Translations under genes and position numbers: made by a program | Shown: positions 1-64,000 of the stretch, in pieces | Layout: the number at the start of each line of letters is the position of its first letter | Position numbering within the stretch: the first letter of the stretch is position 1 | NCBI GenBank assembly: GCA_018003315.1 | Contig: JAGNEJ010000016.1 | Location: forward strand, 35-64,034 | Direction: 5' to 3' | From: Verrucomicrobiales bacterium | Lineage (GTDB): Bacteria > Verrucomicrobiota > Verrucomicrobiia > Verrucomicrobiales > V1-33 | Length of the DNA stretch: 64,000 nt | The notes under the pieces: model-generated | What the model was told of the DNA's origin: nothing | What the model saw: the letters and a program-made list of their open reading frames with translations, nothing else | Databases searched by the model: none

Positions 1-85
1 AACGATGAAACTGCGAACGGAAAGCCTCATCACCGGCATCGCGGAACTTTTCAACGAACAGCATCCCGCGGCCAATCGGGGCTAA

Positions 86-901
86 TCAGTTACTGCCGAA
101 GAACTGGAGCCGCTCGAAAGTTCCCGGTGATTTCACCGTCCTGATGCCGACGTAGTCGAGGATCTTCGTGCCGTTTACCCACAGCGCGACTTCGCCCGTG
201 TCATCCGTTGCCCATTTCATCTTGAACACAAAGGCGTGCCACGTTTCGTAATCCAGCGGGATTGGTGTTTTCTGGCTGTAGCCGTTCTGGTTTGGGTAAT
301 AGGCGTCATAGACTTCCGCCCTGCGGTTCAAATGATAGGTTGGGTTTCCAACCCAGGTGGTGAACTTCCCCTTTGCATTGTCATGGCCCCACGAGCCGAA
401 GGCGACAATCCAGCGAATGCCATCGCCCTTGATCTCGAATCCTTTGTCGGCACTGGATTCGTCCATTCCGGTGTGCCAGATGTCTTTGCCGTCCTTGCGA
501 TCGTAGCGGACGAAGCAGGCGTAGTAGTAGTCTTTGGATTTTGCTTCCGGGATCCGGTCGAATTTGACTTCGTGATAGAGTTCCGTGGTCCTGGCTTTCT
601 TCACGTCCCACTGAAACACATGCTTCCCTTGCGGGGCTGTCGGATCGGCGATGATAGTGCCCCGCTTGGGATGGGAGGCCTTGGCTTCCGCCCAAGGTTG
701 CGGAAAGAATGGCGGCTGCGGCAGCGGGTCGCCGTCGTTCTGCGACTCCGCATCGAAATAGAAATAGGCACCCCGAGCGGCGGGAGGTTTTGCATCCTGG
801 GCCACCGTCACACGATGAGGCCACAGCCCTGTTCCAGCCAGCCCCAATGCCGCCACGCCGGTGGATATGATTCCAGTGCAACGGATGGGTATTGTTTTCA
901 T
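86..901 (-). CDS. secreted concanavalin-like / polysaccharide-lyase-family protein (family tentative)
   Basis: 271-aa ORF with ATG at 901. N-terminal hydrophobic signal-like stretch (IISTGVAALGLAGTG). W/Y/G-rich beta-sandwich-like composition. Lies 51 nt downstream of the heparinase II/III-like gene on the same strand. Family recalled from memory, not searched. Confidence 0.45.
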   Translation of the reverse strand: MKTIPIRCTGIISTGVAALGLAGTGLWPHRVTVAQDAKPPAARGAYFYFDAESQNDGDPLPQPPFFPQPWAEAKASHPKRGTIIADPTAPQGKHVFQWDVKKARTTELYHEVKFDRIPEAKSKDYYYACFVRYDRKDGKDIWHTGMDESSADKGFEIKGDGIRWIVAFGSWGHDNAKGKFTTWVGNPTYHLNRRAEVYDAYYPNQNGYSQKTPIPLDYETWHAFVFKMKWATDDTGEVALWVNGTKILDYVGIRTVKSPGTFERLQFFGSN

Positions 902-952
902 TGTTAGTCGGCTCCTAGCTAACCGGCGGCGGGACTTGCGATTGTTGGCTGC

Positions 953-3277
953 CTACTTTCGAGAACTGATCGCCAATCCAGCCGGCAGCGCGTTCTCCTT
1001 TACGTCATTAGCCAAAGTCGCGGTGAATGCAGGCGATGCTTCACGCCGAATTGAAACCGCTCCGCCCGGGGGGCCCTGGCGGTTGAATTGGATGAGCCAC
1101 GAGCCGGTGCTTGTTTCCAGCGTGACGCCGTCCTGGGTGGCGTTCTCCGCCAGCTTGAACGCCCCGGGCGCCGGCGAGAGCGATCCGTCCTCCTTGCCGG
1201 CGGCATCCTGATAGGGAATGAGAACGTGAAGAAAGCGGTGCTCCGCGGATTGATCAGGCGGTTCCACTTCGATCCGCCACAGGCACAGATCAATGTCGCT
1301 GTCCTTTCGCCGTTCGGCATCGGCTCCGCTGTTGGCGGCGTTGGGATCATGCGGGTTGCCCCAGGTCTCGAAACCTTCGCCGCCGCGTTTGGTGATCCGC
1401 GCTCTCTTGGGAAGCAGCGTGCGAAGACCCACGGCTCCTCGTTTCGCCGTGGTCCAAAACTTTCCGTCCCGGGAAACGACGCGGGACAACACTCCTTCCG
1501 CACCTTGATAAGTCTTGTATCCCGGCCCCTGCCGCGCGGCGTTCAGCGTGCCGTCGGCGCCAAGGACTTCGGGCTCATCCTGGAAGTGCGTCACCCAGGT
1601 TTTCGGGAAGCCGGCATCCGTCGCACGCACCCGATCGTAGATCACGAAAAACTCAGGGGTTCCCCGGACATAAAGGAACTGCCGGGTGAATTCGCGGAGT
1701 TTTTGGGACTGGGTTCGTTGCTTCGTTTTCTCGTCGTCACGCACGCTGCTGTAAGCGCGCGTCAGGTCGGCGGCGACGTAGGTGTAGGCATCGGTGTGTT
1801 CGTAGGCCACGATTTCGCCGCGCTGCACCGGTTCCAGCGCGTGATAGAAATTGGGGACTTGGGGTCCCCCGTCGTTCCGCTTCACGGCCTCGCCGCCGGT
1901 ATTGAAGTATTGCTCTTTGGGATCATATACGAGCACCACATTCTGGCTGTTGGGAATGCAGGCCGACGACCACAATTCATACCCCGCGTGACCTGCCAGC
2001 ACGCCCTGCTTCGAAATCTGGAACGATCCATTGCCGCCGGATCCGTAGCCGTACATCGTGAAAGCAGGGGCCGCGGTGAAAACCGACCATGTGTCGTCGG
2101 CCCCCTGCCACGCGCTCCGCAGATAGACATGGCCTGACCCGCGGAAATGGAAGGCCAGCGGCAATGCGTCCTTCTTCACCACCGGAACGTCCGGGTCATA
2201 CCAGATCATGTCCGCCCAACTGGCCGCGCCATTTTCGATGGCGGACTGCACCATGCCCTGGCTGATTCCATCCCGATAGCGCGCCGCGTGGATCGCGCGG
2301 AACGAGGAAGTGTCAAGGCCGCGAAATATCCCCGGCCCGGTGTCCTCCAGGTGAGGCATGTGGCCGGTGTGTGGCACCGTCCCATACACATTCCAGTAGG
2401 GAGACTCCCGGTGAAAGCTGGTGCGCGCGGCTTTCTCAAACAGGTTCTGGCCCGTGGCGAAACGCCAGGCTTCCCACGTGATGAACGGCGCATAGGAGCA
2501 ACCTCCGTGATTCGGACCCTCCGGCCAGACGCCTCCGAGCTGGTCGAATTTCGCGACGAATTCCTCCGGCATCCGCCGGGCAAACGAATCCAGCCAGCGG
2601 CGGGCATCCGCTTCGTGGTCCGTCCTGCCACCCGCGATGGCCAGCGCCACCATCGTCTTGGGCGCGATGCCGTCCCGGCTCCAGGAAACACCCATGACCG
2701 GTCCCCACGTCTGGTTGTACCAATACGTCCCGCCGTTGAGCGTAATCTCGGGAACCTCCGTGTAATGGCGAAGGAACTTTCCGATCCGGTTCCCGTATCG
2801 AATGCGTTCCTCCGGGGTCAGGGCATCGTGAATCCAGTCGTAGATGATGGCGTCCCAGCCAAAGTCCATGCCGTCAATGCCGCTGCCATCGGTCTTCCAC
2901 ATCGCCTCCTTGATGTGGCGCACGAACCGGCTTGCATCCCGCCCGAGGTTCTTTTCGATTTGGTAGGCGAATCCGAAATTCGGACCGGTCCAGGCGCGCG
3001 GGAAATACGCCGTTTTCGGATTCATCGGGCGATCCAACGAATCCACCAGCGCCTTGTAGCTGGCCTCCATCACTCCGCCCGGGCCGCAGCGGGCCGCGAT
3101 CTGGCGAAACGAAGCGGCGTCCGCAAAGATGCGCGGATGCCCGGCACGCAGCGTGTAGGGCTCCGACGCCTGGGTTGTCGTGCCGGGGGTGACGGCATCT
3201 GCTGCGAAGCCCACATCCGCCGTCGTAAGGAGGACCGCAATGGCCGCCAGTTTTTCCAGGATATTTGAATGAGTCAT
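953..3277 (-). CDS. heparinase II/III-like polysaccharide lyase family protein
   Basis: ORF 953..3340. The internal ATG at 3277 gives MTHSNILEKLAAIAVLLTTADVGFAADA, a good signal peptide. About 770 aa, with a helical N-half and beta-rich C-half as in heparinase II/III (DUF4962-type) proteins. Confidence 0.6.
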   Translation of the reverse strand: MTHSNILEKLAAIAVLLTTADVGFAADAVTPGTTTQASEPYTLRAGHPRIFADAASFRQIAARCGPGGVMEASYKALVDSLDRPMNPKTAYFPRAWTGPNFGFAYQIEKNLGRDASRFVRHIKEAMWKTDGSGIDGMDFGWDAIIYDWIHDALTPEERIRYGNRIGKFLRHYTEVPEITLNGGTYWYNQTWGPVMGVSWSRDGIAPKTMVALAIAGGRTDHEADARRWLDSFARRMPEEFVAKFDQLGGVWPEGPNHGGCSYAPFITWEAWRFATGQNLFEKAARTSFHRESPYWNVYGTVPHTGHMPHLEDTGPGIFRGLDTSSFRAIHAARYRDGISQGMVQSAIENGAASWADMIWYDPDVPVVKKDALPLAFHFRGSGHVYLRSAWQGADDTWSVFTAAPAFTMYGYGSGGNGSFQISKQGVLAGHAGYELWSSACIPNSQNVVLVYDPKEQYFNTGGEAVKRNDGGPQVPNFYHALEPVQRGEIVAYEHTDAYTYVAADLTRAYSSVRDDEKTKQRTQSQKLREFTRQFLYVRGTPEFFVIYDRVRATDAGFPKTWVTHFQDEPEVLGADGTLNAARQGPGYKTYQGAEGVLSRVVSRDGKFWTTAKRGAVGLRTLLPKRARITKRGGEGFETWGNPHDPNAANSGADAERRKDSDIDLCLWRIEVEPPDQSAEHRFLHVLIPYQDAAGKEDGSLSPAPGAFKLAENATQDGVTLETSTGSWLIQFNRQGPPGGAVSIRREASPAFTATLANDVKENALPAGLAISSRK

Positions 3278-3367
3278 TGTTGGTTCCGCCGGGGTTTCGC
3301 GATGTGAAAGGTTTGCTCCAAAATCCTGATTTTCTAGCAAAACGCTGCGTCATCCACCCGTGCCGGT

Positions 3368-4885
3368 TCACTTTGGTGCTTCCCACAGGGATTTCAACAT
3401 CCGCACGGCCTCCTCGACCAGCACCCGCCCACCTTCCGGACCCACCACGCCATCGTCTATCCGGGCGCTGTAGCCGCCGCCCTGCACGGCCCGCTCGGTG
3501 GGCAGATAGCCAGGGGAATCGGCGGTCAGTTGCACCACTGAGGTCTGTGTGGCGGGACTTCGCGCCTTGATGCGCATGCAATAGTCGGTGAACAGTTCAA
3601 AGGGATTGGTGATCAGCGCCAGATCGTTGAGGCGCAAGGCGTGGATTTCCGCCTGGTAGGATGGCTCTGTCTTCTGCAAGTGATGGCGCGCGATCATGGT
3701 GCGGCTGACGCGCCAGTTGATGTAGTCAACGGGGCTCAGTTGATCCAGGCGATCCTTTCCGGCTTCGAAGGCGGCGACGGCTTCCGCCAGTCGCGCGTCG
3801 GACACTTTCCAGACGGGGAGGGGAATGGTTTCGACGCGGTGTTCCAGGAGCACGTCGCCGCGGGCGGTGCTGCCCGCCAGATCCGCCACGTCGCCCACCG
3901 CGTCGGCAATCCGTCGGGCGATTTCCTGACGGTATTCCAGCTTTCGCCGGGCCAGCATGTCCGCTTCGGTCTGCTTGCCAACCTGCAGGTGGGGCGACTG
4001 GTCTCCGCTCGCACCGCACAGCGGCAGCACCTGGAGGTCCGGTCCAAAGCGTTCGCGCAGCAGCTTCCGCGTGTCATGCCAGAAGTCAGCGGACAAATAC
4101 GTCTCTCCCTCCATTTCCTGCGACGGGCAATAAATGGTCAGGGCCATGCCGGTCAACTTGCCGTCGCGGCGGAACAGGAGGACATCCAGCGAATCCTCCG
4201 AAGTGCCTTCCGTATGGGAAAATCCAGGGTCTGCAGTGCTGCCATACATGCGCGTCGTTCCGTCAAAAAACACCGCGCGCCGGTTGCGGGCCACGGAGGC
4301 ATGGCCCAGCGCCGATCCAACCTCGCCAGGCTGGCGGGATTTCCATGCCGCGATCACCGCGGCGGCTGCCTGGTGTTCGAAAAATGCTAGAAATTCCTTT
4401 GGATGCATCAGATCCTGCTGCCCGGCAGGAATTCGGTAAGCGAAACTGCCCATGAAATCGTATGGGTGCGCCGGCGGGTCGGTTACGTCGAAAATGGCCG
4501 GCGCGGTGTGCGTGTGCGTTGCCGAGACGAGGATTTTTTTCGCGTCCAGATCAGGGAGCGCCTCAGCGGCAAGCTTGCGGATGTTTGCCACCGACCCTGC
4601 GCGGATGCCGACCAGGTCGCAGGACACCCAGACCGCCTGGGCGATGACTCCGGCGTCGTCGCGGGTCTCCAGCGCCAGGGCGGTCACCGTCAGTGGATCG
4701 TGGACGTTCGCGCTGATGCGCGTGTGATACTGCCCGCCGATGGCCACGGGTTTGGACGGGGTGATGCTCTCTCCGGCCCAGCCAAACGACAGCCGGCCCC
4801 TCCGCGCGGTTTCCGCAGATTGGGCGGAATCGACTGCCGCGGGCGGGAGGATGCCAAGGAAGATGCTTGTCAGGATGATTCTCAT
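3368..4885 (-). CDS. neutral/alkaline ceramidase-like secreted hydrolase
   Basis: 505-aa ORF with signal peptide MRIILTSIFLGILPPAAVDSAQSA. The SATHTHTAP motif resembles the ceramidase H-x-H metal site. The GWAGESITP start of the mature domain is typical of the family. Confidence 0.45.
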   Translation of the reverse strand: MRIILTSIFLGILPPAAVDSAQSAETARRGRLSFGWAGESITPSKPVAIGGQYHTRISANVHDPLTVTALALETRDDAGVIAQAVWVSCDLVGIRAGSVANIRKLAAEALPDLDAKKILVSATHTHTAPAIFDVTDPPAHPYDFMGSFAYRIPAGQQDLMHPKEFLAFFEHQAAAAVIAAWKSRQPGEVGSALGHASVARNRRAVFFDGTTRMYGSTADPGFSHTEGTSEDSLDVLLFRRDGKLTGMALTIYCPSQEMEGETYLSADFWHDTRKLLRERFGPDLQVLPLCGASGDQSPHLQVGKQTEADMLARRKLEYRQEIARRIADAVGDVADLAGSTARGDVLLEHRVETIPLPVWKVSDARLAEAVAAFEAGKDRLDQLSPVDYINWRVSRTMIARHHLQKTEPSYQAEIHALRLNDLALITNPFELFTDYCMRIKARSPATQTSVVQLTADSPGYLPTERAVQGGGYSARIDDGVVGPEGGRVLVEEAVRMLKSLWEAPK

Positions 4886-5047
4886 GAAGTGCAGACAGGT
4901 TGATGGTGTGGTTCGTCAAACACAGGGGGAGTTTGCAGGTGGAACGCCCGATGACAAATCCTCTAAGTGCGGGTAACAGGCGCTGCGGCTGCCAGCGGCA
5001 AAAAGTCAGTGATTGACGATGCTGCAGGGAATGGAAATGATCGCGGC

Positions 5048-7207
5048 ATGAGATCCCCGCGCTTCCACCAATGCTTTGTCAGGATGTTCGCTTCGGCCAT
5101 GGTGCTGACAGCTTCGGTCGTCGGGGCATCGGACGCGGACCTGCCCGTGGCGGACTTTGAAGGTGCGGATTACGGAAACTGGGCGGTGACGGGCGAAGCG
5201 TTTGGGAGCGGCCCCGCCAAGGGCGCACTGCCGGGCCAGATGCCGGTGGACGGGTTCGAGGGGAAGGGGCTGGTGAATTCATTTCACAAGGGAGATGCCA
5301 GCACCGGAACGCTGACCTCGCCGGAATTTGTCATCGAGCGCCGCTTTCTGCGCTTTCTCATCGGCGGTGGCGGTTGGGAGGGCAGGACCTGCCTGAACTT
5401 GAAAATCGCAGGCAAGACCGTCCGGACCGCCACTGGTCCTAACACCGATCCCGGCGGCAGCGAACGCCTGGAGTTGCAGGTTTGGGACGTGGAGGAATTC
5501 CGGGGCCGGCGGGTGCGTCTGGAAATGGTGGATGCGGCCACGGAAGGCTGGGGCCACGTCAATGTGGACCACATCGTTCAGACAAACACCAAACCGGCGG
5601 GAGCCCTTGAGCCTGCACGGCGGATACTGGCAGCCGAGAAACACTGGCTGCATTTGCCAGTGAAAAACGGTGCGAAAAAACGGGTGATGACCGTGAGCGC
5701 GGATGGCGCGGCGGTGCGCTCGTTCGACATCGAGCTGGCCGATGGAGAACCGGACTGGTGGGCGTTTCTGGATATTTCTGCGTGGAAGGGGAAATCCCTT
5801 ACATTGGCAGCGGGTCGCATGGCGGCGGACTCCAGGGCGTTGGAGGCGATTCGTCAGTCCGATGCGCAGCCCGGCGCAGATTCCCTGTATGCCGAGGCGC
5901 TGCGCCCCCAGTTTCATTTTTCGGCCAGGCGGGGCTGGCTGAATGATCCTAACGGACTGGTGCTCTACCGGGGCGAGTACCACCTGTTTTTCCAGCACAA
6001 CCCGTATGGCTGGAACTGGGGAAACATGCACTGGGGACATGCGGTGAGCCGGGATTTGGTCCGGTGGGAGGAAGTGGGGGAGGCGCTGTATCCGGATGAG
6101 TCCGGGACCATGTTCAGCGGTTCCGCGGTGGTGGATGCGGGCAACACCAGCGGATTCGGCACGGAGCAGCAACCTGCCATGGTGTTGTTTTACACGGCGG
6201 CAGGACGGGAATTTACCCAGAACCTGGCCTACAGCACGGATGGGAGAACCTTCAAAAAATATGAGCGCAACCCGGTGGTGAAGCAGATCACGCACGGCAA
6301 CCGCGACCCCAAGGTGATCTGGCACCAGCCCAGCAGGCAGTGGATCATGACCCTGTATGTCGAAGTGGAAAAGGTGCACACCATCCAGTTGCTGCGGTCG
6401 CAGAATCTGAAGGACTGGACTGTGGTTAGTGAAGTGCCGGACCTATTTGAATGTCCGGACTTTTTCCCGCTGCGCCTGCCAGGGGCAGAAAATGCAGACG
6501 CCGAGCGCTGGGTGATCACCGGGGCGAGCAGCGAGTATCTGCTGGGCGGATTCGATGGAGTCCGCTTTCACCCCGAAACGCCCAAGCTGCCGGGGCACCG
6601 CGGCAAGGGATTTTACGCAGCCCAGACGTTCAGCGACGTGCCCGGGCGGCGGGTGCAAATCGGATGGGGGCAGATGCCTTCGCCCGGAATGCCGTTCAAC
6701 CAACTGATGTGTTTTCCCACGACGCTGACGCTGGTCAGCACGGAGGCCGGACCGCGCATGGCGTGGGCTCCGGTGGAGGAACTGGGATCGCTGAGGGAAA
6801 AACAGTTTCCGCTGCAGCCGGGACCAATTGCGCCCGGAAAAAACGGCGCCGAAGCGGTGCATGGGGAACTGCTGGAAATCCAGTTGCTGGTGGAACCCCG
6901 GCAGGCCAAGGAGGTGCGGCTGGATGCGCGGGGTGCGGTTATTTCATGGAACGCGGAGCGGCAGGAACTTGCCGTGAACGAGCACCGGGTCCCAGCTCCG
7001 CTGCGCGAGGGAAAAATCGACCTGCATGTCCTGGTGGACCGCACCAGCCTGGAGGTGTTCGCCTGCGGCGGCACGGTTTACGTTCCCACGCCCTTTGTGG
7101 CGAAGCCCGAAGCGCAAAGCGTGCGGGTGTCCGCAACGGGCGGCGAGGCCTTGCTGAAAGCGGGCGATGTCTGGCGGCTGCGCTCCATCTGGCCGCGGAA
7201 GCATTGA
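5048..7207 (+). CDS. glycoside hydrolase family 32 (levanase / fructan beta-fructosidase) with N-terminal accessory domain
   Basis: GH32 catalytic motifs WLNDPNGL, RDPKV and ECPD are all present. The ATG at 5048 gives a signal-like N-terminus (MRSPRFHQCFVRMFASAMVLTASVVGASDA). Confidence 0.9.
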   Translation: MRSPRFHQCFVRMFASAMVLTASVVGASDADLPVADFEGADYGNWAVTGEAFGSGPAKGALPGQMPVDGFEGKGLVNSFHKGDASTGTLTSPEFVIERRFLRFLIGGGGWEGRTCLNLKIAGKTVRTATGPNTDPGGSERLELQVWDVEEFRGRRVRLEMVDAATEGWGHVNVDHIVQTNTKPAGALEPARRILAAEKHWLHLPVKNGAKKRVMTVSADGAAVRSFDIELADGEPDWWAFLDISAWKGKSLTLAAGRMAADSRALEAIRQSDAQPGADSLYAEALRPQFHFSARRGWLNDPNGLVLYRGEYHLFFQHNPYGWNWGNMHWGHAVSRDLVRWEEVGEALYPDESGTMFSGSAVVDAGNTSGFGTEQQPAMVLFYTAAGREFTQNLAYSTDGRTFKKYERNPVVKQITHGNRDPKVIWHQPSRQWIMTLYVEVEKVHTIQLLRSQNLKDWTVVSEVPDLFECPDFFPLRLPGAENADAERWVITGASSEYLLGGFDGVRFHPETPKLPGHRGKGFYAAQTFSDVPGRRVQIGWGQMPSPGMPFNQLMCFPTTLTLVSTEAGPRMAWAPVEELGSLREKQFPLQPGPIAPGKNGAEAVHGELLEIQLLVEPRQAKEVRLDARGAVISWNAERQELAVNEHRVPAPLREGKIDLHVLVDRTSLEVFACGGTVYVPTPFVAKPEAQSVRVSATGGEALLKAGDVWRLRSIWPRKH

Positions 7208-7256
7208 AGCAGCGTAGGGCATTGCAGGAACTGCCGATTCGATTCATAGTTGCCGC

Positions 7257-8147
7257 ATGAAACGCCAACGGATGCTGTGCGGGATGCTGGGGATGCTGTT
7301 CACTGGGGCGGTGCCGGGGGATGTCGCCGCCGAAGCACCTGCTGTGGCGGCGGAGGCGCGGGCCGCTGCACCCGCTCATGCTGCTGACGCTGTGGTCCTG
7401 GTGCACGGCCTGCAGTGGATCCGCGACACTCTGAAACCTGCGGAGGAAGCGTTGACCGCCGCCGGTTACCGCGTGCTGCGCTTCCGCTATGACTCGCGAA
7501 AACCGCTGCATCCCGATGCGCTGGCCAAGGCCCTGGGGGATTTCATCCGGAGCGAGCGTCCTGCCAATGGCAGGCCGCTCCACTTCGTTTGCCATTCGAT
7601 GGGCTGCATTGTGGTGCGCTGCTTTCTGAGCCGTGAACGTCCGGAACGGCTGGGCCGCGTGGTCATGCTGGCTCCGCCGAACAAGGGATCCGAACTGGCT
7701 GACCTGGTGGCTCACAGCCGCCTGCTCCAGTCTATTTTCGGCAAAGGGGCCGTTGCTTTGCAATGCGGGGAAGGACTTCCGGCAAAACTTCCCGCGCCGG
7801 ACTATGACCCTGGCGTCATCATGGGAACGCGCAGTGACGTTCCGCTATTGTCCGCGTTTCTCGAAGGTGCCGACGACGGCTTGCTGACCGTGGAGTGCGG
7901 CAGGCTGCCGGGCATGGGGGATTTCGTCACGGTTGCAGCTTCGCATACCGGAATGACTGCCGACGCGCGGACCTTGCGGCAGGTGGAGGTTTTTTTGCGC
8001 ACCGGAAAATTTGACCACCCGGCAGCCGCGTCACGCTCCGTGTTGGAGACTGCCCCGGCCGCAAGTCCCACCGCCTCCAGTGGGCGGGAAAAACGGTCGG
8101 CTGCCCGCTGGTTCAATGCGATGCTGAGCCGACTCCAACGCAGATGA
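7257..8147 (+). CDS. alpha/beta-fold hydrolase (lipase/esterase-like)
   Basis: 296-aa ORF. Nucleophile elbow CHSMG (GxSxG type) follows VVLVHGL, a typical alpha/beta-hydrolase core. N-terminal signal-like segment. Confidence 0.6.
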   Translation: MKRQRMLCGMLGMLFTGAVPGDVAAEAPAVAAEARAAAPAHAADAVVLVHGLQWIRDTLKPAEEALTAAGYRVLRFRYDSRKPLHPDALAKALGDFIRSERPANGRPLHFVCHSMGCIVVRCFLSRERPERLGRVVMLAPPNKGSELADLVAHSRLLQSIFGKGAVALQCGEGLPAKLPAPDYDPGVIMGTRSDVPLLSAFLEGADDGLLTVECGRLPGMGDFVTVAASHTGMTADARTLRQVEVFLRTGKFDHPAAASRSVLETAPAASPTASSGREKRSAARWFNAMLSRLQRR

Positions 8148-8180
8148 TCCCTGTCGGAAATCTCTCCCCCCCGCGAACTC

Positions 8181-9278
8181 ATGGCTGAAGTCACCATCAC
8201 CTGCCCCCGCTGCTCCGAATCGACCCTGGTGGACATGGAGGAAAGCATTTCACTCCAGCGCTGCGACCATTGCGGCATGTTCCTTTACGGAGCCGACACC
8301 GGCGTGAAGCCCGACCGCGTCCGCCGCCGCCGGCGGCGCAAGGGATGGCGCAGCCTGACCAGGACCGTGGCAGGCAAGGAGCGCCTCCAGTCGGTGGATC
8401 CCGATGAAACCATCTATCGCCGCAAGGGGATTCCCCGGTGGTTTTTCCCCACCGTTCTTGGCTGCCTGCTGTTGGTGGTGTGGATTGTTTGGTATCGTGT
8501 CCGTACCGCAAACCAGGAGTCTTCCAAGCACGGGGAAGATCTGGTCCTGCAGACTTCCCTGCAAAACGTGCCAAAGGACAATCCACTGGGTGCCGAGGTA
8601 AAACCCGTTGAGGAGGTGGATCCTGGCTGGGCCGCAGCGGTGCGAAAAGTGGCGGTGAAGTTTTTGGCTGCCACCACGGTTGAGGAGATGCTGCCCCTGA
8701 CCCGGAATGCCGCCGTGCAGGGGCCCAAGATGCAAAAGGCGTATGGAAAAGGGACTTTGCCCCTGGGGCCGGGCGGGGTGCTGGACCTGCTGTATGCTCC
8801 GGAGATGCCCGGACAGCAAATCGCGATGTTGTTTTTCCGCAACCGTCAGGAAACCCTCCAGGGCATTGTGGTGGTGGACACGGGCAAGGAGATTCTGGTG
8901 GACTGGCCAAGCGTTTCCGGCTGCGGTGACATGGCCATACCGGAATTTCTGGAGAAAAAACCGACCGCACCCACGCTCATCTTCGTGGTGGCCCGGCGCG
9001 ATGACTATTACAACTTCCAGTTTGCCGACCGCAAAGCCTATCAATCCCTGCGCCTGACTACGTTTCCGGAGAACGAGGTTTTTTACGGCTACGTGCAGCG
9101 CGACAGCCCCCTGTTCGACAAGGTGAAATCCCTGCCTGAACAGGGTTACAACGTGGCTCCGGAGGAACAGCCCAAGGGCCAGCCGCTTGCGGTGAAAGCC
9201 AGCTTCCCGCAGCAAGCCACGTCTGAAAAGCAGGTGGAGATCGTGGAAATCCTTGGCAACGGCTGGTTCATTCCCTGA
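8181..9278 (+). CDS. hypothetical membrane-anchored protein with N-terminal zinc-ribbon
   Basis: CPRC...CDHC four-Cys pattern in the first 35 aa, then an Arg-rich stretch, then one TM helix (FFPTVLGCLLLVVWIVWY), then a ~250-aa soluble domain with no motif I recognise. Confidence 0.5.
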   Translation: MAEVTITCPRCSESTLVDMEESISLQRCDHCGMFLYGADTGVKPDRVRRRRRRKGWRSLTRTVAGKERLQSVDPDETIYRRKGIPRWFFPTVLGCLLLVVWIVWYRVRTANQESSKHGEDLVLQTSLQNVPKDNPLGAEVKPVEEVDPGWAAAVRKVAVKFLAATTVEEMLPLTRNAAVQGPKMQKAYGKGTLPLGPGGVLDLLYAPEMPGQQIAMLFFRNRQETLQGIVVVDTGKEILVDWPSVSGCGDMAIPEFLEKKPTAPTLIFVVARRDDYYNFQFADRKAYQSLRLTTFPENEVFYGYVQRDSPLFDKVKSLPEQGYNVAPEEQPKGQPLAVKASFPQQATSEKQVEIVEILGNGWFIP

Positions 9279-9290
9279 CAATTTTAAGGG

Positions 9291-9929
9291 ATGCGACTGA
9301 TCTGGATGTTCGTTGGTCTGGCGGTGCTGGTGCTCATTCCCTTTCTGCTTTGGGGAGACTGGTTTCAGGAATCATTCGATGCCGCGGCGACGCGCGCCTG
9401 GCTTCAGGGCCTCGGTCCGTGGGGATGGCTGGCGGCGGTGGCGCTGCTGGTGGGCGATCTCATTCTGCCGGTGCCGGCGACGCCGGTCATGAGCGCCCTG
9501 GGCTGGGTCTACGGCGCCATTGCCGGTGGGCTCATTGGTGCGGCGGGCTCTTTTTTGTCAGGATCCCTCGCCTACGGCCTGTGCCGCGCTCTGGGCGAGC
9601 AGGCGGCCCGCAGGCTTCTGGGCGAGCATGATCTGGAGCGGGGGCGGCGGCTGTTTTCCGGTGCGGGCGGCTGGATTGTGGCGCTTTCGCGATGGTTGCC
9701 GGTGCTTCCGGAAATCACCTGCTGCATGGCCGGATTGACGCGGATGCCGCCCGTCCGGTTTTTCTCCTCCCTGGCCTGCGGCAGTGTTCCCATGGCGTTT
9801 GTCTTTGCCTGGGTGGGATCGCGCGGCGAGGAGTCACCCGGCACCACCATGCTGCTGTGCATTGTCCTACCAGTTGTCTTCTGGGGCATGGCCTCCCTGG
9901 TGCTGCGGAGGAGCGGCCCTGACCGCTAG
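9291..9929 (+). CDS. DedA / TVP38-TMEM64 (SNARE-associated) family membrane protein
   Basis: 212 aa and polytopic. The GDLILPVPATP and WLPVLPEI re-entrant-loop-like motifs are typical of the family. Confidence 0.65.
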   Translation: MRLIWMFVGLAVLVLIPFLLWGDWFQESFDAAATRAWLQGLGPWGWLAAVALLVGDLILPVPATPVMSALGWVYGAIAGGLIGAAGSFLSGSLAYGLCRALGEQAARRLLGEHDLERGRRLFSGAGGWIVALSRWLPVLPEITCCMAGLTRMPPVRFFSSLACGSVPMAFVFAWVGSRGEESPGTTMLLCIVLPVVFWGMASLVLRRSGPDR

Positions 9930-10933
9930 CCGGATTTCTCTTCCGCCCGCGTCGGCAGACGCAGCAGATGCCAGGCGCGGGTGAAGACGGTATCGTCAAA
10001 CCCCATGGCTCTTTTCAACAGATAGTCCCGTTGAATGAGGTTCGTTTCCGCGGAGGCGGCGCGGGCATCGGACTTCGATATTAGCCCGCGCATCCTTGCC
10101 CAGAGGCCGCTGACCGGCACTGGGAAATCGCTCCCGTGAACGACGCGCGGCATGATCTGCGGTTTCAGACACGGACGCAGGCCGTGGCTGCGGTTGGGGG
10201 TGTTCAGCGAGCTGATGTCTGCAAAGAGGTGGGGATAGTCACCGAGCATGGCGATGAAATCCGCCATGAAATCCCGCTCCAGCCAGCGCGGGCCGCTGCG
10301 GGTGGCGGCATGGGCCGCAATGACGGTGACGCCGCATTCCAGCGGCTGCCGCAGCAGCCGGGGATCGAACAGGCGCTTGTCCCGGACCGGGACGGTGTAT
10401 TCGCCGCCGGTGTGCGCCAGGAGTGGCAGCCGCGCCTGGGCCATGCGTTGAAAGAACTCCCGGTAGGCCGGGCGGGAGCAGTCGATGTTCTGGCTGGGGG
10501 GCAGGATTTTCAGCATGACCGCACCGGCGTCGAGGCAGCGCTCCAGTTCGTCCAGGGCATCGCGGCGCGCGGGATGGATCGACACTGCGGGGAGGAATTC
10601 CGGGTGGCGTTTTGCCAGTTCGAGCACCCATTGATTGGAGGTGTGAAATGTGCCGAAATCCAGGCGACGGCCGGATTCTTCATAGACTTCCTCGTGGGCG
10701 AGAATCACCACGTGGCTCAGTGCGGAGGCGCGGACGAGCCCGGCAAGGTATCCGGCGTAGCGTTCGTCGAAATCAGGGTCCTTCAAATCGGCGCGGAAAC
10801 GAATGCTGCGCAGCAGGGATTCTCCAGCCAGGCGGCGGTAAGGATTGAGGCGCATCCAGCAGCCGGATCCGGATTTTCCGTTTCCGACGATGTGGACATG
10901 CATGTCGATGGGCGTTGTGGCTGGTTCTGTCAT
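9926..10933 (-). CDS. amidohydrolase-2 family metal-dependent TIM-barrel hydrolase
   Basis: The ATG at 10933 gives MTEPATTPIDMHVHIV (HxH metal motif). Later LLAHTGG, AAHAA and HGSDFP motifs fit the family. The longer ORF to 11179 overlaps the divergent CDF gene and is unlikely. Confidence 0.6.
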   Translation of the reverse strand: MTEPATTPIDMHVHIVGNGKSGSGCWMRLNPYRRLAGESLLRSIRFRADLKDPDFDERYAGYLAGLVRASALSHVVILAHEEVYEESGRRLDFGTFHTSNQWVLELAKRHPEFLPAVSIHPARRDALDELERCLDAGAVMLKILPPSQNIDCSRPAYREFFQRMAQARLPLLAHTGGEYTVPVRDKRLFDPRLLRQPLECGVTVIAAHAATRSGPRWLERDFMADFIAMLGDYPHLFADISSLNTPNRSHGLRPCLKPQIMPRVVHGSDFPVPVSGLWARMRGLISKSDARAASAETNLIQRDYLLKRAMGFDDTVFTRAWHLLRLPTRAEEKSG

Positions 10934-11015
10934 CGCGCAGACAGTGGCATGGATTTGCGGCATGGAAGGGAAATTCCTTGCCCGTCCCAGCCCCCAGCAC
11001 ACCTTGGCAGTTCTG

Positions 11016-11945
11016 ATGACTTCGACTCCGGTCGTGCTTTCCCGATACGCGTGGCTTTCCATCGCCGCCGCGGTGGCAACCTTTGTGCTCAAACTGGCGG
11101 CATGGAGGATCACCGGCTCCGTGGGCATGCTTTCGGATGCGCTGGAGTCCATTGTGAATCTCGCCGCCGCCATGGTCACCCTGGCCTCGCTGCATGTGGC
11201 CGCGCAGCCGGCAGACGATGAGCATGCCTACGGCCACACCAAGGTGGAATACTTTGCCGGCGGCATTGAAGGCGTGCTGGTGATTGTCGCCGCGGTGGGC
11301 ATCGGCTGGAGTGCGGTGGACCGTTTTCTGCATCCGCAGAACATGGAAGCACTGGCGGCAGGCATCGGCGTTTCCTGCGCCGCGGCGCTCATCAATATCG
11401 TCGTGGCCCGCATCCTGGCATCAGCGGGGAAGCGGCATCACTCCGTGGCGCTCCAGGCGGATGCCCGCCACCTCATGACCGATGTGTGGACGACGATTTC
11501 CGTGCTGGCAGCCCTCCTGCTCGTGGGGCTGACCGGCTGGGACCGGATCGATCCCGTGCTCGGAGTGCTGCTGGCCATGCACATCGTGGCGACCGGGGTC
11601 AAACTCATCCGGGAGGCGATGCTGGGCCTCATGGACACGGGATTGCCGCCCGACGACATTGCCAGAATTCGCGCGGTGCTGGATCACTATGCCGCCGAGG
11701 GCATTCGTTACCATGCGTTGCGGACGCGGCAGGCGGCACGGCGTCGGTTCATGTCCGTCCATGTGCTGGTTCCAGGGGAATGGACGGTGAACAGGGCGCA
11801 TGCCCTGGTCGAAGATCTGGAGGCGGGCATCCGCAGAGCGGTGCCGCGGCTCACAATCATGACCCACCTCGAACCACTGGAGGATCCCGCCTCTTGGGAG
11901 GATGTGGAGCTGGACCGGGTGCAAAAACCCGAGTCCGCACCCTGA
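11016..11945 (+). CDS. cation diffusion facilitator (CDF) family divalent-metal efflux transporter
   Basis: ITGSVGMLSDALES in TM2 and HLMTDVW in TM5 are CDF signatures. A C-terminal cytoplasmic domain is present. The ATG at 11016 is chosen so the protein starts just before TM1. Confidence 0.8.
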   Translation: MTSTPVVLSRYAWLSIAAAVATFVLKLAAWRITGSVGMLSDALESIVNLAAAMVTLASLHVAAQPADDEHAYGHTKVEYFAGGIEGVLVIVAAVGIGWSAVDRFLHPQNMEALAAGIGVSCAAALINIVVARILASAGKRHHSVALQADARHLMTDVWTTISVLAALLLVGLTGWDRIDPVLGVLLAMHIVATGVKLIREAMLGLMDTGLPPDDIARIRAVLDHYAAEGIRYHALRTRQAARRRFMSVHVLVPGEWTVNRAHALVEDLEAGIRRAVPRLTIMTHLEPLEDPASWEDVELDRVQKPESAP

Positions 11946-11990
11946 GCCTGTCATTGTCTTGCGGGATTTGCGGTTCCATATTTCGGCAAG

Positions 11991-13388
11991 ATGAAACACC
12001 TGATCGACGAACTCGCTGCGCTGCTGGGCCCTGACCGGGTTTCGGTGGAGGAATCCGTTCTGCGGGAGCACCGTGCGGACAAATGGTTTGCCGCCTGCAT
12101 TCCGGATGTGGTGGTGTTTGCGCAGTCCACCGATGATGTGAGCCGCACCCTGACATTTGCCGCACGGCACCGCATTCCGGTGACCGCCCGGGGCGGGGGA
12201 GTCGGCTATGTGGGCGGGTGCGTGGCGCTGCAGGGCGGCATTGTTCTTTCCCTGGTCAGGATGAACCGCATTTTGGAAATCAGCCCGGCGGATGGAGTGG
12301 CGGTGGTGCAACCAGGAGTCATCACCGGCGACCTGCAGCGCGAGGTGCAGCGGCTGGGGTGGTTTTTCCCGCCGGACCCGGCCAGCCTGAACGAATGCAC
12401 GCTGGGCGGCAACGTGGCGACCAATGCCGGCGGGCCGCGGTGTGTGAAATACGGGGTCACCCGGCATTATGTGCTGGGATTGGAGGTCGTGCTGGCCAGT
12501 GGCGAAGTGCTGCGCACGGGGAGCCGCTGCCACAAAAACCGCACGGGTTTCGACCTCGTCGGCCTTTTCGTCGGTTCCGAAGGCATGCTGGGAGTGGTTA
12601 CGGAGATAACCTTTCGTCTGATTCCCTGGCCGCCGTGCCGGCGGATGATTTCGGCGGGCTTTGCCAGCTTTGAAGAAGCGGCAGCAGCGGTGCAGGCGGT
12701 ATTTTCCGGCGGGTTTTTGCCGTCGGTCATTGAAATCACCGATGGTTTCACGCTGGAAGCCGCACGCCAATACAAGGGGGCGTCGATGGTTCCCGCGGGG
12801 CAGGCGCATTTGCTGGTCGAAATCGACGGGCAGGAAAAAGCCGTGGAGGAAGACTTGGCGGCACTGACGCAGTTGGTGCGCGGTCTGGGGCCGGTGCAAT
12901 TGGACATCGCCTCCACCGAGGAGGCGTGCGAATCCATCTGGGCGCTGCGCCGGGCATTTTCCTACAGCCTGCGGGCGACCGGGCTCATCAAACTCAACGA
13001 AGACATCGTCGTTCCGCGCAGCCGGTTGGTGGATCTGGTGCAGTTCTGCGAGTGGCTGCAGAAGGAATCCGGATTTCCCATCGCCTGCTTCGGCCATGCC
13101 GGGGACGGCAACATCCATGTGAACATCATGGTGGCGGAAATGGATTCCCCGGAAGCGAAAGTGGCGGCGGAGGATGCGCTGGACCGCCTGTTTGCAAAAG
13201 TGCTCGGCTGGGGAGGCGTCATTTCCGGGGAACACGGCATCGGCATTGCCAAAAAACGCTGGTTCTCCCAGGCCGCCTCCCCTGTTTCCCTCCGCGTGCA
13301 CGAGGCCTTGAAGCAGGCACTGGATCCGCAGGGGATTCTCAATCCCGGCAAATTTCTGGATCCGGTTTCGAACGAAACCCGCGCCTGA
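11991..13388 (+). CDS. FAD-linked oxidase (GlcD / D-lactate dehydrogenase-like)
   Basis: 465 aa. FAD-binding PCMH-type N-domain (VTARGGGVGYVGG), a GHAGDGNIH motif and a C-terminal GEHGIG motif, all typical of GlcD/D-LDH. Confidence 0.8.
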   Translation: MKHLIDELAALLGPDRVSVEESVLREHRADKWFAACIPDVVVFAQSTDDVSRTLTFAARHRIPVTARGGGVGYVGGCVALQGGIVLSLVRMNRILEISPADGVAVVQPGVITGDLQREVQRLGWFFPPDPASLNECTLGGNVATNAGGPRCVKYGVTRHYVLGLEVVLASGEVLRTGSRCHKNRTGFDLVGLFVGSEGMLGVVTEITFRLIPWPPCRRMISAGFASFEEAAAAVQAVFSGGFLPSVIEITDGFTLEAARQYKGASMVPAGQAHLLVEIDGQEKAVEEDLAALTQLVRGLGPVQLDIASTEEACESIWALRRAFSYSLRATGLIKLNEDIVVPRSRLVDLVQFCEWLQKESGFPIACFGHAGDGNIHVNIMVAEMDSPEAKVAAEDALDRLFAKVLGWGGVISGEHGIGIAKKRWFSQAASPVSLRVHEALKQALDPQGILNPGKFLDPVSNETRA

Positions 13389-13541
13389 CAAGGACGGGAC
13401 TTCTCCCGGCGAGAGCCCGCTTGATTAGGGGGAAACAGGCGTTGGATCAGGGGCAAATCCGAACCGTGCAGGAAGTGCCGCTTGCCTCGCGCAAAGGGCG
13501 TGCTATGCACCTGCGGTCAGCCATTTTCCAATTACATGCTC

Positions 13542-14528
13542 ATGAAACAGCCAATTCGCATCGCCGTCACCGGAGCCGCCGGGAACATCGGGTATTCCAT
13601 TTTGCCCCGCCTGGCATCGGGCGAGGTATTCGGACCGGATCAGCCGGTCATTCTGCACCTGATTGAGATTCCGCAGGCCATCCAGGCGCTCGGCGGAGTG
13701 GTGATGGAATTGGATGACTGTGCCTTTCCGCTCCTGCGCGGCATCGTGGCCACAGACAGTCTGGAGGAAGGTTTCAGCGGGGTGAACTGGGCGGTGCTGG
13801 TGGGCAGCGTGCCGCGCAAGGCGGGCATGGAGCGCAAGGATTTGCTGGGGATCAACGGGAAGATTTTCACCGGCCAGGGACAGGCGATCCAGAAGAATGC
13901 CGCCAGCGACGTTCGCGTGCTGGTGGTCGGCAATCCGTGCAACACCAACTGCCTCATTGCGATGAACAACGCAAAGGACATTCCGGCGGAGCGCTGGTTT
14001 GCCATGACCCGGTTGGACGAAAATCGTGCGAAGTCCCAACTGGCGGCAAAGGCGGGGCGGCACTGCAGCGAGGTGACGAACCTGGCGATCTGGGGGAATC
14101 ATTCCGCCACGCAGTATCCCAATTTCTACGATGCAAAAATCGGCGGCAAACCGGCGACGGAAGTGATCACCGACACCGCCTGGCTCCAGGGGGAATATTT
14201 GACCACGGTCCAGCAGCGCGGAGCGGCGATCATCAAGGCGCGGGGGCTGTCGTCCGCCGCCAGTGCGGCCAACGCTGCGCTGGACTCCATCAAGAGCGTC
14301 ATCACTCCGACGCCGACGGGGGACTGGACCAGCCTGGCGGTCTGTTCCGACGGAAGCTACGGCATCCAGCAGGGGCTGATGTTTTCCTATCCAGTGCGCA
14401 GCAGCGGCAGCACCTGGGAGATTGTGCAGGGGCTGGAACTGAATGCGTTCAGCCGGGAAAAGATCGCGGCAACGGAGACGGAACTCAAGGAGGAGTGGGC
14501 CGCCGTCAAGGAACTGGGACTCATCTGA
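13542..14528 (+). CDS. mdh: malate dehydrogenase (LDH-like type 2, NAD-dependent)
   Basis: [31 protein letters not shown] Rossmann start, VVGNPCNTN, and IWGNHS catalytic His region. 328 aa from the ATG at 13542. Confidence 0.9.
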
Positions 14529-14591
14529 CACGGCCAAGACATATTTCCCGCCGGCAGGAACACTGCCAAAGCCTCGCAACCGGATTCCAAC

Positions 14592-15737
14592 ATGAGCGCG
14601 CCTGTATTCAATCGCAAGAACCCCTGCATCGCCCGCCTGAAACGGGCGGTCAAATTGTCCGCGGAAACTTCGCCGAAGGACACGCGGCACTTTGAACTCG
14701 ATCTGGCGGGCAGCGGCATGACGTTCGAGCCGGGCGACTCGCTGGCAGTGCTCCCGACAAACGATCCCGCCCTGGCAGAGGAAGTTCTGGCCGCACTGGG
14801 ACATGGTGGGGAAGAGCCGGTGACCGACCTCGACAACCGCCCGGTGACCTTGCGGGAAGCGCTTTTTTCCTCCTGCGCCATCACCATTCCTGACAAGAAA
14901 TTCCTCCAGGCGATCGTCAGCAAATGCGGCGCTGCCGCGGGCGAATTGGAGGCACTGCTCGCACCGGAGCGGAAAGAGGACCTCCAAAAACGCCTCTATG
15001 GCCGGGAGGTCATCGACTTCCTGCTGGAATACCCGCAGGCGAAGTTCGAGCCGCAGGAATTCGTGGGGTTGCAGAAGAAGGTGCAGGTGCGCCTGTATTC
15101 CATTTCCAGCAGCCTGAAGGCGCATCCAGACCAGGTGCATCTGACGGTGGCCACCGTGCGCTATGCATCGCACGGGCGAAACCGCAAAGGAGTGGCATCC
15201 ACCTTCCTGACGGAAAGGATCACCGCAGACACGCCCATTCCCACCTTCATCAATCCAGGAAAGGGATTCCGCCTGCCCCCGCCAGACGCGGAAACACCGA
15301 TCATCATGTGCGGTCCGGGAACCGGGATTGCCCCATTCCGGGCATTTGTTCAGGAACGCCAGGCCACCGGCGCCAAAGGAAAGGCCTGGCTGTTCTTCGG
15401 CGAAATCAGCCGCCACACAGACTTCTTCTACGAAAACGAGTGGGCGGACCATCTCAACAACGGCACGCTGACCCGGCTCGATACCGCATTTTCCCGCGAC
15501 CAGTCCGAAAAAATCTACGTCCAGCACCGCATTCGCGAGGCTGCCGCGGACCTATACGCCTGGCTGGAGGAGGGGGCGATTTTCTACGTCTGCGGTGATG
15601 CCGCACGCATGGCTCTGGACGTGGACAAGGCGCTGCACGACGTCATCCAGACCGCCGGCGGCAAGACTCCCGATCAGGCCGCCGAATACATGGAAAAGCT
15701 GAAGAGCGAAAAGCGCTACCGACGCGACGTCTATTGA
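14592..15737 (+). CDS. CysJ-like FAD/NADPH-binding reductase (sulfite reductase flavoprotein alpha-type, lacking FMN domain)
   Basis: RLYSISSS FAD motif, GPGTGIAPFRAF NADPH motif, and C-terminal YVCGDA...RYRRDVY ending, typical of the CysJ/CPR family. Confidence 0.75.
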   Translation: MSAPVFNRKNPCIARLKRAVKLSAETSPKDTRHFELDLAGSGMTFEPGDSLAVLPTNDPALAEEVLAALGHGGEEPVTDLDNRPVTLREALFSSCAITIPDKKFLQAIVSKCGAAAGELEALLAPERKEDLQKRLYGREVIDFLLEYPQAKFEPQEFVGLQKKVQVRLYSISSSLKAHPDQVHLTVATVRYASHGRNRKGVASTFLTERITADTPIPTFINPGKGFRLPPPDAETPIIMCGPGTGIAPFRAFVQERQATGAKGKAWLFFGEISRHTDFFYENEWADHLNNGTLTRLDTAFSRDQSEKIYVQHRIREAAADLYAWLEEGAIFYVCGDAARMALDVDKALHDVIQTAGGKTPDQAAEYMEKLKSEKRYRRDVY

Positions 15738-15764
15738 TGGAAGCAACGGGCTGTCCCGTGCGGT

Positions 15765-16355
15765 TCAAGCGGGAAGCGCGGTTTCCTCCTCCTGCTCGGC
15801 AATGTCCTTTGCCGTGAGCGACCAGCGACGCATGGTCATGCCACCGCGGGGAACCACGGCCTGTCCCACCACCGCACTCAGTTCCCCGGCGTCATACAGA
15901 TAAAGTGCCGGGTGCAGGAAAGTTTCGTCGCCCACGATCAGCTTGGGAAGGCATACCTGCCGGAAAAACTCCAGCTCCACCGCGATGCTGACGCCCAAGG
16001 TGGTTGTAAGGGGGGCGCTTTCAAGATGCCCCACCACACCGGAGTCGTTGGCCAGGTCTGTGATGATGCCTGCATCCGGGTGCAGGGAAACAACCAGCCC
16101 TGGGCTTAGACTGGACACCCCAAGGCCGGATGTGGACAACAGGCCAAAGAGGATCTTCTGCGTCGGACAGGGCAGTAGGCATTCGAATTCAAAACGCAGG
16201 ATCCCTCTGGGATGCGGCACCGCACGCGTCTTCAGTCTCTCCACGGTGTAAAGAGTCTGGGTGGCGTCCGCAAGAATCATGCTTTTGGGCTTCCTGCGGG
16301 CTTTCGCCTGTTTCGTTTCGAGGATGAATTGACGCGTGAAAAGCAGCGGGAGCAT
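15765..16355 (-). CDS. hypothetical protein
   Basis: 196-aa ORF with ATG at 16355 and no motif I recognise. Coding-like composition. Its upstream region is the AT-rich island at 16356-16618. Confidence 0.4.
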   Translation of the reverse strand: MLPLLFTRQFILETKQAKARRKPKSMILADATQTLYTVERLKTRAVPHPRGILRFEFECLLPCPTQKILFGLLSTSGLGVSSLSPGLVVSLHPDAGIITDLANDSGVVGHLESAPLTTTLGVSIAVELEFFRQVCLPKLIVGDETFLHPALYLYDAGELSAVVGQAVVPRGGMTMRRWSLTAKDIAEQEEETALPA

Positions 16356-16618
16356 GTCGCAGAAAATTGAAATTTCGTCTGTGTCCTTGAAATTATAATT
16401 ATTCCCGCATTTTTATGGAAATTCAAGAATTATTACCAATTCTTTGCTGGAATTTCCGGATTTCCATGAATTCCGAAAAACTAATAATCAACATCAATTA
16501 AATAACTCCCAAAACGACCAGGCGAAAATCGTTTTTGAAGGGCGGCATGGATGGGTGAATTGCCGTTGAGGCAGAGGAAATTCAGCAAATTACGAGGTCA
16601 GTTCGTTTGAGAAGAAAA
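16356..16618. promoter_or_regulatory. AT-rich intergenic island with repeated GGAAWTTC / GAAATTTC motifs (probable promoter/operator region)
   Basis: By hand count, 16361-16500 is about 29% G+C in a ~60% G+C window. Contains the perfect palindrome GAAATTTC (16370-16377), GGAAATTC at 16417-16424 and 16576-16583, GGAATTTCC at 16449-16457, and GGATTTCC and GAATTCC nearby. Confidence 0.35.
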
Positions 16619-17734
16619 TTACGTCCAAAGAAACTCTACAATGCTGTCCACCAAGAGTTTACCACGATTGATGAGAGCGAGTTTTCTATCCTGCAACTTC
16701 GCCAACCCACCCATTTCCAATTGTTCGAGTTTGCTGGGATCCGTGGATTCCAGAATGGAGAGGTCCACGCCTTCTGCCGTCCGCAGTTCCAAGGCCAACC
16801 GTTCGCAGATCCATTGCTGTGGGGTCAGATGTTCGATTTCTCCAGCAGGCGGCGCACCGTTATCAAGAAGGCGGATGTATTTTCCAGTATCCTCGACATT
16901 TTTGGTGCGGATGCGATCGATGGTTGAAACCGCGCTTGGTCCCAGACCCAGGTAGTCGGCCCCCCGCCAATACCCGGAATTATGGCGGGACTGGCATCCT
17001 GGCTGGGCGTAGTTGGAGGTCTCGTAGTGCAGAAACCCAGCCGCTTCCAAGAATTGTTCAGTTCGGGTAAAGAAGGTTTCGTCTGCATTCTCATCCCTGG
17101 AATATTCACCGGAGCGAAATCGCTCAAAGAACTGAGTGTCTTCCTCATAGGTCAGGTTGTAACAGGAAATGTGGTCGGGGCGCAGTGCCACGGTTTGGCG
17201 CAATGAATCCATCCAAAGGTCCAAAGGTTGATTCGGAATGGAAAACATGAGGTCCATGCTGACGACAGGGAACGAAGCCCTGCGCAGCGCAGCGAAGGAT
17301 TCTGCGGCTTCGGCAGGGGTGTGATCCCGCCCCAGCGTTTTCAGGGTTGCTGCATCCCAGGCCTGCACTCCCAGGCTCGCCCGGGTTACCCCGCAGCTTC
17401 GCAACAGGGAGAGCTTGTCGGGTGTGAGACTGCGGGGGTTCATTTCCACAGACCATTCCACCGGAGTGGGATTTCCCAATGCGTTCAGAAATTTTGGCAA
17501 AAAATTCTCCAAATGCTTTGTGCTTAACATGGAAGGCGTGCCGCCACCCCAGTAAATTGTTTCCACCGCCAACCGCTCGCCCCACTTGGTGGCGGCGAGC
17601 TTCGTTTCCTGGATGACTGCCTCCAGAAAAGCCGGAATGTCTGTGCCGCCGGGTTGGTGTTTATAAAAGGAGCAATAGGGGCAGATGCGGTGACAGAAGG
17701 GAATGTGGAGATAAACGTGGGGGATCGGTGGCAC
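16619..17734 (-). CDS. hemW: radical SAM heme chaperone HemW (HemN-like, oxygen-independent coproporphyrinogen oxidase family)
   Basis: GTG start gives (M)PPIPHVYLHIPFCHRICPYCSF, which holds the CxxxCxxC radical-SAM cluster motif. The 371-aa length fits HemW rather than HemN. Confidence 0.85.
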   Translation of the reverse strand: MPPIPHVYLHIPFCHRICPYCSFYKHQPGGTDIPAFLEAVIQETKLAATKWGERLAVETIYWGGGTPSMLSTKHLENFLPKFLNALGNPTPVEWSVEMNPRSLTPDKLSLLRSCGVTRASLGVQAWDAATLKTLGRDHTPAEAAESFAALRRASFPVVSMDLMFSIPNQPLDLWMDSLRQTVALRPDHISCYNLTYEEDTQFFERFRSGEYSRDENADETFFTRTEQFLEAAGFLHYETSNYAQPGCQSRHNSGYWRGADYLGLGPSAVSTIDRIRTKNVEDTGKYIRLLDNGAPPAGEIEHLTPQQWICERLALELRTAEGVDLSILESTDPSKLEQLEMGGLAKLQDRKLALINRGKLLVDSIVEFLWT

Positions 17735-17884
17735 GGGGCGATGTTAACCAGACCTCTGCCGTTTGAAAGCCTGCAAATTTCCGCTCAGCGAGGCGCACGG
17801 CGTTTTTAGCGGAAATCAGAAGCCGCCGGGCTTTGCTCGCTTTTTTGCGATCCAGAGCTAGTTTTGCGTTCTTTCCACCTCTCC

Positions 17885-18694
17885 ATGCTCGCTTCCCTGG
17901 CTGATTACCATACGCACAACCTTCTTTGCAAACATGCCGAGGGATGGCCGACGGAATACGCCCGTCACGCTGCGGACCTGGGACTGGGAGAGATCGGCAT
18001 GTCTGATCACAGTCCCATGCCAGGGTATTTCGACAACTGGCGGATGCTCGATGAAGAATTTTCCACCTACCTGCAGTCGGTCGAAGCAGCCCGTGAAAAT
18101 CATCCACAAATCCCTGTACGTCTGGGGCTTGAAGTGGATTTCTTTGAAAATGGCGGCGACTGGATTGAATCACTCGCGACACGGGCACCCTGGGATTACC
18201 TGATCGGCTCGGTGCATTACCTGGGCGACTGGGCGGTGGACGATCCCTCACTGGTCCACCGGTTCCGGGACCAGAAGGTGGAGGTGGTATGGGATCGCTA
18301 TTGGACACTTTTCCGGCTTGCCGCCAAATCAGGGTTTTTCGACATCATGGCTCACCCGGACTTGGTCAAAAAATTTGGCCACCGGCCCGCCGGAGACTTG
18401 CGGCGTTACTACGAGCCCGCCGTGCAGGCGATCGTGGACGCAGGGGTGGCGATTGAAATCAACACCGCCGGCTTGTTTAAGGAGGTGCACGAGATATATC
18501 CGGCTCCGGAATTTCTAAAACTGGCTGCCGGTGCCGGTGTCCCCTTGGTCATTTCAAGCGATGCGCACCACCCAGCGGAAGTAGCTCGTTGCTTCCACGA
18601 AGCGGTGGCCCTGGCACGGCAGTGTGGGTTCACACACACCGTCCGGTTCGCACAGCGACAGCGTCACCAGGTGCCGTTGCCGCTTGGAGAATAA
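17885..18694 (+). CDS. histidinol-phosphatase, PHP family (HisK-type)
   Basis: MLASLADYHTHNLLCKHAEG (PHP HxH motif), MSDHSP, GSVH, AHPD and SSDAH motifs. The ORF-track start at 17864 is TTG, so I prefer the ATG at 17885. Confidence 0.7.
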   Translation: MLASLADYHTHNLLCKHAEGWPTEYARHAADLGLGEIGMSDHSPMPGYFDNWRMLDEEFSTYLQSVEAARENHPQIPVRLGLEVDFFENGGDWIESLATRAPWDYLIGSVHYLGDWAVDDPSLVHRFRDQKVEVVWDRYWTLFRLAAKSGFFDIMAHPDLVKKFGHRPAGDLRRYYEPAVQAIVDAGVAIEINTAGLFKEVHEIYPAPEFLKLAAGAGVPLVISSDAHHPAEVARCFHEAVALARQCGFTHTVRFAQRQRHQVPLPLGE

Positions 18695-18697
18695 AGT

Positions 18698-18733
18698 AAA
18701 TCCAAGCCGCTTCGGTGCGGCTTGGATTTGAAA
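18698..18733. terminator. bidirectional rho-independent terminator between convergent genes
   Basis: Perfect stem AAATCCAAGCCGC (18698-18710) / GCGGCTTGGATTT (18717-18729) with loop TTCGGT. An A-run lies on one side and a T-run on the other. It sits between the stops at 18694 (+) and 18758 (-). Confidence 0.6.
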
Positions 18734-18757
18734 ATGGTCAGAATACTGCGGGAGGCT

Positions 18758-19069
18758 TCAATATCCGTAATAGGGATCGCGGCCATAGTAACGGCGCGGG
18801 GGCGGCGGAGGAGGCGGCGGTTGATTATTCGCCGCATTGCGATCATCCGCCGCGGCACCGAGCAGACCACCGGCAATGATTCCTGCTCCGGCCCCAATGG
18901 CGGCTCCTTCCAGGCCCCGTCCGCTTTGGTGGCCGATGATGCCACCGAGTCCGGCACCGGTCAGACCGCCGATGGCGGCTCCCGCTTTGGTGTTGGGGGC
19001 ATAGGTGTTGCAGGAAACGCCTGTGAACAGGATGCCGCAGGCAAGTAGGATGGGAGATAACTTTTTCAT
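18758..19069 (-). CDS. glycine-zipper lipoprotein with C-terminal poly-proline / Tyr-rich tail
   Basis: The ATG at 19069 gives MKKLSPILLACGILFTGVSC (lipobox GVSC). GxxxG-rich glycine zipper (GGLTGAGLGGIIG...GAGAGIIAGGLLG). Eight consecutive Pro codons are read directly in the DNA. Confidence 0.65.
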   Translation of the reverse strand: MKKLSPILLACGILFTGVSCNTYAPNTKAGAAIGGLTGAGLGGIIGHQSGRGLEGAAIGAGAGIIAGGLLGAAADDRNAANNQPPPPPPPPRRYYGRDPYYGY

Positions 19070-19171
19070 GGAGGGGAGTTCAATTTTGGAATGGTGGATG
19101 GCATGGCCACCGCGGTTGGTCGCGGCAAACGCATCCGGTCGATTGGACGCAGGCCCTGCGAAGACATTCAA

Positions 19172-19443
19172 AAATGTTCAGAATCCGCCACTTTCAAAAC
19201 AAAATTGTTCTCATTTGGAACGGAGGGAGGATTCGATTCGAGAATGCCAGCACTGGGCGGGGACGCCAGCGCCGGTCGCATCGTGCTCCCGTTGAAAAAT
19301 CGAAATGATCGGCGGTAAAAAGGCTGAAAATTGTGGAAAACCCACGAATTTTCTCAAAAATTATCAAAAATGTAATTCTTTCTTGACTCGCTCGTATAAT
19401 ATGATAATTACAACAAATTCTGTGATTTAGAAGTTCCGAAAAA
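19172..19443 (+). promoter_or_regulatory. AT-rich leader/promoter region with 28-nt imperfect palindrome
   Basis: By hand count, 19321-19440 is about 30% G+C. GAAAATTGTGGAAAACCCACGAATTTTC (19326-19353) has near-complementary arms GAAAATT-GTGG / CCAC-GAATTTTC. TTGACT and TATAAT/GATAAT-like hexamers lie at 19383-19408. Confidence 0.3.
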
Positions 19444-19452
19444 TTGCCAACG

Positions 19453-20886
19453 ATGCACGCGATGATTGTTCGACCAAACCGATTGCGAGGGATGACGCTG
19501 CTGGAAATGCTCCTGGTGGTGGCGTGCCTGTCTTGCGTGGTCGCGGTGGGTCTGATGGTGGGGAACAATTCGCAGAATTCCGCCAAGGAAATCAAGCTGA
19601 GGCACGATGTGGCGGTCATCAACAGTTCCCTCCGCACTTATCTGGCTTCGGGTGGGGCGATTGAAACCAATACGCCGGAAGGGGCGATCCTCGCTCTCAA
19701 GCGGCAGGCAGCCCTGGCGGATTCGATGAAAATTGCCGGGTTGCGGGGAACCATGATTGACCGGCGGCTGGAAGGCGTCAGCATGGATTCACAGGAACCC
19801 GGACTGCGGGCGGTGTGGGATTCGGGTGCCAGGCAGTTTACGCTGGCCGAATCCGGTGCGGGTTACCGGGAGTTTGTTCTGAACCCGAATGCGGCGCTCA
19901 TTACCCCCGAAGACAATCGGAAGTCCTCCTTTGATCTGGCGACCCAAAGCAAATGGGTGTGGGATCACAATGCGGCGTCGTCCGGGCCAAAAACTGCCCG
20001 CGCCAATGCGCCGACAGGCTCCGGTCCCATCGCCATGCCGCATCTGGCAGCGGTGGCGGTGGGTGAACTGCTGCCGCCCAAATTTTCCCTGCCGCCCGGC
20101 TACTATTCTTACTCCAGCCTCAAGGATACGTTGAAGCTGCAATTGGTGGACCAGAATCCATCCGACACAGCCCAGATCTATTACTCGATCGACGACGGTG
20201 CCTGGACCCAGTATGCGGGTGAGGAGATCGACCTCTCCAAATCCTTTGCCACGTCCATCCGCGCCTACACCGTCTCCCTCTCGCCGGATGCGTGGTCGGA
20301 CAGTGGCATTGTCACCCAGGACTATGAAACGGTGTGGTTTTCCGGAAGCAACACCGGGGTATTTTACTCGCCGAGGGGCGACCGTAACCTGCAGACGAAC
20401 CTAACCTATGGGAAGCGGGGAAGCTATTTCGAGTGGGGAGATCCAGCTTCCGGATATACCAAGCCGAATTCGCTCAAATTTGAAGGCGCCAGCTTTGCGA
20501 AGGTTGCGCCGGAAGAGAAGTTTGTCCTGGGAACCCTGACTTACTACAATGGCACCACCTACGCCAACACCAATGCCACCAGTGTCAAAATCGACATGAA
20601 TCTGAATCTGACGGAGCCCGCGGCAACGGAAAAGCTGAGTTTCACGTTCTCCTTGTACAGCACCACCAACCGCACCAATCAGACGGATGATGAAAACGCC
20701 GACTTTGTCCACATTCCGACCATCAGTTCCTCCTTCTCCACGACCATTCAGGGGAGAACCTACTATCTGAAACTGCACTTCGGAACGCATGATGCCAACG
20801 GCTTCACCACGATCGACACCTTCCACACCCACGAAAACAAGACGATGAGCGGCACCGTTTGCGGAACCCTGACCACGACGCCCTAA
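19453..20886 (+). CDS. prepilin-type N-terminal cleavage/methylation-domain protein with Fn3-associated-like and choice-of-anchor K-like C-terminal domains
   Basis: Leader ...RPNRLRG|MTLLEMLLVVA matches the type IV prepilin G|(F/M)TLxE site, with Glu at +5. AQIYYSIDDGAWTQYAG resembles the chitobiase/Fn3-associated motif. The C-terminal region (LKFEGASF...FVLGTLTYYNGTTY...FTFSLYSTTN) resembles choice-of-anchor K domains. The ORF-track start at 19444 is TTG. ATG alternatives are at 19453 and 19462. Confidence 0.65.
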   Translation: MHAMIVRPNRLRGMTLLEMLLVVACLSCVVAVGLMVGNNSQNSAKEIKLRHDVAVINSSLRTYLASGGAIETNTPEGAILALKRQAALADSMKIAGLRGTMIDRRLEGVSMDSQEPGLRAVWDSGARQFTLAESGAGYREFVLNPNAALITPEDNRKSSFDLATQSKWVWDHNAASSGPKTARANAPTGSGPIAMPHLAAVAVGELLPPKFSLPPGYYSYSSLKDTLKLQLVDQNPSDTAQIYYSIDDGAWTQYAGEEIDLSKSFATSIRAYTVSLSPDAWSDSGIVTQDYETVWFSGSNTGVFYSPRGDRNLQTNLTYGKRGSYFEWGDPASGYTKPNSLKFEGASFAKVAPEEKFVLGTLTYYNGTTYANTNATSVKIDMNLNLTEPAATEKLSFTFSLYSTTNRTNQTDDENADFVHIPTISSSFSTTIQGRTYYLKLHFGTHDANGFTTIDTFHTHENKTMSGTVCGTLTTTP

Positions 20887-20891
20887 CCCGC

Positions 20892-21662
20892 TCAAGTCAC
20901 GCCGCGCTGACTGTCCCGGAAAAACCGCGCCAGGTGCGCCACATGCGGGTCCGCCGCACCGGCCTCCAGTTCTGCGACCGCCTGGCTGCGGTTCTTGTGG
21001 CGCAGGTAAATCACCTTGTAGGCCTCCTTCAGGGCGCGCAGGGTTTCGTCGCTGAAGCCGCGCCGCTGCAGGCCGACGGCGTTGATGCCGCGGCACTTCG
21101 CCGGATTTCCATCCACCAGCGTGTACGGGGCCACGTCCTGCACGATTTTGGTGCAGCCCCCGGTGATGCTGTGCCGTCCGATGCGGCAGAACTGGTGCAC
21201 GGCGCTGAATCCGCCCAGCACCGCATGGTCCTCCACCACCACATGTCCTGCCAGGGTTCCGTTGTTGGAGAATATCACGTCATCGCCCACCAGGCAGTCG
21301 TGGGCGATGTGGACGTAGCTGAGGAAGGCCCCCCGGCTGCCGATTTTTGTCAGCGTTCCGGGCAGCGTTCCCCGGTTCACCGTGCAGAATTCGCGGAATA
21401 CGTTGTCATCGCCGATTTCCAGATGCGTTGGTTCGCCGGTATATTTCAAATCCTGGCTCTGCTGGCCGATGGAGCAGTAGGAATGAAACCGGTTGTTGCG
21501 TCCGATTTTGGACGGGCCGCAGAGGGTGACATGATTCTGCAGCCAGCAGCCGTCGCCCAGAACCACCCCGTCGAACACCACGCAATAAGGACCAATCTCC
21601 ACATTGTCGCCAAGTTTGGCCGTGGGGGAAATGATGGCGGTGGGATGAATGGTTTGCGGCAT
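20892..21662 (-). CDS. lpxA: acyl-ACP--UDP-N-acetylglucosamine O-acyltransferase
   Basis: The ATG at 21662 gives MPQTIHPTAIISPTAKLGDNVEIGPYCVV. Hexapeptide-repeat left-handed beta-helix throughout, plus the LpxA C-terminal helical domain. 256 aa. Confidence 0.9.
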   Translation of the reverse strand: MPQTIHPTAIISPTAKLGDNVEIGPYCVVFDGVVLGDGCWLQNHVTLCGPSKIGRNNRFHSYCSIGQQSQDLKYTGEPTHLEIGDDNVFREFCTVNRGTLPGTLTKIGSRGAFLSYVHIAHDCLVGDDVIFSNNGTLAGHVVVEDHAVLGGFSAVHQFCRIGRHSITGGCTKIVQDVAPYTLVDGNPAKCRGINAVGLQRRGFSDETLRALKEAYKVIYLRHKNRSQAVAELEAGAADPHVAHLARFFRDSQRGVT

Positions 21663-21832
21663 GATGAAAAAATCGCGCCCCGATTTAGCGGGAAATGGTG
21701 AAGAACGCAACCGGTGATGGTACGACAGTCGGCGTCGTTCTGTTGATCCTGGCGGCGGGACCGGGGTCCCTCCGACGGACGCAGATCCATGAACGCACGC
21801 GGACAAGCGGGACTCCTCCGGAAACGGAGAAC

Positions 21833-22735
21833 TCAGGATTGACCGCCACGGTGGAGTGCAATCAGCTGGGATTTGGCCTCCGCAGCGGTCGCGGTGGGGA
21901 GCAGGCAGGATTCCCGCTTGAACCAGGTGATCTGCCGTTTGGCGTAGCGGCGGGTGGCCTGCTGCAGGACTGCCAGTGCCTGTTCGGGGGTCAGGATGCC
22001 CGTTTGGAGCTGGCGGATTTCACGCAGTCCGATGGCTTTTTCAGCGGTGGCGGAAAGGACCGAAAGGCGCGCCACTTCAGCCGCCACTCCCTGTTCAAAC
22101 ATTCGTTCGGCACGCTGGTTGATGCGCGCGTAAAGTTCCGCGCGGGGCGGATGGAGAAACACCCCCCGCGGGGCGGGAGGATGCTGTTTCCAGGCGTGTT
22201 TGAATTCCGAGGCGGGCCGCCCGGTGAGCAGGGAAATTTCCAAGGCTCTTTGCACATGGCGGGCGTTTTGCAGGTTCACCTGGTCCGGCGCAGCGGGGTC
22301 CACCCGGCAGAGCCATTCCTGCAGTTCGGAAATTGTTAGGGAATCGAAGGTCCGACGCAGGGCGGTATTGGCGGGCGGCAGGTCCGCCAGGCCATGAGTC
22401 AGGCTTTTCACATACATGCCGCTGCCTCCGACAACGAGTGGGCGGACGCCCCGGGATTGAAGTCCTGCAATGGCTTGAGCTGCCAGCACGGCATACAGCC
22501 CCACATCAAACGCGTCCGCGGCATCGTGGCAGCCGTAGAGGTGATGCGGAATGAGCAACCGGTCCGCAGCGGACGGCTGGGCGGTTAGGATTTCCATTCC
22601 CCGGTAAATTTGAAAGGCATCGGCGTTGACGATTTCTGCGCCGATTTCCCCGGCCACCTCCAGTGCCAGGGCGCTTTTTCCGGAACCGGTCGGACCGGTG
22701 AGAAACAGCGGGGTGAGCGAGGGGCAGGCGTTCAC
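21833..22735 (-). CDS. miaA: tRNA dimethylallyltransferase
   Basis: P-loop LTGPTGSGKSALAL followed by IVNADAFQIYRGMEILTAQP, the canonical MiaA N-terminus. GTG start. 300 aa. Confidence 0.9.
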   Translation of the reverse strand: MNACPSLTPLFLTGPTGSGKSALALEVAGEIGAEIVNADAFQIYRGMEILTAQPSAADRLLIPHHLYGCHDAADAFDVGLYAVLAAQAIAGLQSRGVRPLVVGGSGMYVKSLTHGLADLPPANTALRRTFDSLTISELQEWLCRVDPAAPDQVNLQNARHVQRALEISLLTGRPASEFKHAWKQHPPAPRGVFLHPPRAELYARINQRAERMFEQGVAAEVARLSVLSATAEKAIGLREIRQLQTGILTPEQALAVLQQATRRYAKRQITWFKRESCLLPTATAAEAKSQLIALHRGGQS

Positions 22736-22768
22736 GCTCTGAGAAAGCGGCGGAGTCTGCGGCGGGAA

Positions 22769-24757
22769 TCAATCCCACAGGCGCCGCTTGCAGAAACAGT
22801 AGGCCAGTGTGAGGCCGACGGCGACGTGGAGCAGCAGCACGATGCTCGCCGTGTCCATGGAGGGAAATGGGGACGTGGGCACGGCCCAGCGGATGCCGGC
22901 CTGGAATTTCCCCCCGGCGGCCTCGGAAATCACCTTCATCTGCCCGCCCCAGCTCCAGTAGGCGGCGATGAGCGGCTGGGAGAGGGGTTCCAGCCAGCCA
23001 GGCATTTTCAGAACGGCGCCGGAAAGTGGAAGCTGGAAGCCGACGAGGTAAATGCTGAGCAGGGAGGCCTGGTCGGCGCTGCGCATCGCAGCGGAAATGC
23101 CCAGGCAGACAAAGGTCATGGCGGCATTGACGTAAATGAGCAATTTCATGCGGCTGACGAAGTCGCCGTCGAGCTGGCAGAACAGATCCACAAACAGTGC
23201 CATCCAGCAGGATTGTGCCGTGACTAGCAAACCGAGGAAAAACACCTTGCTCAGCACGTAGCCGGCGGGACGCACGCCGCCGAGGCGTTCCTTTTCATAA
23301 ATGAGGCGTTCACCGGCGATTTCGCGGGCGGCGTTGTTCGAACCCATGAGGGTGAGCAGAATGACCTGGAACATGACCAGGCCCGAAACGAGCCCGCCGG
23401 CCTTGGTGTTCCGTTCTGCATTGACCCGGTAGGTCTCCATGCGCTCCACCACGTCCTGGGATTCGTCCGCCGTGAGCGAGGGCGGTTTTTCGACTCCGTT
23501 CGGTGCGAAGATAATGACCAGCAGCGGAAAAATGACCAGCAGGGCAATTTGCAGGACAAGCTGGGTGCGGTCGCGGAAAAACAATTTCCAGCGGCGGCTG
23601 AAAAGCACGAAAAACTGCCGCAGCATTCCCGGCAGACGCGCGACGGCCTCCTCCTGCGCTTCGGTTTCGTCAGGCGCAGCATCGCGCTGCTGCTCTTCGG
23701 CGAATTCATCGTGATCCCGCTTCCGCTTTTTCCTCGTCAGTCGGATTTTCGGTGCGGCGGCGGTTCCAGCGGCGACCTCCGTCGCGGCGGCATCGGTGTT
23801 GTCAGGGGTGTCGTTGTCCACTGCGGTGTGGCCTGCAGGGAGGGAAAAGGGCTGGGATGGCTGGGGACGCGATGGGGAGGGAAGCGTCACCGCTTCCGCA
23901 ACCTCGTTAGCGTCCGGTGCCGCCGTGGAGGATTCGCCGCCTTTGCGGGCCCGGTGGCGGCGCTCCAGGACCGCGTAGTATTGGGGGCGGTATTTGGACC
24001 AGCTTTCATGCCACCGGGCGGAGGGCCGACGGCCCAGCCAGGGGTAGATTTCCTCTGCGCTCTGGACGCTGAAGTAGTGGCCGATTTTGTCCGGCGGGCC
24101 GTGATAGACCACCTTTCCCTCGTGGAGGACCAGCACCGAGTCGTAGAGTTCCAGATTGGCCAGGCTGTGGGTGATGTTCATGACGATGCGCCCGTGCTGT
24201 TGCGACAGGGCATGCATGAGGTGGACAATTTCCCGCTCCGATTTGGGATCGAGTCCGCTGGTGACTTCGTCACACAGGAGCAGGGTGGGATTGCTGACCA
24301 GCTCCATGGCCAGGCCGAGTCGGCGCTTCTGCCCGCCAGAAAGCACTTTGACGAATTTTTCCCGCATCGACTCCATGCCGACCTGGGTGATGACGCTGTC
24401 GGCCAGGTCGTAAAGGGCATCGGAGTTGGCGGTTTTGACCCGCAGGCGAATCGCGTTTTCGACGCATTCATCCACGGTCAGGTGGTCGTAGGCGATGGAA
24501 AACTGCGGGACATAGCCGAGTTCCGAGGGGTGGAGTTCGCCGTCGTCGGCAAGATTTTTTCCGCGCCACCAGACTTCACCCTCGGTTTCCAGCAGCAGCC
24601 CGGTGATGATTTTCATCAGCGTGGTCTTCCCGCAGCCGGACGGTCCCACCACGGCCATGAAATGACCAGGATGGAGTTTCAGCGAAATTTTATGGAGGAG
24701 ATCCAGGTCCTCGCCGTCCTTTTCAATGGTGTAGGTGATGTCCCTAAGCTCAAGCAT
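22769..24757 (-). CDS. fused ABC transporter (ATPase + ABC-2 type permease, ABCG-like half transporter)
   Basis: Walker A GPSGCGKTT, signature LSGGQKRR and Walker B LLLCDE are present. A ~120-aa Pro/Ala/Glu-rich low-complexity linker follows, then six predicted TM helices. Confidence 0.8.
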   Translation of the reverse strand: MLELRDITYTIEKDGEDLDLLHKISLKLHPGHFMAVVGPSGCGKTTLMKIITGLLLETEGEVWWRGKNLADDGELHPSELGYVPQFSIAYDHLTVDECVENAIRLRVKTANSDALYDLADSVITQVGMESMREKFVKVLSGGQKRRLGLAMELVSNPTLLLCDEVTSGLDPKSEREIVHLMHALSQQHGRIVMNITHSLANLELYDSVLVLHEGKVVYHGPPDKIGHYFSVQSAEEIYPWLGRRPSARWHESWSKYRPQYYAVLERRHRARKGGESSTAAPDANEVAEAVTLPSPSRPQPSQPFSLPAGHTAVDNDTPDNTDAAATEVAAGTAAAPKIRLTRKKRKRDHDEFAEEQQRDAAPDETEAQEEAVARLPGMLRQFFVLFSRRWKLFFRDRTQLVLQIALLVIFPLLVIIFAPNGVEKPPSLTADESQDVVERMETYRVNAERNTKAGGLVSGLVMFQVILLTLMGSNNAAREIAGERLIYEKERLGGVRPAGYVLSKVFFLGLLVTAQSCWMALFVDLFCQLDGDFVSRMKLLIYVNAAMTFVCLGISAAMRSADQASLLSIYLVGFQLPLSGAVLKMPGWLEPLSQPLIAAYWSWGGQMKVISEAAGGKFQAGIRWAVPTSPFPSMDTASIVLLLHVAVGLTLAYCFCKRRLWD

Positions 24758-24887
24758 GGAGATTGCTTCCTCTTTGCGGTTTTGCGATTATGGTGAATGA
24801 CTGGATGGAGCCGCAGCCCGCAGTGATCAGACACCAAGCCGCCAAGCGAGGCAACCTTTCCAAACACGTAAACCACATTTTTGCCGC

Positions 24888-26561
24888 ATGGATGACCCAG
24901 TGACTTCCGAGTTGGACGCCCCCGCCACCGGGCAGACAGCGCCGTCGCCGCGCAGCCGGTCGCGTTCCAGAGGCAGGCGTCGCCGGAAGGCAAACTGGGG
25001 CGGACGGCTGCTGGCGGCGGTGGGGGTTTTGGTGGTGTTGCTGGTGGCTGGTTTCTTCGGTTTCAAGCTCTGGCTCAAAGGCTACATTCAGGGCCCCGCC
25101 TTCCGCGGTGAGTTGAATGAGGAAATCAGCAACCGGCTCAAGGCGCGAACGGACATCGAGGGCCTCGCCTGGGATGACAATGCCGCCCGCATCTCCCGCA
25201 TCAGCGCCACCGGACACCTGGACGCTGCGTTTTCGCGGGCCAGCATCGATGACATCCGCGCCGAGGTGAAGCTTGACCTGCTGGGGCGCGCCCTGGACAT
25301 CCCGGACATCACCGTGAGCCGCGCCCGCTTTACGGTTAGTGACGAAGGGCGAATCCCGACCCTGTTTTCCCGCGGCGAGAATGCGGATGGCACCGCTGCA
25401 CCGCCCAGGAAGGAGGGTTTTCTGGACTCGTTCAAGCCGAAGCGCTTCAGCATCAAGGAAGCCCGGATTGAGTCCGTGGAGGCCATTGTCAGGGCGGATG
25501 GCACGGAAGCCCGGCTGGAAAATCTGCCGGTGGTGATGAAGCCTGGACCGAGCCTGAAGGAATGGAACCTGTCCAGTCATCCGACGGATGGCCGGGCGGT
25601 CCTGCTGGCCAATCTGGGCGGCGGATTCCGGCTCAAGATCGCGGATCTCGCGGCGAGAGTGAAACCCGGCCAGTTCGAACTGCTCAACCTCGAAGGGGAA
25701 GTGGAACGCCTCCAGCCCACAGCCGGTTTCAACAATGATCTGGGGCGCACCCGGCTGTCCTGTTCGGCATCCTATCATGATTCGGACAGGGGGGCGCATT
25801 TGGATTTTGATGGACGGGTGACCGATTTGAAACTGCAGGACTGGGTGCGTGAGGACTGGGTGAAGCGGCTGACCGGCACGGCGGATTTGAAAGTGAAGGC
25901 AACGCAGACCCCGGATGCCCCGCTGCGGGCGGAGGGCACATTCATCGTGAAACAGGGCGTGCTGCAGGGCCTGCCGGTGCTGGCCAACCTCGCGGAGAAA
26001 ACCAAGACGCTGGAATTTACCCAGCTTCAGTTGAACACCGCTCGCTGTGATTTCAAACACACGGGGGATGAGTGGCATCTCCACCGCATCGAAATCGAAT
26101 CGCGCGGACTGCTGCGCATCGAAGGCTACGTCACCATCCGGGGGGGGCAGCTCACCGGACTGCTCAACGTCGGCGCGGCTCCGGGTCGGCTGCGCCCCAT
26201 CGACGGTGCGGAACAGAGGGTTTTTACCCGGGATGAAAATGGCTACAAGTGGGCGGTGCCGCCGATGAAGATCTGGGGGACGCTGGATGACATTCAGGAG
26301 GACCTCGGAGGACGCATCAAGGACGCCTGGCTGGATCAGCAGATCGAAAACGTCACCGACCTGGCGGTGAAGGCTCCGGAGGCCGCGGTGCAAACGGGGA
26401 CCAAAGCGGTGGAAACGGGCACCAAGCTCCTGGAGCAGGGAATGAAGGCTGCGCCGGACATCCTCGACAAGGGTGCGGAGCTGTTTCAGGGACTTTTTGG
26501 CGGATCCAGAAAGCGGCTGGAGGAAATGCCCGCCGCCCCTTCAAAACTGGAACCCAAGTGA
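24888..26561 (+). CDS. membrane-anchored periplasmic protein, AsmA-like (tentative)
   Basis: Arg-rich N-terminus, a single TM helix (LLAAVGVLVVLLVAGFFGF), then a ~480-aa beta-rich periplasmic region. The architecture resembles the AsmA family, but no diagnostic motif was verified. Confidence 0.4.
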   Translation: MDDPVTSELDAPATGQTAPSPRSRSRSRGRRRRKANWGGRLLAAVGVLVVLLVAGFFGFKLWLKGYIQGPAFRGELNEEISNRLKARTDIEGLAWDDNAARISRISATGHLDAAFSRASIDDIRAEVKLDLLGRALDIPDITVSRARFTVSDEGRIPTLFSRGENADGTAAPPRKEGFLDSFKPKRFSIKEARIESVEAIVRADGTEARLENLPVVMKPGPSLKEWNLSSHPTDGRAVLLANLGGGFRLKIADLAARVKPGQFELLNLEGEVERLQPTAGFNNDLGRTRLSCSASYHDSDRGAHLDFDGRVTDLKLQDWVREDWVKRLTGTADLKVKATQTPDAPLRAEGTFIVKQGVLQGLPVLANLAEKTKTLEFTQLQLNTARCDFKHTGDEWHLHRIEIESRGLLRIEGYVTIRGGQLTGLLNVGAAPGRLRPIDGAEQRVFTRDENGYKWAVPPMKIWGTLDDIQEDLGGRIKDAWLDQQIENVTDLAVKAPEAAVQTGTKAVETGTKLLEQGMKAAPDILDKGAELFQGLFGGSRKRLEEMPAAPSKLEPK

Positions 26562-27575
26562 GACGGAGAAGGCGGGAGCGGGATCGAGTGAGTCCTCCTC
26601 GCTGAAGCTCTGCGTCACCACTGGAAACAGCGCACTGACACTGGCGGTCAATGCATCCGTGATTTTCACTCCGGCACCGACCGTTGCATTCAGAGTGAAC
26701 TGGCCGGAGTTTTCATCCCGTTTTCCCGACCAGTAACTGTAGCCGAAATAGTCGGCGGAAAGGCCTGCGGAGAGGGAAAACTTCGGTGTCGGCAGCCAGG
26801 TGAGGCGCGGGATGGCCGTGGCTTCCAGCGAACCGCGATAGCCCTCACCATTTTCGTAGAGCGGAAAACGTCCGCGGGTGAAGAGGGAAACTGCCCAGTG
26901 TTTGGCTAGCGGCAGTCCGAAATAGCAGTCGATGACAGGATCCACGGTTCCGTTTCCAAACTGGATATGCAGGTGCTCCAGCCCGGCGTCGCCCAGTACC
27001 CAGGGGTTGGCTTCCGTGTCGCCAAAGGGCAGGGTGATGCCTGCTGACACTCGGAAAACGCTGTCTTCAACCAGCAGATCCTTGCGCCGCCAGCCGACGG
27101 ACAGTTCCGCATCGGAAAACCCGGAATAGGTTTCCGTGCGGTGGTGGATCCGCCCATTGCGCCGTGCCGCCGCGCGGTCGTTTTCGCCCACGGAATCGGA
27201 AAACAGGGTGATCGCCGTCTGGTCCTTGATCAGATAGGGCAGTCGGAAAACGGCATCCCAGGAATCGTCGAACGTGCGGGAGACGGACCACTCCAACCGG
27301 GTCAGGTCCAGTTCCACCTCGTGGGCATGGCGGCTGACTTCGATGACCCGGCCGTCCGCCGACAGCCCGTGATCCTCCGCATGGCCGCCGTGCAGTCCGC
27401 GGCTGGTGGTGACATCAATGCCGATGCGCCACGATCCGCCAGCCTGGCCGACAATTCCCGCCTCCGCGTCCCCCGACCGGGGGATGGCAGGATTCGCTCA
27501 GGCCGGTCACCCATAGGCGCGTCCCGTGAGCAGGAGCAGGACGGGCAGGGCGAAGGGAAATCGGCGAAGGTGCAT
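26541..27575 (-). CDS. outer-membrane beta-barrel protein interrupted by two in-frame TGA codons (candidate U-x-x-U selenoprotein, or pseudogene)
   Basis: The ATG at 27575 encodes signal peptide MHLRRFPFALPVLLLLTGRAYG. TGA (27507-27509), CCG, GCC, TGA (27498-27500) follow, all in the same frame as the 258-aa barrel ORF (27575-27317 = 258 nt). The frame stays open and protein-like from 27497 (ANPAIPRSGDAEAGIVGQAGGSWRIGIDVTT...HGGHAEDHG...). Alternating beta-strand pattern and C-terminal ...SLGFQF (terminal Phe). The only canonical start after the TGAs (GTG 27317) would leave the barrel without a signal peptide. Confidence 0.5.
27469..27484 (-). other. SECIS-like hairpin (GC stem, GGUC tetraloop) downstream of the in-frame TGAs
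   Basis: The minus strand reads U-CCCCC-GGUC-GGGGG-A. 19 nt separate the second TGA from the first loop base. From memory, the E. coli fdhF SECIS has a GGUC apical loop about 18 nt after UGA. Confidence 0.3.
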
Positions 27576-27616
27576 GGCGGGAAACGGAACTTGTTTGTGA
27601 AGGAAGGCGGAATTTC

Positions 27617-28639
27617 TCAGCGGATGTGGAAGACCGAGTGGACCAGTTTTTTGTTTTCGAGCGCATAGCGACGCCAGGAACTGTGGTCGTTCATGGGAAC
27701 CCAGCGGCGCTCCTCCTTGCGGTAGTGCCAGTCCTTGTCGTTTTGATAGTTGAATTCCAGTCCGCGGCCTTCCACGATGTTGAGGATCTCGTTGTCGTGA
27801 TAGTTGAATTCGTCGTAGTCCGTCAGCGCCTTCTGGCCCATTTCTGAGTAAATGCCATTCAGGTCGATGAGGAGGTTGTTCCACTGCTCATTCATGGCCC
27901 GCACCTTCAGGCCGGTGCGTTCGGCCTCGCGCAGCATGATCGGATAGCTGTGGCTGGGATAGGCGCTGTTGAGGTGCTTGGAAATGCGCTCCCGCTCCCG
28001 GCGGTCCGTCACATGATAGGAGAGGATTTCCTCGCAGATTTTGATCGAAAGCGAACTGGAGCGGTCGATGGCTCCGAAAACCAGCGGGTGGATGTGTTCG
28101 TAGAGCGATTGATAGGGGTTGGCGTCGCCGGCGGCGGAAGCATTCTTCCAGAGTTTGAGCACCCGGTTGAGTTCATCCTGACTGACCGACACCAGATAGT
28201 TGTTTTTGTCCACGGGGGACAGATCATGCGTGAGCGACGTGTCCACCGCCGTCAGATAGGCCAGCGGGCCCATCAGGATTTCATCCGCGCCGAGGGCCAT
28301 CATGGTGGCGGCGCTGGCGCATTCCAGCGGGACCAGAGCGACCAGTTTTTTGGAATACTGGCGCAGCAGATTCACGATGCGCAGCGCAGCCTGGCCGTTG
28401 CCGCCGCAGCTTTTGATGAACAGAAAGATGGTTTTCTGGGGCCCCATGTGCTTGAGGACTTCATAGAAGGCCGCAACGTCATTGTGGCAGACCGAACCGT
28501 TGCCGGATGTCCAGTAGGCTAAAAACCGTCCGTCCAACTGCTTTTCCAGCTTTTGAATGACCGCCTGGGTCTGCTTGAAGAGCACCGGTGGACGCCTGAC
28601 TTTTGCGGGGGTGGGGGATTTTTCGGCAGGCACTTCCAT
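27617..28639 (-). CDS. SDH-family (serine dehydrogenase proteinase) ClpP/SppA-fold serine protease
   Basis: The ATG at 28639 (MEVPAEK...) gives 340 aa. FIKSCGGNGQAALRIVNLL and PLECASAATMMALGADEILMG resemble the Clp-fold S49/SDH active-site region. Visibly lower G+C than its neighbours. The 619-codon upstream extension of this ORF is antisense to the GT2 gene and is discounted. Confidence 0.6.
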   Translation of the reverse strand: MEVPAEKSPTPAKVRRPPVLFKQTQAVIQKLEKQLDGRFLAYWTSGNGSVCHNDVAAFYEVLKHMGPQKTIFLFIKSCGGNGQAALRIVNLLRQYSKKLVALVPLECASAATMMALGADEILMGPLAYLTAVDTSLTHDLSPVDKNNYLVSVSQDELNRVLKLWKNASAAGDANPYQSLYEHIHPLVFGAIDRSSSLSIKICEEILSYHVTDRRERERISKHLNSAYPSHSYPIMLREAERTGLKVRAMNEQWNNLLIDLNGIYSEMGQKALTDYDEFNYHDNEILNIVEGRGLEFNYQNDKDWHYRKEERRWVPMNDHSSWRRYALENKKLVHSVFHIR

Positions 28640-28804
28640 GCGTGGGGGATATGGAAGGAAATTGCCGCCGGTGCAAGGAGAGTTTCTTTGGACGCACCGG
28701 TTCCGTGCAGGCGCAGGTGGAATGCGTGATGGAAATTGCCGCGACTCTCGTCCAACGGTCATCCCTCTCGCCTGCTTCGCGCCCTGCGGGGCTCTTTCCA
28801 AATC

Positions 28805-31318
28805 ATGCCAGACTGTCCGACCCAGCACCGCCTGCAAACTGCCGGCAAATTTTTCCGCCGCGGCGGAGGCAAGGTTTATTTGTCCGGCGTGACCTACGGG
28901 CCTTTTGGACCCGGAGAGGCAGACCGCTGGCTGCCTGGCCCGGACCGGGTGCAGGCGGATCTGGACCTTATCCGCAGCCTGGGGAGCAATGCGCTGCGCC
29001 TCTATCATGCGCCGCCGGAATGGTTTTTGGAGGCGTGTGCTTCCCGGGATTTGCAATGCGTGGTCTCCCTGCCGTGGACGGACCATGTCGATTTCCTGTC
29101 GGACCGCGCCACCCGGCGGCAGACGCTGCTCGCGATTCGCCGCGAGGCGCAGCGCTTGGGGAAACGTCCCGAAGTTTCGGCGCTGCTGGTGGGCAACGAA
29201 ATCAATACCACTTTGGTCCGCTGGCTCGGACCGCGCCGGGTTCTCGGCTTTGTCGAGGATTTGATCGACGCCGCCAAGCAGTCGGCTCCGGAAACGCTGG
29301 TGACCTACGCCAGTTACCCCTCCACGGAATATCTCATTCCGGCCAACGGGGATTTTGTGGCCTTCAACGTCTATCTGGAACAGCGGGAGGCGTTTGAGCG
29401 CTACCTGGCTCGGCTGCAGAATCTCGCCGGAGACCGTCCGCTGGTCGTCTCGGAATTCGGAGCGGATGCGCGGCGGCTTGGGGATCAGGCGCAGGCGGAC
29501 CTGCTGGCATGGCAGCGCGATGCCGCCGTCAGCGGCGGCGTGGCTGGAAATTTTGTGTTTGCCTTTACCGATGAATGGTTCCGCGGCGGGGCGGAGGTCA
29601 CCGGGTGGGAATTTGGACTGGTGGACCGCCACCGCAATCCGAAGGCCGCCTTTCACCGGCTGCGGAAACTCGGGCCGCTGGGGCCGCCGGAAATGGCACC
29701 GGATGCGCCGCGGATTTCCGTCATCGTCTGCACCCGCAACGGCGCGCGCACCCTGGACGAATGCCTGACATCTCTGGAACGGCTCGACTATCCAAATTTC
29801 GAAATCATCGCCGTCGATGACGGATCCACCGACGACAGCCGCGGCATCATTGCGCGCCATGCCGGGGTGCGGTTGGTGGTGCAGGAGGCGGCCGGTCTCA
29901 GCGTGGCCCGGAACAACGGTGCAGACCATGCCACCGGGGAGATCCTGGCCTACACGGACGACGACTGCGTGGCGGACCGGGACTGGCTCCGCTACTTGTG
30001 CCTGGCGTTCCGGGACAGTTCCGTTGCGTGTGCGGGCGGCCCGAACATTCCGCCGCCCGCGCAGTCGCTGGCCCAGGCGTGCGTCATCGCCGCACCGGGC
30101 GGACCGGCCCACGTGCTGCTCACGGACGTGCAGGCGGAACATGTGCCAGGCTGCAACCTTGCCGTGCGCCGCAGCGCCTTTGACGAGGTCGGCGGCTTCC
30201 TGCCGCAATACCGGACCGCCGGGGATGACGTGGACTTTTGCTGGCGGCTCCTCGAGCGGGGAGGGAAAATCGCCTTCCATCCCGGTGCCATGGTCTGGCA
30301 TTACCGGCGCTTTTCCCCAGGCGCCTACCTGCGGCAGCAGCGCGGCTATGGCAGGGCGGAAGGACTGCTGCTGGCCCAGCACAGCGCGCGTTTTGGCCAT
30401 TTTGGCGGAGCCAGGTGGCGCGGCGTGGTTTACCAGCCGGCGCTGCTGAGCATGGCCAGGAAAGGCGGACGCATCTATTCCGGGGCCTTCGGTCACGCTC
30501 CGTTCCAGGTCATTTATTCCGCACCGCTTTCGGATTTCATGTATCTGACCAGCAGCTTCCCCTGGATGCTAGTGGCCGCGGTTCTGCTCGTCAATTTTAC
30601 CTGGAGCGCGGTGCTCGGCAGCGCCGGGGCGGCCATGCTGCTGCTGATCCTGCTCGTTCCGCTGCGTCATTTGTTCCGCCTGTCCTTGCCTGCGGACTGC
30701 CAAGGCATTCGCGGACGCTGCCTGCTGTGGGGGTTGCTGATCCTCCAGCCGCTGCTGCGCGGCATGAGCCGTTTTTTCTGGGGCCTGCGCTCAGGAGGAA
30801 TGCCCTCCGGACCGCTGCTGGGAAATCCCCGCAAATCCTGGACCGGACTGCGACTGTCCAAACCGGTCGCCGAACTCGCATTCTGGAACAGTGAGGGCAA
30901 AGACCGTGAGGATTTGCTGCGCGAGATCCTGAAATCGCTCCGCCAAAGCGGGCTGCCGCACCATGTCGATGACGGCTGGAAGGACTGGGACATCGAGGTG
31001 CGCGCCTCTGCCTGGTGGGCGGTTAAATTGACCACCGTCACCGAATATCACGAACAGCAGCGCCGCCTCACCCGCCTCCGGCTTTCCACCCGCGCAACCT
31101 GGGTGAATCTGGCCTTCAACGTCTTGCTCACTGCGGGCCTGATCGTCACGGCCGCCCTCTGCTGGTCCGTTTCCGTGGCGGTGGGTGCTGCCGCAGGGGG
31201 GACGCTCTGGTGGGTGGTCATGGAGAATGTTCACCGTCGGGTCGCCCGGCGGGCAGCGGGCCTGGGCATGGTCGCTGCCGCGGAGTGCGGACTGGTTCCG
31301 GCCACCAGCACGGGCTGA
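28805..31318 (+). CDS. fusion protein: clan GH-A-like (beta/alpha)8 hydrolase domain + family 2 glycosyltransferase + C-terminal polytopic membrane domain (putative exopolysaccharide synthase)
   Basis: The N-domain has VGNEIN (acid/base-like NE) and VVSEFG (nucleophile-like E). The GT2 core has ISVIVCTRNG, AVDDGSTDD and AYTDDDC (DxD). LRQQRGYG stands where processive GT2s carry QxxRW. At least 4 TM helices follow residue ~620. Confidence 0.75.
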   Translation: MPDCPTQHRLQTAGKFFRRGGGKVYLSGVTYGPFGPGEADRWLPGPDRVQADLDLIRSLGSNALRLYHAPPEWFLEACASRDLQCVVSLPWTDHVDFLSDRATRRQTLLAIRREAQRLGKRPEVSALLVGNEINTTLVRWLGPRRVLGFVEDLIDAAKQSAPETLVTYASYPSTEYLIPANGDFVAFNVYLEQREAFERYLARLQNLAGDRPLVVSEFGADARRLGDQAQADLLAWQRDAAVSGGVAGNFVFAFTDEWFRGGAEVTGWEFGLVDRHRNPKAAFHRLRKLGPLGPPEMAPDAPRISVIVCTRNGARTLDECLTSLERLDYPNFEIIAVDDGSTDDSRGIIARHAGVRLVVQEAAGLSVARNNGADHATGEILAYTDDDCVADRDWLRYLCLAFRDSSVACAGGPNIPPPAQSLAQACVIAAPGGPAHVLLTDVQAEHVPGCNLAVRRSAFDEVGGFLPQYRTAGDDVDFCWRLLERGGKIAFHPGAMVWHYRRFSPGAYLRQQRGYGRAEGLLLAQHSARFGHFGGARWRGVVYQPALLSMARKGGRIYSGAFGHAPFQVIYSAPLSDFMYLTSSFPWMLVAAVLLVNFTWSAVLGSAGAAMLLLILLVPLRHLFRLSLPADCQGIRGRCLLWGLLILQPLLRGMSRFFWGLRSGGMPSGPLLGNPRKSWTGLRLSKPVAELAFWNSEGKDREDLLREILKSLRQSGLPHHVDDGWKDWDIEVRASAWWAVKLTTVTEYHEQQRRLTRLRLSTRATWVNLAFNVLLTAGLIVTAALCWSVSVAVGAAAGGTLWWVVMENVHRRVARRAAGLGMVAAAECGLVPATSTG

Positions 31319-31461
31319 ATTGCCGCATACGGCCCGGCTGGCACGGGGGCCTTCCCTCGCAGCAGAAAATTTCCATCTGCCGAACAAAAGAGACTTGCAG
31401 CCGGAATTTCCCAAAGCTATGAAGTGCGCCCCTCGCCAGCTGATTCAGACAGTCAGGCAAA

Positions 31462-31541
31462 GCTCGGGTGGCGGAATTGGTAGACGCGTACGTTTGAGGG
31501 GCGTATGGGTAACCGTGCGGGTTCGAGTCCCGCTCCGAGCA
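31462..31541 (+). tRNA. tRNA-Leu (anticodon GAG)
   Basis: Cloverleaf folded by hand. Acceptor GCTCGGG/TCCGAGC (one G-T pair). D-arm GGCGGAATTGGTAGACGC as in bacterial tRNA-Leu. Anticodon stem TACGT/GCGTA with loop TTGAGGG. Long variable arm TGGGTAACCGTGC. T-arm GCGGG-TTCGAGT-CCCGC. Discriminator A. CCA is not encoded. Confidence 0.9.
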
Positions 31542-31646
31542 CTATTTCCCCGAATCAGTGGGGCCTTCCGGACGCAGGCTTCAGCAGGCACTGCCAGCCC
31601 GTCCGGAAATCGTTCGGCGTTCCGCCTGCAGGACGCTCCCCAGCCA

Positions 31647-34600
31647 TCACGGCAGTTCGACAAGCACCTTGAAAAACCGCCGCGGTGCAGTGCCGGGATC
31701 GGTGTGAAGGGCCATCGCCCCGGTGCCGCGAAATGGACCGGCATCAAGGTTCCAGCTTCCCGGTGCAAGGGTGTCGCTGTGGAGGATGGAATAGTAACGG
31801 TCCGTGCGGGTGGCAACGCTGAGAATCCGCGCGGCAGAGTTTGGAACCGGCTCGAGTTGCGCCGCAAAGACTGAGGCGCCGGACTGGGGATCGCTGCCGC
31901 TGACAAATTCCGCGTAGTTGCTGAGGCCGTCCTGGTCGGCATCCTGCGCGCCATCGGCAAGGGAGGGATTGAGGCTGTGGGCCAGTTCCCAGTTGCTGGG
32001 CATGCCGTCGCGGTCCGGATCCTCCTCGGTGATTTCCAAGGCGGCAATTTCCGCATCGCTCAAGGCTCCGCGATAGGCGCTGACCGAGGTGACGTCGATG
32101 AAGTTGTCCTCGCCGTCTTCATCGCCAAAGAGCAGGGTCACCGGCTGGAGTGCGAATTCCCCATCCACGGGCTGGATGTTGCCGCTGAGGATGCGGACGC
32201 CGTTGGCATAGATGCGGTAGAAGCTGCCGTGATCCACCGAGACAGCAATGCGCGTCCAGGTCTGCTGCGGCATGGCCCAGGCGCTGTAGCCGGTGGTCGC
32301 CCTGCCCACGGTGCGCTGGGTGTTGCGGATGAAGCATTCGGCGTCGTCGGTGTTGGCGGGATTGGCCTGAAAGAGGGCGATCCACTGGGTGGCGCTTTCC
32401 GGCGGGGAACTGATGTCGAAGACCAGGGTGTACTCGTTGCTCCTGGTGCCGCCGCCATTGGCTCCGATGTTGTGCGTGCAGCGAAAGTGGCTGCCGGGAC
32501 CGATTTTCATCGCGCCGTCGAACGCGTGGCGTCCGGCCATCGCCTGGGCGGTGCCGATGAGCTGGAGGTTGGTGCCGACGGTGGCTTTGGTTAGGTTGCC
32601 GGGATCATTGAAATCCCAGCGTCCGACAAGTTTCGAGGCCTCCACCTGGACGGGCAGAATCGCGGTATCCGTGCCGCCCTGACCGTCGCTGACCTGCACG
32701 GTGAATTGGTTGACGCCGAGATCGCCGGCGGAAGGAGTGCCGGTGAGGCTGCCGCCAGGACCCACTCGCAGCCAGGCGGGTCCGCTGATTTTGGTGAAAA
32801 CCAGCGTCTGCGGGTTGTAGTGGGTCACGCTGTCCCGGAGACTGCCCTGCAACGGCGCGCCCACCGGGGCGGAGAGGGCAGCCAGGGGATCCGTCAGGAA
32901 AACCGGCGGACCGGCGGAGAAGACAACCAGGGTGGCGTCGTTGCCGCTGCCGCCCAGGTAGGTGAGGTAGGCGGAGAAACCGCTGCCGAGAAAATCATTG
33001 CTGACGATCACCCCTTCCGTCAGCGGGGAACCGGGTGCCAGGCTGGAGCCGAGGCCGCTGGTGAAATTCCCGCCGATGGCATCGGTGCCGTCATTGCTGA
33101 CCAGCGTGATCTGTTCGCCGACGGCAGGCACGTAGCCGCCGAAGCCGGTGAGGTCGAGCCGCGCACCGCCCAGCGCCACGGTGCCGGTGACGTCGAGCCG
33201 TGAGCTGGCGGCCGGGCCGTTGAGACGCGCCTTCACGGCGGATCCGGCGGCGAGGGTGAGGTTGTCGAGGAACAGGAGCGGAGCCGGAGCGGCATGGCCG
33301 GGGCTGATGATGGAGCCGGATGGGGCGCTGACTTTTCCCTGCACCTTGCCGGTGCCGCTCAGGGTTTGGCTGGCGGCAAGCTGGAAAACCCCGCCGGGCA
33401 GGCCGGTGGTCTTGAGCACCGCATTGGGGAACAGCTCGATGACCGGAGAATTCGGCATCAGGTTCGTGGCCGAAGCGTGTTCCAGGATCAGGGCACCGCC
33501 GGTCACGCGGGTGTTTCCGGCGTAGGTGTTGACGGCTTTCAGAAACAAATCGCCGCGGAACACGCCGCCGTCGTAGGAGCCGCGCAGGTAATCGCGCCCG
33601 TGCGTTTTGGTCAGCGAGCCGGGGCCGTTGATGACGCCGCCAATGGTCAGGTCCCAGTCGCCGGTGTTGATTTGACGGTCGCCTTCCAGCGTGAGCGGCA
33701 GATTGATGACCGGTCCGGCGCCGGGAGCGCCATCCGGGCCGTAGCCGCCCATATTGACGATGTCGCCGCCGAGGACCATGCGGTTGCCGGAGAAGATGTA
33801 GCCGTTGGAAAACGTGCCAGGGCGAAAGACCATGCCCGCAAAGCGGGTGCCGATGGGGAAGTTGTTGGTGGAGGTTTTTTTCACCGTGCCGTTGAAGATG
33901 AGAAGCTGATCGGCCGCCGGTGCGGTGCCGCCCCAATTGGCCGCAGTCTGCCAGTTCGCGTCGGAGCCACCGCCGGTCCAGGTGCGCTGTGCGGGACCGA
34001 GTTCCCCGGTGATCTGGATGGTGTTGGTCGGCTGGTTGAAGGTGGCGCCGATGGCGAAGCGGCCGCTGTAGTCGGTGTGCTCAAGGTCAAGATAGGGCGA
34101 GTAGGAACTGAAGTCGATTTTTCCGTTGTCCGGATCGAACCGTGCGATCTGCAACAGGCCGTTGCCGCCGTTGATGATTTGCTGCCAGTCCACCTGCACC
34201 TGGATGATTTTCCGACCGTCGGTGGTGGTGTCCATTTCATGGCGCGTCACCCAGTCGTGGCCGTTGCAGGTCATGAAAACCTGCGGGTAGGGGTTCACCA
34301 GATCATTCCAGATATTCTGTCCGGTGGCGGCCCGGCCGGAGCCGTTGTCGAACATGTAGCCGTGGGTGGAAATGATCGTCGGTTTGCCAGGATGGGCGGT
34401 GATGATGCCCGCAGCCCAAGTGCGCTGGGCGGCGGTGCAGGCGTGGGGCAGATTGATGTGCAGCAGCGTGAAGCCGCCGCTGCTGAACGTCTGGGCGTGG
34501 GCCATCTGGTCGCTGCTGGACCCTAGATGCCACGGATAGCCGACATAGCGGGCGCTGCCGAAAAAGCTGGGAGCGCCCGTGTCATGGTTGCCGAAGGTGA

Positions 34601-34901
34601 TCGAGTAGGGCAATTGGCCGTCGAGCAGATCCACATTGGCGTCCGCCACCGGCCAGTGGGCGTTGTTTTCATAGGTCACGTCGCCCACGTGCGTCAGGAA
34701 GGCAATGTTGCGGCTGGCCACGTGGTCGCGCACCCACTGCGTCTGCATCCGAAACAAATCCGGCGCTCCGGTGGCCGCATAGCGGTAGTATTGCTGCGTG
34801 TCGCCGAGGATGACGACCTCGAACGGTTGAATCGCCCGGGCCGTGGGCAAGGAAGCGATGGCCGCGAGGAAGAGGCAGTGAATGCGGAGCAGGGGGTTCA
34901 T
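31647..34901 (-). CDS. large secreted multidomain protein: calcineurin-like metallophosphoesterase + autotransporter-associated beta-strand repeats + Ig-like + LamG-like + TSP3-type Ca-binding repeats
   Basis: The ATG at 34901 gives signal peptide MNPLLRIHCLFLAAIASLPTARA. Metallophosphatase motifs ILGDTQ, HVGD and GNHD. PATR-like WTGGGSDANWQTAANWGG. Dystroglycan-type Ig (FTKISGPAWLRV...GTPSAGDLGVNQFTVQVSDGQG). Asp-rich DPDRDGMPSNWE and DADQDGLSNYAEF. Confidence 0.75.
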   Translation of the reverse strand: MNPLLRIHCLFLAAIASLPTARAIQPFEVVILGDTQQYYRYAATGAPDLFRMQTQWVRDHVASRNIAFLTHVGDVTYENNAHWPVADANVDLLDGQLPYSITFGNHDTGAPSFFGSARYVGYPWHLGSSSDQMAHAQTFSSGGFTLLHINLPHACTAAQRTWAAGIITAHPGKPTIISTHGYMFDNGSGRAATGQNIWNDLVNPYPQVFMTCNGHDWVTRHEMDTTTDGRKIIQVQVDWQQIINGGNGLLQIARFDPDNGKIDFSSYSPYLDLEHTDYSGRFAIGATFNQPTNTIQITGELGPAQRTWTGGGSDANWQTAANWGGTAPAADQLLIFNGTVKKTSTNNFPIGTRFAGMVFRPGTFSNGYIFSGNRMVLGGDIVNMGGYGPDGAPGAGPVINLPLTLEGDRQINTGDWDLTIGGVINGPGSLTKTHGRDYLRGSYDGGVFRGDLFLKAVNTYAGNTRVTGGALILEHASATNLMPNSPVIELFPNAVLKTTGLPGGVFQLAASQTLSGTGKVQGKVSAPSGSIISPGHAAPAPLLFLDNLTLAAGSAVKARLNGPAASSRLDVTGTVALGGARLDLTGFGGYVPAVGEQITLVSNDGTDAIGGNFTSGLGSSLAPGSPLTEGVIVSNDFLGSGFSAYLTYLGGSGNDATLVVFSAGPPVFLTDPLAALSAPVGAPLQGSLRDSVTHYNPQTLVFTKISGPAWLRVGPGGSLTGTPSAGDLGVNQFTVQVSDGQGGTDTAILPVQVEASKLVGRWDFNDPGNLTKATVGTNLQLIGTAQAMAGRHAFDGAMKIGPGSHFRCTHNIGANGGGTRSNEYTLVFDISSPPESATQWIALFQANPANTDDAECFIRNTQRTVGRATTGYSAWAMPQQTWTRIAVSVDHGSFYRIYANGVRILSGNIQPVDGEFALQPVTLLFGDEDGEDNFIDVTSVSAYRGALSDAEIAALEITEEDPDRDGMPSNWELAHSLNPSLADGAQDADQDGLSNYAEFVSGSDPQSGASVFAAQLEPVPNSAARILSVATRTDRYYSILHSDTLAPGSWNLDAGPFRGTGAMALHTDPGTAPRRFFKVLVELP

Positions 34902-35007
34902 GATTGGGGAAAAAGTGGTTTCAGTTGGGCGCGGATCCGGTGCATCCGCGCATCCATGGGGATGACCCATTTCAGGGCAGGGGTGATGTGCAGAATTCCA
35001 TGAGTGG

Positions 35008-36207
35008 CTAGGGGGGCTGCATCCTTCGCAGGATCCGCTTCCAGATGTCGAGTTCGGGCAACAGGTCCTTGCCGGTGCTCCAGGCCCCAGCGCACTGGCA
35101 GAATTGCCGGAGCATCGGCAGAAATGCGGCTTCGTCCAGAAATTCGGTGAGGGCAGGACAATCGCCGTAGTCAGAGCGGATGTATTTCCCGTTGCGCCAG
35201 AAAATCCGGGTGCCGCCCTCCTTGTGGGACGTGCTGAACGATCCGCCTTGCTGCAATCCGTCCACAATGGCGCGCTGCACCGCGGCCACGGTGTCCAGGT
35301 GCGCCTCCGCCTGGAGCGCTTCTTCGCAGAGCGTCCGGAAACGCTCGCCCTGGCCATCATTGCCCCCAGGCGGACGGGCCGCCATCAGGTCGCGCGTCCA
35401 CAGACGATACCAATGGTCCGACGCCTGGCGAAAATAGTCATGGCTCTCCACTGGCTGGTCCGCCCAGGAACTTTCGGTGTGCAGGGAATAACAGAGCGCA
35501 TGATCCAGCGCGGCCTCGAAGCGCAATTCGAAGCGGTATTCCGCACCGTTCAGATTCACCCTGGCCCGCAGGCACAGTTTTCCGTTGTCCATGGCGCCGA
35601 CAAACAGCGTCGTGAGGTCCCGCTCCAGCGCGAACTGCACGGCGTGCGGCGGGCGTTTGTCCCGGAAATGCAGTACGCGGGACCAACCGGTGGCGGTTTC
35701 GCAGTTGGTGAACGCGGGCGGCTCCGGTGTGTTGGTGCGGGCCGGGGCGGGCTCTGGAAGGTATGATTCCCTGGCAGCCGGACGAACACCCGTTGTTCCT
35801 GGCAAATCACTGAGGAATACCGCCGCCTCACGCTGCGCAACCCGGTCCAGCGGGGCGGGCTTCGGCTCGTGCGCCTGGCGGATCGCGTCCATGTCCGGCT
35901 CGGGCGGCGGCGGATGGGGCGCTTCGAGTACGAAAAAGTGGCGCTTGGCGTCCGTAAATTCACCGGCATGGCTGGAACCGTTGCGCTCGTAGAAATCCAG
36001 TTCCGGAGTCTTCTGGCGCGGACGCGAAGTGACCGGACGGGCCAGCTTGATGCAAGCGCCGCACGGGGCCGCGGGAAAACCGTGGGCGAATTCGATGATC
36101 TCATTTCCCGCCGCGAGTTCCGCCAGCACCAGTTCACGCAGCACGGGCGGGAATCCGGCAAATTCCCCTTCCTGTTCCCTCGTTAGGTTCATGCGACTCG
36201 CGGGCAT
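35008..36207 (-). CDS. hypothetical protein (two domains joined by Pro-rich linker)
   Basis: 399-aa ORF with ATG at 36207 (alternative MNLTREQ at 36192). No signal peptide or TM helix, and no recognisable motif. Coding-like composition. Lies 106 nt upstream of the giant secreted protein on the same strand. Confidence 0.5.
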   Translation of the reverse strand: MPASRMNLTREQEGEFAGFPPVLRELVLAELAAGNEIIEFAHGFPAAPCGACIKLARPVTSRPRQKTPELDFYERNGSSHAGEFTDAKRHFFVLEAPHPPPPEPDMDAIRQAHEPKPAPLDRVAQREAAVFLSDLPGTTGVRPAARESYLPEPAPARTNTPEPPAFTNCETATGWSRVLHFRDKRPPHAVQFALERDLTTLFVGAMDNGKLCLRARVNLNGAEYRFELRFEAALDHALCYSLHTESSWADQPVESHDYFRQASDHWYRLWTRDLMAARPPGGNDGQGERFRTLCEEALQAEAHLDTVAAVQRAIVDGLQQGGSFSTSHKEGGTRIFWRNGKYIRSDYGDCPALTEFLDEAAFLPMLRQFCQCAGAWSTGKDLLPELDIWKRILRRMQPP

Positions 36208-36423
36208 TGATTCGGTTTGCGGTTTCCGTTCTGCGGTGCGTCAGGTTTGGCAAATACCGCCGACAATGCGGACCATGCCACACGCAGGAATATCACGTCC
36301 AGTCGCATTTCCCACACGGGTTTTCCGGAGTTGGAGAGGTAGTGGCAGAAGCAGGAATTCATGACTGGGGATGCCGACGGCGAAAATCCGCTCCAGCGCA
36401 ACCGCGCGCACCAGGGCTCCCAG

Positions 36424-36628
36424 CCGTCAAGAGACGGTTCTCCGATGCGCCGAAGCGAGGTAGGAAGCCGAACCCGCCGACACAACCCCAAACGAGGCGA
36501 TGACTCCAAAGTGGTCCGCACAGTCCCCTGTGCGGAATGCAGAAGCCCAGCGCAATGGCCTCCGCTCAGAGGACTGAGCGGTCCACGTTGCGGCCATCAA
36601 CCTGGCTGCTGGTGCGGCAAATCGCACC
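36424..36628 (+). other. cluster of four short perfect hairpins in the 585-nt region upstream of the M66 protease gene (possible structured leader or REP-like elements)
   Basis: CCGTC-aaga-GACGG (36424-36437). TCCGCACAG-tccc-CTGTGCGGA (36515-36536, 9 bp). CCGCTCAG-agga-CTGAGCGG (36562-36581, 8 bp). GGTGCG-gcaaat-CGCACC (36611-36628). The second and third share CCGCNCAG/CTGNGCGG arms. Strand of function is unknown. Confidence 0.3.
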
Positions 36629-36792
36629 GTGAGGGCCCACTTCGTCACTGGTCGCCAAAATGGGGCGATGGGTTGACAAAAGCCCTTTTCAACCGCTTGG
36701 GATGGCGTGATTTTGCAGGCAGGAATTGTCCGTCACGGAATTGCGCCCCTCGGACCATTGCACTCCATTTCATTTCAACTCATTTTCATGCC

Positions 36793-39222
36793 ATGCGAAT
36801 CAAACCGCTCATACCTCTTGCGAATTTGGCCGCCCCGGTGCTGCTGGGCAGTCTGCTGCCGACCTTTCTTCAGGCGGCGTCCCCGCTTGTTTTCAATGCA
36901 ACGCCTCCCGTCAACGACCTGCAGGGAACGCTGGCTGCCGAAGTGAAATTTGCACAGAGCCAGATTCTGCCCGTTCGCCCGCGCGAGGGGGACAGCCAAC
37001 CGCACCTGACGGGCTGGCGCAAATGCCTGCTGCTGGTGCGCCCAGTGAAGCCGGATGACACCACGCCGGTGTCCCTCACCGCTCGCGATGGCCAGGGAAA
37101 GACCCTGGGTGCGCTGGATCTCAATGCGCCGAAACAACTGCCGAAAACCGCCTATTTCATGGAAGGTGCGCCGGAGGGTGGAATCGATTTCACGCCGGGG
37201 CCAGGGAGTTCCACTTCCGTCCGCGGCGGCGATCTGGGAAAACTCAACGACAAGAGCGGGGCGTTATTGCTCGGCGAGCTGAAGAATCATGCGCTGGTGG
37301 AAGTCGAAATGGCGGATGGCCGGTGGGTCAGCGACATTTTCCTGCCGCAGGATCGTGCGCTGGACGGAAAGATGGTGCGCGCGAAATCGCAGGCCGGCTA
37401 CGGATCGACCATCCACTACAGCGGCAGAAATGCGAAACTTTCGCGGGGACAAAGCCTGCAGTTCAAGTGCGTGGCTGGTCGGTGGTTCCGCGATGGTGAC
37501 CTGGAAAACAATTCCATTGTTTATTCGGAGCACGCCTGGAGCTGCATCCTGCCGACGGAATGGGTGGCGCCGGGGCTGAACCTCGAATTCCGCCAGGGAT
37601 CGTCCAGCGGCAGGCTCACCGGTCTGAACATCGGAGCGCCGACGCAATTGCTGCTCCATACGATCGACCTCGGCCTGCTGACCACGCCGCGCGGCAAGTA
37701 TGCCTTTGCGGAAGATCCCGAGGCGCACCGCGAGTATTTCCAGACGCTGCCGGTCAGTCGGCTCATTGTGGCGCAGTATGCCCCGCTCGCCCTGACTGAA
37801 GTGATGCTGCCCAATGGCACCCTGCTCAAGGATCACGATCCGAGCGAAGGTGGCTGGCACAGCGGCACGATGCGTCAGAGCATCGGCAAGGAACTGATTT
37901 CCCACGGCATCGACAACGCGAACTACGGCCTGCACAGCACCGCGGGCCAGGGGGAAAACAGCCACCCCTACGTGGCCGCGCAACTCACCGCGCACAACAG
38001 CCGCGGCAAGTATGCCAATGGAATCCAGGTGCATGGCGGCTCGGGCGGCGGCGGCATTGTGACGCTCGACAGCACCCTGGGCAATGAATTCAGCCACGAG
38101 GTGGGGCACAACTACGGGCTGGGGCACTACGTCGGCGGCTTCAACGGCTCCGTGCATCGCAGTGCGGACAGCATCAATTCCACCTGGGGATGGGATGCGG
38201 ACAAAAACCGCTTCCTTCCGAATTTTTATCCGACAAGCAGCGGCAAGGACACCTGTCTGGACAAGCAGTGTCAGGCTCCGTTTCACGGGCATTCGTTTGG
38301 CCTGGATCCCATGGCGGGCGGCTCGCCGTTTTCGGAATTCAACCGTTTCACGCTCTACACGCCGCACACCGCAGCGATCATCCAGCGCTTCCTTGAGGGC
38401 AAGGCGGTCTTCAATGAGAACTCGCCAACCGGCTTCAGCAAGTGGAACGGAACCACTGCACGGATGGAGCCGTTCAGTCACCGCATTGACACCACGCGTG
38501 AGACCACCGCGCCGGTGCAGGATCTGAGCGAGGCAAAACTCATTTCGTTGCTCGCGGGAAGTGATCGGGTGAAGATTTCCATGGCCGACGGCAACTGGAC
38601 CAGGGAAATGCATGTGCCGCCCGCAGCACCGGCCAACCGCGGCCGCGTCGTCACCATCGAACATAACGCCGGCTACAACAGCACCCTTTTCATCAATGGC
38701 GGGCAGGTCACCGTGTCCCGCGGCTTCAAGAAGAACTACATCTCCGACGGAAGCAAATGGAACGAAGGCGCGCTGCCGGAACGCGGAATTGAACGCAAAC
38801 CGCAGGCGTTTGGGGTGCCGGTGGTCACCTTGGTTGGTTATTACGACCCGACCGGCGAAATGCCGAGCTATGTTTACCCAGCCCTGCACGGCGCCTATGG
38901 TTTCTGTTATGCGGATGAGGGTGCGGCGGTGAATGCGGCGGACTGCGAGCTGCAGGTCGAGACGCGCCAGGGTCTGCTGCATTTTCGCCTGGCCAACTTC
39001 CGCATCAAAGCCGGATCCATGAACAAATTCCACGTCAACGTCCCCGAAGCCAGCCAGCCGCGCAGCGTCGCCGTGGTCAGCCGCGGCAAGGTGCTGGACA
39101 AAAAATCGGTCGCGCCGGGGACGGAAAAACTGGGATTCACCGTGAACGGCATCGGGATCCCCGGGCAGACCAGGGCCGCAACTCCCACCGTCGGCAGTTC
39201 GGCCAGTGCCGTGGCACGTTGA
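36793..39222 (+). CDS. peptidase M66 (StcE / dictomallein-like) zinc metalloprotease, secreted
   Basis: FSHEVGHNYGLGHY is the extended HExxHxxGxxH motif characteristic of M66 (StcE carries HEVGHNYGLGH). The ATG at 36793 gives a signal peptide (MRIKPLIPLANLAAPVLLGSLLPTFLQAASP). The 144-codon upstream extension in the ORF track is not protein-like. Confidence 0.8.
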   Translation: MRIKPLIPLANLAAPVLLGSLLPTFLQAASPLVFNATPPVNDLQGTLAAEVKFAQSQILPVRPREGDSQPHLTGWRKCLLLVRPVKPDDTTPVSLTARDGQGKTLGALDLNAPKQLPKTAYFMEGAPEGGIDFTPGPGSSTSVRGGDLGKLNDKSGALLLGELKNHALVEVEMADGRWVSDIFLPQDRALDGKMVRAKSQAGYGSTIHYSGRNAKLSRGQSLQFKCVAGRWFRDGDLENNSIVYSEHAWSCILPTEWVAPGLNLEFRQGSSSGRLTGLNIGAPTQLLLHTIDLGLLTTPRGKYAFAEDPEAHREYFQTLPVSRLIVAQYAPLALTEVMLPNGTLLKDHDPSEGGWHSGTMRQSIGKELISHGIDNANYGLHSTAGQGENSHPYVAAQLTAHNSRGKYANGIQVHGGSGGGGIVTLDSTLGNEFSHEVGHNYGLGHYVGGFNGSVHRSADSINSTWGWDADKNRFLPNFYPTSSGKDTCLDKQCQAPFHGHSFGLDPMAGGSPFSEFNRFTLYTPHTAAIIQRFLEGKAVFNENSPTGFSKWNGTTARMEPFSHRIDTTRETTAPVQDLSEAKLISLLAGSDRVKISMADGNWTREMHVPPAAPANRGRVVTIEHNAGYNSTLFINGGQVTVSRGFKKNYISDGSKWNEGALPERGIERKPQAFGVPVVTLVGYYDPTGEMPSYVYPALHGAYGFCYADEGAAVNAADCELQVETRQGLLHFRLANFRIKAGSMNKFHVNVPEASQPRSVAVVSRGKVLDKKSVAPGTEKLGFTVNGIGIPGQTRAATPTVGSSASAVAR

Positions 39223-39262
39223 GTCTTCATTTTCCCGGCGCAGCCGGACACTGCAATCTCCC

Positions 39263-40360
39263 ATGAACGCGATCCCACGCCGGACTTTTCTGCAGAATGC
39301 CGCCGTTGCCACTGCGGGTTCCGTCATTGCGCCAACCTTTTGGACGCCGGGCGCGGCGACGCCATCCGAGCCTTCCGCAGCGAAACTTCCGCGCTGGCGC
39401 GGGTTTAACCTGCTGGAAAAATTCATCCAGCGCCGGGAGGGCAATCCGCCGTTTCGCGAGACCGATTTCCAGATGATGCAGGACTGGGGATTCGACTTTG
39501 CACGGCTGCCGATGTCCTATCAATGCTGGTCGTGGCCGGATCCTGCGCAGTGGCTTGAAATGGACGAGGCGCAGATTCAACATCTCGACCAGGCTGTGAA
39601 ACTCGGCCGCCGCCACGGCATTCACATCAACCTCAACCTGCATCGCGCACCGGGCTACTGCGTCAATCCGCCGAAGGAACCGCTGGATTTGTGGAAGGAT
39701 GCCGCGGCCCTCGACGCCAGCGCCCACCACTGGGCGACTCTGGCAAAACGCTTCAAGGGCGTGTCCAATCGCGAACTCAGTTTCGACCTGCTCAATGAAC
39801 CGGCGGACATTCCAGCGGAAACCTATGCCAGGGTGGTGCGGCATCTCGTTGCGGCCATCCGTGCAGAGGATTCGCAGCGACTCATCATTGCCGATGGCTT
39901 GAAATGGGGCCGGGACCCGGTGGAGGAACTCATTGGCTTGGGCGTCGCACAGAGCACGCGGGGATATGATCCGATGCGGGTCAGCCATCACCAGGCCAAC
40001 TGGATTCACGGCTCCGAAAAATGGGAGAGTCCTTCATGGCCGTTGCAGGAGGGCGATGGCGAATGGAACCGGGACCGCCTGCGCCGCGAACGCATCGCCC
40101 CCTGGCAGGCACTGGCAAAGCGTGGAGTGGGGGTGCATGTCGGCGAATGGGGTGCCCACAACCGCACGCCGCACGCCGTGGTGCTGGCCTGGATGCGCGA
40201 CCAACTGGCATTGTGGCAGGAAGCCGGGTGGGGCTGGGCGCTGTGGAATCTGCGCGGCAGTTTCGGCGTCCTCGACAGCGGACGCAGCGACGTGGTTTGC
40301 GAAGATTTTCATGGCCACAAGCTCGACCGGGCAATGCTCAAGCTGCTGCAGGCGGGCTGA
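39263..40360 (+). CDS. glycoside hydrolase family 5 (cellulase-like), TAT-signal
   Basis: Twin-arginine leader MNAIPRRTFLQNAAVATAGS. FDLLNEP (acid/base NEP) and VHVGEWG (nucleophile Glu) are GH5 clan GH-A signatures. Confidence 0.75.
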   Translation: MNAIPRRTFLQNAAVATAGSVIAPTFWTPGAATPSEPSAAKLPRWRGFNLLEKFIQRREGNPPFRETDFQMMQDWGFDFARLPMSYQCWSWPDPAQWLEMDEAQIQHLDQAVKLGRRHGIHINLNLHRAPGYCVNPPKEPLDLWKDAAALDASAHHWATLAKRFKGVSNRELSFDLLNEPADIPAETYARVVRHLVAAIRAEDSQRLIIADGLKWGRDPVEELIGLGVAQSTRGYDPMRVSHHQANWIHGSEKWESPSWPLQEGDGEWNRDRLRRERIAPWQALAKRGVGVHVGEWGAHNRTPHAVVLAWMRDQLALWQEAGWGWALWNLRGSFGVLDSGRSDVVCEDFHGHKLDRAMLKLLQAG

Positions 40361-40436
40361 GGGAAGCGGACGCCGCACGGGGCAAAAGCCGCTGCGGCTA
40401 TTGTCCATCGGGCGCGTTTTTTCCCTCTGTCAGGGT

Positions 40437-41399
40437 TTACGGCGCAGGCTCGTCCGTTCCCCGTGTGGTCTTGGCGTGCAGGATGTCCTCACGGTCAAAC
40501 CACAGCGGGTCGAGGGCGAGGAACCGCCGCCAGCCGGGTTCCGCCGTTTGCTGCTGGTGGTAAATCATCCACAGTTTTCCATCCGGACCGGTGACGACGC
40601 AGTGATGTCCCGGTCCAAAAACGCCATTGCCGCGGTGGGCAATGGGATTGCCTGAGTATTTGGTGAATGGACCAAGCGGGGACTTCGCGGTGGCGTAACC
40701 AATGGCGTAGTCCGGGCCGTCCGCGCCGCTGCCGGAATACATGAGGTGGTAGATCCCCTTGTGCTTGAGCATCCAGGGACCTTCGGTGACTTCGCCTTTC
40801 CGGCGTTCCCAATCCACAGTAGGCCGGATGACTTCCCTGGCCTCGCCCTGTTTTGTCAGGGGATCGGCCATCGGCTGGACTTTGATTTTGAATCCGCCCT
40901 CCAGATCCACGTAGTAGAGAAACAGCGACCCGTTGTCGTCCCGGAACAAATGCGCATCAATGGCGTGGCTGGCCAGATTGCCGCGGTCCTTGAACGGCCC
41001 GAGTGGTCCGTCGGCCACCGCCACACCAATGACCTTGTTCAGGCCGCTTCGTTCGCCCGCGGCCCGGCTCACGGTGTAGTAGAGATAAAATTTCCGATCG
41101 CCAGTGGCATGGTAAAAGACATCCGGCGCCCAGGCCCCTCCGCGGGCATCGGTATAACACTTGGGCTTCTGCTCCCAGCGGATGAGGTCATCGGATACAA
41201 ACACGTCGTAGCCCCGTCCGTCGGTGGTCGGATACAGGTAGTAGCGTCCCTCATGAAGGAGAACGTGGGGATCCGCCGCACGAGTTTGGCCGAGGATCGG
41301 ATTGCGGTAGGTCCTTGCCGCAGGTTGCGCGGAGGCGGTCATGGCGCTCAGCATGGTTATGGCCAGGCTGAACACGGCGGAACGGATGGATGGATGCAT
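40437..41399 (-). CDS. glycoside hydrolase family 43 (arabinanase/xylosidase-like)
   Basis: Signal peptide, then YRNPILG..ADPHVLLHEGRYYLYPT (catalytic Asp), WAPDVFY, IDAHLFRDDNGSLFLYY and EGPWMLKHKGIYHLMYSG (catalytic Glu), the classic GH43 five-blade propeller motifs. Confidence 0.8.
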   Translation of the reverse strand: MHPSIRSAVFSLAITMLSAMTASAQPAARTYRNPILGQTRAADPHVLLHEGRYYLYPTTDGRGYDVFVSDDLIRWEQKPKCYTDARGGAWAPDVFYHATGDRKFYLYYTVSRAAGERSGLNKVIGVAVADGPLGPFKDRGNLASHAIDAHLFRDDNGSLFLYYVDLEGGFKIKVQPMADPLTKQGEAREVIRPTVDWERRKGEVTEGPWMLKHKGIYHLMYSGSGADGPDYAIGYATAKSPLGPFTKYSGNPIAHRGNGVFGPGHHCVVTGPDGKLWMIYHQQQTAEPGWRRFLALDPLWFDREDILHAKTTRGTDEPAP

Positions 41400-41411
41400 C
41401 AGGGGAGGTGG

Positions 41412-42806
41412 CTAGAGATTCCATCCCGTCCGGTAGTCGCGACGCAGGAACTTGTTTGCTTCCTCAGAGTTGGTAAAGCGCAGCGCTGCGGAGTCCCAGA
41501 GCAGCTTTTTGGTGGTCAATTCCTCGCGCATTCGCAGGCGCAGCGCCACGTTGCCCAGGAGCACCGTCTCCGTGAGCGGACCGGCCCAATCGAAGTGGGA
41601 ACCGGCAGCCGCTCCGCCCTTGCAGGCTTCGGCCCATTCTTTGTAATGACCAATCGAGCGCTCCAGCTTCCGCGGCGGAGCGCCATACTCCCGCATCCGT
41701 TTTTCCGGGATGAGGCTCCATTGCATTTTCTGGCTGAGGATTTTCCCCTTGTCGCCGACGAGCAGTGCGCCTGTGGCTCCCATTGTCCGCCCGTCCTCCA
41801 GCTCTTCGGGACGCTGCGGGCGAAGGCCACCGTCATGCCAGACCAGCTTCACCGGCGGAAGTTCGCCGCGCGCCGGAAATTGATAGGTGACCATCGATGC
41901 CAGCGGATAGGTCTCCTCGTTGACGCGGGTCGAACTGGCTTCCACGCTGGTCGGCGGGCCGAGTTTCAGCGCACGAAATATCGGGTCGAACGAATGGCAG
42001 CCGATGTCGCCCAGTGCGCCCGTTCCAAAATCCCACCAGCCGCGCCATTTGAAGGGCAGATAGGCCGGATGAAACGGCCGTTCCGGTGCCGGGCCGAGCC
42101 AGAGATTCCAATCCAGCGTCTGCGGTACGGGCGGCGTGTCGCTGGGGCGGGCGACACCCTGCGGCCAATACTCATTGAAGAGGCCATTGGACGGGCGATC
42201 GGTCCAGATGTGCGCTTCCCGCACCGGACCGATGGCTCCGTCCCACACCATTTCGCAGAGCAGTCGCGTGGCTTCGGTGGCTTGGCCCTGGTTCCCCATT
42301 TGCGTGGCCAGCTTGCGCTCGCGTGCCACGGTGGCGACCCGGCGCGCTTCCCAGACGGAGTGGGTGAGCGGCTTTTCGCAATAGACGTGCTTCCCCAACT
42401 GCAGCGCGGCCAGGGAAGCGAAGGCATGGACATGATCCGGCGTCGCCACGACCACGGCGTCGATGTCCTTCTGCTCGTCGAGCATCTTGCGGTAATCCTT
42501 CCACTGCCTGGCCTTCGGAAACCTGGCAAAAGTTCCTGCGGCGTACGTCCAGTCCACGTCGCAGAGCCCGACAATGTTATGATCCGGGAACTGGCTGATG
42601 TCGTGGCCGCCCTGACCGGCAACTCCAATGCCGGCAATGTTGAGTTTCTCACTGGGCGGAATGGCACCATTGAGCCCGAGCACCGATCCCGGTACGATTT
42701 GGAAGGACGCTGCGGATGCGGTGATGCCGCCCAAGAATCGGCGGCGGGAAAACGTCCGGGAGGATTCCGTGGCAGCTGAACGCGGCGAAGCACTGGCGGT
42801 ATTCAT
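41412..42806 (-). CDS. Gfo/Idh/MocA family oxidoreductase with twin-arginine signal
   Basis: TAT motif SRRRFLGGITASAA. Rossmann segment LNIAGIGVAGQGGHD. EKPL motif (CEKPLTH) typical of Gfo/Idh/MocA. Its start overlaps the upstream stop in ATGA. Confidence 0.8.
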   Translation of the reverse strand: MNTASASPRSAATESSRTFSRRRFLGGITASAASFQIVPGSVLGLNGAIPPSEKLNIAGIGVAGQGGHDISQFPDHNIVGLCDVDWTYAAGTFARFPKARQWKDYRKMLDEQKDIDAVVVATPDHVHAFASLAALQLGKHVYCEKPLTHSVWEARRVATVARERKLATQMGNQGQATEATRLLCEMVWDGAIGPVREAHIWTDRPSNGLFNEYWPQGVARPSDTPPVPQTLDWNLWLGPAPERPFHPAYLPFKWRGWWDFGTGALGDIGCHSFDPIFRALKLGPPTSVEASSTRVNEETYPLASMVTYQFPARGELPPVKLVWHDGGLRPQRPEELEDGRTMGATGALLVGDKGKILSQKMQWSLIPEKRMREYGAPPRKLERSIGHYKEWAEACKGGAAAGSHFDWAGPLTETVLLGNVALRLRMREELTTKKLLWDSAALRFTNSEEANKFLRRDYRTGWNL

Positions 42807-44020
42807 AGCTTGTATTCCGGGATTTTAAGCAGCTCGCCGTTTTTCAATGCCGACTGGTGCGCGACGATGCCGGAAACGGTCAGGTTCAGCGCCATCACAA
42901 TGTCCACGAGCGGTGCACGGTCCTGGAGAATGGCGGTGACAAACTCATTGGTTAGGTGCCCGTGCGATCCTCCGTGTCCCCCCGCGGAGATGCCCGGCGG
43001 AAGCGGCGGGCGTTTTGTGGACGGTAGGTTTTTTTCCAGCCCCTCGTATTTTCCGTAAAAGGAACCGCGCTGGCCGCGGATGCGACCCATTTCGCCGCCA
43101 ACGCCGGGTGTGTCCCAACTGACGGCCATGCGCGACATGCCGCCTTCGCTGGTGCGGAAGAGCGCAATTTCGGTGCCGAATGGGTTTTGGTACCGGTTGT
43201 TAGGTGCCTGCAGGTGATGGATGCGGCTGGGCATGCCCATGCAGGACACCTCAGTGAATCGCCCGCCGGTCACGCCGCAGTAGTAGGCGTTGGAGTGGGT
43301 GGGGTACCACTGCGGCGGCAGTCCGACGCGCCAGTCCTTGTAGGAGTCGAGCGGGTGGTCCATGTAGTGGTAGTATTCGCCTTCTGAATACACGAGCTGG
43401 TCGAAGCCTCCGGCTCGGTAAATCTGTCTCATCGCGGTGAGATCTTCGTGATAACATGAGGTTTCGAACATCATGTATTTCCGTCCGCTCGTCTTGACCG
43501 CTGCGAGCAAGTGATCGGCTTCTTCCAGTGATCCAAACACTGCCGGCACCGCCGAGGCCACGTGCTTGCCGTGCTTCAGCACTTCAATGCAGTGGCGGGC
43601 GTGGCTGGGGGCATCCGTGGCGACGAAGATGGCCTCGATGCGGTCGTCCTTCACCATTTCCTCCAATGACGGATAGGTCTTGCTGCAGCCGGTGACTTTC
43701 GCGAGTTCAGCGCACCGGTCGGGAAGCAGATCGCTGACGGCGGTCACCTCGACATTCGGATGGTTCTGGAATCCGAAGGCGGCGGAAAATTTGCAGACGC
43801 CGTATCCGACGAGGCCCACGCGAATTTTCCGGTCGGAAACCGGCTGCCAGTCTTTCGAGGCATCGGGAGAATCCGGAACCTGCTCGAAACCCTGAATTGG
43901 CTTTTCCGCACCGGGTGTGGTCGATGGAAGGCCAAGCGCCGCTGCGCTGATTCCGGCAGCCTGCAGAAACGATCGGCGGCTGAATGAGGGCGGGGAATGG
44001 GGTGCGGACGGCTCTTTCAT
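42803..44020 (-). CDS. Gfo/Idh/MocA family oxidoreductase with twin-arginine signal
   Basis: TAT motif SRRSFLQAAGISAAALG. Rossmann segment IRVGLVGYGVCKF. Size and composition fit the family. ATGA overlaps at both ends. Confidence 0.8.
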   Translation of the reverse strand: MKEPSAPHSPPSFSRRSFLQAAGISAAALGLPSTTPGAEKPIQGFEQVPDSPDASKDWQPVSDRKIRVGLVGYGVCKFSAAFGFQNHPNVEVTAVSDLLPDRCAELAKVTGCSKTYPSLEEMVKDDRIEAIFVATDAPSHARHCIEVLKHGKHVASAVPAVFGSLEEADHLLAAVKTSGRKYMMFETSCYHEDLTAMRQIYRAGGFDQLVYSEGEYYHYMDHPLDSYKDWRVGLPPQWYPTHSNAYYCGVTGGRFTEVSCMGMPSRIHHLQAPNNRYQNPFGTEIALFRTSEGGMSRMAVSWDTPGVGGEMGRIRGQRGSFYGKYEGLEKNLPSTKRPPLPPGISAGGHGGSHGHLTNEFVTAILQDRAPLVDIVMALNLTVSGIVAHQSALKNGELLKIPEYKL

Positions 44021-45519
44021 GGCGCGGTTTGGGTGGGCTGGTTGTTGTCAGGAGCGTTTTTGTCAGGACTGCGTGGTTTCGCTTCACCAAACGCATAAAT
44101 CAGGCTCCGGGTGCGCACATACAGCTTGTTGTCCGCAATGGCGGGGGTGGCTAGGACGGGCTCGTTGAGCGGATTGCGCGCCAGAACTTCGAGGGTGTCT
44201 CCGGCACGATAGACGACCACTACGCCGGGCTGCGAGGCGACGCAGATTTTTCCAGATGCGGCCACGGGGGAGCAGTAGTAGTCGCCCAGTGCGTCGAGCC
44301 GTTCGTCCCGGTAGTGATAGTCGCCCGTCCGCGCGTCGAGGCATGAGGCCATTCCACCGTTTCGAACCAAATAGAGACGGCCATTAAAAAACAACGGCGA
44401 AGGCACGTAGGGCAGGCCCCGTGTCGCGGTCCAGACGACGTGCGTATCGGTGACGTCGCCGTGGCCATCAGGCCGCACCGCAAGCGCCACGTTTTTTGCT
44501 TCGTCAAAAACGCGGACGATGTCGGCGTATTCCTCCCGGGTGATGCGTCCGTTTTTGTCAGCGTCGATGTAGAGGAAGTGCTGTTTGGCCGGGCCGCCAG
44601 TGGCCTCATTCTGCGCAAGCTGGCCGTCCTTGTTGGCATCGCCCTGCTCCAGCAGCCGGTCGAAGGCGGGCATCCGGCTCACGCCTGATCCGTAGGTCCA
44701 CCCTGCGACGAAAATCATACCGTCCCCGGAAACCGGCGAAGAAACCATTTCATTGGGCAGTCCGCGCACCGTCCAGCGTTCGCTGCCGTTGTTCAGACCA
44801 TAGGAAACCAGGCGCAGACTGCCGGGCACAATAATCTGTTCCGGCTTCTCCGGCGGCCACGGTAGCGGCGTCGAAAATCCACGGTGAAACCCCGGCCGTT
44901 CGGTTTGCCACACGGTTTGACCGTTGCGCTTGTTCACCGCCAACAAATGGGAGCCGACATCCTGGTCGCGATTCAGGATCAACAAATCCCCCGCCAGCAC
45001 CGGCGAGGTGCCGGCCCCATGCTGCGTGACCGGGATGGGCAGCGGCTTTCGCCACAGCTCCACGCCTTCAAAATCATACGCCGCGAGCCCGAACGAGCCG
45101 AAATAGACGCACACCCGTTCGCCATCCGTCGCCGTCGTGGCCGTGGCCGGATGGCTCAGCGGCGCACCGCGTTCGATGCTGCCTGGCTCGATGTGACGCC
45201 GCCACAGCACCCGGCCGTCGTTTCGGTCGAGGCAGAGGGTTTCCAGCTTTCCTTCGGAAAATCCTGTCAGGAAAATCTTCCCATTCCAGATGCAGGGCGA
45301 CGAATGGCCTTCGGGCGCAGCGGTTTTCCAGACGACATTGTTGTCAGGACCAAAATGGGTTGGAAAATCGCCGGACCCAATACCGGAACCTCCCGGCCCT
45401 CGGAACTGCGGCCAGCGCGCCCCGATTTCATCGGCAGCCAGCGCGGTCTGACTGGCAGAAAATGCCGCCATGATCAATGCCCAGGCGGACAGGAGTTTCG
45501 GGTAATGCCGCAAAATCAT
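44017..45519 (-). CDS. PQQ-like (BamB/YVTN-type) beta-propeller protein with inserted EF-hand pair
   Basis: The ATG at 45519 gives signal peptide MILRHYPKLLSAWALIMAAFSASQTALA. Repeated VW/LW propeller blades. Two EF-hand loops, DANKDGQLAQNE and DADKNGRITREE. Confidence 0.65.
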   Translation of the reverse strand: MILRHYPKLLSAWALIMAAFSASQTALAADEIGARWPQFRGPGGSGIGSGDFPTHFGPDNNVVWKTAAPEGHSSPCIWNGKIFLTGFSEGKLETLCLDRNDGRVLWRRHIEPGSIERGAPLSHPATATTATDGERVCVYFGSFGLAAYDFEGVELWRKPLPIPVTQHGAGTSPVLAGDLLILNRDQDVGSHLLAVNKRNGQTVWQTERPGFHRGFSTPLPWPPEKPEQIIVPGSLRLVSYGLNNGSERWTVRGLPNEMVSSPVSGDGMIFVAGWTYGSGVSRMPAFDRLLEQGDANKDGQLAQNEATGGPAKQHFLYIDADKNGRITREEYADIVRVFDEAKNVALAVRPDGHGDVTDTHVVWTATRGLPYVPSPLFFNGRLYLVRNGGMASCLDARTGDYHYRDERLDALGDYYCSPVAASGKICVASQPGVVVVYRAGDTLEVLARNPLNEPVLATPAIADNKLYVRTRSLIYAFGEAKPRSPDKNAPDNNQPTQTAP

Positions 45520-45529
45520 GTGTGGAGAA

Positions 45530-48500
45530 TCATTGTTGGGGAGGAGCGGACACCGCTTCCCGTCCCGACTCCAAAAAGGCCAGCAGATCCAGGATCTCAT
45601 CCTGCGTCAGCAGGTTCAGCAGACCGCCGGGCATCGGTGAAACGGGCGACGGCTCGATGCTCACCACGTCCTTTCGGTCCACGGTCACGGTAGCCGCGGG
45701 ATTGAACATGTCCGGATTGACCATCACCGAATCATTGTTCGTATGATAGACGATGCGCCCGACCAGCTTTTCATGGTTGCGGCGCGTGATGATGATGTTG
45801 CCGTAGAGGTCGCTCACGGTTTTGCTCGGTTCCAGAATGGATTCCAGCATTTCTCGTCGGCTGAAGCGCCCGGCCAGTTGCGTGAGGTCCGGCCCGACAG
45901 CGCCACCTTCTCCGGCAAAGCGATGGCATTGAAAACAGCCGGTGGCGCCAAACATCCGCCTCCCGCGTTCCAGGTCTCGCTTTCCGCGGTCAGCCTGGAG
46001 CGCGGGAGCCAGCTTCTCAACGGTCCATTCCGTGAAGCTGGTTCGCTTGGCCAGTGCCGCTCCAAAGGAGGCCAGGGGAGATTCCGGCGGCGGCGCTTCG
46101 AGGATGCTCTTGAGCGCAGCCCGTTCCGCTTCCGTGAGGGTGGCCAGCGCGTCGGTTTTGATCATGTTGACGAAGCCCGTGAAACTGGCTCCTCCGCGAT
46201 ATCCCGCAGCGCGGTTGAACCAGGTGAAGTATTCTGAGCGTAGTTCCGGTGTCCATCCGACGCGCAGCATCCGGAGGGACTTGATGTAGTCGAGTTGTTC
46301 CTCCTGCGTGGGCGCGGAGCGGATCAGCGGCAACGCCAGACTGGCAATGCGCGGTGACTGGAGATGGACCAGCATCTGGCACAGTTCGCTGTTGAGCGCC
46401 CGGTTGCCTGCGGGAAACCACGGTTCCATTTGTGCCGCCAACCGCGCCCGTGCCGCCTCGTCCGGATGTCCCAGTCGTGTAAAACAAAGCGTGAAGGCAC
46501 GCAACAATGCCAGTCTCTGTTCCGTCGCGAGCTGAGACCACTGCAGTTCACCGAGTGAGGAAAGCACGCGCCCTGACAATTCTGGATCCGGTTTTGGATC
46601 GTCCGGTTTGCGGTGGAATTCGTCCTTGGCACTGACCCGCACCAGGGCCAGCAGCGCTTCGAGCCGCCGGGTGGGATCCTTTTCTGTCAGTGCCTGGTTG
46701 CGCCACTGCGCCGGATCCTGCCATTCCAGAGCCACGCGGGCGGCGAAACGCAGAAAGCGGTCACTGCTCCCGAGATGGGGCCAAAGCGATGCGACCGCGG
46801 CCGGATCGCGCCGCCCGTGAAAGGATTCCAGCATCCGCCGGGTTGCACGCGGATCATCTGCTGGTTCCGCCTCTGGCTTTGTGTCACCGGATTTGTCACC
46901 CGTCCAGGTTACGCGATACAGCCCAGTCTGAATCCGCCAGCCACCGGTGATGAAATAGAGTGCGCCGTCGGTTGGATGCGCCACGAGATCCACCACTGGC
47001 AGCGGCACGCCGGAGAGAAACACCTCATCCTCACCGCGGCAGGCCGCACCAGCCGGATGCAGATGCACCGCATGGACGCGCCCGAACGTCCAGTCTGCCG
47101 CGAAAAGCGCTTCGCGGTAGCGCTGGGGAAACTTGGTTCCGTAACCGAATGTCACGCCGGTTGGGGAGCCAGGGCCGAGATTGAGAATGCCCGGCAGGCT
47201 GTCCGGCTGATAAGCGGGCCATTTTCCGGCACCGTTGCGCCAGCCGAATTCGGCACCGCTGGTTACCTGACAAATCCGCGTCGGACGATACCACGGCGTG
47301 CCCAGGTCCCACTCCATGTCCGCGTCATAAGTGAAGAGATCGCCATGCCGGTCGAAGGCCGCGTCATAGGTATTGCGGAATCCGTTGGCAAACATCTCCC
47401 AGTCGCGTCCGTCGGGGCTGACGCGGTAAATCACACCGCCGGGTGCCAGCACGCCCCGCATGTGTCCGCCGGCATCCGGCAGGCGGGGCAGCAGGTGGTC
47501 CTCGCTCCAGTGCGGCGGAACCTTTGAACTCGCGAGCTGGGGAGGATGCGTGTTGTTGCCGGCGACGACGCAGAGCGACTTGCCATCCGGCCAGGGCAGC
47601 ACGCCGTGCCATCCGTGGTCGCCGCCGCCCTCCAGCGGGTGCAGCAATTCCGTTTTGTCAGGAATTCCGTCGGAATTGGTGTCACGCACCCGGTAGAGGC
47701 CGCTCGCCGACCGGGCATTTTTTGTCACCAATGCGTAAAGGCTGTCGAACGCCCAGCACAGACCCTGGGCGCTGCTCAGTTCCACCGGCAGTTTCTCGAC
47801 GTGGATCGCATTGGTGGCGTCTCCTGCCGCCGGCAGGGTGATGCGAACGAGACCTTCATCGTATTGCCCGCTGGCAAACAAGTGTCCTTGGGGATCTGCG
47901 CACAGGCTGACCCAGGAACCCTCCGTTTCCTTGAGCGGCGAGTAGAGCAGATCGACTTTGAAACCCGGCGGCACCGTGATTTTTTCCGGTGGCAGCGCCG
48001 CTGCGGTTGGGGCGAGCTGCTTCATGCGCAGGTTCCGAAACTGCACCTTCATGGGCGGTCCCGGGTGCATTTGCAGTCCAATCAGCCCGCTGGCGGCGGC
48101 TCGTCCTTTTTGCCGGTCCACGGCGTGGGCTGTCTTCACGTCATTGATGAAAAGCTGAATCTCCGGACCCTGTGCCACCACGCGGTATGCATTCCAGTCC
48201 TGGGCGTGGATGTGCTGCTGCAGTGCCGCCGCATCCGCGAAGCGCTCCACCTTGCGATGGCCGTCGGGTGCGATGGTCACCTTTTCACCGCGCAAGGCCA
48301 CGCCACCGCGCTCATGTTCAAAGAGCGCTCCGGTCCACTGCTTGCCGTCCTCAATGTCCGCCTGGTAGCCGCGCATGTCCCAGTCCGGCACCTCACGGCT
48401 GCGAATCTGCACGCCGGAATTGCCGCCAGTGATGCGATATTCAAAACGCAGTTCGAAATCGCCTGGTTCACCGCCGCGCCAGATGAGATAATTGTGTTTG

Positions 48501-48745
48501 TCGCAGGGTTTATCCGGCGTGCTCTCTGCCGTGATCGTGCCGTCTTCAACGCGCCACCAGCCCGGTTTGCCGTCCCAGCCGGTCAGGTCGCGTCCGTTGA
48601 AGAGTGGCGTGAATCCGTCGTCGGCGGCGCGGGAAGCTGCACTGAATACCGCCACCGTCGCAACTTGGGCAAGCAGCTTGGCCAATTTTGCTGCCAACGG
48701 GAGACGGGAAAGGCATTTCGGGGAGATCAGGAGCGGAGGTTTCAT
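45530..48745 (-). CDS. DUF1080 (3-keto-disaccharide hydrolase-like) + PVC-type membrane-bound dehydrogenase propeller + HEAT + c-type heme-binding (CxxCH) domain protein
   Basis: The N-terminal FTPLFNGRDLTGWDGKPGWWRVEDGTITA is the DUF1080 hallmark. The central region is glucose/sorbosone-dehydrogenase-like. The C-terminal GCFQCHRF heme motif sits in the Pirellula/Verrucomicrobium-type heme-binding domain (TIGR02603/02604 architecture). Confidence 0.8.
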   Translation of the reverse strand: MKPPLLISPKCLSRLPLAAKLAKLLAQVATVAVFSAASRAADDGFTPLFNGRDLTGWDGKPGWWRVEDGTITAESTPDKPCDKHNYLIWRGGEPGDFELRFEYRITGGNSGVQIRSREVPDWDMRGYQADIEDGKQWTGALFEHERGGVALRGEKVTIAPDGHRKVERFADAAALQQHIHAQDWNAYRVVAQGPEIQLFINDVKTAHAVDRQKGRAAASGLIGLQMHPGPPMKVQFRNLRMKQLAPTAAALPPEKITVPPGFKVDLLYSPLKETEGSWVSLCADPQGHLFASGQYDEGLVRITLPAAGDATNAIHVEKLPVELSSAQGLCWAFDSLYALVTKNARSASGLYRVRDTNSDGIPDKTELLHPLEGGGDHGWHGVLPWPDGKSLCVVAGNNTHPPQLASSKVPPHWSEDHLLPRLPDAGGHMRGVLAPGGVIYRVSPDGRDWEMFANGFRNTYDAAFDRHGDLFTYDADMEWDLGTPWYRPTRICQVTSGAEFGWRNGAGKWPAYQPDSLPGILNLGPGSPTGVTFGYGTKFPQRYREALFAADWTFGRVHAVHLHPAGAACRGEDEVFLSGVPLPVVDLVAHPTDGALYFITGGWRIQTGLYRVTWTGDKSGDTKPEAEPADDPRATRRMLESFHGRRDPAAVASLWPHLGSSDRFLRFAARVALEWQDPAQWRNQALTEKDPTRRLEALLALVRVSAKDEFHRKPDDPKPDPELSGRVLSSLGELQWSQLATEQRLALLRAFTLCFTRLGHPDEAARARLAAQMEPWFPAGNRALNSELCQMLVHLQSPRIASLALPLIRSAPTQEEQLDYIKSLRMLRVGWTPELRSEYFTWFNRAAGYRGGASFTGFVNMIKTDALATLTEAERAALKSILEAPPPESPLASFGAALAKRTSFTEWTVEKLAPALQADRGKRDLERGRRMFGATGCFQCHRFAGEGGAVGPDLTQLAGRFSRREMLESILEPSKTVSDLYGNIIITRRNHEKLVGRIVYHTNNDSVMVNPDMFNPAATVTVDRKDVVSIEPSPVSPMPGGLLNLLTQDEILDLLAFLESGREAVSAPPQQ

Positions 48746-51321
48746 GGATTGATAGGTATGACGCTCAGCGTGCGGCGTTCTCCGGCAGCCAGCGAAAGCC
48801 TGAGACCCTCTGCCAGCTCCTCGCCGCCAACCTGAGAGTGGCCGGCGGCCTCTTGCAGTTCGTAGCGCTTGGAGTTTTCCACCGGAAACCATTCCGGGAA
48901 TTCATTGAGGCGTGGGTAGTTCGTTGGCAGGCGCAGGGTGAGGCGGTGGCGCGGAGTGTCGAAGCGCAGCCGCCCTTTCCACGGCTTTTCAGCGGTGAGA
49001 GCGACGTGCAGCGTGTTGCCTTCGCGCAGCGCACTGAGCCGCAGATCTGTACGCCACGGGTGGCAGCTTGCGCCCTGGGTAAAATACAGCGCTGCCATCA
49101 GCGCGGTGCGGGCGTAATTGCCGTCGCCATACCAGCCTTCCACAATGCCGTCATCCCGCTGCTTGCCGAGGAACAGCGGCAGCATCTTGTTCAACCAAGC
49201 AAACCCTGCCGGTTCCGGCACGCGATTGAGCAGGAGCAGCGATCCTTCGATGGCATCTGCATAGGCATCGGCGTCGCTCCAGTGAAGATAGCGCGGCTGG
49301 TCAATGTGCTGCAGTGCGTGGCGGACTGCATTCAGAAGCACGGTGTCGCCCGTCGCCGTGCCGAACGTGTGCATGGCCGCGAGGGCGTAGCCCCAAGTGT
49401 CCGGTGTCTCGCGATTGAGGACTTTTCCGGTCGAGGCTTCCACGAGGTTGCACCACAAGCCGTCCTCGTTGCGCGCCTTGTCGAACAGGCGGTGAAACAT
49501 TTCGCGCAGCGGCTTTTCATACAGCGCGGCTTTCTCTGCATGGAAGTGCCTGGCGGCCACGAACAACTCTGCCAGACCGCCGATGAGTTCGTTGCCGTGA
49601 TCGTTGAGATTGAGGGTGTCGTTGATGGCGCGGTGTGTGGTGAAATCCCACCGGTGCGGGGGAAGGCCGCCGTTTTTGGGCAGGACTTCGAGGCAGTAGG
49701 CATCGCCGATTCGTTCGGCCCACTCCAGATATTTCGCATTGCGCGTCACCGCGTGGAGCCGCGCCAGGGCTTGGAGCAGGTCGCCGTTGACCTCGGTGTC
49801 ATCCGCCGGCAGCAGGCCGAAATCGGACTTCACGGCAGCCTGTGCGAAGATGGCATCCATCAGTTCCACCATGCGGTCGAACCAGGGACCGCGGCCCAGC
49901 ACCTCGGTCATCGGAATGAGGCCGTCCTTGCAATACTCCGCCGCGTTGAAGGTGAGGCGGGCGGGATTGGGCTCCACATGGGCGAATGTGCGAGTGGCAA
50001 GCGAGAACCAGTCGGGCAACCCAGCGTGGCGCGTGGTCAGCGTGCGTTCCTTGGGGATGATGTCGAGAATTTCCGGCAGCCGATCCGGCGCAAGGAAATG
50101 TGCGGTGATTGCCAGGAAGGGAAACATGTCAGCTGCGTTGTCCTGGGGCGCCCACACGGGCTGGTCGAGCCGCCGCGGATACAGCCCGGTCGCCGCATCG
50201 CGGGTCTTCCACCAACCGTCCAGCACTCCGAGCGCACGGGTGAAGCAGCGGCGGGCAATTTCTCCGCGGCGGTCCAGTTCGTTCACGGTAGTGGCTGCGG
50301 ACAGGGGGCTTGCACCCTCAGTGCCAGGATTTCGGCCCGGAGTTTGTCCGGCGTCGGACCACGGCCAGGGTGTTCCCAGTTGTTCCTGCAGCGGTGCCCA
50401 GAAGTCGCGTCCGACAAAAACGTGTCCGTTGGGATGAATGGTTAGTTGAGCCTTTGCTTCTGCTCCAAACACGCGATAGGCCCGGCGGATCTCCTCGAAT
50501 GCTCCGCGTCCGATGTTGACGGGAAATCCTCCCGGTGCGCGTTCCTTTTCGCCCAATTCCAACACCAGCGGACGCGGTGCCACGCAGGAAAAGATGTCGG
50601 AGAAATCGAAATTCTCCTCCAGTCCAGGAAAGTTGAAACAGGTGCAATGTCCATTTTTCATGTTAGCCACCGTGGTCAACCAACCGCTGCTGCACGAGGT
50701 CCTGATGCGTTCGTCCAGCGCCGCGACATACATCGTCGTTTCGCCGCCCAGCGAAAGGCCGGCGACGGCAAGGCGGTTGGGGTCCACCTCGGGCCGGGTC
50801 TCTAGGTAATCCAGACAGCGCAAGGCATCCCAGGTGCGTTCGCCCATCAGCGTCCAGTTCGCGTGCTGCAGATCGTGCTGGCCCACGTCCGGTGCGATGA
50901 CGACGTAGCCCATTTCCGCCAGAGCGCGGCCATACCAGTAAAGGCTCAGTCCACGCACCACTTCCTCGCCAGTGCCGCCGTGGCCGTGGATGGCCAGCAC
51001 TGCGCCAACCTTGCCGTGCGGTTGTTTCGGCATCGCCATCCACCCATGCGTCCGACGATCGGGCAGCGATTGCAGGGTGAATTCCTCCAGCACGCAGCCG
51101 CCCGCGGGCATCTCGATGCGTTGAATGACCTCCGGCCGCAGTGGCACGCGCTCTGGTTTCGCGCCGCCCATGAGCAATTGGAACAGTTTGGCGCGGGTCG
51201 CCTGCTGCCATTGTTTCGCCTCGGGCGCATTGGCCGTGCGAAATGACAGGGCCGGTGCGTCGGCATTGGCTAGAAACGCAGTGCAGAGGAATGCCAGGAT
51301 GAAGGCGCGATGGTGCTGCAT
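48742..51321 (-). CDS. alpha/beta hydrolase (acetyl-xylan-esterase / dienelactone-hydrolase-like) fused to (alpha/alpha)6-barrel glycosidase-like domain
   Basis: The ATG at 51321 gives signal peptide MQHHRAFILAFLCTAFLANA. HGHGG oxyanion-like motif and GLSLGG nucleophile elbow. The C-terminal ~550 aa is helical-repeat rich (six-hairpin-like). Its stop overlaps the next start in ATGA. Confidence 0.6.
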   Translation of the reverse strand: MQHHRAFILAFLCTAFLANADAPALSFRTANAPEAKQWQQATRAKLFQLLMGGAKPERVPLRPEVIQRIEMPAGGCVLEEFTLQSLPDRRTHGWMAMPKQPHGKVGAVLAIHGHGGTGEEVVRGLSLYWYGRALAEMGYVVIAPDVGQHDLQHANWTLMGERTWDALRCLDYLETRPEVDPNRLAVAGLSLGGETTMYVAALDERIRTSCSSGWLTTVANMKNGHCTCFNFPGLEENFDFSDIFSCVAPRPLVLELGEKERAPGGFPVNIGRGAFEEIRRAYRVFGAEAKAQLTIHPNGHVFVGRDFWAPLQEQLGTPWPWSDAGQTPGRNPGTEGASPLSAATTVNELDRRGEIARRCFTRALGVLDGWWKTRDAATGLYPRRLDQPVWAPQDNAADMFPFLAITAHFLAPDRLPEILDIIPKERTLTTRHAGLPDWFSLATRTFAHVEPNPARLTFNAAEYCKDGLIPMTEVLGRGPWFDRMVELMDAIFAQAAVKSDFGLLPADDTEVNGDLLQALARLHAVTRNAKYLEWAERIGDAYCLEVLPKNGGLPPHRWDFTTHRAINDTLNLNDHGNELIGGLAELFVAARHFHAEKAALYEKPLREMFHRLFDKARNEDGLWCNLVEASTGKVLNRETPDTWGYALAAMHTFGTATGDTVLLNAVRHALQHIDQPRYLHWSDADAYADAIEGSLLLLNRVPEPAGFAWLNKMLPLFLGKQRDDGIVEGWYGDGNYARTALMAALYFTQGASCHPWRTDLRLSALREGNTLHVALTAEKPWKGRLRFDTPRHRLTLRLPTNYPRLNEFPEWFPVENSKRYELQEAAGHSQVGGEELAEGLRLSLAAGERRTLSVIPINP

Positions 51322-51562
51322 GGGCTTGAATGGGCAATGAAGTGAAGGTGATTCTCTCGCCACCGTTCCTCACGGGTTCAACTCCCGCACTTGCTGTGGA
51401 CGGTGAGACTCCGTTCATGCGTGGCGCATGAGGATGGCCCGGCCCCGCACGAGTCACCATCGCTCGGATGGGCCGCAGCAAAGTACCCCTGGACCATTTG
51501 TGCCGGGGAATTTGCTTGAGTCTGGCAGGATGCGGCGGGCAGCAGACTGGGCATGGCTTGCT

Positions 51563-54184
51563 TTATCGGGTTGGTGATCCTCCGGCGGACGGTGCCGTTC
51601 CGGGCTGGTGCCAGAGTGATTTCCAGTAGTCCTGCTCAATGGCGTAAACGTCGGTGACTTCCTCGGGCTTCACGCATTGCGGAACCATGCCGTAGCGTTT
51701 CATCTCACGGAACCAGTCGGTGCGCGGGACGAAGCCGGTCATGTCGAATCGCTTGTTGCGTTCGAGGAAATCACGACCGGCCGCGATCATGCCGAGGATG
51801 GCTTGATAGCCGGGATCGGCGATGGACCCGAAGACGGCCGCAGCATCGCCGGTGGCCGGTTTCCCGCAGAGATTCCACCCGCCCGCTTCCGTTGCCAGTG
51901 GTGCCAGGAGCATCAGGGACTTCTCCGGCTGCGACAGATTGAAGACGATATGGCGGCTGGTGAGCAGTCGCGGGTCGTCGAGACTGGGCTGCCAGAAACT
52001 CACTCCGCGTTCGTCGGCTACGGTGAGCGGCAGGCGTCGGCTCGGCTTGTTGTGGCAGCCGACGCAGCGTTCCTGAATCACTTTCGCAGCGGCGGTGGTC
52101 TGCGGCGAATCTGCTCCGGTGTTGACCTGGTTGTTCTCGGCGTAATTGCCGATCATCCCGCAGCCGAGCGCGGCATAGGTGCCGGGATAGGCTGCGCCGG
52201 TTTCGATCCAGAGGCGGAGCAGCTTCTTCTGATGTTCGCTCGCCTGCACGCCGTGGTGCGTGCCGTCGAGCATGGTGAGCAGCCTGCTGGCGCTGCTGCC
52301 GAGAGCACGCGGATCGTAATTGCTCTTCGGCTGGTTGCGTCCGTCGGCAAAGAGTCGTGCGATCGTCAGCATGTAGTAGCTGTGGCTGAACACCGGTCCG
52401 CGATCTCCGGTGAGCAGTAGTCGTCCGGCGCGCGGACCGCCCCGCGCGGTCTTCTCGTAGCTGTGGCAGTCGCCGCAGAGGGTTGTCAGCACAGGCTGCA
52501 CGTCGCGTGGGAAATCGATCACGTCTGGCACGTCACGCACCGGTTCGATTTTTGCCGGTGCTTTCCGCACGGCGAGCGTGGTGTGGAAATCTGTGCGTGG
52601 CGTTTGCGAACGATGCTCGTGGCAGCCAACGCAGCTCAACGTTTCCCCCGGCTGCACACTGGTGAAACTCTGCATGCGCTTCACGGCCATGTCCCGCTCG
52701 TCCAGCGCGACGAAGAACACGCTGCGCAGCGCGGGCACCTCGAAGTAGGCGCTGCCATCCTGCTCGACCGGCACGGTGCCGAGAATCCGCTCCAGCGTGA
52801 ACGTGCCGCCGTAGCTGATGGGTTCCATGCCGCCGGTGTAGTGGACGGGCATCGGCAGCGTTTCGAGCACGAGCAGTTTCTTGATGTCTCCCGCCTTCAC
52901 GCCGGTCATGTTCCGTCCGTGGTTCACGTCGGCGAGCACCATTCGCCCAGTGGTCTCCGTGGGCTTTACGCGCTGTTGGAGGACCGGTTCGCGGGGACGC
53001 GGCGTGAAGGGCCTTGGTTCGTGACATTCGAGTTTCGCAGCGAGATCGGCGGCGGGCAGTTTGAGAATTTCCTCCGTGCGGCCGGTGCCATCCATCACCA
53101 CGAGCGAGGTGTGTGCCGCGGCCAGAAAACAATTCTCGGTAAACGCCCACGGATCGCGGAAGTGCGCGCCTTTGCTGATGCTGCGGGCAAACTCCTTTGC
53201 GTCTGGGCCGCCTTTGGGATCGACCACGGTCACCACGCCATCGTGTTCGCGCTGGCCGTGGCCGGGGCTGAAACTGGCGACAATCCTGTCCGTTCCGGGG
53301 ATGGGCCTGGCGTCAATCATGGTGATGCCGGGATGAAGATTTCCAAACCAGGTCATTTGCGAAGTTCCGTCGGGATTCATGGCCCAGAGATGATGGAAAT
53401 GAACCTGGCTGCGGTCCACGTATTCCCAGCGGGTGTAGAGGATGCGCCCGTCGGGCAGCGGCCACGGCGTGTTGTCGTGCTCGTTATTGCTGGAGAGCAC
53501 CCGAATGTTGGCACCGTCAGCATCGCAGCGGTGGAGCACCGCGACCTGCGTCAGCCAGCAGTTCACCCAGCGCTTGCAGCGGCTGGAGACGAATACAATT
53601 CCGCCGTCAGGAAGGTAGCTGGCCTCGATGTCGTCAAACGGACCGGACGTCAATTGGCGGAGCCCAGGCGGCGGAAGCGGGGGATTGGGGGCGTCTTTCG
53701 CATCCCGTCCGACGGTTTGTTCCGTTAGAGGCAGTTCGTAAAGATGATAGTGTTCCGTCCCGCCGGGCCGGTAGCTGAAAAGCACCTGCTTCCCATCGTA
53801 ACTCACCTGCGGATCGCGCACCCCGCCGCGCGGATCGTCGAGCAGCGCCGTCAACGCGCGGGTGCGCAGGTTGAGCTTGTAGAGCTTGGCGCCTTCGACC
53901 CAGGCTTTGCGGTTTGGATCGTGCGAGTAATAACCAAAATTTGCATACCAATGGCCGTCGGTGGGATTCACTCCCCGTGCGGCGAAGACCACTTCCTCGA
54001 CATCACGCATCGGACCGGAGAGAAATTCCTTCAGAAGTCCTCCCTCACCAGGCGGGGGCGGTGCCGCTGGCGCAGCACGCCCTGGCGTCGTCAGGAACAG
54101 CAGCAGTGCGGGGAGCAGCGCCAGGAGTCCGCTCACGAACGGCTCCCGAAAAATGGTGGTGCGGTGGAGTCCGGAGAGTTGCAT
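51563..54184 (-). CDS. HzsA-related PD40/TolB-like beta-propeller protein with three CxxCH heme motifs
   Basis: Signal/TM segment GLLALLPALLLFLTTPG. PD40-like VSYDGKQVLFSY. Three c-type heme motifs are read directly: CVGCHEH, CGDCHSY and CVGCHNK. Confidence 0.55.
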   Translation of the reverse strand: MQLSGLHRTTIFREPFVSGLLALLPALLLFLTTPGRAAPAAPPPPGEGGLLKEFLSGPMRDVEEVVFAARGVNPTDGHWYANFGYYSHDPNRKAWVEGAKLYKLNLRTRALTALLDDPRGGVRDPQVSYDGKQVLFSYRPGGTEHYHLYELPLTEQTVGRDAKDAPNPPLPPPGLRQLTSGPFDDIEASYLPDGGIVFVSSRCKRWVNCWLTQVAVLHRCDADGANIRVLSSNNEHDNTPWPLPDGRILYTRWEYVDRSQVHFHHLWAMNPDGTSQMTWFGNLHPGITMIDARPIPGTDRIVASFSPGHGQREHDGVVTVVDPKGGPDAKEFARSISKGAHFRDPWAFTENCFLAAAHTSLVVMDGTGRTEEILKLPAADLAAKLECHEPRPFTPRPREPVLQQRVKPTETTGRMVLADVNHGRNMTGVKAGDIKKLLVLETLPMPVHYTGGMEPISYGGTFTLERILGTVPVEQDGSAYFEVPALRSVFFVALDERDMAVKRMQSFTSVQPGETLSCVGCHEHRSQTPRTDFHTTLAVRKAPAKIEPVRDVPDVIDFPRDVQPVLTTLCGDCHSYEKTARGGPRAGRLLLTGDRGPVFSHSYYMLTIARLFADGRNQPKSNYDPRALGSSASRLLTMLDGTHHGVQASEHQKKLLRLWIETGAAYPGTYAALGCGMIGNYAENNQVNTGADSPQTTAAAKVIQERCVGCHNKPSRRLPLTVADERGVSFWQPSLDDPRLLTSRHIVFNLSQPEKSLMLLAPLATEAGGWNLCGKPATGDAAAVFGSIADPGYQAILGMIAAGRDFLERNKRFDMTGFVPRTDWFREMKRYGMVPQCVKPEEVTDVYAIEQDYWKSLWHQPGTAPSAGGSPTR

Positions 54185-54286
54185 AAGCGAGCCGATGCGA
54201 CGGCGGGATTACGTGACACTGAAAAGGCGCGCCAACATTTGACCTGTATCAAGCTTCGCTCGCAATGTGCGGTGTTAGACTTACGC

Positions 54287-55657
54287 ATGAAGACATCGGA
54301 GTCGGCGGTGAGTGGATTCTTCCCAACTCGCGAACAAGCCATGGCCACGAAGACATCCGCGGCGGGTGGCGGCAGCGCATTCGCTTCCGAATGCCGCCTA
54401 ACGCATCCCGCTCCCTGCGGGGTTCCGGCACCGTGCGGTTTCCCCTGCGAACTCAGGCTTGGTCCTGAACGCCATGCGGTCGTTGAGCTTGGCAGCCTGG
54501 CACGCCTGGCGATCCTCGCGGTGCCGGGAAGCCGCGGGACATTCCGCGAGCAGGCCCGGGAACTTCTGGAACAGGTGCGCTGCATCGTCAGCCGGCAGGC
54601 CGTTCCGCTGACGCCGACAACGCTGATGGTGTTTTTGCGCGACGCGTCGGACGAGGACGCATGTCGTGAAATCGTGGACTCAATCTTTGGTGCGGCGGCA
54701 CCGGTGACGACCATCGTGGCGCAGCCTCCATGCTGCGGCGCGGCCCTGGGAGTCGAGCTGTGGGCGGTGGGTGGGCCTGAGGTGCAGGTGGACCGGTTTG
54801 ACCGGGAAGCATTGGCCGTCGAATGCGACGGCATCCGCTGGATTTACGCGGGTGATGTGCGCGGTGATGCCGATGCGCCCGATGCCTACACCGAATCGTT
54901 CTCAGCCTTCCAGCAGGTGCAGCGCACGCTGGCCCGGGCTGGGGCGCGTTTCGATGAGGTGGTCCGGACCTGGATTTATGTGAATGAAATCACTGCCGGT
55001 GAGGATGGACGTCAGCGCTACCAGGAGCTGAATCGAGCGCGGACCGCATACTATGGCGACTTGTGCTTTGGAGGGCGGCTGCGCGCCCCGCAGCATCCGG
55101 GATCCATTTATCCCGCCAGCACTGGCATTGGAACCACCAGCACGGGAATTGCCATCGCTGCGATGGCGCTGCAATCGGACCGTCCGGACGTCTTCATTCT
55201 GCCTTTGGAAAACCCCGGTCAGACGCCTGCCTACGACTATCACGTCAGCCATTCACCCGAAAGCCCCAAGTTCTCGCGGGCGATGGCGGTGGTGCAGGGA
55301 CACTTCGTTTCCATCCTTGTTTCCGGCACGGCGAGCATTGTGGATTCACTAACCGTGCATGTGGGCGACGCAGCGCGGCAGACGAAACAGACGCTGGAGA
55401 ACATCCAGCGACTCATTGCGTCGGAGAACCTCGCCCGTCACGGCCTGCCGGGCGTTGCGGTGACGCTGCGCGACGTGGCCAAACTCCGCGTCTATGTGAA
55501 GCACGCCCGGGACTACGAAGCGTGCCGGGCCGTGGTCGAGGATCGCCTGCCCGGCGTGCCGGCCATTTACCTGCACACGGATGTCTGCCGCCCGGATCTG
55601 CTGGTGGAAATTGAAGCCGTGGCCTTTGCGCCGGTTGCGGGCAACGCAGCGCGCTGA
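54287..55657 (+). CDS. FkbO/Hyg5/XanB2-like chorismatase (RidA/YjgF-fold) protein (tentative)
   Basis: VVRTWIYVNEITAGEDGRQRYQELNRARTAYY resembles the FkbO-family core. The C-terminal half looks RidA-like (GTASIV...QTKQTLENI...LRVYV...VEIEAVA). Start ATG at 54287, or alternatively 54341. Confidence 0.45.
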   Translation: MKTSESAVSGFFPTREQAMATKTSAAGGGSAFASECRLTHPAPCGVPAPCGFPCELRLGPERHAVVELGSLARLAILAVPGSRGTFREQARELLEQVRCIVSRQAVPLTPTTLMVFLRDASDEDACREIVDSIFGAAAPVTTIVAQPPCCGAALGVELWAVGGPEVQVDRFDREALAVECDGIRWIYAGDVRGDADAPDAYTESFSAFQQVQRTLARAGARFDEVVRTWIYVNEITAGEDGRQRYQELNRARTAYYGDLCFGGRLRAPQHPGSIYPASTGIGTTSTGIAIAAMALQSDRPDVFILPLENPGQTPAYDYHVSHSPESPKFSRAMAVVQGHFVSILVSGTASIVDSLTVHVGDAARQTKQTLENIQRLIASENLARHGLPGVAVTLRDVAKLRVYVKHARDYEACRAVVEDRLPGVPAIYLHTDVCRPDLLVEIEAVAFAPVAGNAAR

Positions 55658-55785
55658 GGCACCCATCACCCCCGAAATGGCCCTGACCAGCGTAGTCCGC
55701 TCAGTCTCCTTTGCGGCTCCGTGCTTGTCAGATGGGACAAGCAAAGCAACCCCGGGCCTTGAGTGCTGCGGGCAGCCTGGCCTGA

Positions 55786-56345
55786 CTACTTTTGGATGTA
55801 CTCAAACAGCATCAAGGCGGCAATCGGAGGCAGAATTCCCGCCAACAGCAGCCATTTTCCCCTGCCGCCGAGGCCATTTTTTCCTTTGAGCATGAACCAG
55901 CCGGAAACCGTCACAAACATCAGGAGCAGGGCAAAGACATCCGATGCCCATCGCCATCCCTTCAGGCTGTTCCGGTGCAGCGCGTTGGATTGATAGAAAA
56001 ACGGACGGCGGCTCACGCTTTCATAGGTTCCGGTTTTGGCCGTGAGGTCCACGAGCAGGGAAGCGTCGTCGTAGTAGAGTTTCACATGTTCCGGGGTGGG
56101 GAAGTCGTGAATTTTTGGCGTGGTTTCCCCGACCATGGCGGAGAACTCCGCGATGCGCTCCTCGGTGACTTGCTCCTGCGTTAGGTTTCGTTCAGCGTGA
56201 TCGTGCGCTTGTGAATGACAAAGTCAGGATCCCAGTCGTCCACATGGTTGAGGGCGATGCCCGACAGGCAGTAGATGAAGATCAGTCCAGAAAGGAAATA
56301 CCCGATGTCACGATGAAGGTTGGCGTTGAGTCGTCGAAGCTTCAC
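55786..56345 (-). pseudogene. PepSY-associated TM helix family protein, split by a 1-nt frameshift
   Basis: GTG at 56345 opens (M)[53 protein letters not shown] and stops at TAA 56181-56183. The next frame continues [25 protein letters not shown]... into ORF 55786..56136, whose C-terminal TM region is RWASDVFALLLMFVTVSGWFMLKGKNGLGGRGKW. Adding one A to the GAAAC run (plus strand TTT at 56186-56188) restores a single ~186-aa ORF. Confidence 0.6.
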
Positions 56346-56360
56346 GCTGCGTGGTATTGG

Positions 56361-57311
56361 TTAGTTCCTGGCGGACTTGGCGCCCTCTCCGGATGCAATT
56401 TTGGCAACGAACTGCCCGGCGATCCGAACCACCCAGTCCTCAATGTTGGGATCCGGCAGGATCGCGTCGGGCCGGTAGCTGACGCGCGAGCGATTGTCCG
56501 CAATCTTGGCGATGCCATCGCCGATGATTTTGACCTGAAACATTTCATCATGCGCCACGAGCACGGGGACAACCAGCGCCTTCTTCTTGCTCTCCAGCAC
56601 GCGTTCGATGGCCTCAGTGGTCTTGGTCGGATCGTAGTGGACGAGGTGGCCGCACCAGCCGTGGGCATAGGCATTGATTCCCATTTCGCCTTTCACGTGG
56701 TCGGCCACGCCCGCCAGTAATGCGGACCACTGCTTTTCATAGGTGGCATCCCCGTAGGCGATGAGCACGAGCCCCTCATCGGCGGGGTTGGCGGAAAGAC
56801 CTTGCAGCCGACGCAGCACGTTCTGTTTCAGTATGCCCGCAAAGTCCAGATTCGGGGCGATCTCCACCCTGGCCTTGGGCGTGTAGCGTTCGATCTTTTC
56901 CAGCTTCATCATCTCCAGCGAATGCGAATCGACCTTCTTGCCGATGATGGTGGGGATGTCGTCGAAGGTGTGCGAGCTGATGGTTAGAAACAGCGGCACG
57001 ATGACCACGTGGGTGAAGCCCTGGGCGTCGAATTCCTTCATGCGGGTGGCGATGGAGGGTTCGGTGTATTCCATGAAGGCGGTACTGAGGCCCTTGATCG
57101 CCGGATTCTTCATCAAAGCCGGACGGACGCTTTTTTCCAGTGCCAGCAGCGAATTTCGCCAGGAAACCGAACGTGAGCCGTGATTCACCAGGAGGACTCC
57201 GATCTTTTGGTCGGTTGACGCAGATTCAGCAGCCTTCACCTCGTTCCATGGGACGGCCGTGGCAATGAGTGCGCAAGCGGCGAAGAGATGTCGAACTCGG
57301 AAATGAAGCAT
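56361..57311 (-). CDS. periplasmic CbiK/CbiX-type (class II) chelatase-like protein
   Basis: The ATG at 57311 gives signal peptide MLHFRVRHLFAACALIATAVPWNEVKA. IGVLLVNHGSR (catalytic His region), VVIVPLFL and VVPVLVAHDE match the two-lobed CbiK/CbiX/SirB fold. Confidence 0.6.
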   Translation of the reverse strand: MLHFRVRHLFAACALIATAVPWNEVKAAESASTDQKIGVLLVNHGSRSVSWRNSLLALEKSVRPALMKNPAIKGLSTAFMEYTEPSIATRMKEFDAQGFTHVVIVPLFLTISSHTFDDIPTIIGKKVDSHSLEMMKLEKIERYTPKARVEIAPNLDFAGILKQNVLRRLQGLSANPADEGLVLIAYGDATYEKQWSALLAGVADHVKGEMGINAYAHGWCGHLVHYDPTKTTEAIERVLESKKKALVVPVLVAHDEMFQVKIIGDGIAKIADNRSRVSYRPDAILPDPNIEDWVVRIAGQFVAKIASGEGAKSARN

Positions 57312-57613
57312 GGGATGGGATGGGTTTGCTGGTTGGGGTGCGGCAGGCAATGAGATTCTCAGAATGGAGCGGACTCTAGCGGGACAGCCACGCTGCCGCT
57401 TGCCTCAGAATGCCGAGAACTGGCCTGTGTTTGCCTTGGACCTGCGGGCGGCGCGCTTCCGATGCAGCAATTTCCTGACAAATCGATGCGATCAGCCCGT
57501 CTGCCATTTCCTTTGCCCCAGCAGCCATTTTGGGAATGACTGAGCTGGCAGTGACCCGGATGCGGGTGACGAATGGCGTTGCCGGATTGGAGGGAATTTG
57601 ATTTCCTGCGGAA

Positions 57614-60205
57614 ATGAAAACCGCATGGATTTCGATTTTCGCCGTAATTCTGGCTGGTGTGAGCGTCGGTGCAGACTGGCCGGTGGTGGCGCAGCCGGAC
57701 AAGGAAGGACTAGCCGAAAATGTGGCGTCGCTGACGACAGCGCTCGGCAAGGCCGGCGTCGCCTGGAGTCCTGCGGTCAAACAGGCCTTGCAGGCATGGG
57801 AGGCGTCGCGGGATGCGGTGGCCCTGCAGGCAGTGCTCGATTCGGAATGCGCCGCTGCTGTCGCCATTGATGCCGGTCGGAAATTGCGGATCGTTGCTCC
57901 GGTCCGGCAGCCGGTGCTACTGGAAAGTGGCTGGCGCACCTTTCTCATCAAGGTGGTGAATGAAGCGGCTGCGACCACAACCCTTCATGTGGAGAGTCCG
58001 AATGCGGGACCGCGCCCGAATGCCGCGAAAGACGAGCAGAACCAGCGGTGGCTTGGAGCGGAATTTGTGGACCGGGCGCCCCTGCGTCCGAATCTGTCAG
58101 GCAAAAATCCCGAATACCGCCTGGTGCACCTCTGGGCGGACGCGCCCGGCACCCGCCAGGCCACGCTGACGGCCGCGCTGGGAAATGGACAGGGCGGGGG
58201 AGTGACCAGCGAGTGGAAGTTTGCCAGGGACACCGGCGGGTGGGTTCCGAACGCGCAGTGCACGGTCACGGTGACGGAGGGGGCGCTGAAGGTGACGCCG
58301 TCAGGAAATGATCCCTGGATTTCGACCGCCGTGCGCCAACCGGCGGGCGAGAAGCTGCTGCGATTTCATGCCTGGAATGCTGGCTCACCGCACTGGGAGG
58401 TTTACTGGACCACTGCGGGCAGATCGCAGGCGGATGGAAAGCACCGGGTCTCCCAGACAGTTTTCCAGGATGTGGCCAATGGAGCGGACTACTCCGTGCG
58501 CTTCACGGCGGAGGAGGCACTGACCGGCCTGCGGATCGACCCGGGGACCGGCGGCGGCGGTTGCCGCATTGACGACATCGAACTGCTGGCATTAGATGCG
58601 CCCGGTCCGGAGCGGGCGTCTGCGGAAATTTCCTGTCAGATCGAAGCCGCACACCGGATGACGTTTTCCGTTCTGGATGAGTCGGGAAAACCGGCGATGG
58701 CATCCTTCCTGATCCAGGACGAGCAGGGGCGGGCCTACCCGTGGCCGGCCAAGCGGCTGGCACCGGATTTCTTTTTCCAGCAGCAGATTTACCGCGGCGA
58801 CGGCGAATCCGTCCACCTGCCGGCCGGAACCTATTCGCTCGTCTGCCGACGCGGTCCGGAATCGGTGCCGGAGCGTCGCAGGCTCACCGTGACCGGCCCG
58901 GGGCGGATCGCATACCAGGTGAAGCGCTGGGTCGATCCCTCCCTGACCGGATGGTACTCGGGCGACCACCACATTCACGCCGCGGGATGCCAGCACTATG
59001 TGCGGCCCACCGAAGGCGTGTTTCCTGAGGACATGCAGCGGCACATCATGGGTGAGGATTTGAAAGTCGGCTGCAATCTGACCTGGGGGCCGTGCTTTGA
59101 TTTTCAGAAGCAGTTTTTCACCGGACGAGTGGACAAGGTTTCCGTGCCGCCCTATCTGCTGCGTTATGATGTCGAGGTGTCAGGGTTTGGCTCCCACCAG
59201 TCGGGTCATCTCTGCCTGCTGCGGCTCAAGGAGCAGATCATCCCGGGTGGGGAGTCGAAAAATCACTGGCCCACGCTGGGGTTGAGCACGCTCAAGTGGG
59301 CGAAAGCGCAGGACGCCATCGCCGGCCCGGCGCATTCAGGCAACGGCCTGGTGGGCGAAGTCGCGCGGCTTCCCTATCCGGATGGGGCGCACGGCCTGCC
59401 GAATTATGCGATTCCGCCAATGGATGGAATTGGGGCCATGGAATATGTCGCTGACATTACCCAGGAAGTTCCGGGGCCGGACGGGAAACCCGTGCCGGCG
59501 GTCGATTTCATTTCCACGATGGATACGGATCGTCGCGCGGAGCTGAACATGTGGTACCACACGCTCAACTGCGGATTTCGCCTCCGGGCCAGCGGCGAGA
59601 CAGACTTCCCCTGCATCACCGGGGAGCGCGTGGGAGGCGGCAGGGTTTACGTCAAGCAGAAGGGAACGCTGAATTTCGACGACTGGTGCGAGGGCATTCG
59701 CGAAGGCCGAAGTTATGTCAGTGACGGACTGGCCCATCTGATGGATTTTTCCGTCAATGGCGTTGAGCTGGCCGGGGGCAAACCCGATTTGGCCCTGCCG
59801 AAAGTCGGCGGCAAGGCGACGGCCAATGTCAGGGTGGCAGCCCTTCCGGAGGGGGCTGGAACCGTGGAGGTTGAACTGGTGGTCAATGGATTCACGGTGG
59901 CCCGGCAGGAGGTGTCCGCGGATGGAAGGGAGCACGCCCTGACATTTCAGACGGATGTCCAGAACAGCGGCTGGATGGCCGTGCGCCTGTTTCCGCATGC
60001 GCACACCAATCCGATTTTTGTCAGTGTCGGCGGAAAACCCGTGCGCTTCCGCCGCAGCATTGAATGGATGCAGCGCTGCCTGGAACAATGCTGGGCCGCA
60101 AAGGAGCAGACCTATGCCGCTGCGGAAAAAGCGGACGCCAGGGAACTCTACGATTCCGCCCGCCGCGCCTACAAGAAGCTCCTGACCGAAGCGGAGGTGG
60201 ACTGA
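57614..60205 (+). CDS. secreted large protein with PHP-like metallohydrolase domain (CehA/McbA-like, tentative)
   Basis: Signal peptide MKTAWISIFAVILAGVSVGA. WYSGDHHIHAAGCQHY metal-binding-like motif and a later SGETDFP motif. The N-terminal ~400 aa has no motif I recognise. Confidence 0.4.
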   Translation: MKTAWISIFAVILAGVSVGADWPVVAQPDKEGLAENVASLTTALGKAGVAWSPAVKQALQAWEASRDAVALQAVLDSECAAAVAIDAGRKLRIVAPVRQPVLLESGWRTFLIKVVNEAAATTTLHVESPNAGPRPNAAKDEQNQRWLGAEFVDRAPLRPNLSGKNPEYRLVHLWADAPGTRQATLTAALGNGQGGGVTSEWKFARDTGGWVPNAQCTVTVTEGALKVTPSGNDPWISTAVRQPAGEKLLRFHAWNAGSPHWEVYWTTAGRSQADGKHRVSQTVFQDVANGADYSVRFTAEEALTGLRIDPGTGGGGCRIDDIELLALDAPGPERASAEISCQIEAAHRMTFSVLDESGKPAMASFLIQDEQGRAYPWPAKRLAPDFFFQQQIYRGDGESVHLPAGTYSLVCRRGPESVPERRRLTVTGPGRIAYQVKRWVDPSLTGWYSGDHHIHAAGCQHYVRPTEGVFPEDMQRHIMGEDLKVGCNLTWGPCFDFQKQFFTGRVDKVSVPPYLLRYDVEVSGFGSHQSGHLCLLRLKEQIIPGGESKNHWPTLGLSTLKWAKAQDAIAGPAHSGNGLVGEVARLPYPDGAHGLPNYAIPPMDGIGAMEYVADITQEVPGPDGKPVPAVDFISTMDTDRRAELNMWYHTLNCGFRLRASGETDFPCITGERVGGGRVYVKQKGTLNFDDWCEGIREGRSYVSDGLAHLMDFSVNGVELAGGKPDLALPKVGGKATANVRVAALPEGAGTVEVELVVNGFTVARQEVSADGREHALTFQTDVQNSGWMAVRLFPHAHTNPIFVSVGGKPVRFRRSIEWMQRCLEQCWAAKEQTYAAAEKADARELYDSARRAYKKLLTEAEVD

Positions 60206-60317
60206 ACACCGCCGCTTCATCCGCGTGACGGTCATCGCAGCGCCGTGAGGCGGAAGGACGGTCCGCCGCCTGTCCGGACCGGTCGGCACCAGCAATTGGT
60301 CAGGCTGGTGAAACGGA

Positions 60318-61217
60318 TCATCCGGCCAGAAGTTCCCGCAGCGCCTGGCCGGAACGCAGGCAGGCCAGAGAGAAATGGCCATCGCTTTCCAAAAATCGGG
60401 TTTTGCAGTTGGGGAGGCGCGCCGCGACTGCGGCGGCGTCTTCCACGGCAAAGTTGCGGTCGAGTCGGCCGTGCCAGAAATGGACGGGCTGGTGGATGTC
60501 TTCGAGGTGAAAGCCAAGCGGGCGGATGTTGACCAGTGCGTCCAGATACGTGCCGCGGGCCGACTGGTGGAAGGAGTCGCGGACGCCACCGGAAACAGCC
60601 TGCCAGATGAATGGAATGCCGAGTGCCGCGCGGTCCGGCGCGGGCAGACTGCGGGTGAGCGGCCAGGCGCACCAGGCGGGCCATTGCAACCGGGCGGCCG
60701 GTGCGGCCAACCGCAGCAGTTCGAGCGGAGCGTCAGGATGGTGGCGGTAAAGCCAGAGGAGCAGGCGGTAGGAGGGATGCAGCCGGGAATGGTCCGGCAT
60801 TTCAGCCAGCGGCAGCGCGCCGCAGACGACGGCCATGCCGATGATGCGATCCGCCAGGGCATGAACGGTGGCGTATCCGTAGAGGGTCCCTCCGGAAATG
60901 GCCACAAGGTGGAAGCGCTCCCATCCCAGCGCATCCGCCAGCCTGGAGGCGATCGGGGGCCAGTCGGCGAGCGTGCGATTTTCCTGGAAATCGGATCCGC
61001 CGATGCCCGGGCGGTCTGGCGCAATGATGCGGGCATGGGCGGCGAGGGCCGCCTCGTGGATCATCATGGCATCGCGTCCGCTGCTGGGCCAGCCGTGCAG
61101 ATAGAGCACAGGGCGCCCATCCGGGTCCCCGTATTCCCAAATCCGCAGAGACCGCCCTGCCAATTCGAGGCGGAATTGGCGGCCGTATTCTGGAATCGGG
61201 GCGTTTTTGCCGCTCAT
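60318..61217 (-). CDS. alpha/beta hydrolase fold protein
   Basis: PVLYLHGWPSS, then APDRPGIGGSD, then a nucleophile-elbow region (LVAISGGTLYG). 299 aa. Confidence 0.7.
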   Translation of the reverse strand: MSGKNAPIPEYGRQFRLELAGRSLRIWEYGDPDGRPVLYLHGWPSSGRDAMMIHEAALAAHARIIAPDRPGIGGSDFQENRTLADWPPIASRLADALGWERFHLVAISGGTLYGYATVHALADRIIGMAVVCGALPLAEMPDHSRLHPSYRLLLWLYRHHPDAPLELLRLAAPAARLQWPAWCAWPLTRSLPAPDRAALGIPFIWQAVSGGVRDSFHQSARGTYLDALVNIRPLGFHLEDIHQPVHFWHGRLDRNFAVEDAAAVAARLPNCKTRFLESDGHFSLACLRSGQALRELLAG

Positions 61218-61278
61218 ATGTTAGTGTGCATTCCGGACTGGAACGGTCAGGCAGAGCGACTGCCGGTGGCGCGCAGCA

Positions 61279-61316
61279 GGAAAACAAGCGCGGGCCGGAA
61301 GATGCCGGCCCGCGCT
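61279..61316 (-). terminator. rho-independent terminator downstream of the sugar-phosphate isomerase/epimerase gene
   Basis: Perfect 12-bp stem AGCGCGGGCCGG (61287-61298) / CCGGCCCGCGCT (61305-61316) with a 6-nt loop. On the minus strand it is followed by TGTTTTCC. It lies 30 nt after the stop at 61346. Confidence 0.65.
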
Positions 61317-61345
61317 GCGATGCGATTTTGACCTGAGCGGGCCGG

Positions 61346-62209
61346 TCAGGATACGAGCGGCTGGAGGTTGGTCTTGCACCATTCGCCGTTCTGAAGGGTG
61401 ACGCCATCCGGATCGTCCACTGCGGCGTGGGCCTCGTCCTCGCAGATGATCCAGCCGGAATAATTCCGCTGCACCAGCCATTCGGTGATCCTGTGAAAAT
61501 CCAGTTTGCCGGTTCCCATCTGCGCCCAGGGTTCCGGCCCGTTGCCGCTGAAATCCTTGTAGTGGATGTGATTGACCAGATGCGCCCACTTGTTGAGCGT
61601 GGCGATGACATCCATGCCGCCGCGGATGATGTGGCCCACGTCTGGCGTCCATCCGGTGACTTTTGGGTCGAGGCTGCTGAGCACCACGTCGTAGTCTTCC
61701 TGCGTGCGCACCAGGGAGGGCGGGGGACTGTTGGGGTGATAGGAACATTTCAAGCCCTGGTCGGCGGCGCGCTGCGAGACCCGGTTGACGTTGCGCGCCA
61801 CATTCAAGCGGCGGCGCTGCAGGTCTTTGGCGCGTCCGCTCGGCAGGGTGACCGTGCCGAGCATGGCTCCGGGGAAATGCTTGAGCAGGTTGATGGTGAA
61901 GTCCGCCGCTTCACGTTCCGCCGGAGTTTCCTCCTCGCCGTCCCAGGAACAGACCAGGGCCAGTCCGGCAAGTTTCATGCTGTGCTGCTGCAGGGTGTCC
62001 TTGAGCAGGGCGGCATCGCAGAATTTGCCCAGCCAGTATTTACCGCAGCCCAGGGCGCTTTCTGAAATTTCCAGCACCATCGGTTCGATGCCGGTGAAGC
62101 CGGCCTGGGCGGCGACTTTGATCATGTGGTCCAGCTTGTTGTCGTAGGCCTTGCCAGTGCCTTGCATGAACCAGGTATAAACTTCGGAGCCGAATTGAAT
62201 GTTTGCCAT
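61346..62209 (-). CDS. sugar phosphate isomerase/epimerase (xylose-isomerase-like TIM barrel)
   Basis: The ATG at 62209 gives MANIQFGSEVYTWF. The motifs GFTGIEP, HPNS and ICEDE (metal-ligand-like Glu/Asp/His pattern) fit the AP-endonuclease-2/xylose-isomerase-like TIM family. Confidence 0.7.
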   Translation of the reverse strand: MANIQFGSEVYTWFMQGTGKAYDNKLDHMIKVAAQAGFTGIEPMVLEISESALGCGKYWLGKFCDAALLKDTLQQHSMKLAGLALVCSWDGEEETPAEREAADFTINLLKHFPGAMLGTVTLPSGRAKDLQRRRLNVARNVNRVSQRAADQGLKCSYHPNSPPPSLVRTQEDYDVVLSSLDPKVTGWTPDVGHIIRGGMDVIATLNKWAHLVNHIHYKDFSGNGPEPWAQMGTGKLDFHRITEWLVQRNYSGWIICEDEAHAAVDDPDGVTLQNGEWCKTNLQPLVS

Positions 62210-62362
62210 GGGTGATTGGGTGTGGGTTGCGGTGATGCTGAGGAGGTTCGGCGGATTGCCTGCCGTCCGGACGGCAAAAACCATGCTGGGATGAGGTGAA
62301 AGGTAAAGGAAAATTGAGCGGACCGCCCAGTGGCCGGCGAACCACGCGGAGGAGGGGAAGCA

Positions 62363-63373
62363 TCAGTCCCGCTCGGCGAGATAGGTCGGCGCCTCCGTGG
62401 ATGGCGTGCTGGAGAGGGCTTCCGGATTGCGCGGGGGAGTCGGCCCTGATCCGGAGACCGTGTCCATGAACAGGTCCTCAAGCGTCTGCCGCACCGGGAT
62501 GATGCTTTCGATGAGGATTCCGCTGCGTCGCAGTTCGTCGATGACCGGCTGGACGACCTGCGGGCGGCGCGTCGGGATGGCAATGGTGCTCTGGCGCTGG
62601 TCCGCAGTGGCTCCCAGGGTGCCGCCCAGGCTGTGCACCAGACCAACGACGGCGGGAACTTCCAGCAGGTTTCCTTCCACCCGGATGTCGTAGCGTTCAC
62701 CGCTGCGGGTCAGTTCATCCAGTTTCCCCTGCCTAACGACGGCACCCTTTGCCAGGATGGCGACCCGGTCACAGATCATTTCCAGTTCACTGAGCAGGTG
62801 GCTGTTGACGAACACGGTTTTTCCGCGCGCCTTGAGTGCAAGGATCAACTCCCGGATTTCCTTGCGCCCCAGCGGGTCCACTCCGTCGGTTGGTTCGTCG
62901 AGAAAGAGAATGTCCGGGTCATTGATGAGGGCCTGGGCGATGCCGGCCCGCTGTTTCATGCCCTTGCTGAAGCGGGAAATGCGCTCGTTTTTCCACTTCT
63001 CCATGCCGACGGCGGCCAGCAGTTCGGAAATGCGGCGTTGACGCGCGGGGGCGGCCACCCAGCAGAGCCGCCCGGTGAAATCGAGCAGTTCTGCGGCGGT
63101 GAGGTGGTCGGGAAAGCGGACATGTTCCGGCAGGTATCCGATGCGCCTGAGGGTGTTCACGTGGCCGATGGGCCGTCCGAGCATTTCCCCTTTGCAGTGA
63201 GTCGGGTGGACGAGCGTGAGCAGGATTTTCACCAGCGTGCTCTTGCCTGCTCCATTGGCGCCCAGCAGTCCGAAGACTTCCCCGCGGCCTACCTGCATCG
63301 AGGCATTGCGCAGGGCGTGAATGGAGTTGCCATACACTTTGCTGACGGTGTGAAGGTCGATGACTGTTTCCAT
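62363..63373 (-). CDS. ABC transporter ATP-binding protein (ABC-2/CcmA-like with C-terminal accessory domain)
   Basis: The ATG at 63373 (METVIDLHTVSKVYG). Walker A GANGAGKST, signature FSKGMKQR and Walker B ILFLDEPTDG. The ~190-codon upstream extension in the ORF track is not protein-like. Confidence 0.85.
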   Translation of the reverse strand: METVIDLHTVSKVYGNSIHALRNASMQVGRGEVFGLLGANGAGKSTLVKILLTLVHPTHCKGEMLGRPIGHVNTLRRIGYLPEHVRFPDHLTAAELLDFTGRLCWVAAPARQRRISELLAAVGMEKWKNERISRFSKGMKQRAGIAQALINDPDILFLDEPTDGVDPLGRKEIRELILALKARGKTVFVNSHLLSELEMICDRVAILAKGAVVRQGKLDELTRSGERYDIRVEGNLLEVPAVVGLVHSLGGTLGATADQRQSTIAIPTRRPQVVQPVIDELRRSGILIESIIPVRQTLEDLFMDTVSGSGPTPPRNPEALSSTPSTEAPTYLAERD

Positions 63374-63499
63374 GCGGCGATGCTGGCGGCGAATGTCCGC
63401 GCTGCTTTCCGGTGCTGCAAGGGGATTCGCCCTGCCTGACAGGATTTCGCAAAAATGGGCGCTGGAAGTTCCGGAAAAATCGGTCGATGGAATCGTCCC

Positions 63500-64000
63500 A
63501 TGAGCCTCCCCCGACTGCTTGTTCACTTCACTGCCATTTCCCTGCTGCTGCCCGCAGCCGGTCAGGAAAACACCGAACCGTTTTTCAGCCATTTGCGCCA
63601 GATCACCTTCAGCGGCAAACGGGCCGGGGAAGGGTATTTTAGCGCGGATGGAAAACGCCTGATCTTCCAAAGTGAACGGGATCCGGCCAATCCGTTCTTT
63701 CAGATCTACATCCTCGATCTTGAAACCGGCGACACGAACCGGGTGTCTCCAGGACTGGGAAAGACCACCTGTGCCTGGTTTTATCCGGATGGAAAGCACG
63801 TCATCTTTGCCTCCACCCATGCCGATGCCCGGGCGACCGCCAAGCAGGATCAGGAATTGAAGGACCGTGCGGAGGGAAAGCAAAAGCGCTACTCTTGGGA
63901 TTACGATGAGAACTACGATCTCTGGCAGGCGGCGACGGATGGATCCGGACTGCGCAATTTGACGCACACCCGCGGTTACGACGCGGAGGGGGCGGTGAGC
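63500..64000 (+). CDS. TolB/PD40-like beta-propeller protein, N-terminal part (runs off window)
   Basis: My own translation from ATG 63500 gives MSLPRLLVHFTAISLLLPAAGQENTEPFFSHLRQITFSGKRAGEGYFSADGKRLIFQSERDPANPFFQIYILDLETGDTNRVSPG... This shows a signal peptide and PD40-like repeats. The frame is open to the window end and is absent from the ORF track because it has no stop. Confidence 0.55.
   Translation, partial: MSLPRLLVHFTAISLLLPAAGQENTEPFFSHLRQITFSGKRAGEGYFSADGKRLIFQSERDPANPFFQIYILDLETGDTNRVSPGLGKTTCAWFYPDGKHVIFASTHADARATAKQDQELKDRAEGKQKRYSWDYDENYDLWQAATDGSGLRNLTHTRGYDAEGAVS

Follow-up and report, generated by a model that had tools for sequence, protein, structure and literature searches.

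How enzymes that oxidise a sugar before cleaving its linkage dispose of the electrons they remove is the question raised by a locus in a Verrucomicrobiales genome, which we analysed within a window of 64,000 nucleotides (the whole stretch of DNA considered here). This "oxidise, then cleave" route was described recently and its family chemistry is documented for the 3-keto-glycoside pathway encoded by BT2156-BT2160 in Bacteroides thetaiotaomicron and AL1-AL5 in Alistipes. Re-oxidation of the cofactor of AL3/BT2158 is unsolved; in vitro it limits the rate, and cytochromes are suggested by the authors as possible partners; recycling of AL3 in vivo by 3-ketoglucose is the published default. Thioglycosides and acarbose are also among the substrates that AL3/BT2158 enzymes cleave (PMC8121099; bioRxiv 10.1101/2024.03.25.586180). 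An earlier note on this DNA had proposed that six genes here form an exported 3-keto-type system wired to a c-type cytochrome. The features of the locus are as follows.

51563..54184, minus strand: U1, exported HZS-alpha-like protein of 873 aa, leads the conserved block in relatives
51322..51562, minus strand: spacer between U1 and P1 (241 nt)
48742..51321, minus strand: P1, Sec-exported esterase with an all-alpha barrel-like domain and a beta-sandwich
45530..48745, minus strand: P2, fusion protein of 1071 aa (DUF1080, propeller, HEAT, heme c)
48011-48616, minus strand: DUF1080 jelly roll of P2 (PF06439, 136 bits)
46901-47962, minus strand: sGDH-like six-bladed propeller of P2 (AF2/Foldseek)
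46046-46858, minus strand: HEAT repeats of P2
45566-45976, minus strand: heme c domain of P2 with a beta "nose" (TIGR02603 CxxCH, 84.7 bits)
45923-45937, minus strand: heme motif CFQCH of P2 (residues 937-941)
45623-45640, minus strand: candidate distal Met1038 of P2
44017..45519, minus strand: P3, Sec-exported beta-propeller of BamB/PQQ_2-like type (PQQ_2, E 1.1e-19) into which an EF-hand pair is inserted
44605-44640, minus strand: canonical 12-residue EF loop 1 of P3 (residues 294-305, DANKDGQLAQNE)
44530-44565, minus strand: canonical 12-residue EF loop 2 of P3 (residues 319-330, DADKNGRITREE)
42803..44020, minus strand: P4, Tat-exported (RRSFL), divergent Gfo/Idh/MocA protein with GH109-like motifs
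41412..42806, minus strand: P5, Tat-exported (RRRFL) glycoside 3-dehydrogenase of the AL3/BT2158 family
40437..41399, minus strand: P6, Sec-exported GH43 glycoside hydrolase (PF04616, 184 bits)

All six open reading frames from P1 to P6 lie on the minus strand, and a check of the sequence bore out the packing described earlier, with three ATGA start/stop overlaps (48742-48745, 44017-44020 and 42803-42806) and gaps of 10 nt between P2 and P3 (TTCTCCACAC) and 12 nt between P5 and P6. Pfam and NCBIfam searches agreed with the earlier domain calls, apart from the C-terminus of P1, and Sec- or Tat-type signals were found on every product, in line with the proposal that the chemistry is exported. 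No flavoprotein dehydrogenase was matched by Pfam among the six products. The locus is flanked by GH5 and M66 genes. Judged from sequence, it is a genuine periplasmic glycan operon with predicted 3-keto-type chemistry.

P5 is a strong member of the AL3/BT2158 family of glycoside 3-dehydrogenases. It matches NF058561 with 498.6 bits (E 1.7e-149; equivalog cut-off 750) and the structures 8TDF (1.1e-111) and 8TDH (1e-109), shares about 55% identity with the AL3 crystal structure over 400 residues, and by residue mapping retains five of the six substrate residues (Q161, R192, W195, D248 and H252). It also ranks first among about 17 longer-matching paralogues (31 matches in the genome). P4 is different. 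The EKP lysine is lost, as in GH109 (2IXA and 6T2B), with A-V-P in P4 where GH109 has E-V-S/P, and both share a Tat signal, a C-terminal GHGG...L.N.FV motif and equivalents of E149, Y179 and H181, which we take to be the catalytic residues of GH109. The similarity to GH109 reaches only E 1e-12, mainly in the Rossmann half, and relatives of P4 fall into more than 120 clusters at an identity of at least 76%. Rather than a dehydrogenase, P4 appears to be a GH109-type enzyme that is complete in itself. A TIM-barrel gene in the same window (61346-62284), previously suggested as a partner, is unlinked and not syntenic, and lacks a signal peptide; its product is therefore probably cytoplasmic.

The esterase domain of P1 (approximately residues 30-325) is of the Abhydrolase_7/AXE1 type in Pfam, with a GLSLG nucleophile motif at 188-192. 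In the AF2 model (pLDDT 92.8) it is followed by an all-alpha region (342-747, approximately 14 helices) and a beta-sandwich (752-856). The all-alpha model makes the (alpha/alpha)6 fold suggested earlier plausible for the C-terminus, but Pfam matches there (GH76 and GH127) are sub-threshold only and Foldseek returned matches to the esterase domain only (3NUZ, BT1017 and CE15 esterases). The two-domain family is widespread. The EF loops of P3 are kept in 11 orthologues and paralogues, and P3 probably acts in a Ca-dependent way as a scaffold or binding protein.

P2 holds a DUF1080 and a CxxCH domain in one protein, confirming the fusion of a DUF1080 to heme c noted earlier. Foldseek searches with its AF2 model (pLDDT 83) returned 3DAS (E 4.8e-11) and 2ISM (TMt 0.70) as well as 1CQ1, 4JQT and 8TDA, and the propeller matched 3DAS, 2ISM and 1CQ1 with a probability of 1.00. 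As in the PQQ enzymes sGDH and Asd (1CQ1, 3DAS and 2ISM), the propeller is six-bladed, and a candidate catalytic histidine and R-N motif align: in hhalign comparisons with the genome's own GSDH (probability 59-70%), GDH(377)GWH and GFR(457)N(458) of P2 align with the HHGG and GIRN motifs, and neither site varies among 40 P2 homologues. Unlike sGDH and Asd, the P2 propeller has no Pfam match, GSDH and DUF7133 included. A search of the genome turned up neither pqqC nor a pqqE match above cut-off; the control for pqqC was uninformative. Pfam GSDH is matched directly by paralogues of P2, which number 22 in the genome counting P2 and thousands in PVC bacteria. The fusion of a propeller to a cytochrome and a carbohydrate-recognising module presumably makes P2 similar to the fungal AA12-AA8 pyranose dehydrogenase CcPDH, with a c-type cytochrome in P2 and, we assume, a b-type in CcPDH.

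The propeller-HEAT-cytochrome c chassis of P2 is that of the PVC-type heme-binding CxxCH proteins, from which P2 differs in its divergent propeller subgroup (64.5 bits against TIGR02604, below the cut-off of 122), its N-terminal DUF1080 and an operon setting with Gfo/Idh/MocA genes that is unusual for that family. Its DUF1080 carries Q-x-D in place of the E-x-Q of BT2157-type domains and is, by sequence comparison, a variant subfamily of the 3-keto-glycoside lyase/hydratase superfamily; it could also be a binding module, since paralogues have NPCBM or Laminin-G at this position. The CxxCH motif and the distal Met are invariant in the 40 homologues, and profile comparison indicates that the heme domain is homologous to the Kustd1711-type heme c domain, which has a potential of +355 mV (PMC11791136). 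Electron transfer is therefore favoured for the P2 heme. The A1 profile matches 7ZS0 (E 4.5e-21).

The conserved unit is not the six-gene operon. U1 combines a PD40-like propeller region with an HZS-alpha middle domain (Pfam PF18582, E 1.7e-21) and has three CxxCH motifs (CVGCH at 518-522, CGDCH at 570-574 and CVGCH at 707-711). In every close relative examined, the block U1-P2-P3-P4-P5 is kept, usually with GH43, and its flanks differ. U1 immediately precedes the P2 orthologue, 21 nt away, among the called genes of four loci (L134, L163, L164 and L165) and in the ORFs of L004; by tblastn, the U1 match in L003 and L004 lies approximately 90 nt before the P2 match. The 4-nt overlaps of the block are kept in the gene calls of L134 and L163-L165 and in the ORF list of L004, and its gene order is kept in L003 too. 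No relative examined has P1 between U1 and P2, so P1 is a lineage-specific insertion. Of the six genes, P2 to P5 and usually GH43 persist; U1 belongs to the evolutionary unit and P1 does not. Neither a promoter nor a terminator emerged from a consensus scan of the 241 nt that separate U1 from P1, although such a scan is not informative for this phylum. P6 adjoins P5 in L134 but has moved about 5 kb away in L004 and L163.

The block is confined to one narrow clade of close relatives. P2 and P5 are linked only where P2 identity is at least approximately 75%; where identity falls to 63-74%, the P2 orthologue stands alone or has a different gene setting, and P3 homologues at 47% identity or less have unrelated gene contexts. 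Related associations occur elsewhere. L138 has a P2 orthologue, a DUF1080, a GH27 and a P4 orthologue in that arrangement, the P4 orthologue (80%) lying 3 kb from the P2 orthologue, and in L139 a P4 orthologue adjoins an Abhydrolase_7 esterase. Of 80 loci anchored on P5, 22 have a P2-type DUF1080 domain beside the P5 homologue, as does a second locus of the genome studied here, and such domains adjoin tandem P5 arrays in Planctomycetota. In C76 a P2 paralogue comes after a TIM barrel, C66 has DUF1080+ThuA, then a Tat Gfo enzyme and a PSCyt protein, and ThuA is fused to two paralogous propeller-heme proteins. Across the genome, genes for PVC-type heme proteins and BT2158-like genes neighbour each other only as often as chance predicts (two pairs within 7 kb, with about 1.9 expected).

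The locus resembles BT2156-BT2160 and AL1-AL5 in having a close AL3/BT2158 homologue with a Tat signal and a DUF1080 in a periplasmic operon. It differs in lacking a BT2156-type TIM-barrel lyase, in carrying its Q-x-D variant DUF1080 on a propeller-HEAT-heme c chassis, in a second Gfo protein that is Tat-exported and GH109-like rather than cytosolic as in the BT2159/AL4 type, in adding a tri-heme protein and an EF-hand propeller, and in belonging to an aerobic host with cytochrome c oxidases (five COX1 homologues). FAD-type glucoside 3-dehydrogenases with a cytochrome c subunit, plus DUF1080, are known from Caulobacter (LacABC) and Agrobacterium (G3DH) (PMC9007349). The overall logic proposed for the present locus is the same, with periplasmic C3 oxidation of a glycoside passing electrons to cytochrome c before cleavage by DUF1080, but the dehydrogenase is non-homologous, the oxidant here being an NAD-bound Gfo/Idh/MocA enzyme.

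By analogy with LacABC, C3 oxidation could be net oxidative and feed the respiratory chain directly, with tightly bound NADH of P5, P4 or both re-oxidised by P2, through its propeller cofactor and heme c, and by U1. The rate-limiting re-oxidation of AL3/BT2158 and the cytochromes named by its authors point this way, as do the four hemes of U1 and P2 immediately upstream of two Tat NAD enzymes, the overlaps retained within the block as its flanks changed, and the fusions of ThuA, the partner of the Gfo-type 3-ketoglycoside dehydrogenase ThuB, to two propeller-heme proteins and to a P2-type DUF1080 beside a Tat Gfo gene. We nevertheless consider it unlikely: the literature searched holds no precedent for enzyme-bound NADH passing hydride to a c heme with neither flavin nor quinone between them, the linkage is seen in one narrow clade, most P2 orthologues are solitary, and heme/Gfo proximity is at chance level. 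Alternatively, the products may be independent periplasmic carbohydrate-active enzymes with a common substrate and no redox coupling, P5 being redox-neutral and re-oxidised by its own 3-keto-sugar as in Bacteroides, and P2 a "TIGR02604 beta-propeller glycosidase" with a carbohydrate-binding DUF1080 and a structural, sensing or unrelated heme. Lac161_ORF7 (AGW45552), a PVC-type TIGR02604/TIGR02603 (DUF7133) protein with HEAT and cytochrome c domains and the only TIGR02604 protein tested biochemically, was reported after purification as a lactose hydrolase (Km 1.8 mM), not a dehydrogenase (PMC5342196), and TIGR02604, DUF1080 and PF01408 are listed among unclassified putative glycoside hydrolases of planctomycete genomes (PMC5352709, PMC7397252). 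The CBM-like modules of paralogues, the published recycling of AL3 and the classical CAZymes GH43 and esterase fit as well. This reading is doubtful given the invariant heme ligands, the homology to a bona fide high-potential cytochrome, and a propeller like dehydrogenases and unlike known glycosidase propellers.

It is highly improbable that the substrates of the Gfo pair and P2 are cyclitols, pseudo-sugars or glycosylated natural products (for example inositols, aminocyclitols, or C- or S-glycosides), with GH43 and the esterase as hitch-hikers. P4 and P5 do have weaker NCBIfam matches to inositol and levoglucosan dehydrogenases, AL3/BT2158 enzymes accept thioglycosides and acarbose, P1 was inserted recently and some relatives have GH43 in a displaced position, but P5 matches the glycoside 3-dehydrogenase family best by far (498 bits, with at most 62 for others), GH43 is adjacent or near in all relatives, and GH5 and M66 genes lie beside the locus.

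We tentatively prefer an oligosaccharide-finishing operon in which electrons leave the P2 propeller via its own heme c, an electron link that we infer from gene context. What the analysis establishes is the gene order, the protein families, the retained residues, the folds and the synteny; the substrates, each catalytic step, the propeller cofactor and any electron transfer are deduced from these. Consistent with this operon model are the tight packing and universal export signals, the family match and substrate residues of P5, the sGDH-like model, motif alignment and GSDH-matching paralogues of P2, the high-potential heme homologue and COX1 genes, the block retained amid changing flanks, the independent associations (L138, C76, C66, the ThuA fusions and the Planctomycetota P5 arrays), and the documented AL3/BT2158 chemistry with its unsolved re-oxidation. 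Against it stand the narrow clade with P2 orthologues and P3 homologues elsewhere, the chance-level proximity, a DUF1080 lacking E-x-Q that could be a binding module, the PQQ gene search, the propeller's missing Pfam match and sub-cut-off TIGR02604 score, and the reported lactose hydrolase.

Under this oligosaccharide-finishing model, plant- or microbe-derived oligosaccharides would be processed in the periplasm of a soil-type, Pedosphaera-like Verrucomicrobium. P6 and P1, with its esterase and helical barrel, would trim and de-esterify the substrate, and P5, with tightly bound NAD, would oxidise the non-reducing-end sugar at C3. The 3-keto-glycoside would then be cleaved by elimination and hydration, with the P2 DUF1080 as candidate catalyst, and P4 would probably carry out oxidation, elimination, hydration and reduction on another sugar within one GH109-like active site. 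The PQQ-sGDH-like propeller of P2 would oxidise the released sugar or keto-sugar, passing electrons to its His/Met heme c, perhaps on to tri-heme U1, and to cytochrome c oxidases. Most simply, the heme would serve P2's own dehydrogenase-like propeller; the heme domain sits behind this propeller, which is a more economical electron source than an NAD-bound Gfo enzyme. The earlier proposal that electrons reach the respiratory chain retains its heme fusion; direct wiring of Gfo enzymes to cytochrome c would be its less likely part. If the model is correct, respiration would be tied to the pathway at the level of the sugar product, with no direct transfer from NADH to heme, and the locus could show how "oxidise, then cleave" enzymes dispose of their electrons.

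The window lies on contig C29 of a 5.1 Mb MAG that is 96% complete, and the closest public relatives of this MAG are Pedosphaera/Limisphaerales-type Verrucomicrobiota. The six minus-strand genes that the earlier note had read as a candidate oxidative glycan operon wired to a c-type cytochrome are present as open reading frames spanning 40437-51321, and their Pfam and NCBIfam content agrees with the domains listed for them there. The ATGA overlaps were confirmed at 48742-48745, 44017-44020 and 42803-42806, as were the gaps of 10 nt between P2 and P3 and 12 nt between P5 and P6. Export was likewise borne out, as P4 (RRSFL) and P5 (RRRFL) carry twin-arginine motifs and the other proteins begin with Sec-type signal peptides. 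The genes discussed here, including U1 upstream of P1, are as follows.

U1, 51563-54184, minus strand: exported protein of 873 aa that carries three CxxCH motifs and, in its middle, an HZS-alpha domain
P1, 48742-51321, minus strand: Abhydrolase_7/AXE-type esterase with a helical domain
P2, 45530-48745, minus strand: DUF1080-propeller-HEAT-heme c fusion of 1071 aa
P3, 44017-45519, minus strand: EF-hand propeller
P4, 42803-44020, minus strand: Tat Gfo/Idh/MocA protein
P5, 41412-42806, minus strand: Tat Gfo/Idh/MocA protein
P6, 40437-41399, minus strand: GH43 protein (Pfam PF04616, 184.3 bits against a gathering score of 32.2)

A promoter and terminator scan of the spacer between U1 and P1, using a consensus that is not valid for this phylum, returned nothing above shuffled sequences. 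A flavoprotein dehydrogenase was sought as a LacABC-type catalytic subunit, with no Pfam match among the six products or U1. Converging on the 3' end of the operon, at 36361-40360 on the plus strand, are genes for a GH5 protein and for an M66/StcE-type metalloprotease that carries TagA and StcE beta-sandwich domains, and this neighbourhood hints at a mucin- or glycoprotein-directed function. Divergent from U1 is an FkbO/Hyg5-like chorismatase plus RidA gene (53744-55657, plus strand). This pairing is kept in four other loci (L134, L136, L163 and L164), where a gene for a Gfo/Idh/MocA-like protein of approximately 445 aa is often next. Further along the plus strand (57614-60205) is a gene for a protein of 863 aa whose CehA/McbA-family metallohydrolase domain scores 256 bits and which has no Pfam match.

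With P5 as the anchor, a search of 185,579 species genomes found P2-P4 beside it in only two loci, L003 and L004; a further locus, L010, has P2 beside P5 without P3 or P4. Additional assemblies (L134/L135 and L163-L165) were found via P2 orthologues, and the gene order U1-P2-P3-P4-P5 is present in these as well as in L003 and L004. U1 stops 21 nt ahead of P2 in L134 and L163-L165 (called genes) and in the ORF list of L004. The three junctions that follow are 4-nt overlaps in L134, L163, L164 and the L004 ORF list, and L165 keeps the first two before its contig ends. The position of the GH43 gene varies: it is directly next in L134, past a single inserted 1431-aa gene in L163 and L164, and approximately 5 kb downstream in L004, past two opposite-strand ORFs. 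P1 is missing from every relative carrying U1-P2-P3-P4-P5, and two-domain proteins of its family are common on their own elsewhere; P1 is therefore an insertion specific to this lineage. The conserved unit differs from the six genes proposed earlier: U1 belongs to it and P1 does not. A xylose-isomerase-like TIM barrel protein had also been linked to the system. Its gene (61346-62284) was rejected as a member, as the product has no signal peptide and the gene is unlinked: it lies at a distance of 10 kb, with unrelated genes in between, and does not occur near the block in relatives.

Beyond these assemblies, P2 orthologues at 74, 73, 71, 71 and 63% identity stand alone or in other contexts. Among 150 genomes of the order, P3 homologues are at most 47% identical, all in unrelated contexts, and have no operon partner within 9 kb. 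Within the MAG itself, 22 TIGR02603 heme proteins and 31 BT2158-like matches form two pairs within 7 kb, against approximately 1.9 expected by chance. The block arrangement is clade-restricted and linkage fades quickly with distance.

The interpretation as a whole is anchored on P5, which by sequence is a clear family-level homologue of the AL3/BT2158 glycoside 3-dehydrogenase. It matches NF058561, the BT_2158 family model, with 498.6 bits and E 1.7e-149 over model positions 1-437 of 487, a score below the equivalog cut-off of 750 bits, and it matches the Alistipes AL3 crystal structures 8TDF and 8TDH at 1e-111. In the 8TDF alignment, the AL3 pocket residues Q161, R192, W195, D248 and H252 are kept, Y349 pairs with a tryptophan in a gapped stretch, and P5 carries a 7-residue insert between the pocket arginine and tryptophan. 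The Tat motif, read from the sequence, is SRRRFLGG at residues 20-27. P5 is the top NF058561 match of the 31 in the MAG, approximately 17 of which cover at least 250 model positions.

The closest solved relatives of P4 are the GH109 NAD-dependent glycosidases 2IXA (E 1.3e-12) and 6T2B (3.8e-8), although overall similarity is low. Aligned with them, P4 likewise lacks the EKP lysine, keeps equivalents of E149, Y179 and H181, and has a GHGG motif towards its C-terminus. P4 is not BT2159-like. P4 is unusually conserved, with more than 120 protein clusters at least 76% identical to it, a level that few P2 and P3 orthologues reach, and it is found in varied CAZyme contexts.

A structure model of P2 built with 40 homologues (pLDDT 83, pTM 0.73) comprises a DUF1080 jelly roll, a six-bladed propeller, HEAT repeats and a cytochrome c domain with a beta insertion, an architecture found in thousands of proteins. 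The DUF1080 domain matches PF06439 with 136.3 bits (cut-off 26.8), and Foldseek matches to its jelly roll are 4JQT (1.5e-12), 8TDA (3.6e-8) and 9FBE (3.7e-8). The BT2 channel residues considered were E103, N134, E164, Q166, Q273 and H275; the equivalents of N134, Q273 and H275 are N109, Q225 and H227, which are invariant across P2 homologues. Where classical DUF1080 domains have E-x-Q, P2 has Q-A-D (GYQADIE), resembling domain 1 of BT3469 and of planctomycete TIM+DUF1080+DUF1080 proteins. We take the classical E-x-Q to be E164/Q166 of BT2. Judged by these residues, the P2 DUF1080 domain appears to be a variant.

The N-terminal 'dehydrogenase' domain TIGR02604 matches P2 with 64.5 bits (E 1.1e-17), below its cut-off of 122.2. 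DUF7133, which is matched by 14 of 15 P2 paralogues scanned, gave no Pfam match to P2 even at E up to 10, and the isolated propeller and HEAT regions have no Pfam matches. By Foldseek, the closest folds to the propeller are PQQ-dependent soluble aldose/glucose dehydrogenases (sGDH): 3DAS (E 4.8e-11, TMt 0.66), 2ISM (TMt 0.69-0.70) and 1CQ1 (3.8e-10). The fold search alone reached sGDH; a profile search of PDB sequences with P2 did not. P2 itself has no match to Pfam GSDH (PF07995), which some of its paralogues match directly. A local-mode hhalign comparison of the P2 propeller with the canonical GSDH of the same genome gave a probability of 59-70% (E 4e-5 to 9e-5), pairing the invariant GDH377GWH of P2 with NHHGG and GFR457N458 with GIRN. 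These HHGG and GIRN motifs are presumably the catalytic histidine and the R-N PQQ-binding motif of sGDH. In the 96% complete MAG, no pqqC was found and no pqqE match is above cut-off; the pqqC control gave no match anywhere. Bacteria such as E. coli use exogenous PQQ. The C-terminus of P2 matches TIGR02603 with 84.7 bits (cut-off 68.15), and CFQCH (937-941) and M1038 are invariant in its homologues. By profile comparison (E 4.5e-21), this heme domain is a homologue of the Kustd1711 C-terminal domain; Kustd1711 is a Ca-tuned His/Met cytochrome with a potential of +355 mV (PMC11791136).

The model of P1 (pLDDT 92.8) begins with an esterase domain similar to 3NUZ, BT1017 and CE15 enzymes, after which come approximately 14 helices that make up an all-alpha domain, and a beta-sandwich. 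These helices and sub-threshold Pfam matches fit the (alpha/alpha)6 domain suggested earlier, which may be glycosidase-like; a fold search with the P1 model returned matches for the esterase domain and none for the helical domain. P3 is a BamB/PQQ_2-type propeller with two canonical EF loops. A PQQ alcohol-dehydrogenase-type enzyme was rejected, as the PF01011 match is fragmentary (E 0.003) and the PDB matches are BamB. A PADLOC scan of P3 was empty and a metagenome scan anchored on P3 returned one irrelevant match. A single in-frame TGA, TAG or TAA interrupts most of the top P3 homologue matches in other genomes, probably from the alignment running beyond the true start into the upstream gene.

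The same modules recur in other combinations. Of 80 loci, 22 have a P2-type DUF1080 domain, marked by GYQ-x-D/E in place of the classical E-x-Q, at most 10 kb from a P5 homologue. In Planctomycetota loci (L008, L009, L016, L017, L040, L058 and L069), 3-8 BT2158-like paralogues with 25-69% identity to P5 are arrayed in tandem and followed by proteins fusing a P2-type and a classical DUF1080 domain. In the L017 fusion, the N-terminal extension ahead of the two DUF1080 domains looks, by eye from the sequence, like a xylose-isomerase-type TIM barrel. A P4-like gene is found approximately 9 kb downstream in several of the array loci. In Verrucomicrobia, one locus lines up a P2 orthologue, DUF1080, GH27/NPCBM and a P4 orthologue (L138), and others have a P2 orthologue then DUF1080 (L137), a P4 orthologue then an Abhydrolase_7 esterase (L139), or a TIM barrel, a Gfo enzyme and a P1 orthologue (L144). 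In the MAG itself, contig C76 has a TIM barrel then a P2 paralogue, and contig C66 (2542-11385; L154) encodes a CBM32-like protein, a DUF1080+ThuA fusion, a Tat Gfo/Idh/MocA protein, a PSCyt1/PSCyt2/PSD1 cytochrome protein and DUF1501, a candidate second oxidative module. Two of the 22 heme proteins of the MAG carry ThuA, and in others the same propeller-HEAT-heme chassis is joined to DUF1080, NPCBM, Laminin-G, GDSL-lipase or ceramidase-like modules. From these varied modules and contexts, the chassis appears to be a modular redox cassette that has repeatedly recruited modules of 3-keto-glycoside metabolism. U1-like (HZS-alpha-like) genes also occur as three tandem copies on contig C55 (3624-12954), and L134 encodes more HZS-alpha proteins, fused to F5/8-type C (CBM32-like) and FGE-sulfatase domains; this suggests that the family may act on glycans.

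What the analysis shows directly is how the genes are ordered and conserved in synteny, which export signals they encode, to which families and folds the products belong, and which residues are kept. Our preferred reading of the products is an exported 3-keto-type glycan operon in which the P2 propeller would pass electrons to its own heme c. GH43 and P1 would trim the substrate, and P5 would oxidise glycosides at C3. Elimination and hydration might then be carried out by the P2 DUF1080 domain or by an unlinked classical DUF1080 protein, with P4 acting as a self-contained GH109-type enzyme. The sGDH-like propeller of P2 may oxidise the released sugar or keto-sugar, reducing its own heme c, from which U1 and soluble carriers could pass electrons to one of the five heme-copper oxidases found in the genome. 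Against this reading stand the lack of PQQ genes found, the variant DUF1080 domain and the narrow clade, and we hold it tentatively, as falling somewhat short of probable.

P2 may instead be a 'TIGR02604 glycosidase' with no redox coupling at all, as reported for Lac161_ORF7 (PMC5342196), an alternative that we consider unlikely. Non-glycan substrates seem very improbable. A further reading is that U1-P2-P3-P4-P5 make up a periplasmic respiratory glycoside-oxidising assembly, in which Tat enzymes with fixed NAD would oxidise glycosides at C3, the P2 propeller cofactor and heme c would re-oxidise them directly or via a keto-sugar shuttle, and U1 would relay electrons to cytochrome c oxidase. 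This is a speculative proposal and rather unlikely as it stands, and a scheme in which P2 or U1 re-oxidises the NAD enzymes directly is equally doubtful.

The 3-keto pathway is established (PMC8121099; bioRxiv 10.1101/2024.03.25.586180; PMC9007349), and glycoside cleavage by oxidation, elimination and hydration was worked out in 2021-2024 in anaerobic gut Bacteroidota (PMC8121099; bioRxiv 10.1101/2024.03.25.586180). In these gut bacteria the rate-limiting, unexplained step is how the tightly bound NAD becomes re-oxidised, and cytochromes have been speculated to be the recyclers (bioRxiv 10.1101/2024.03.25.586180). For Planctomycetes, TIGR02604, DUF1080 and PF01408 proteins have been grouped among hidden glycoside hydrolases (PMC5352709, PMC7397252). 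The tightly overlapped combination in this operon is new: an AL3/BT2158 homologue stands with a GH109-like enzyme, an EF-hand propeller, a DUF1080-sGDH-heme fusion and a tri-heme HZS-alpha-like protein. Since one operon joins the well-supported AL3/BT2158 homologue with a heme protein and a tri-heme protein, it is a compact candidate for a respiration-linked version of the pathway. PVC bacteria have huge uncharacterised expansions of Tat Gfo/Idh/MocA, DUF1080 and propeller-HEAT-heme c families, and the operon offers the working hypothesis that members of the TIGR02604/DUF7133 family are sugar dehydrogenases that carry a cytochrome of their own and interchangeable modules for handling sugars. 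If the respiratory assembly is real, non-Koshland glycoside cleavage would conserve energy, and the recycling of AL3/BT2158-type enzymes in aerobes would be explained.
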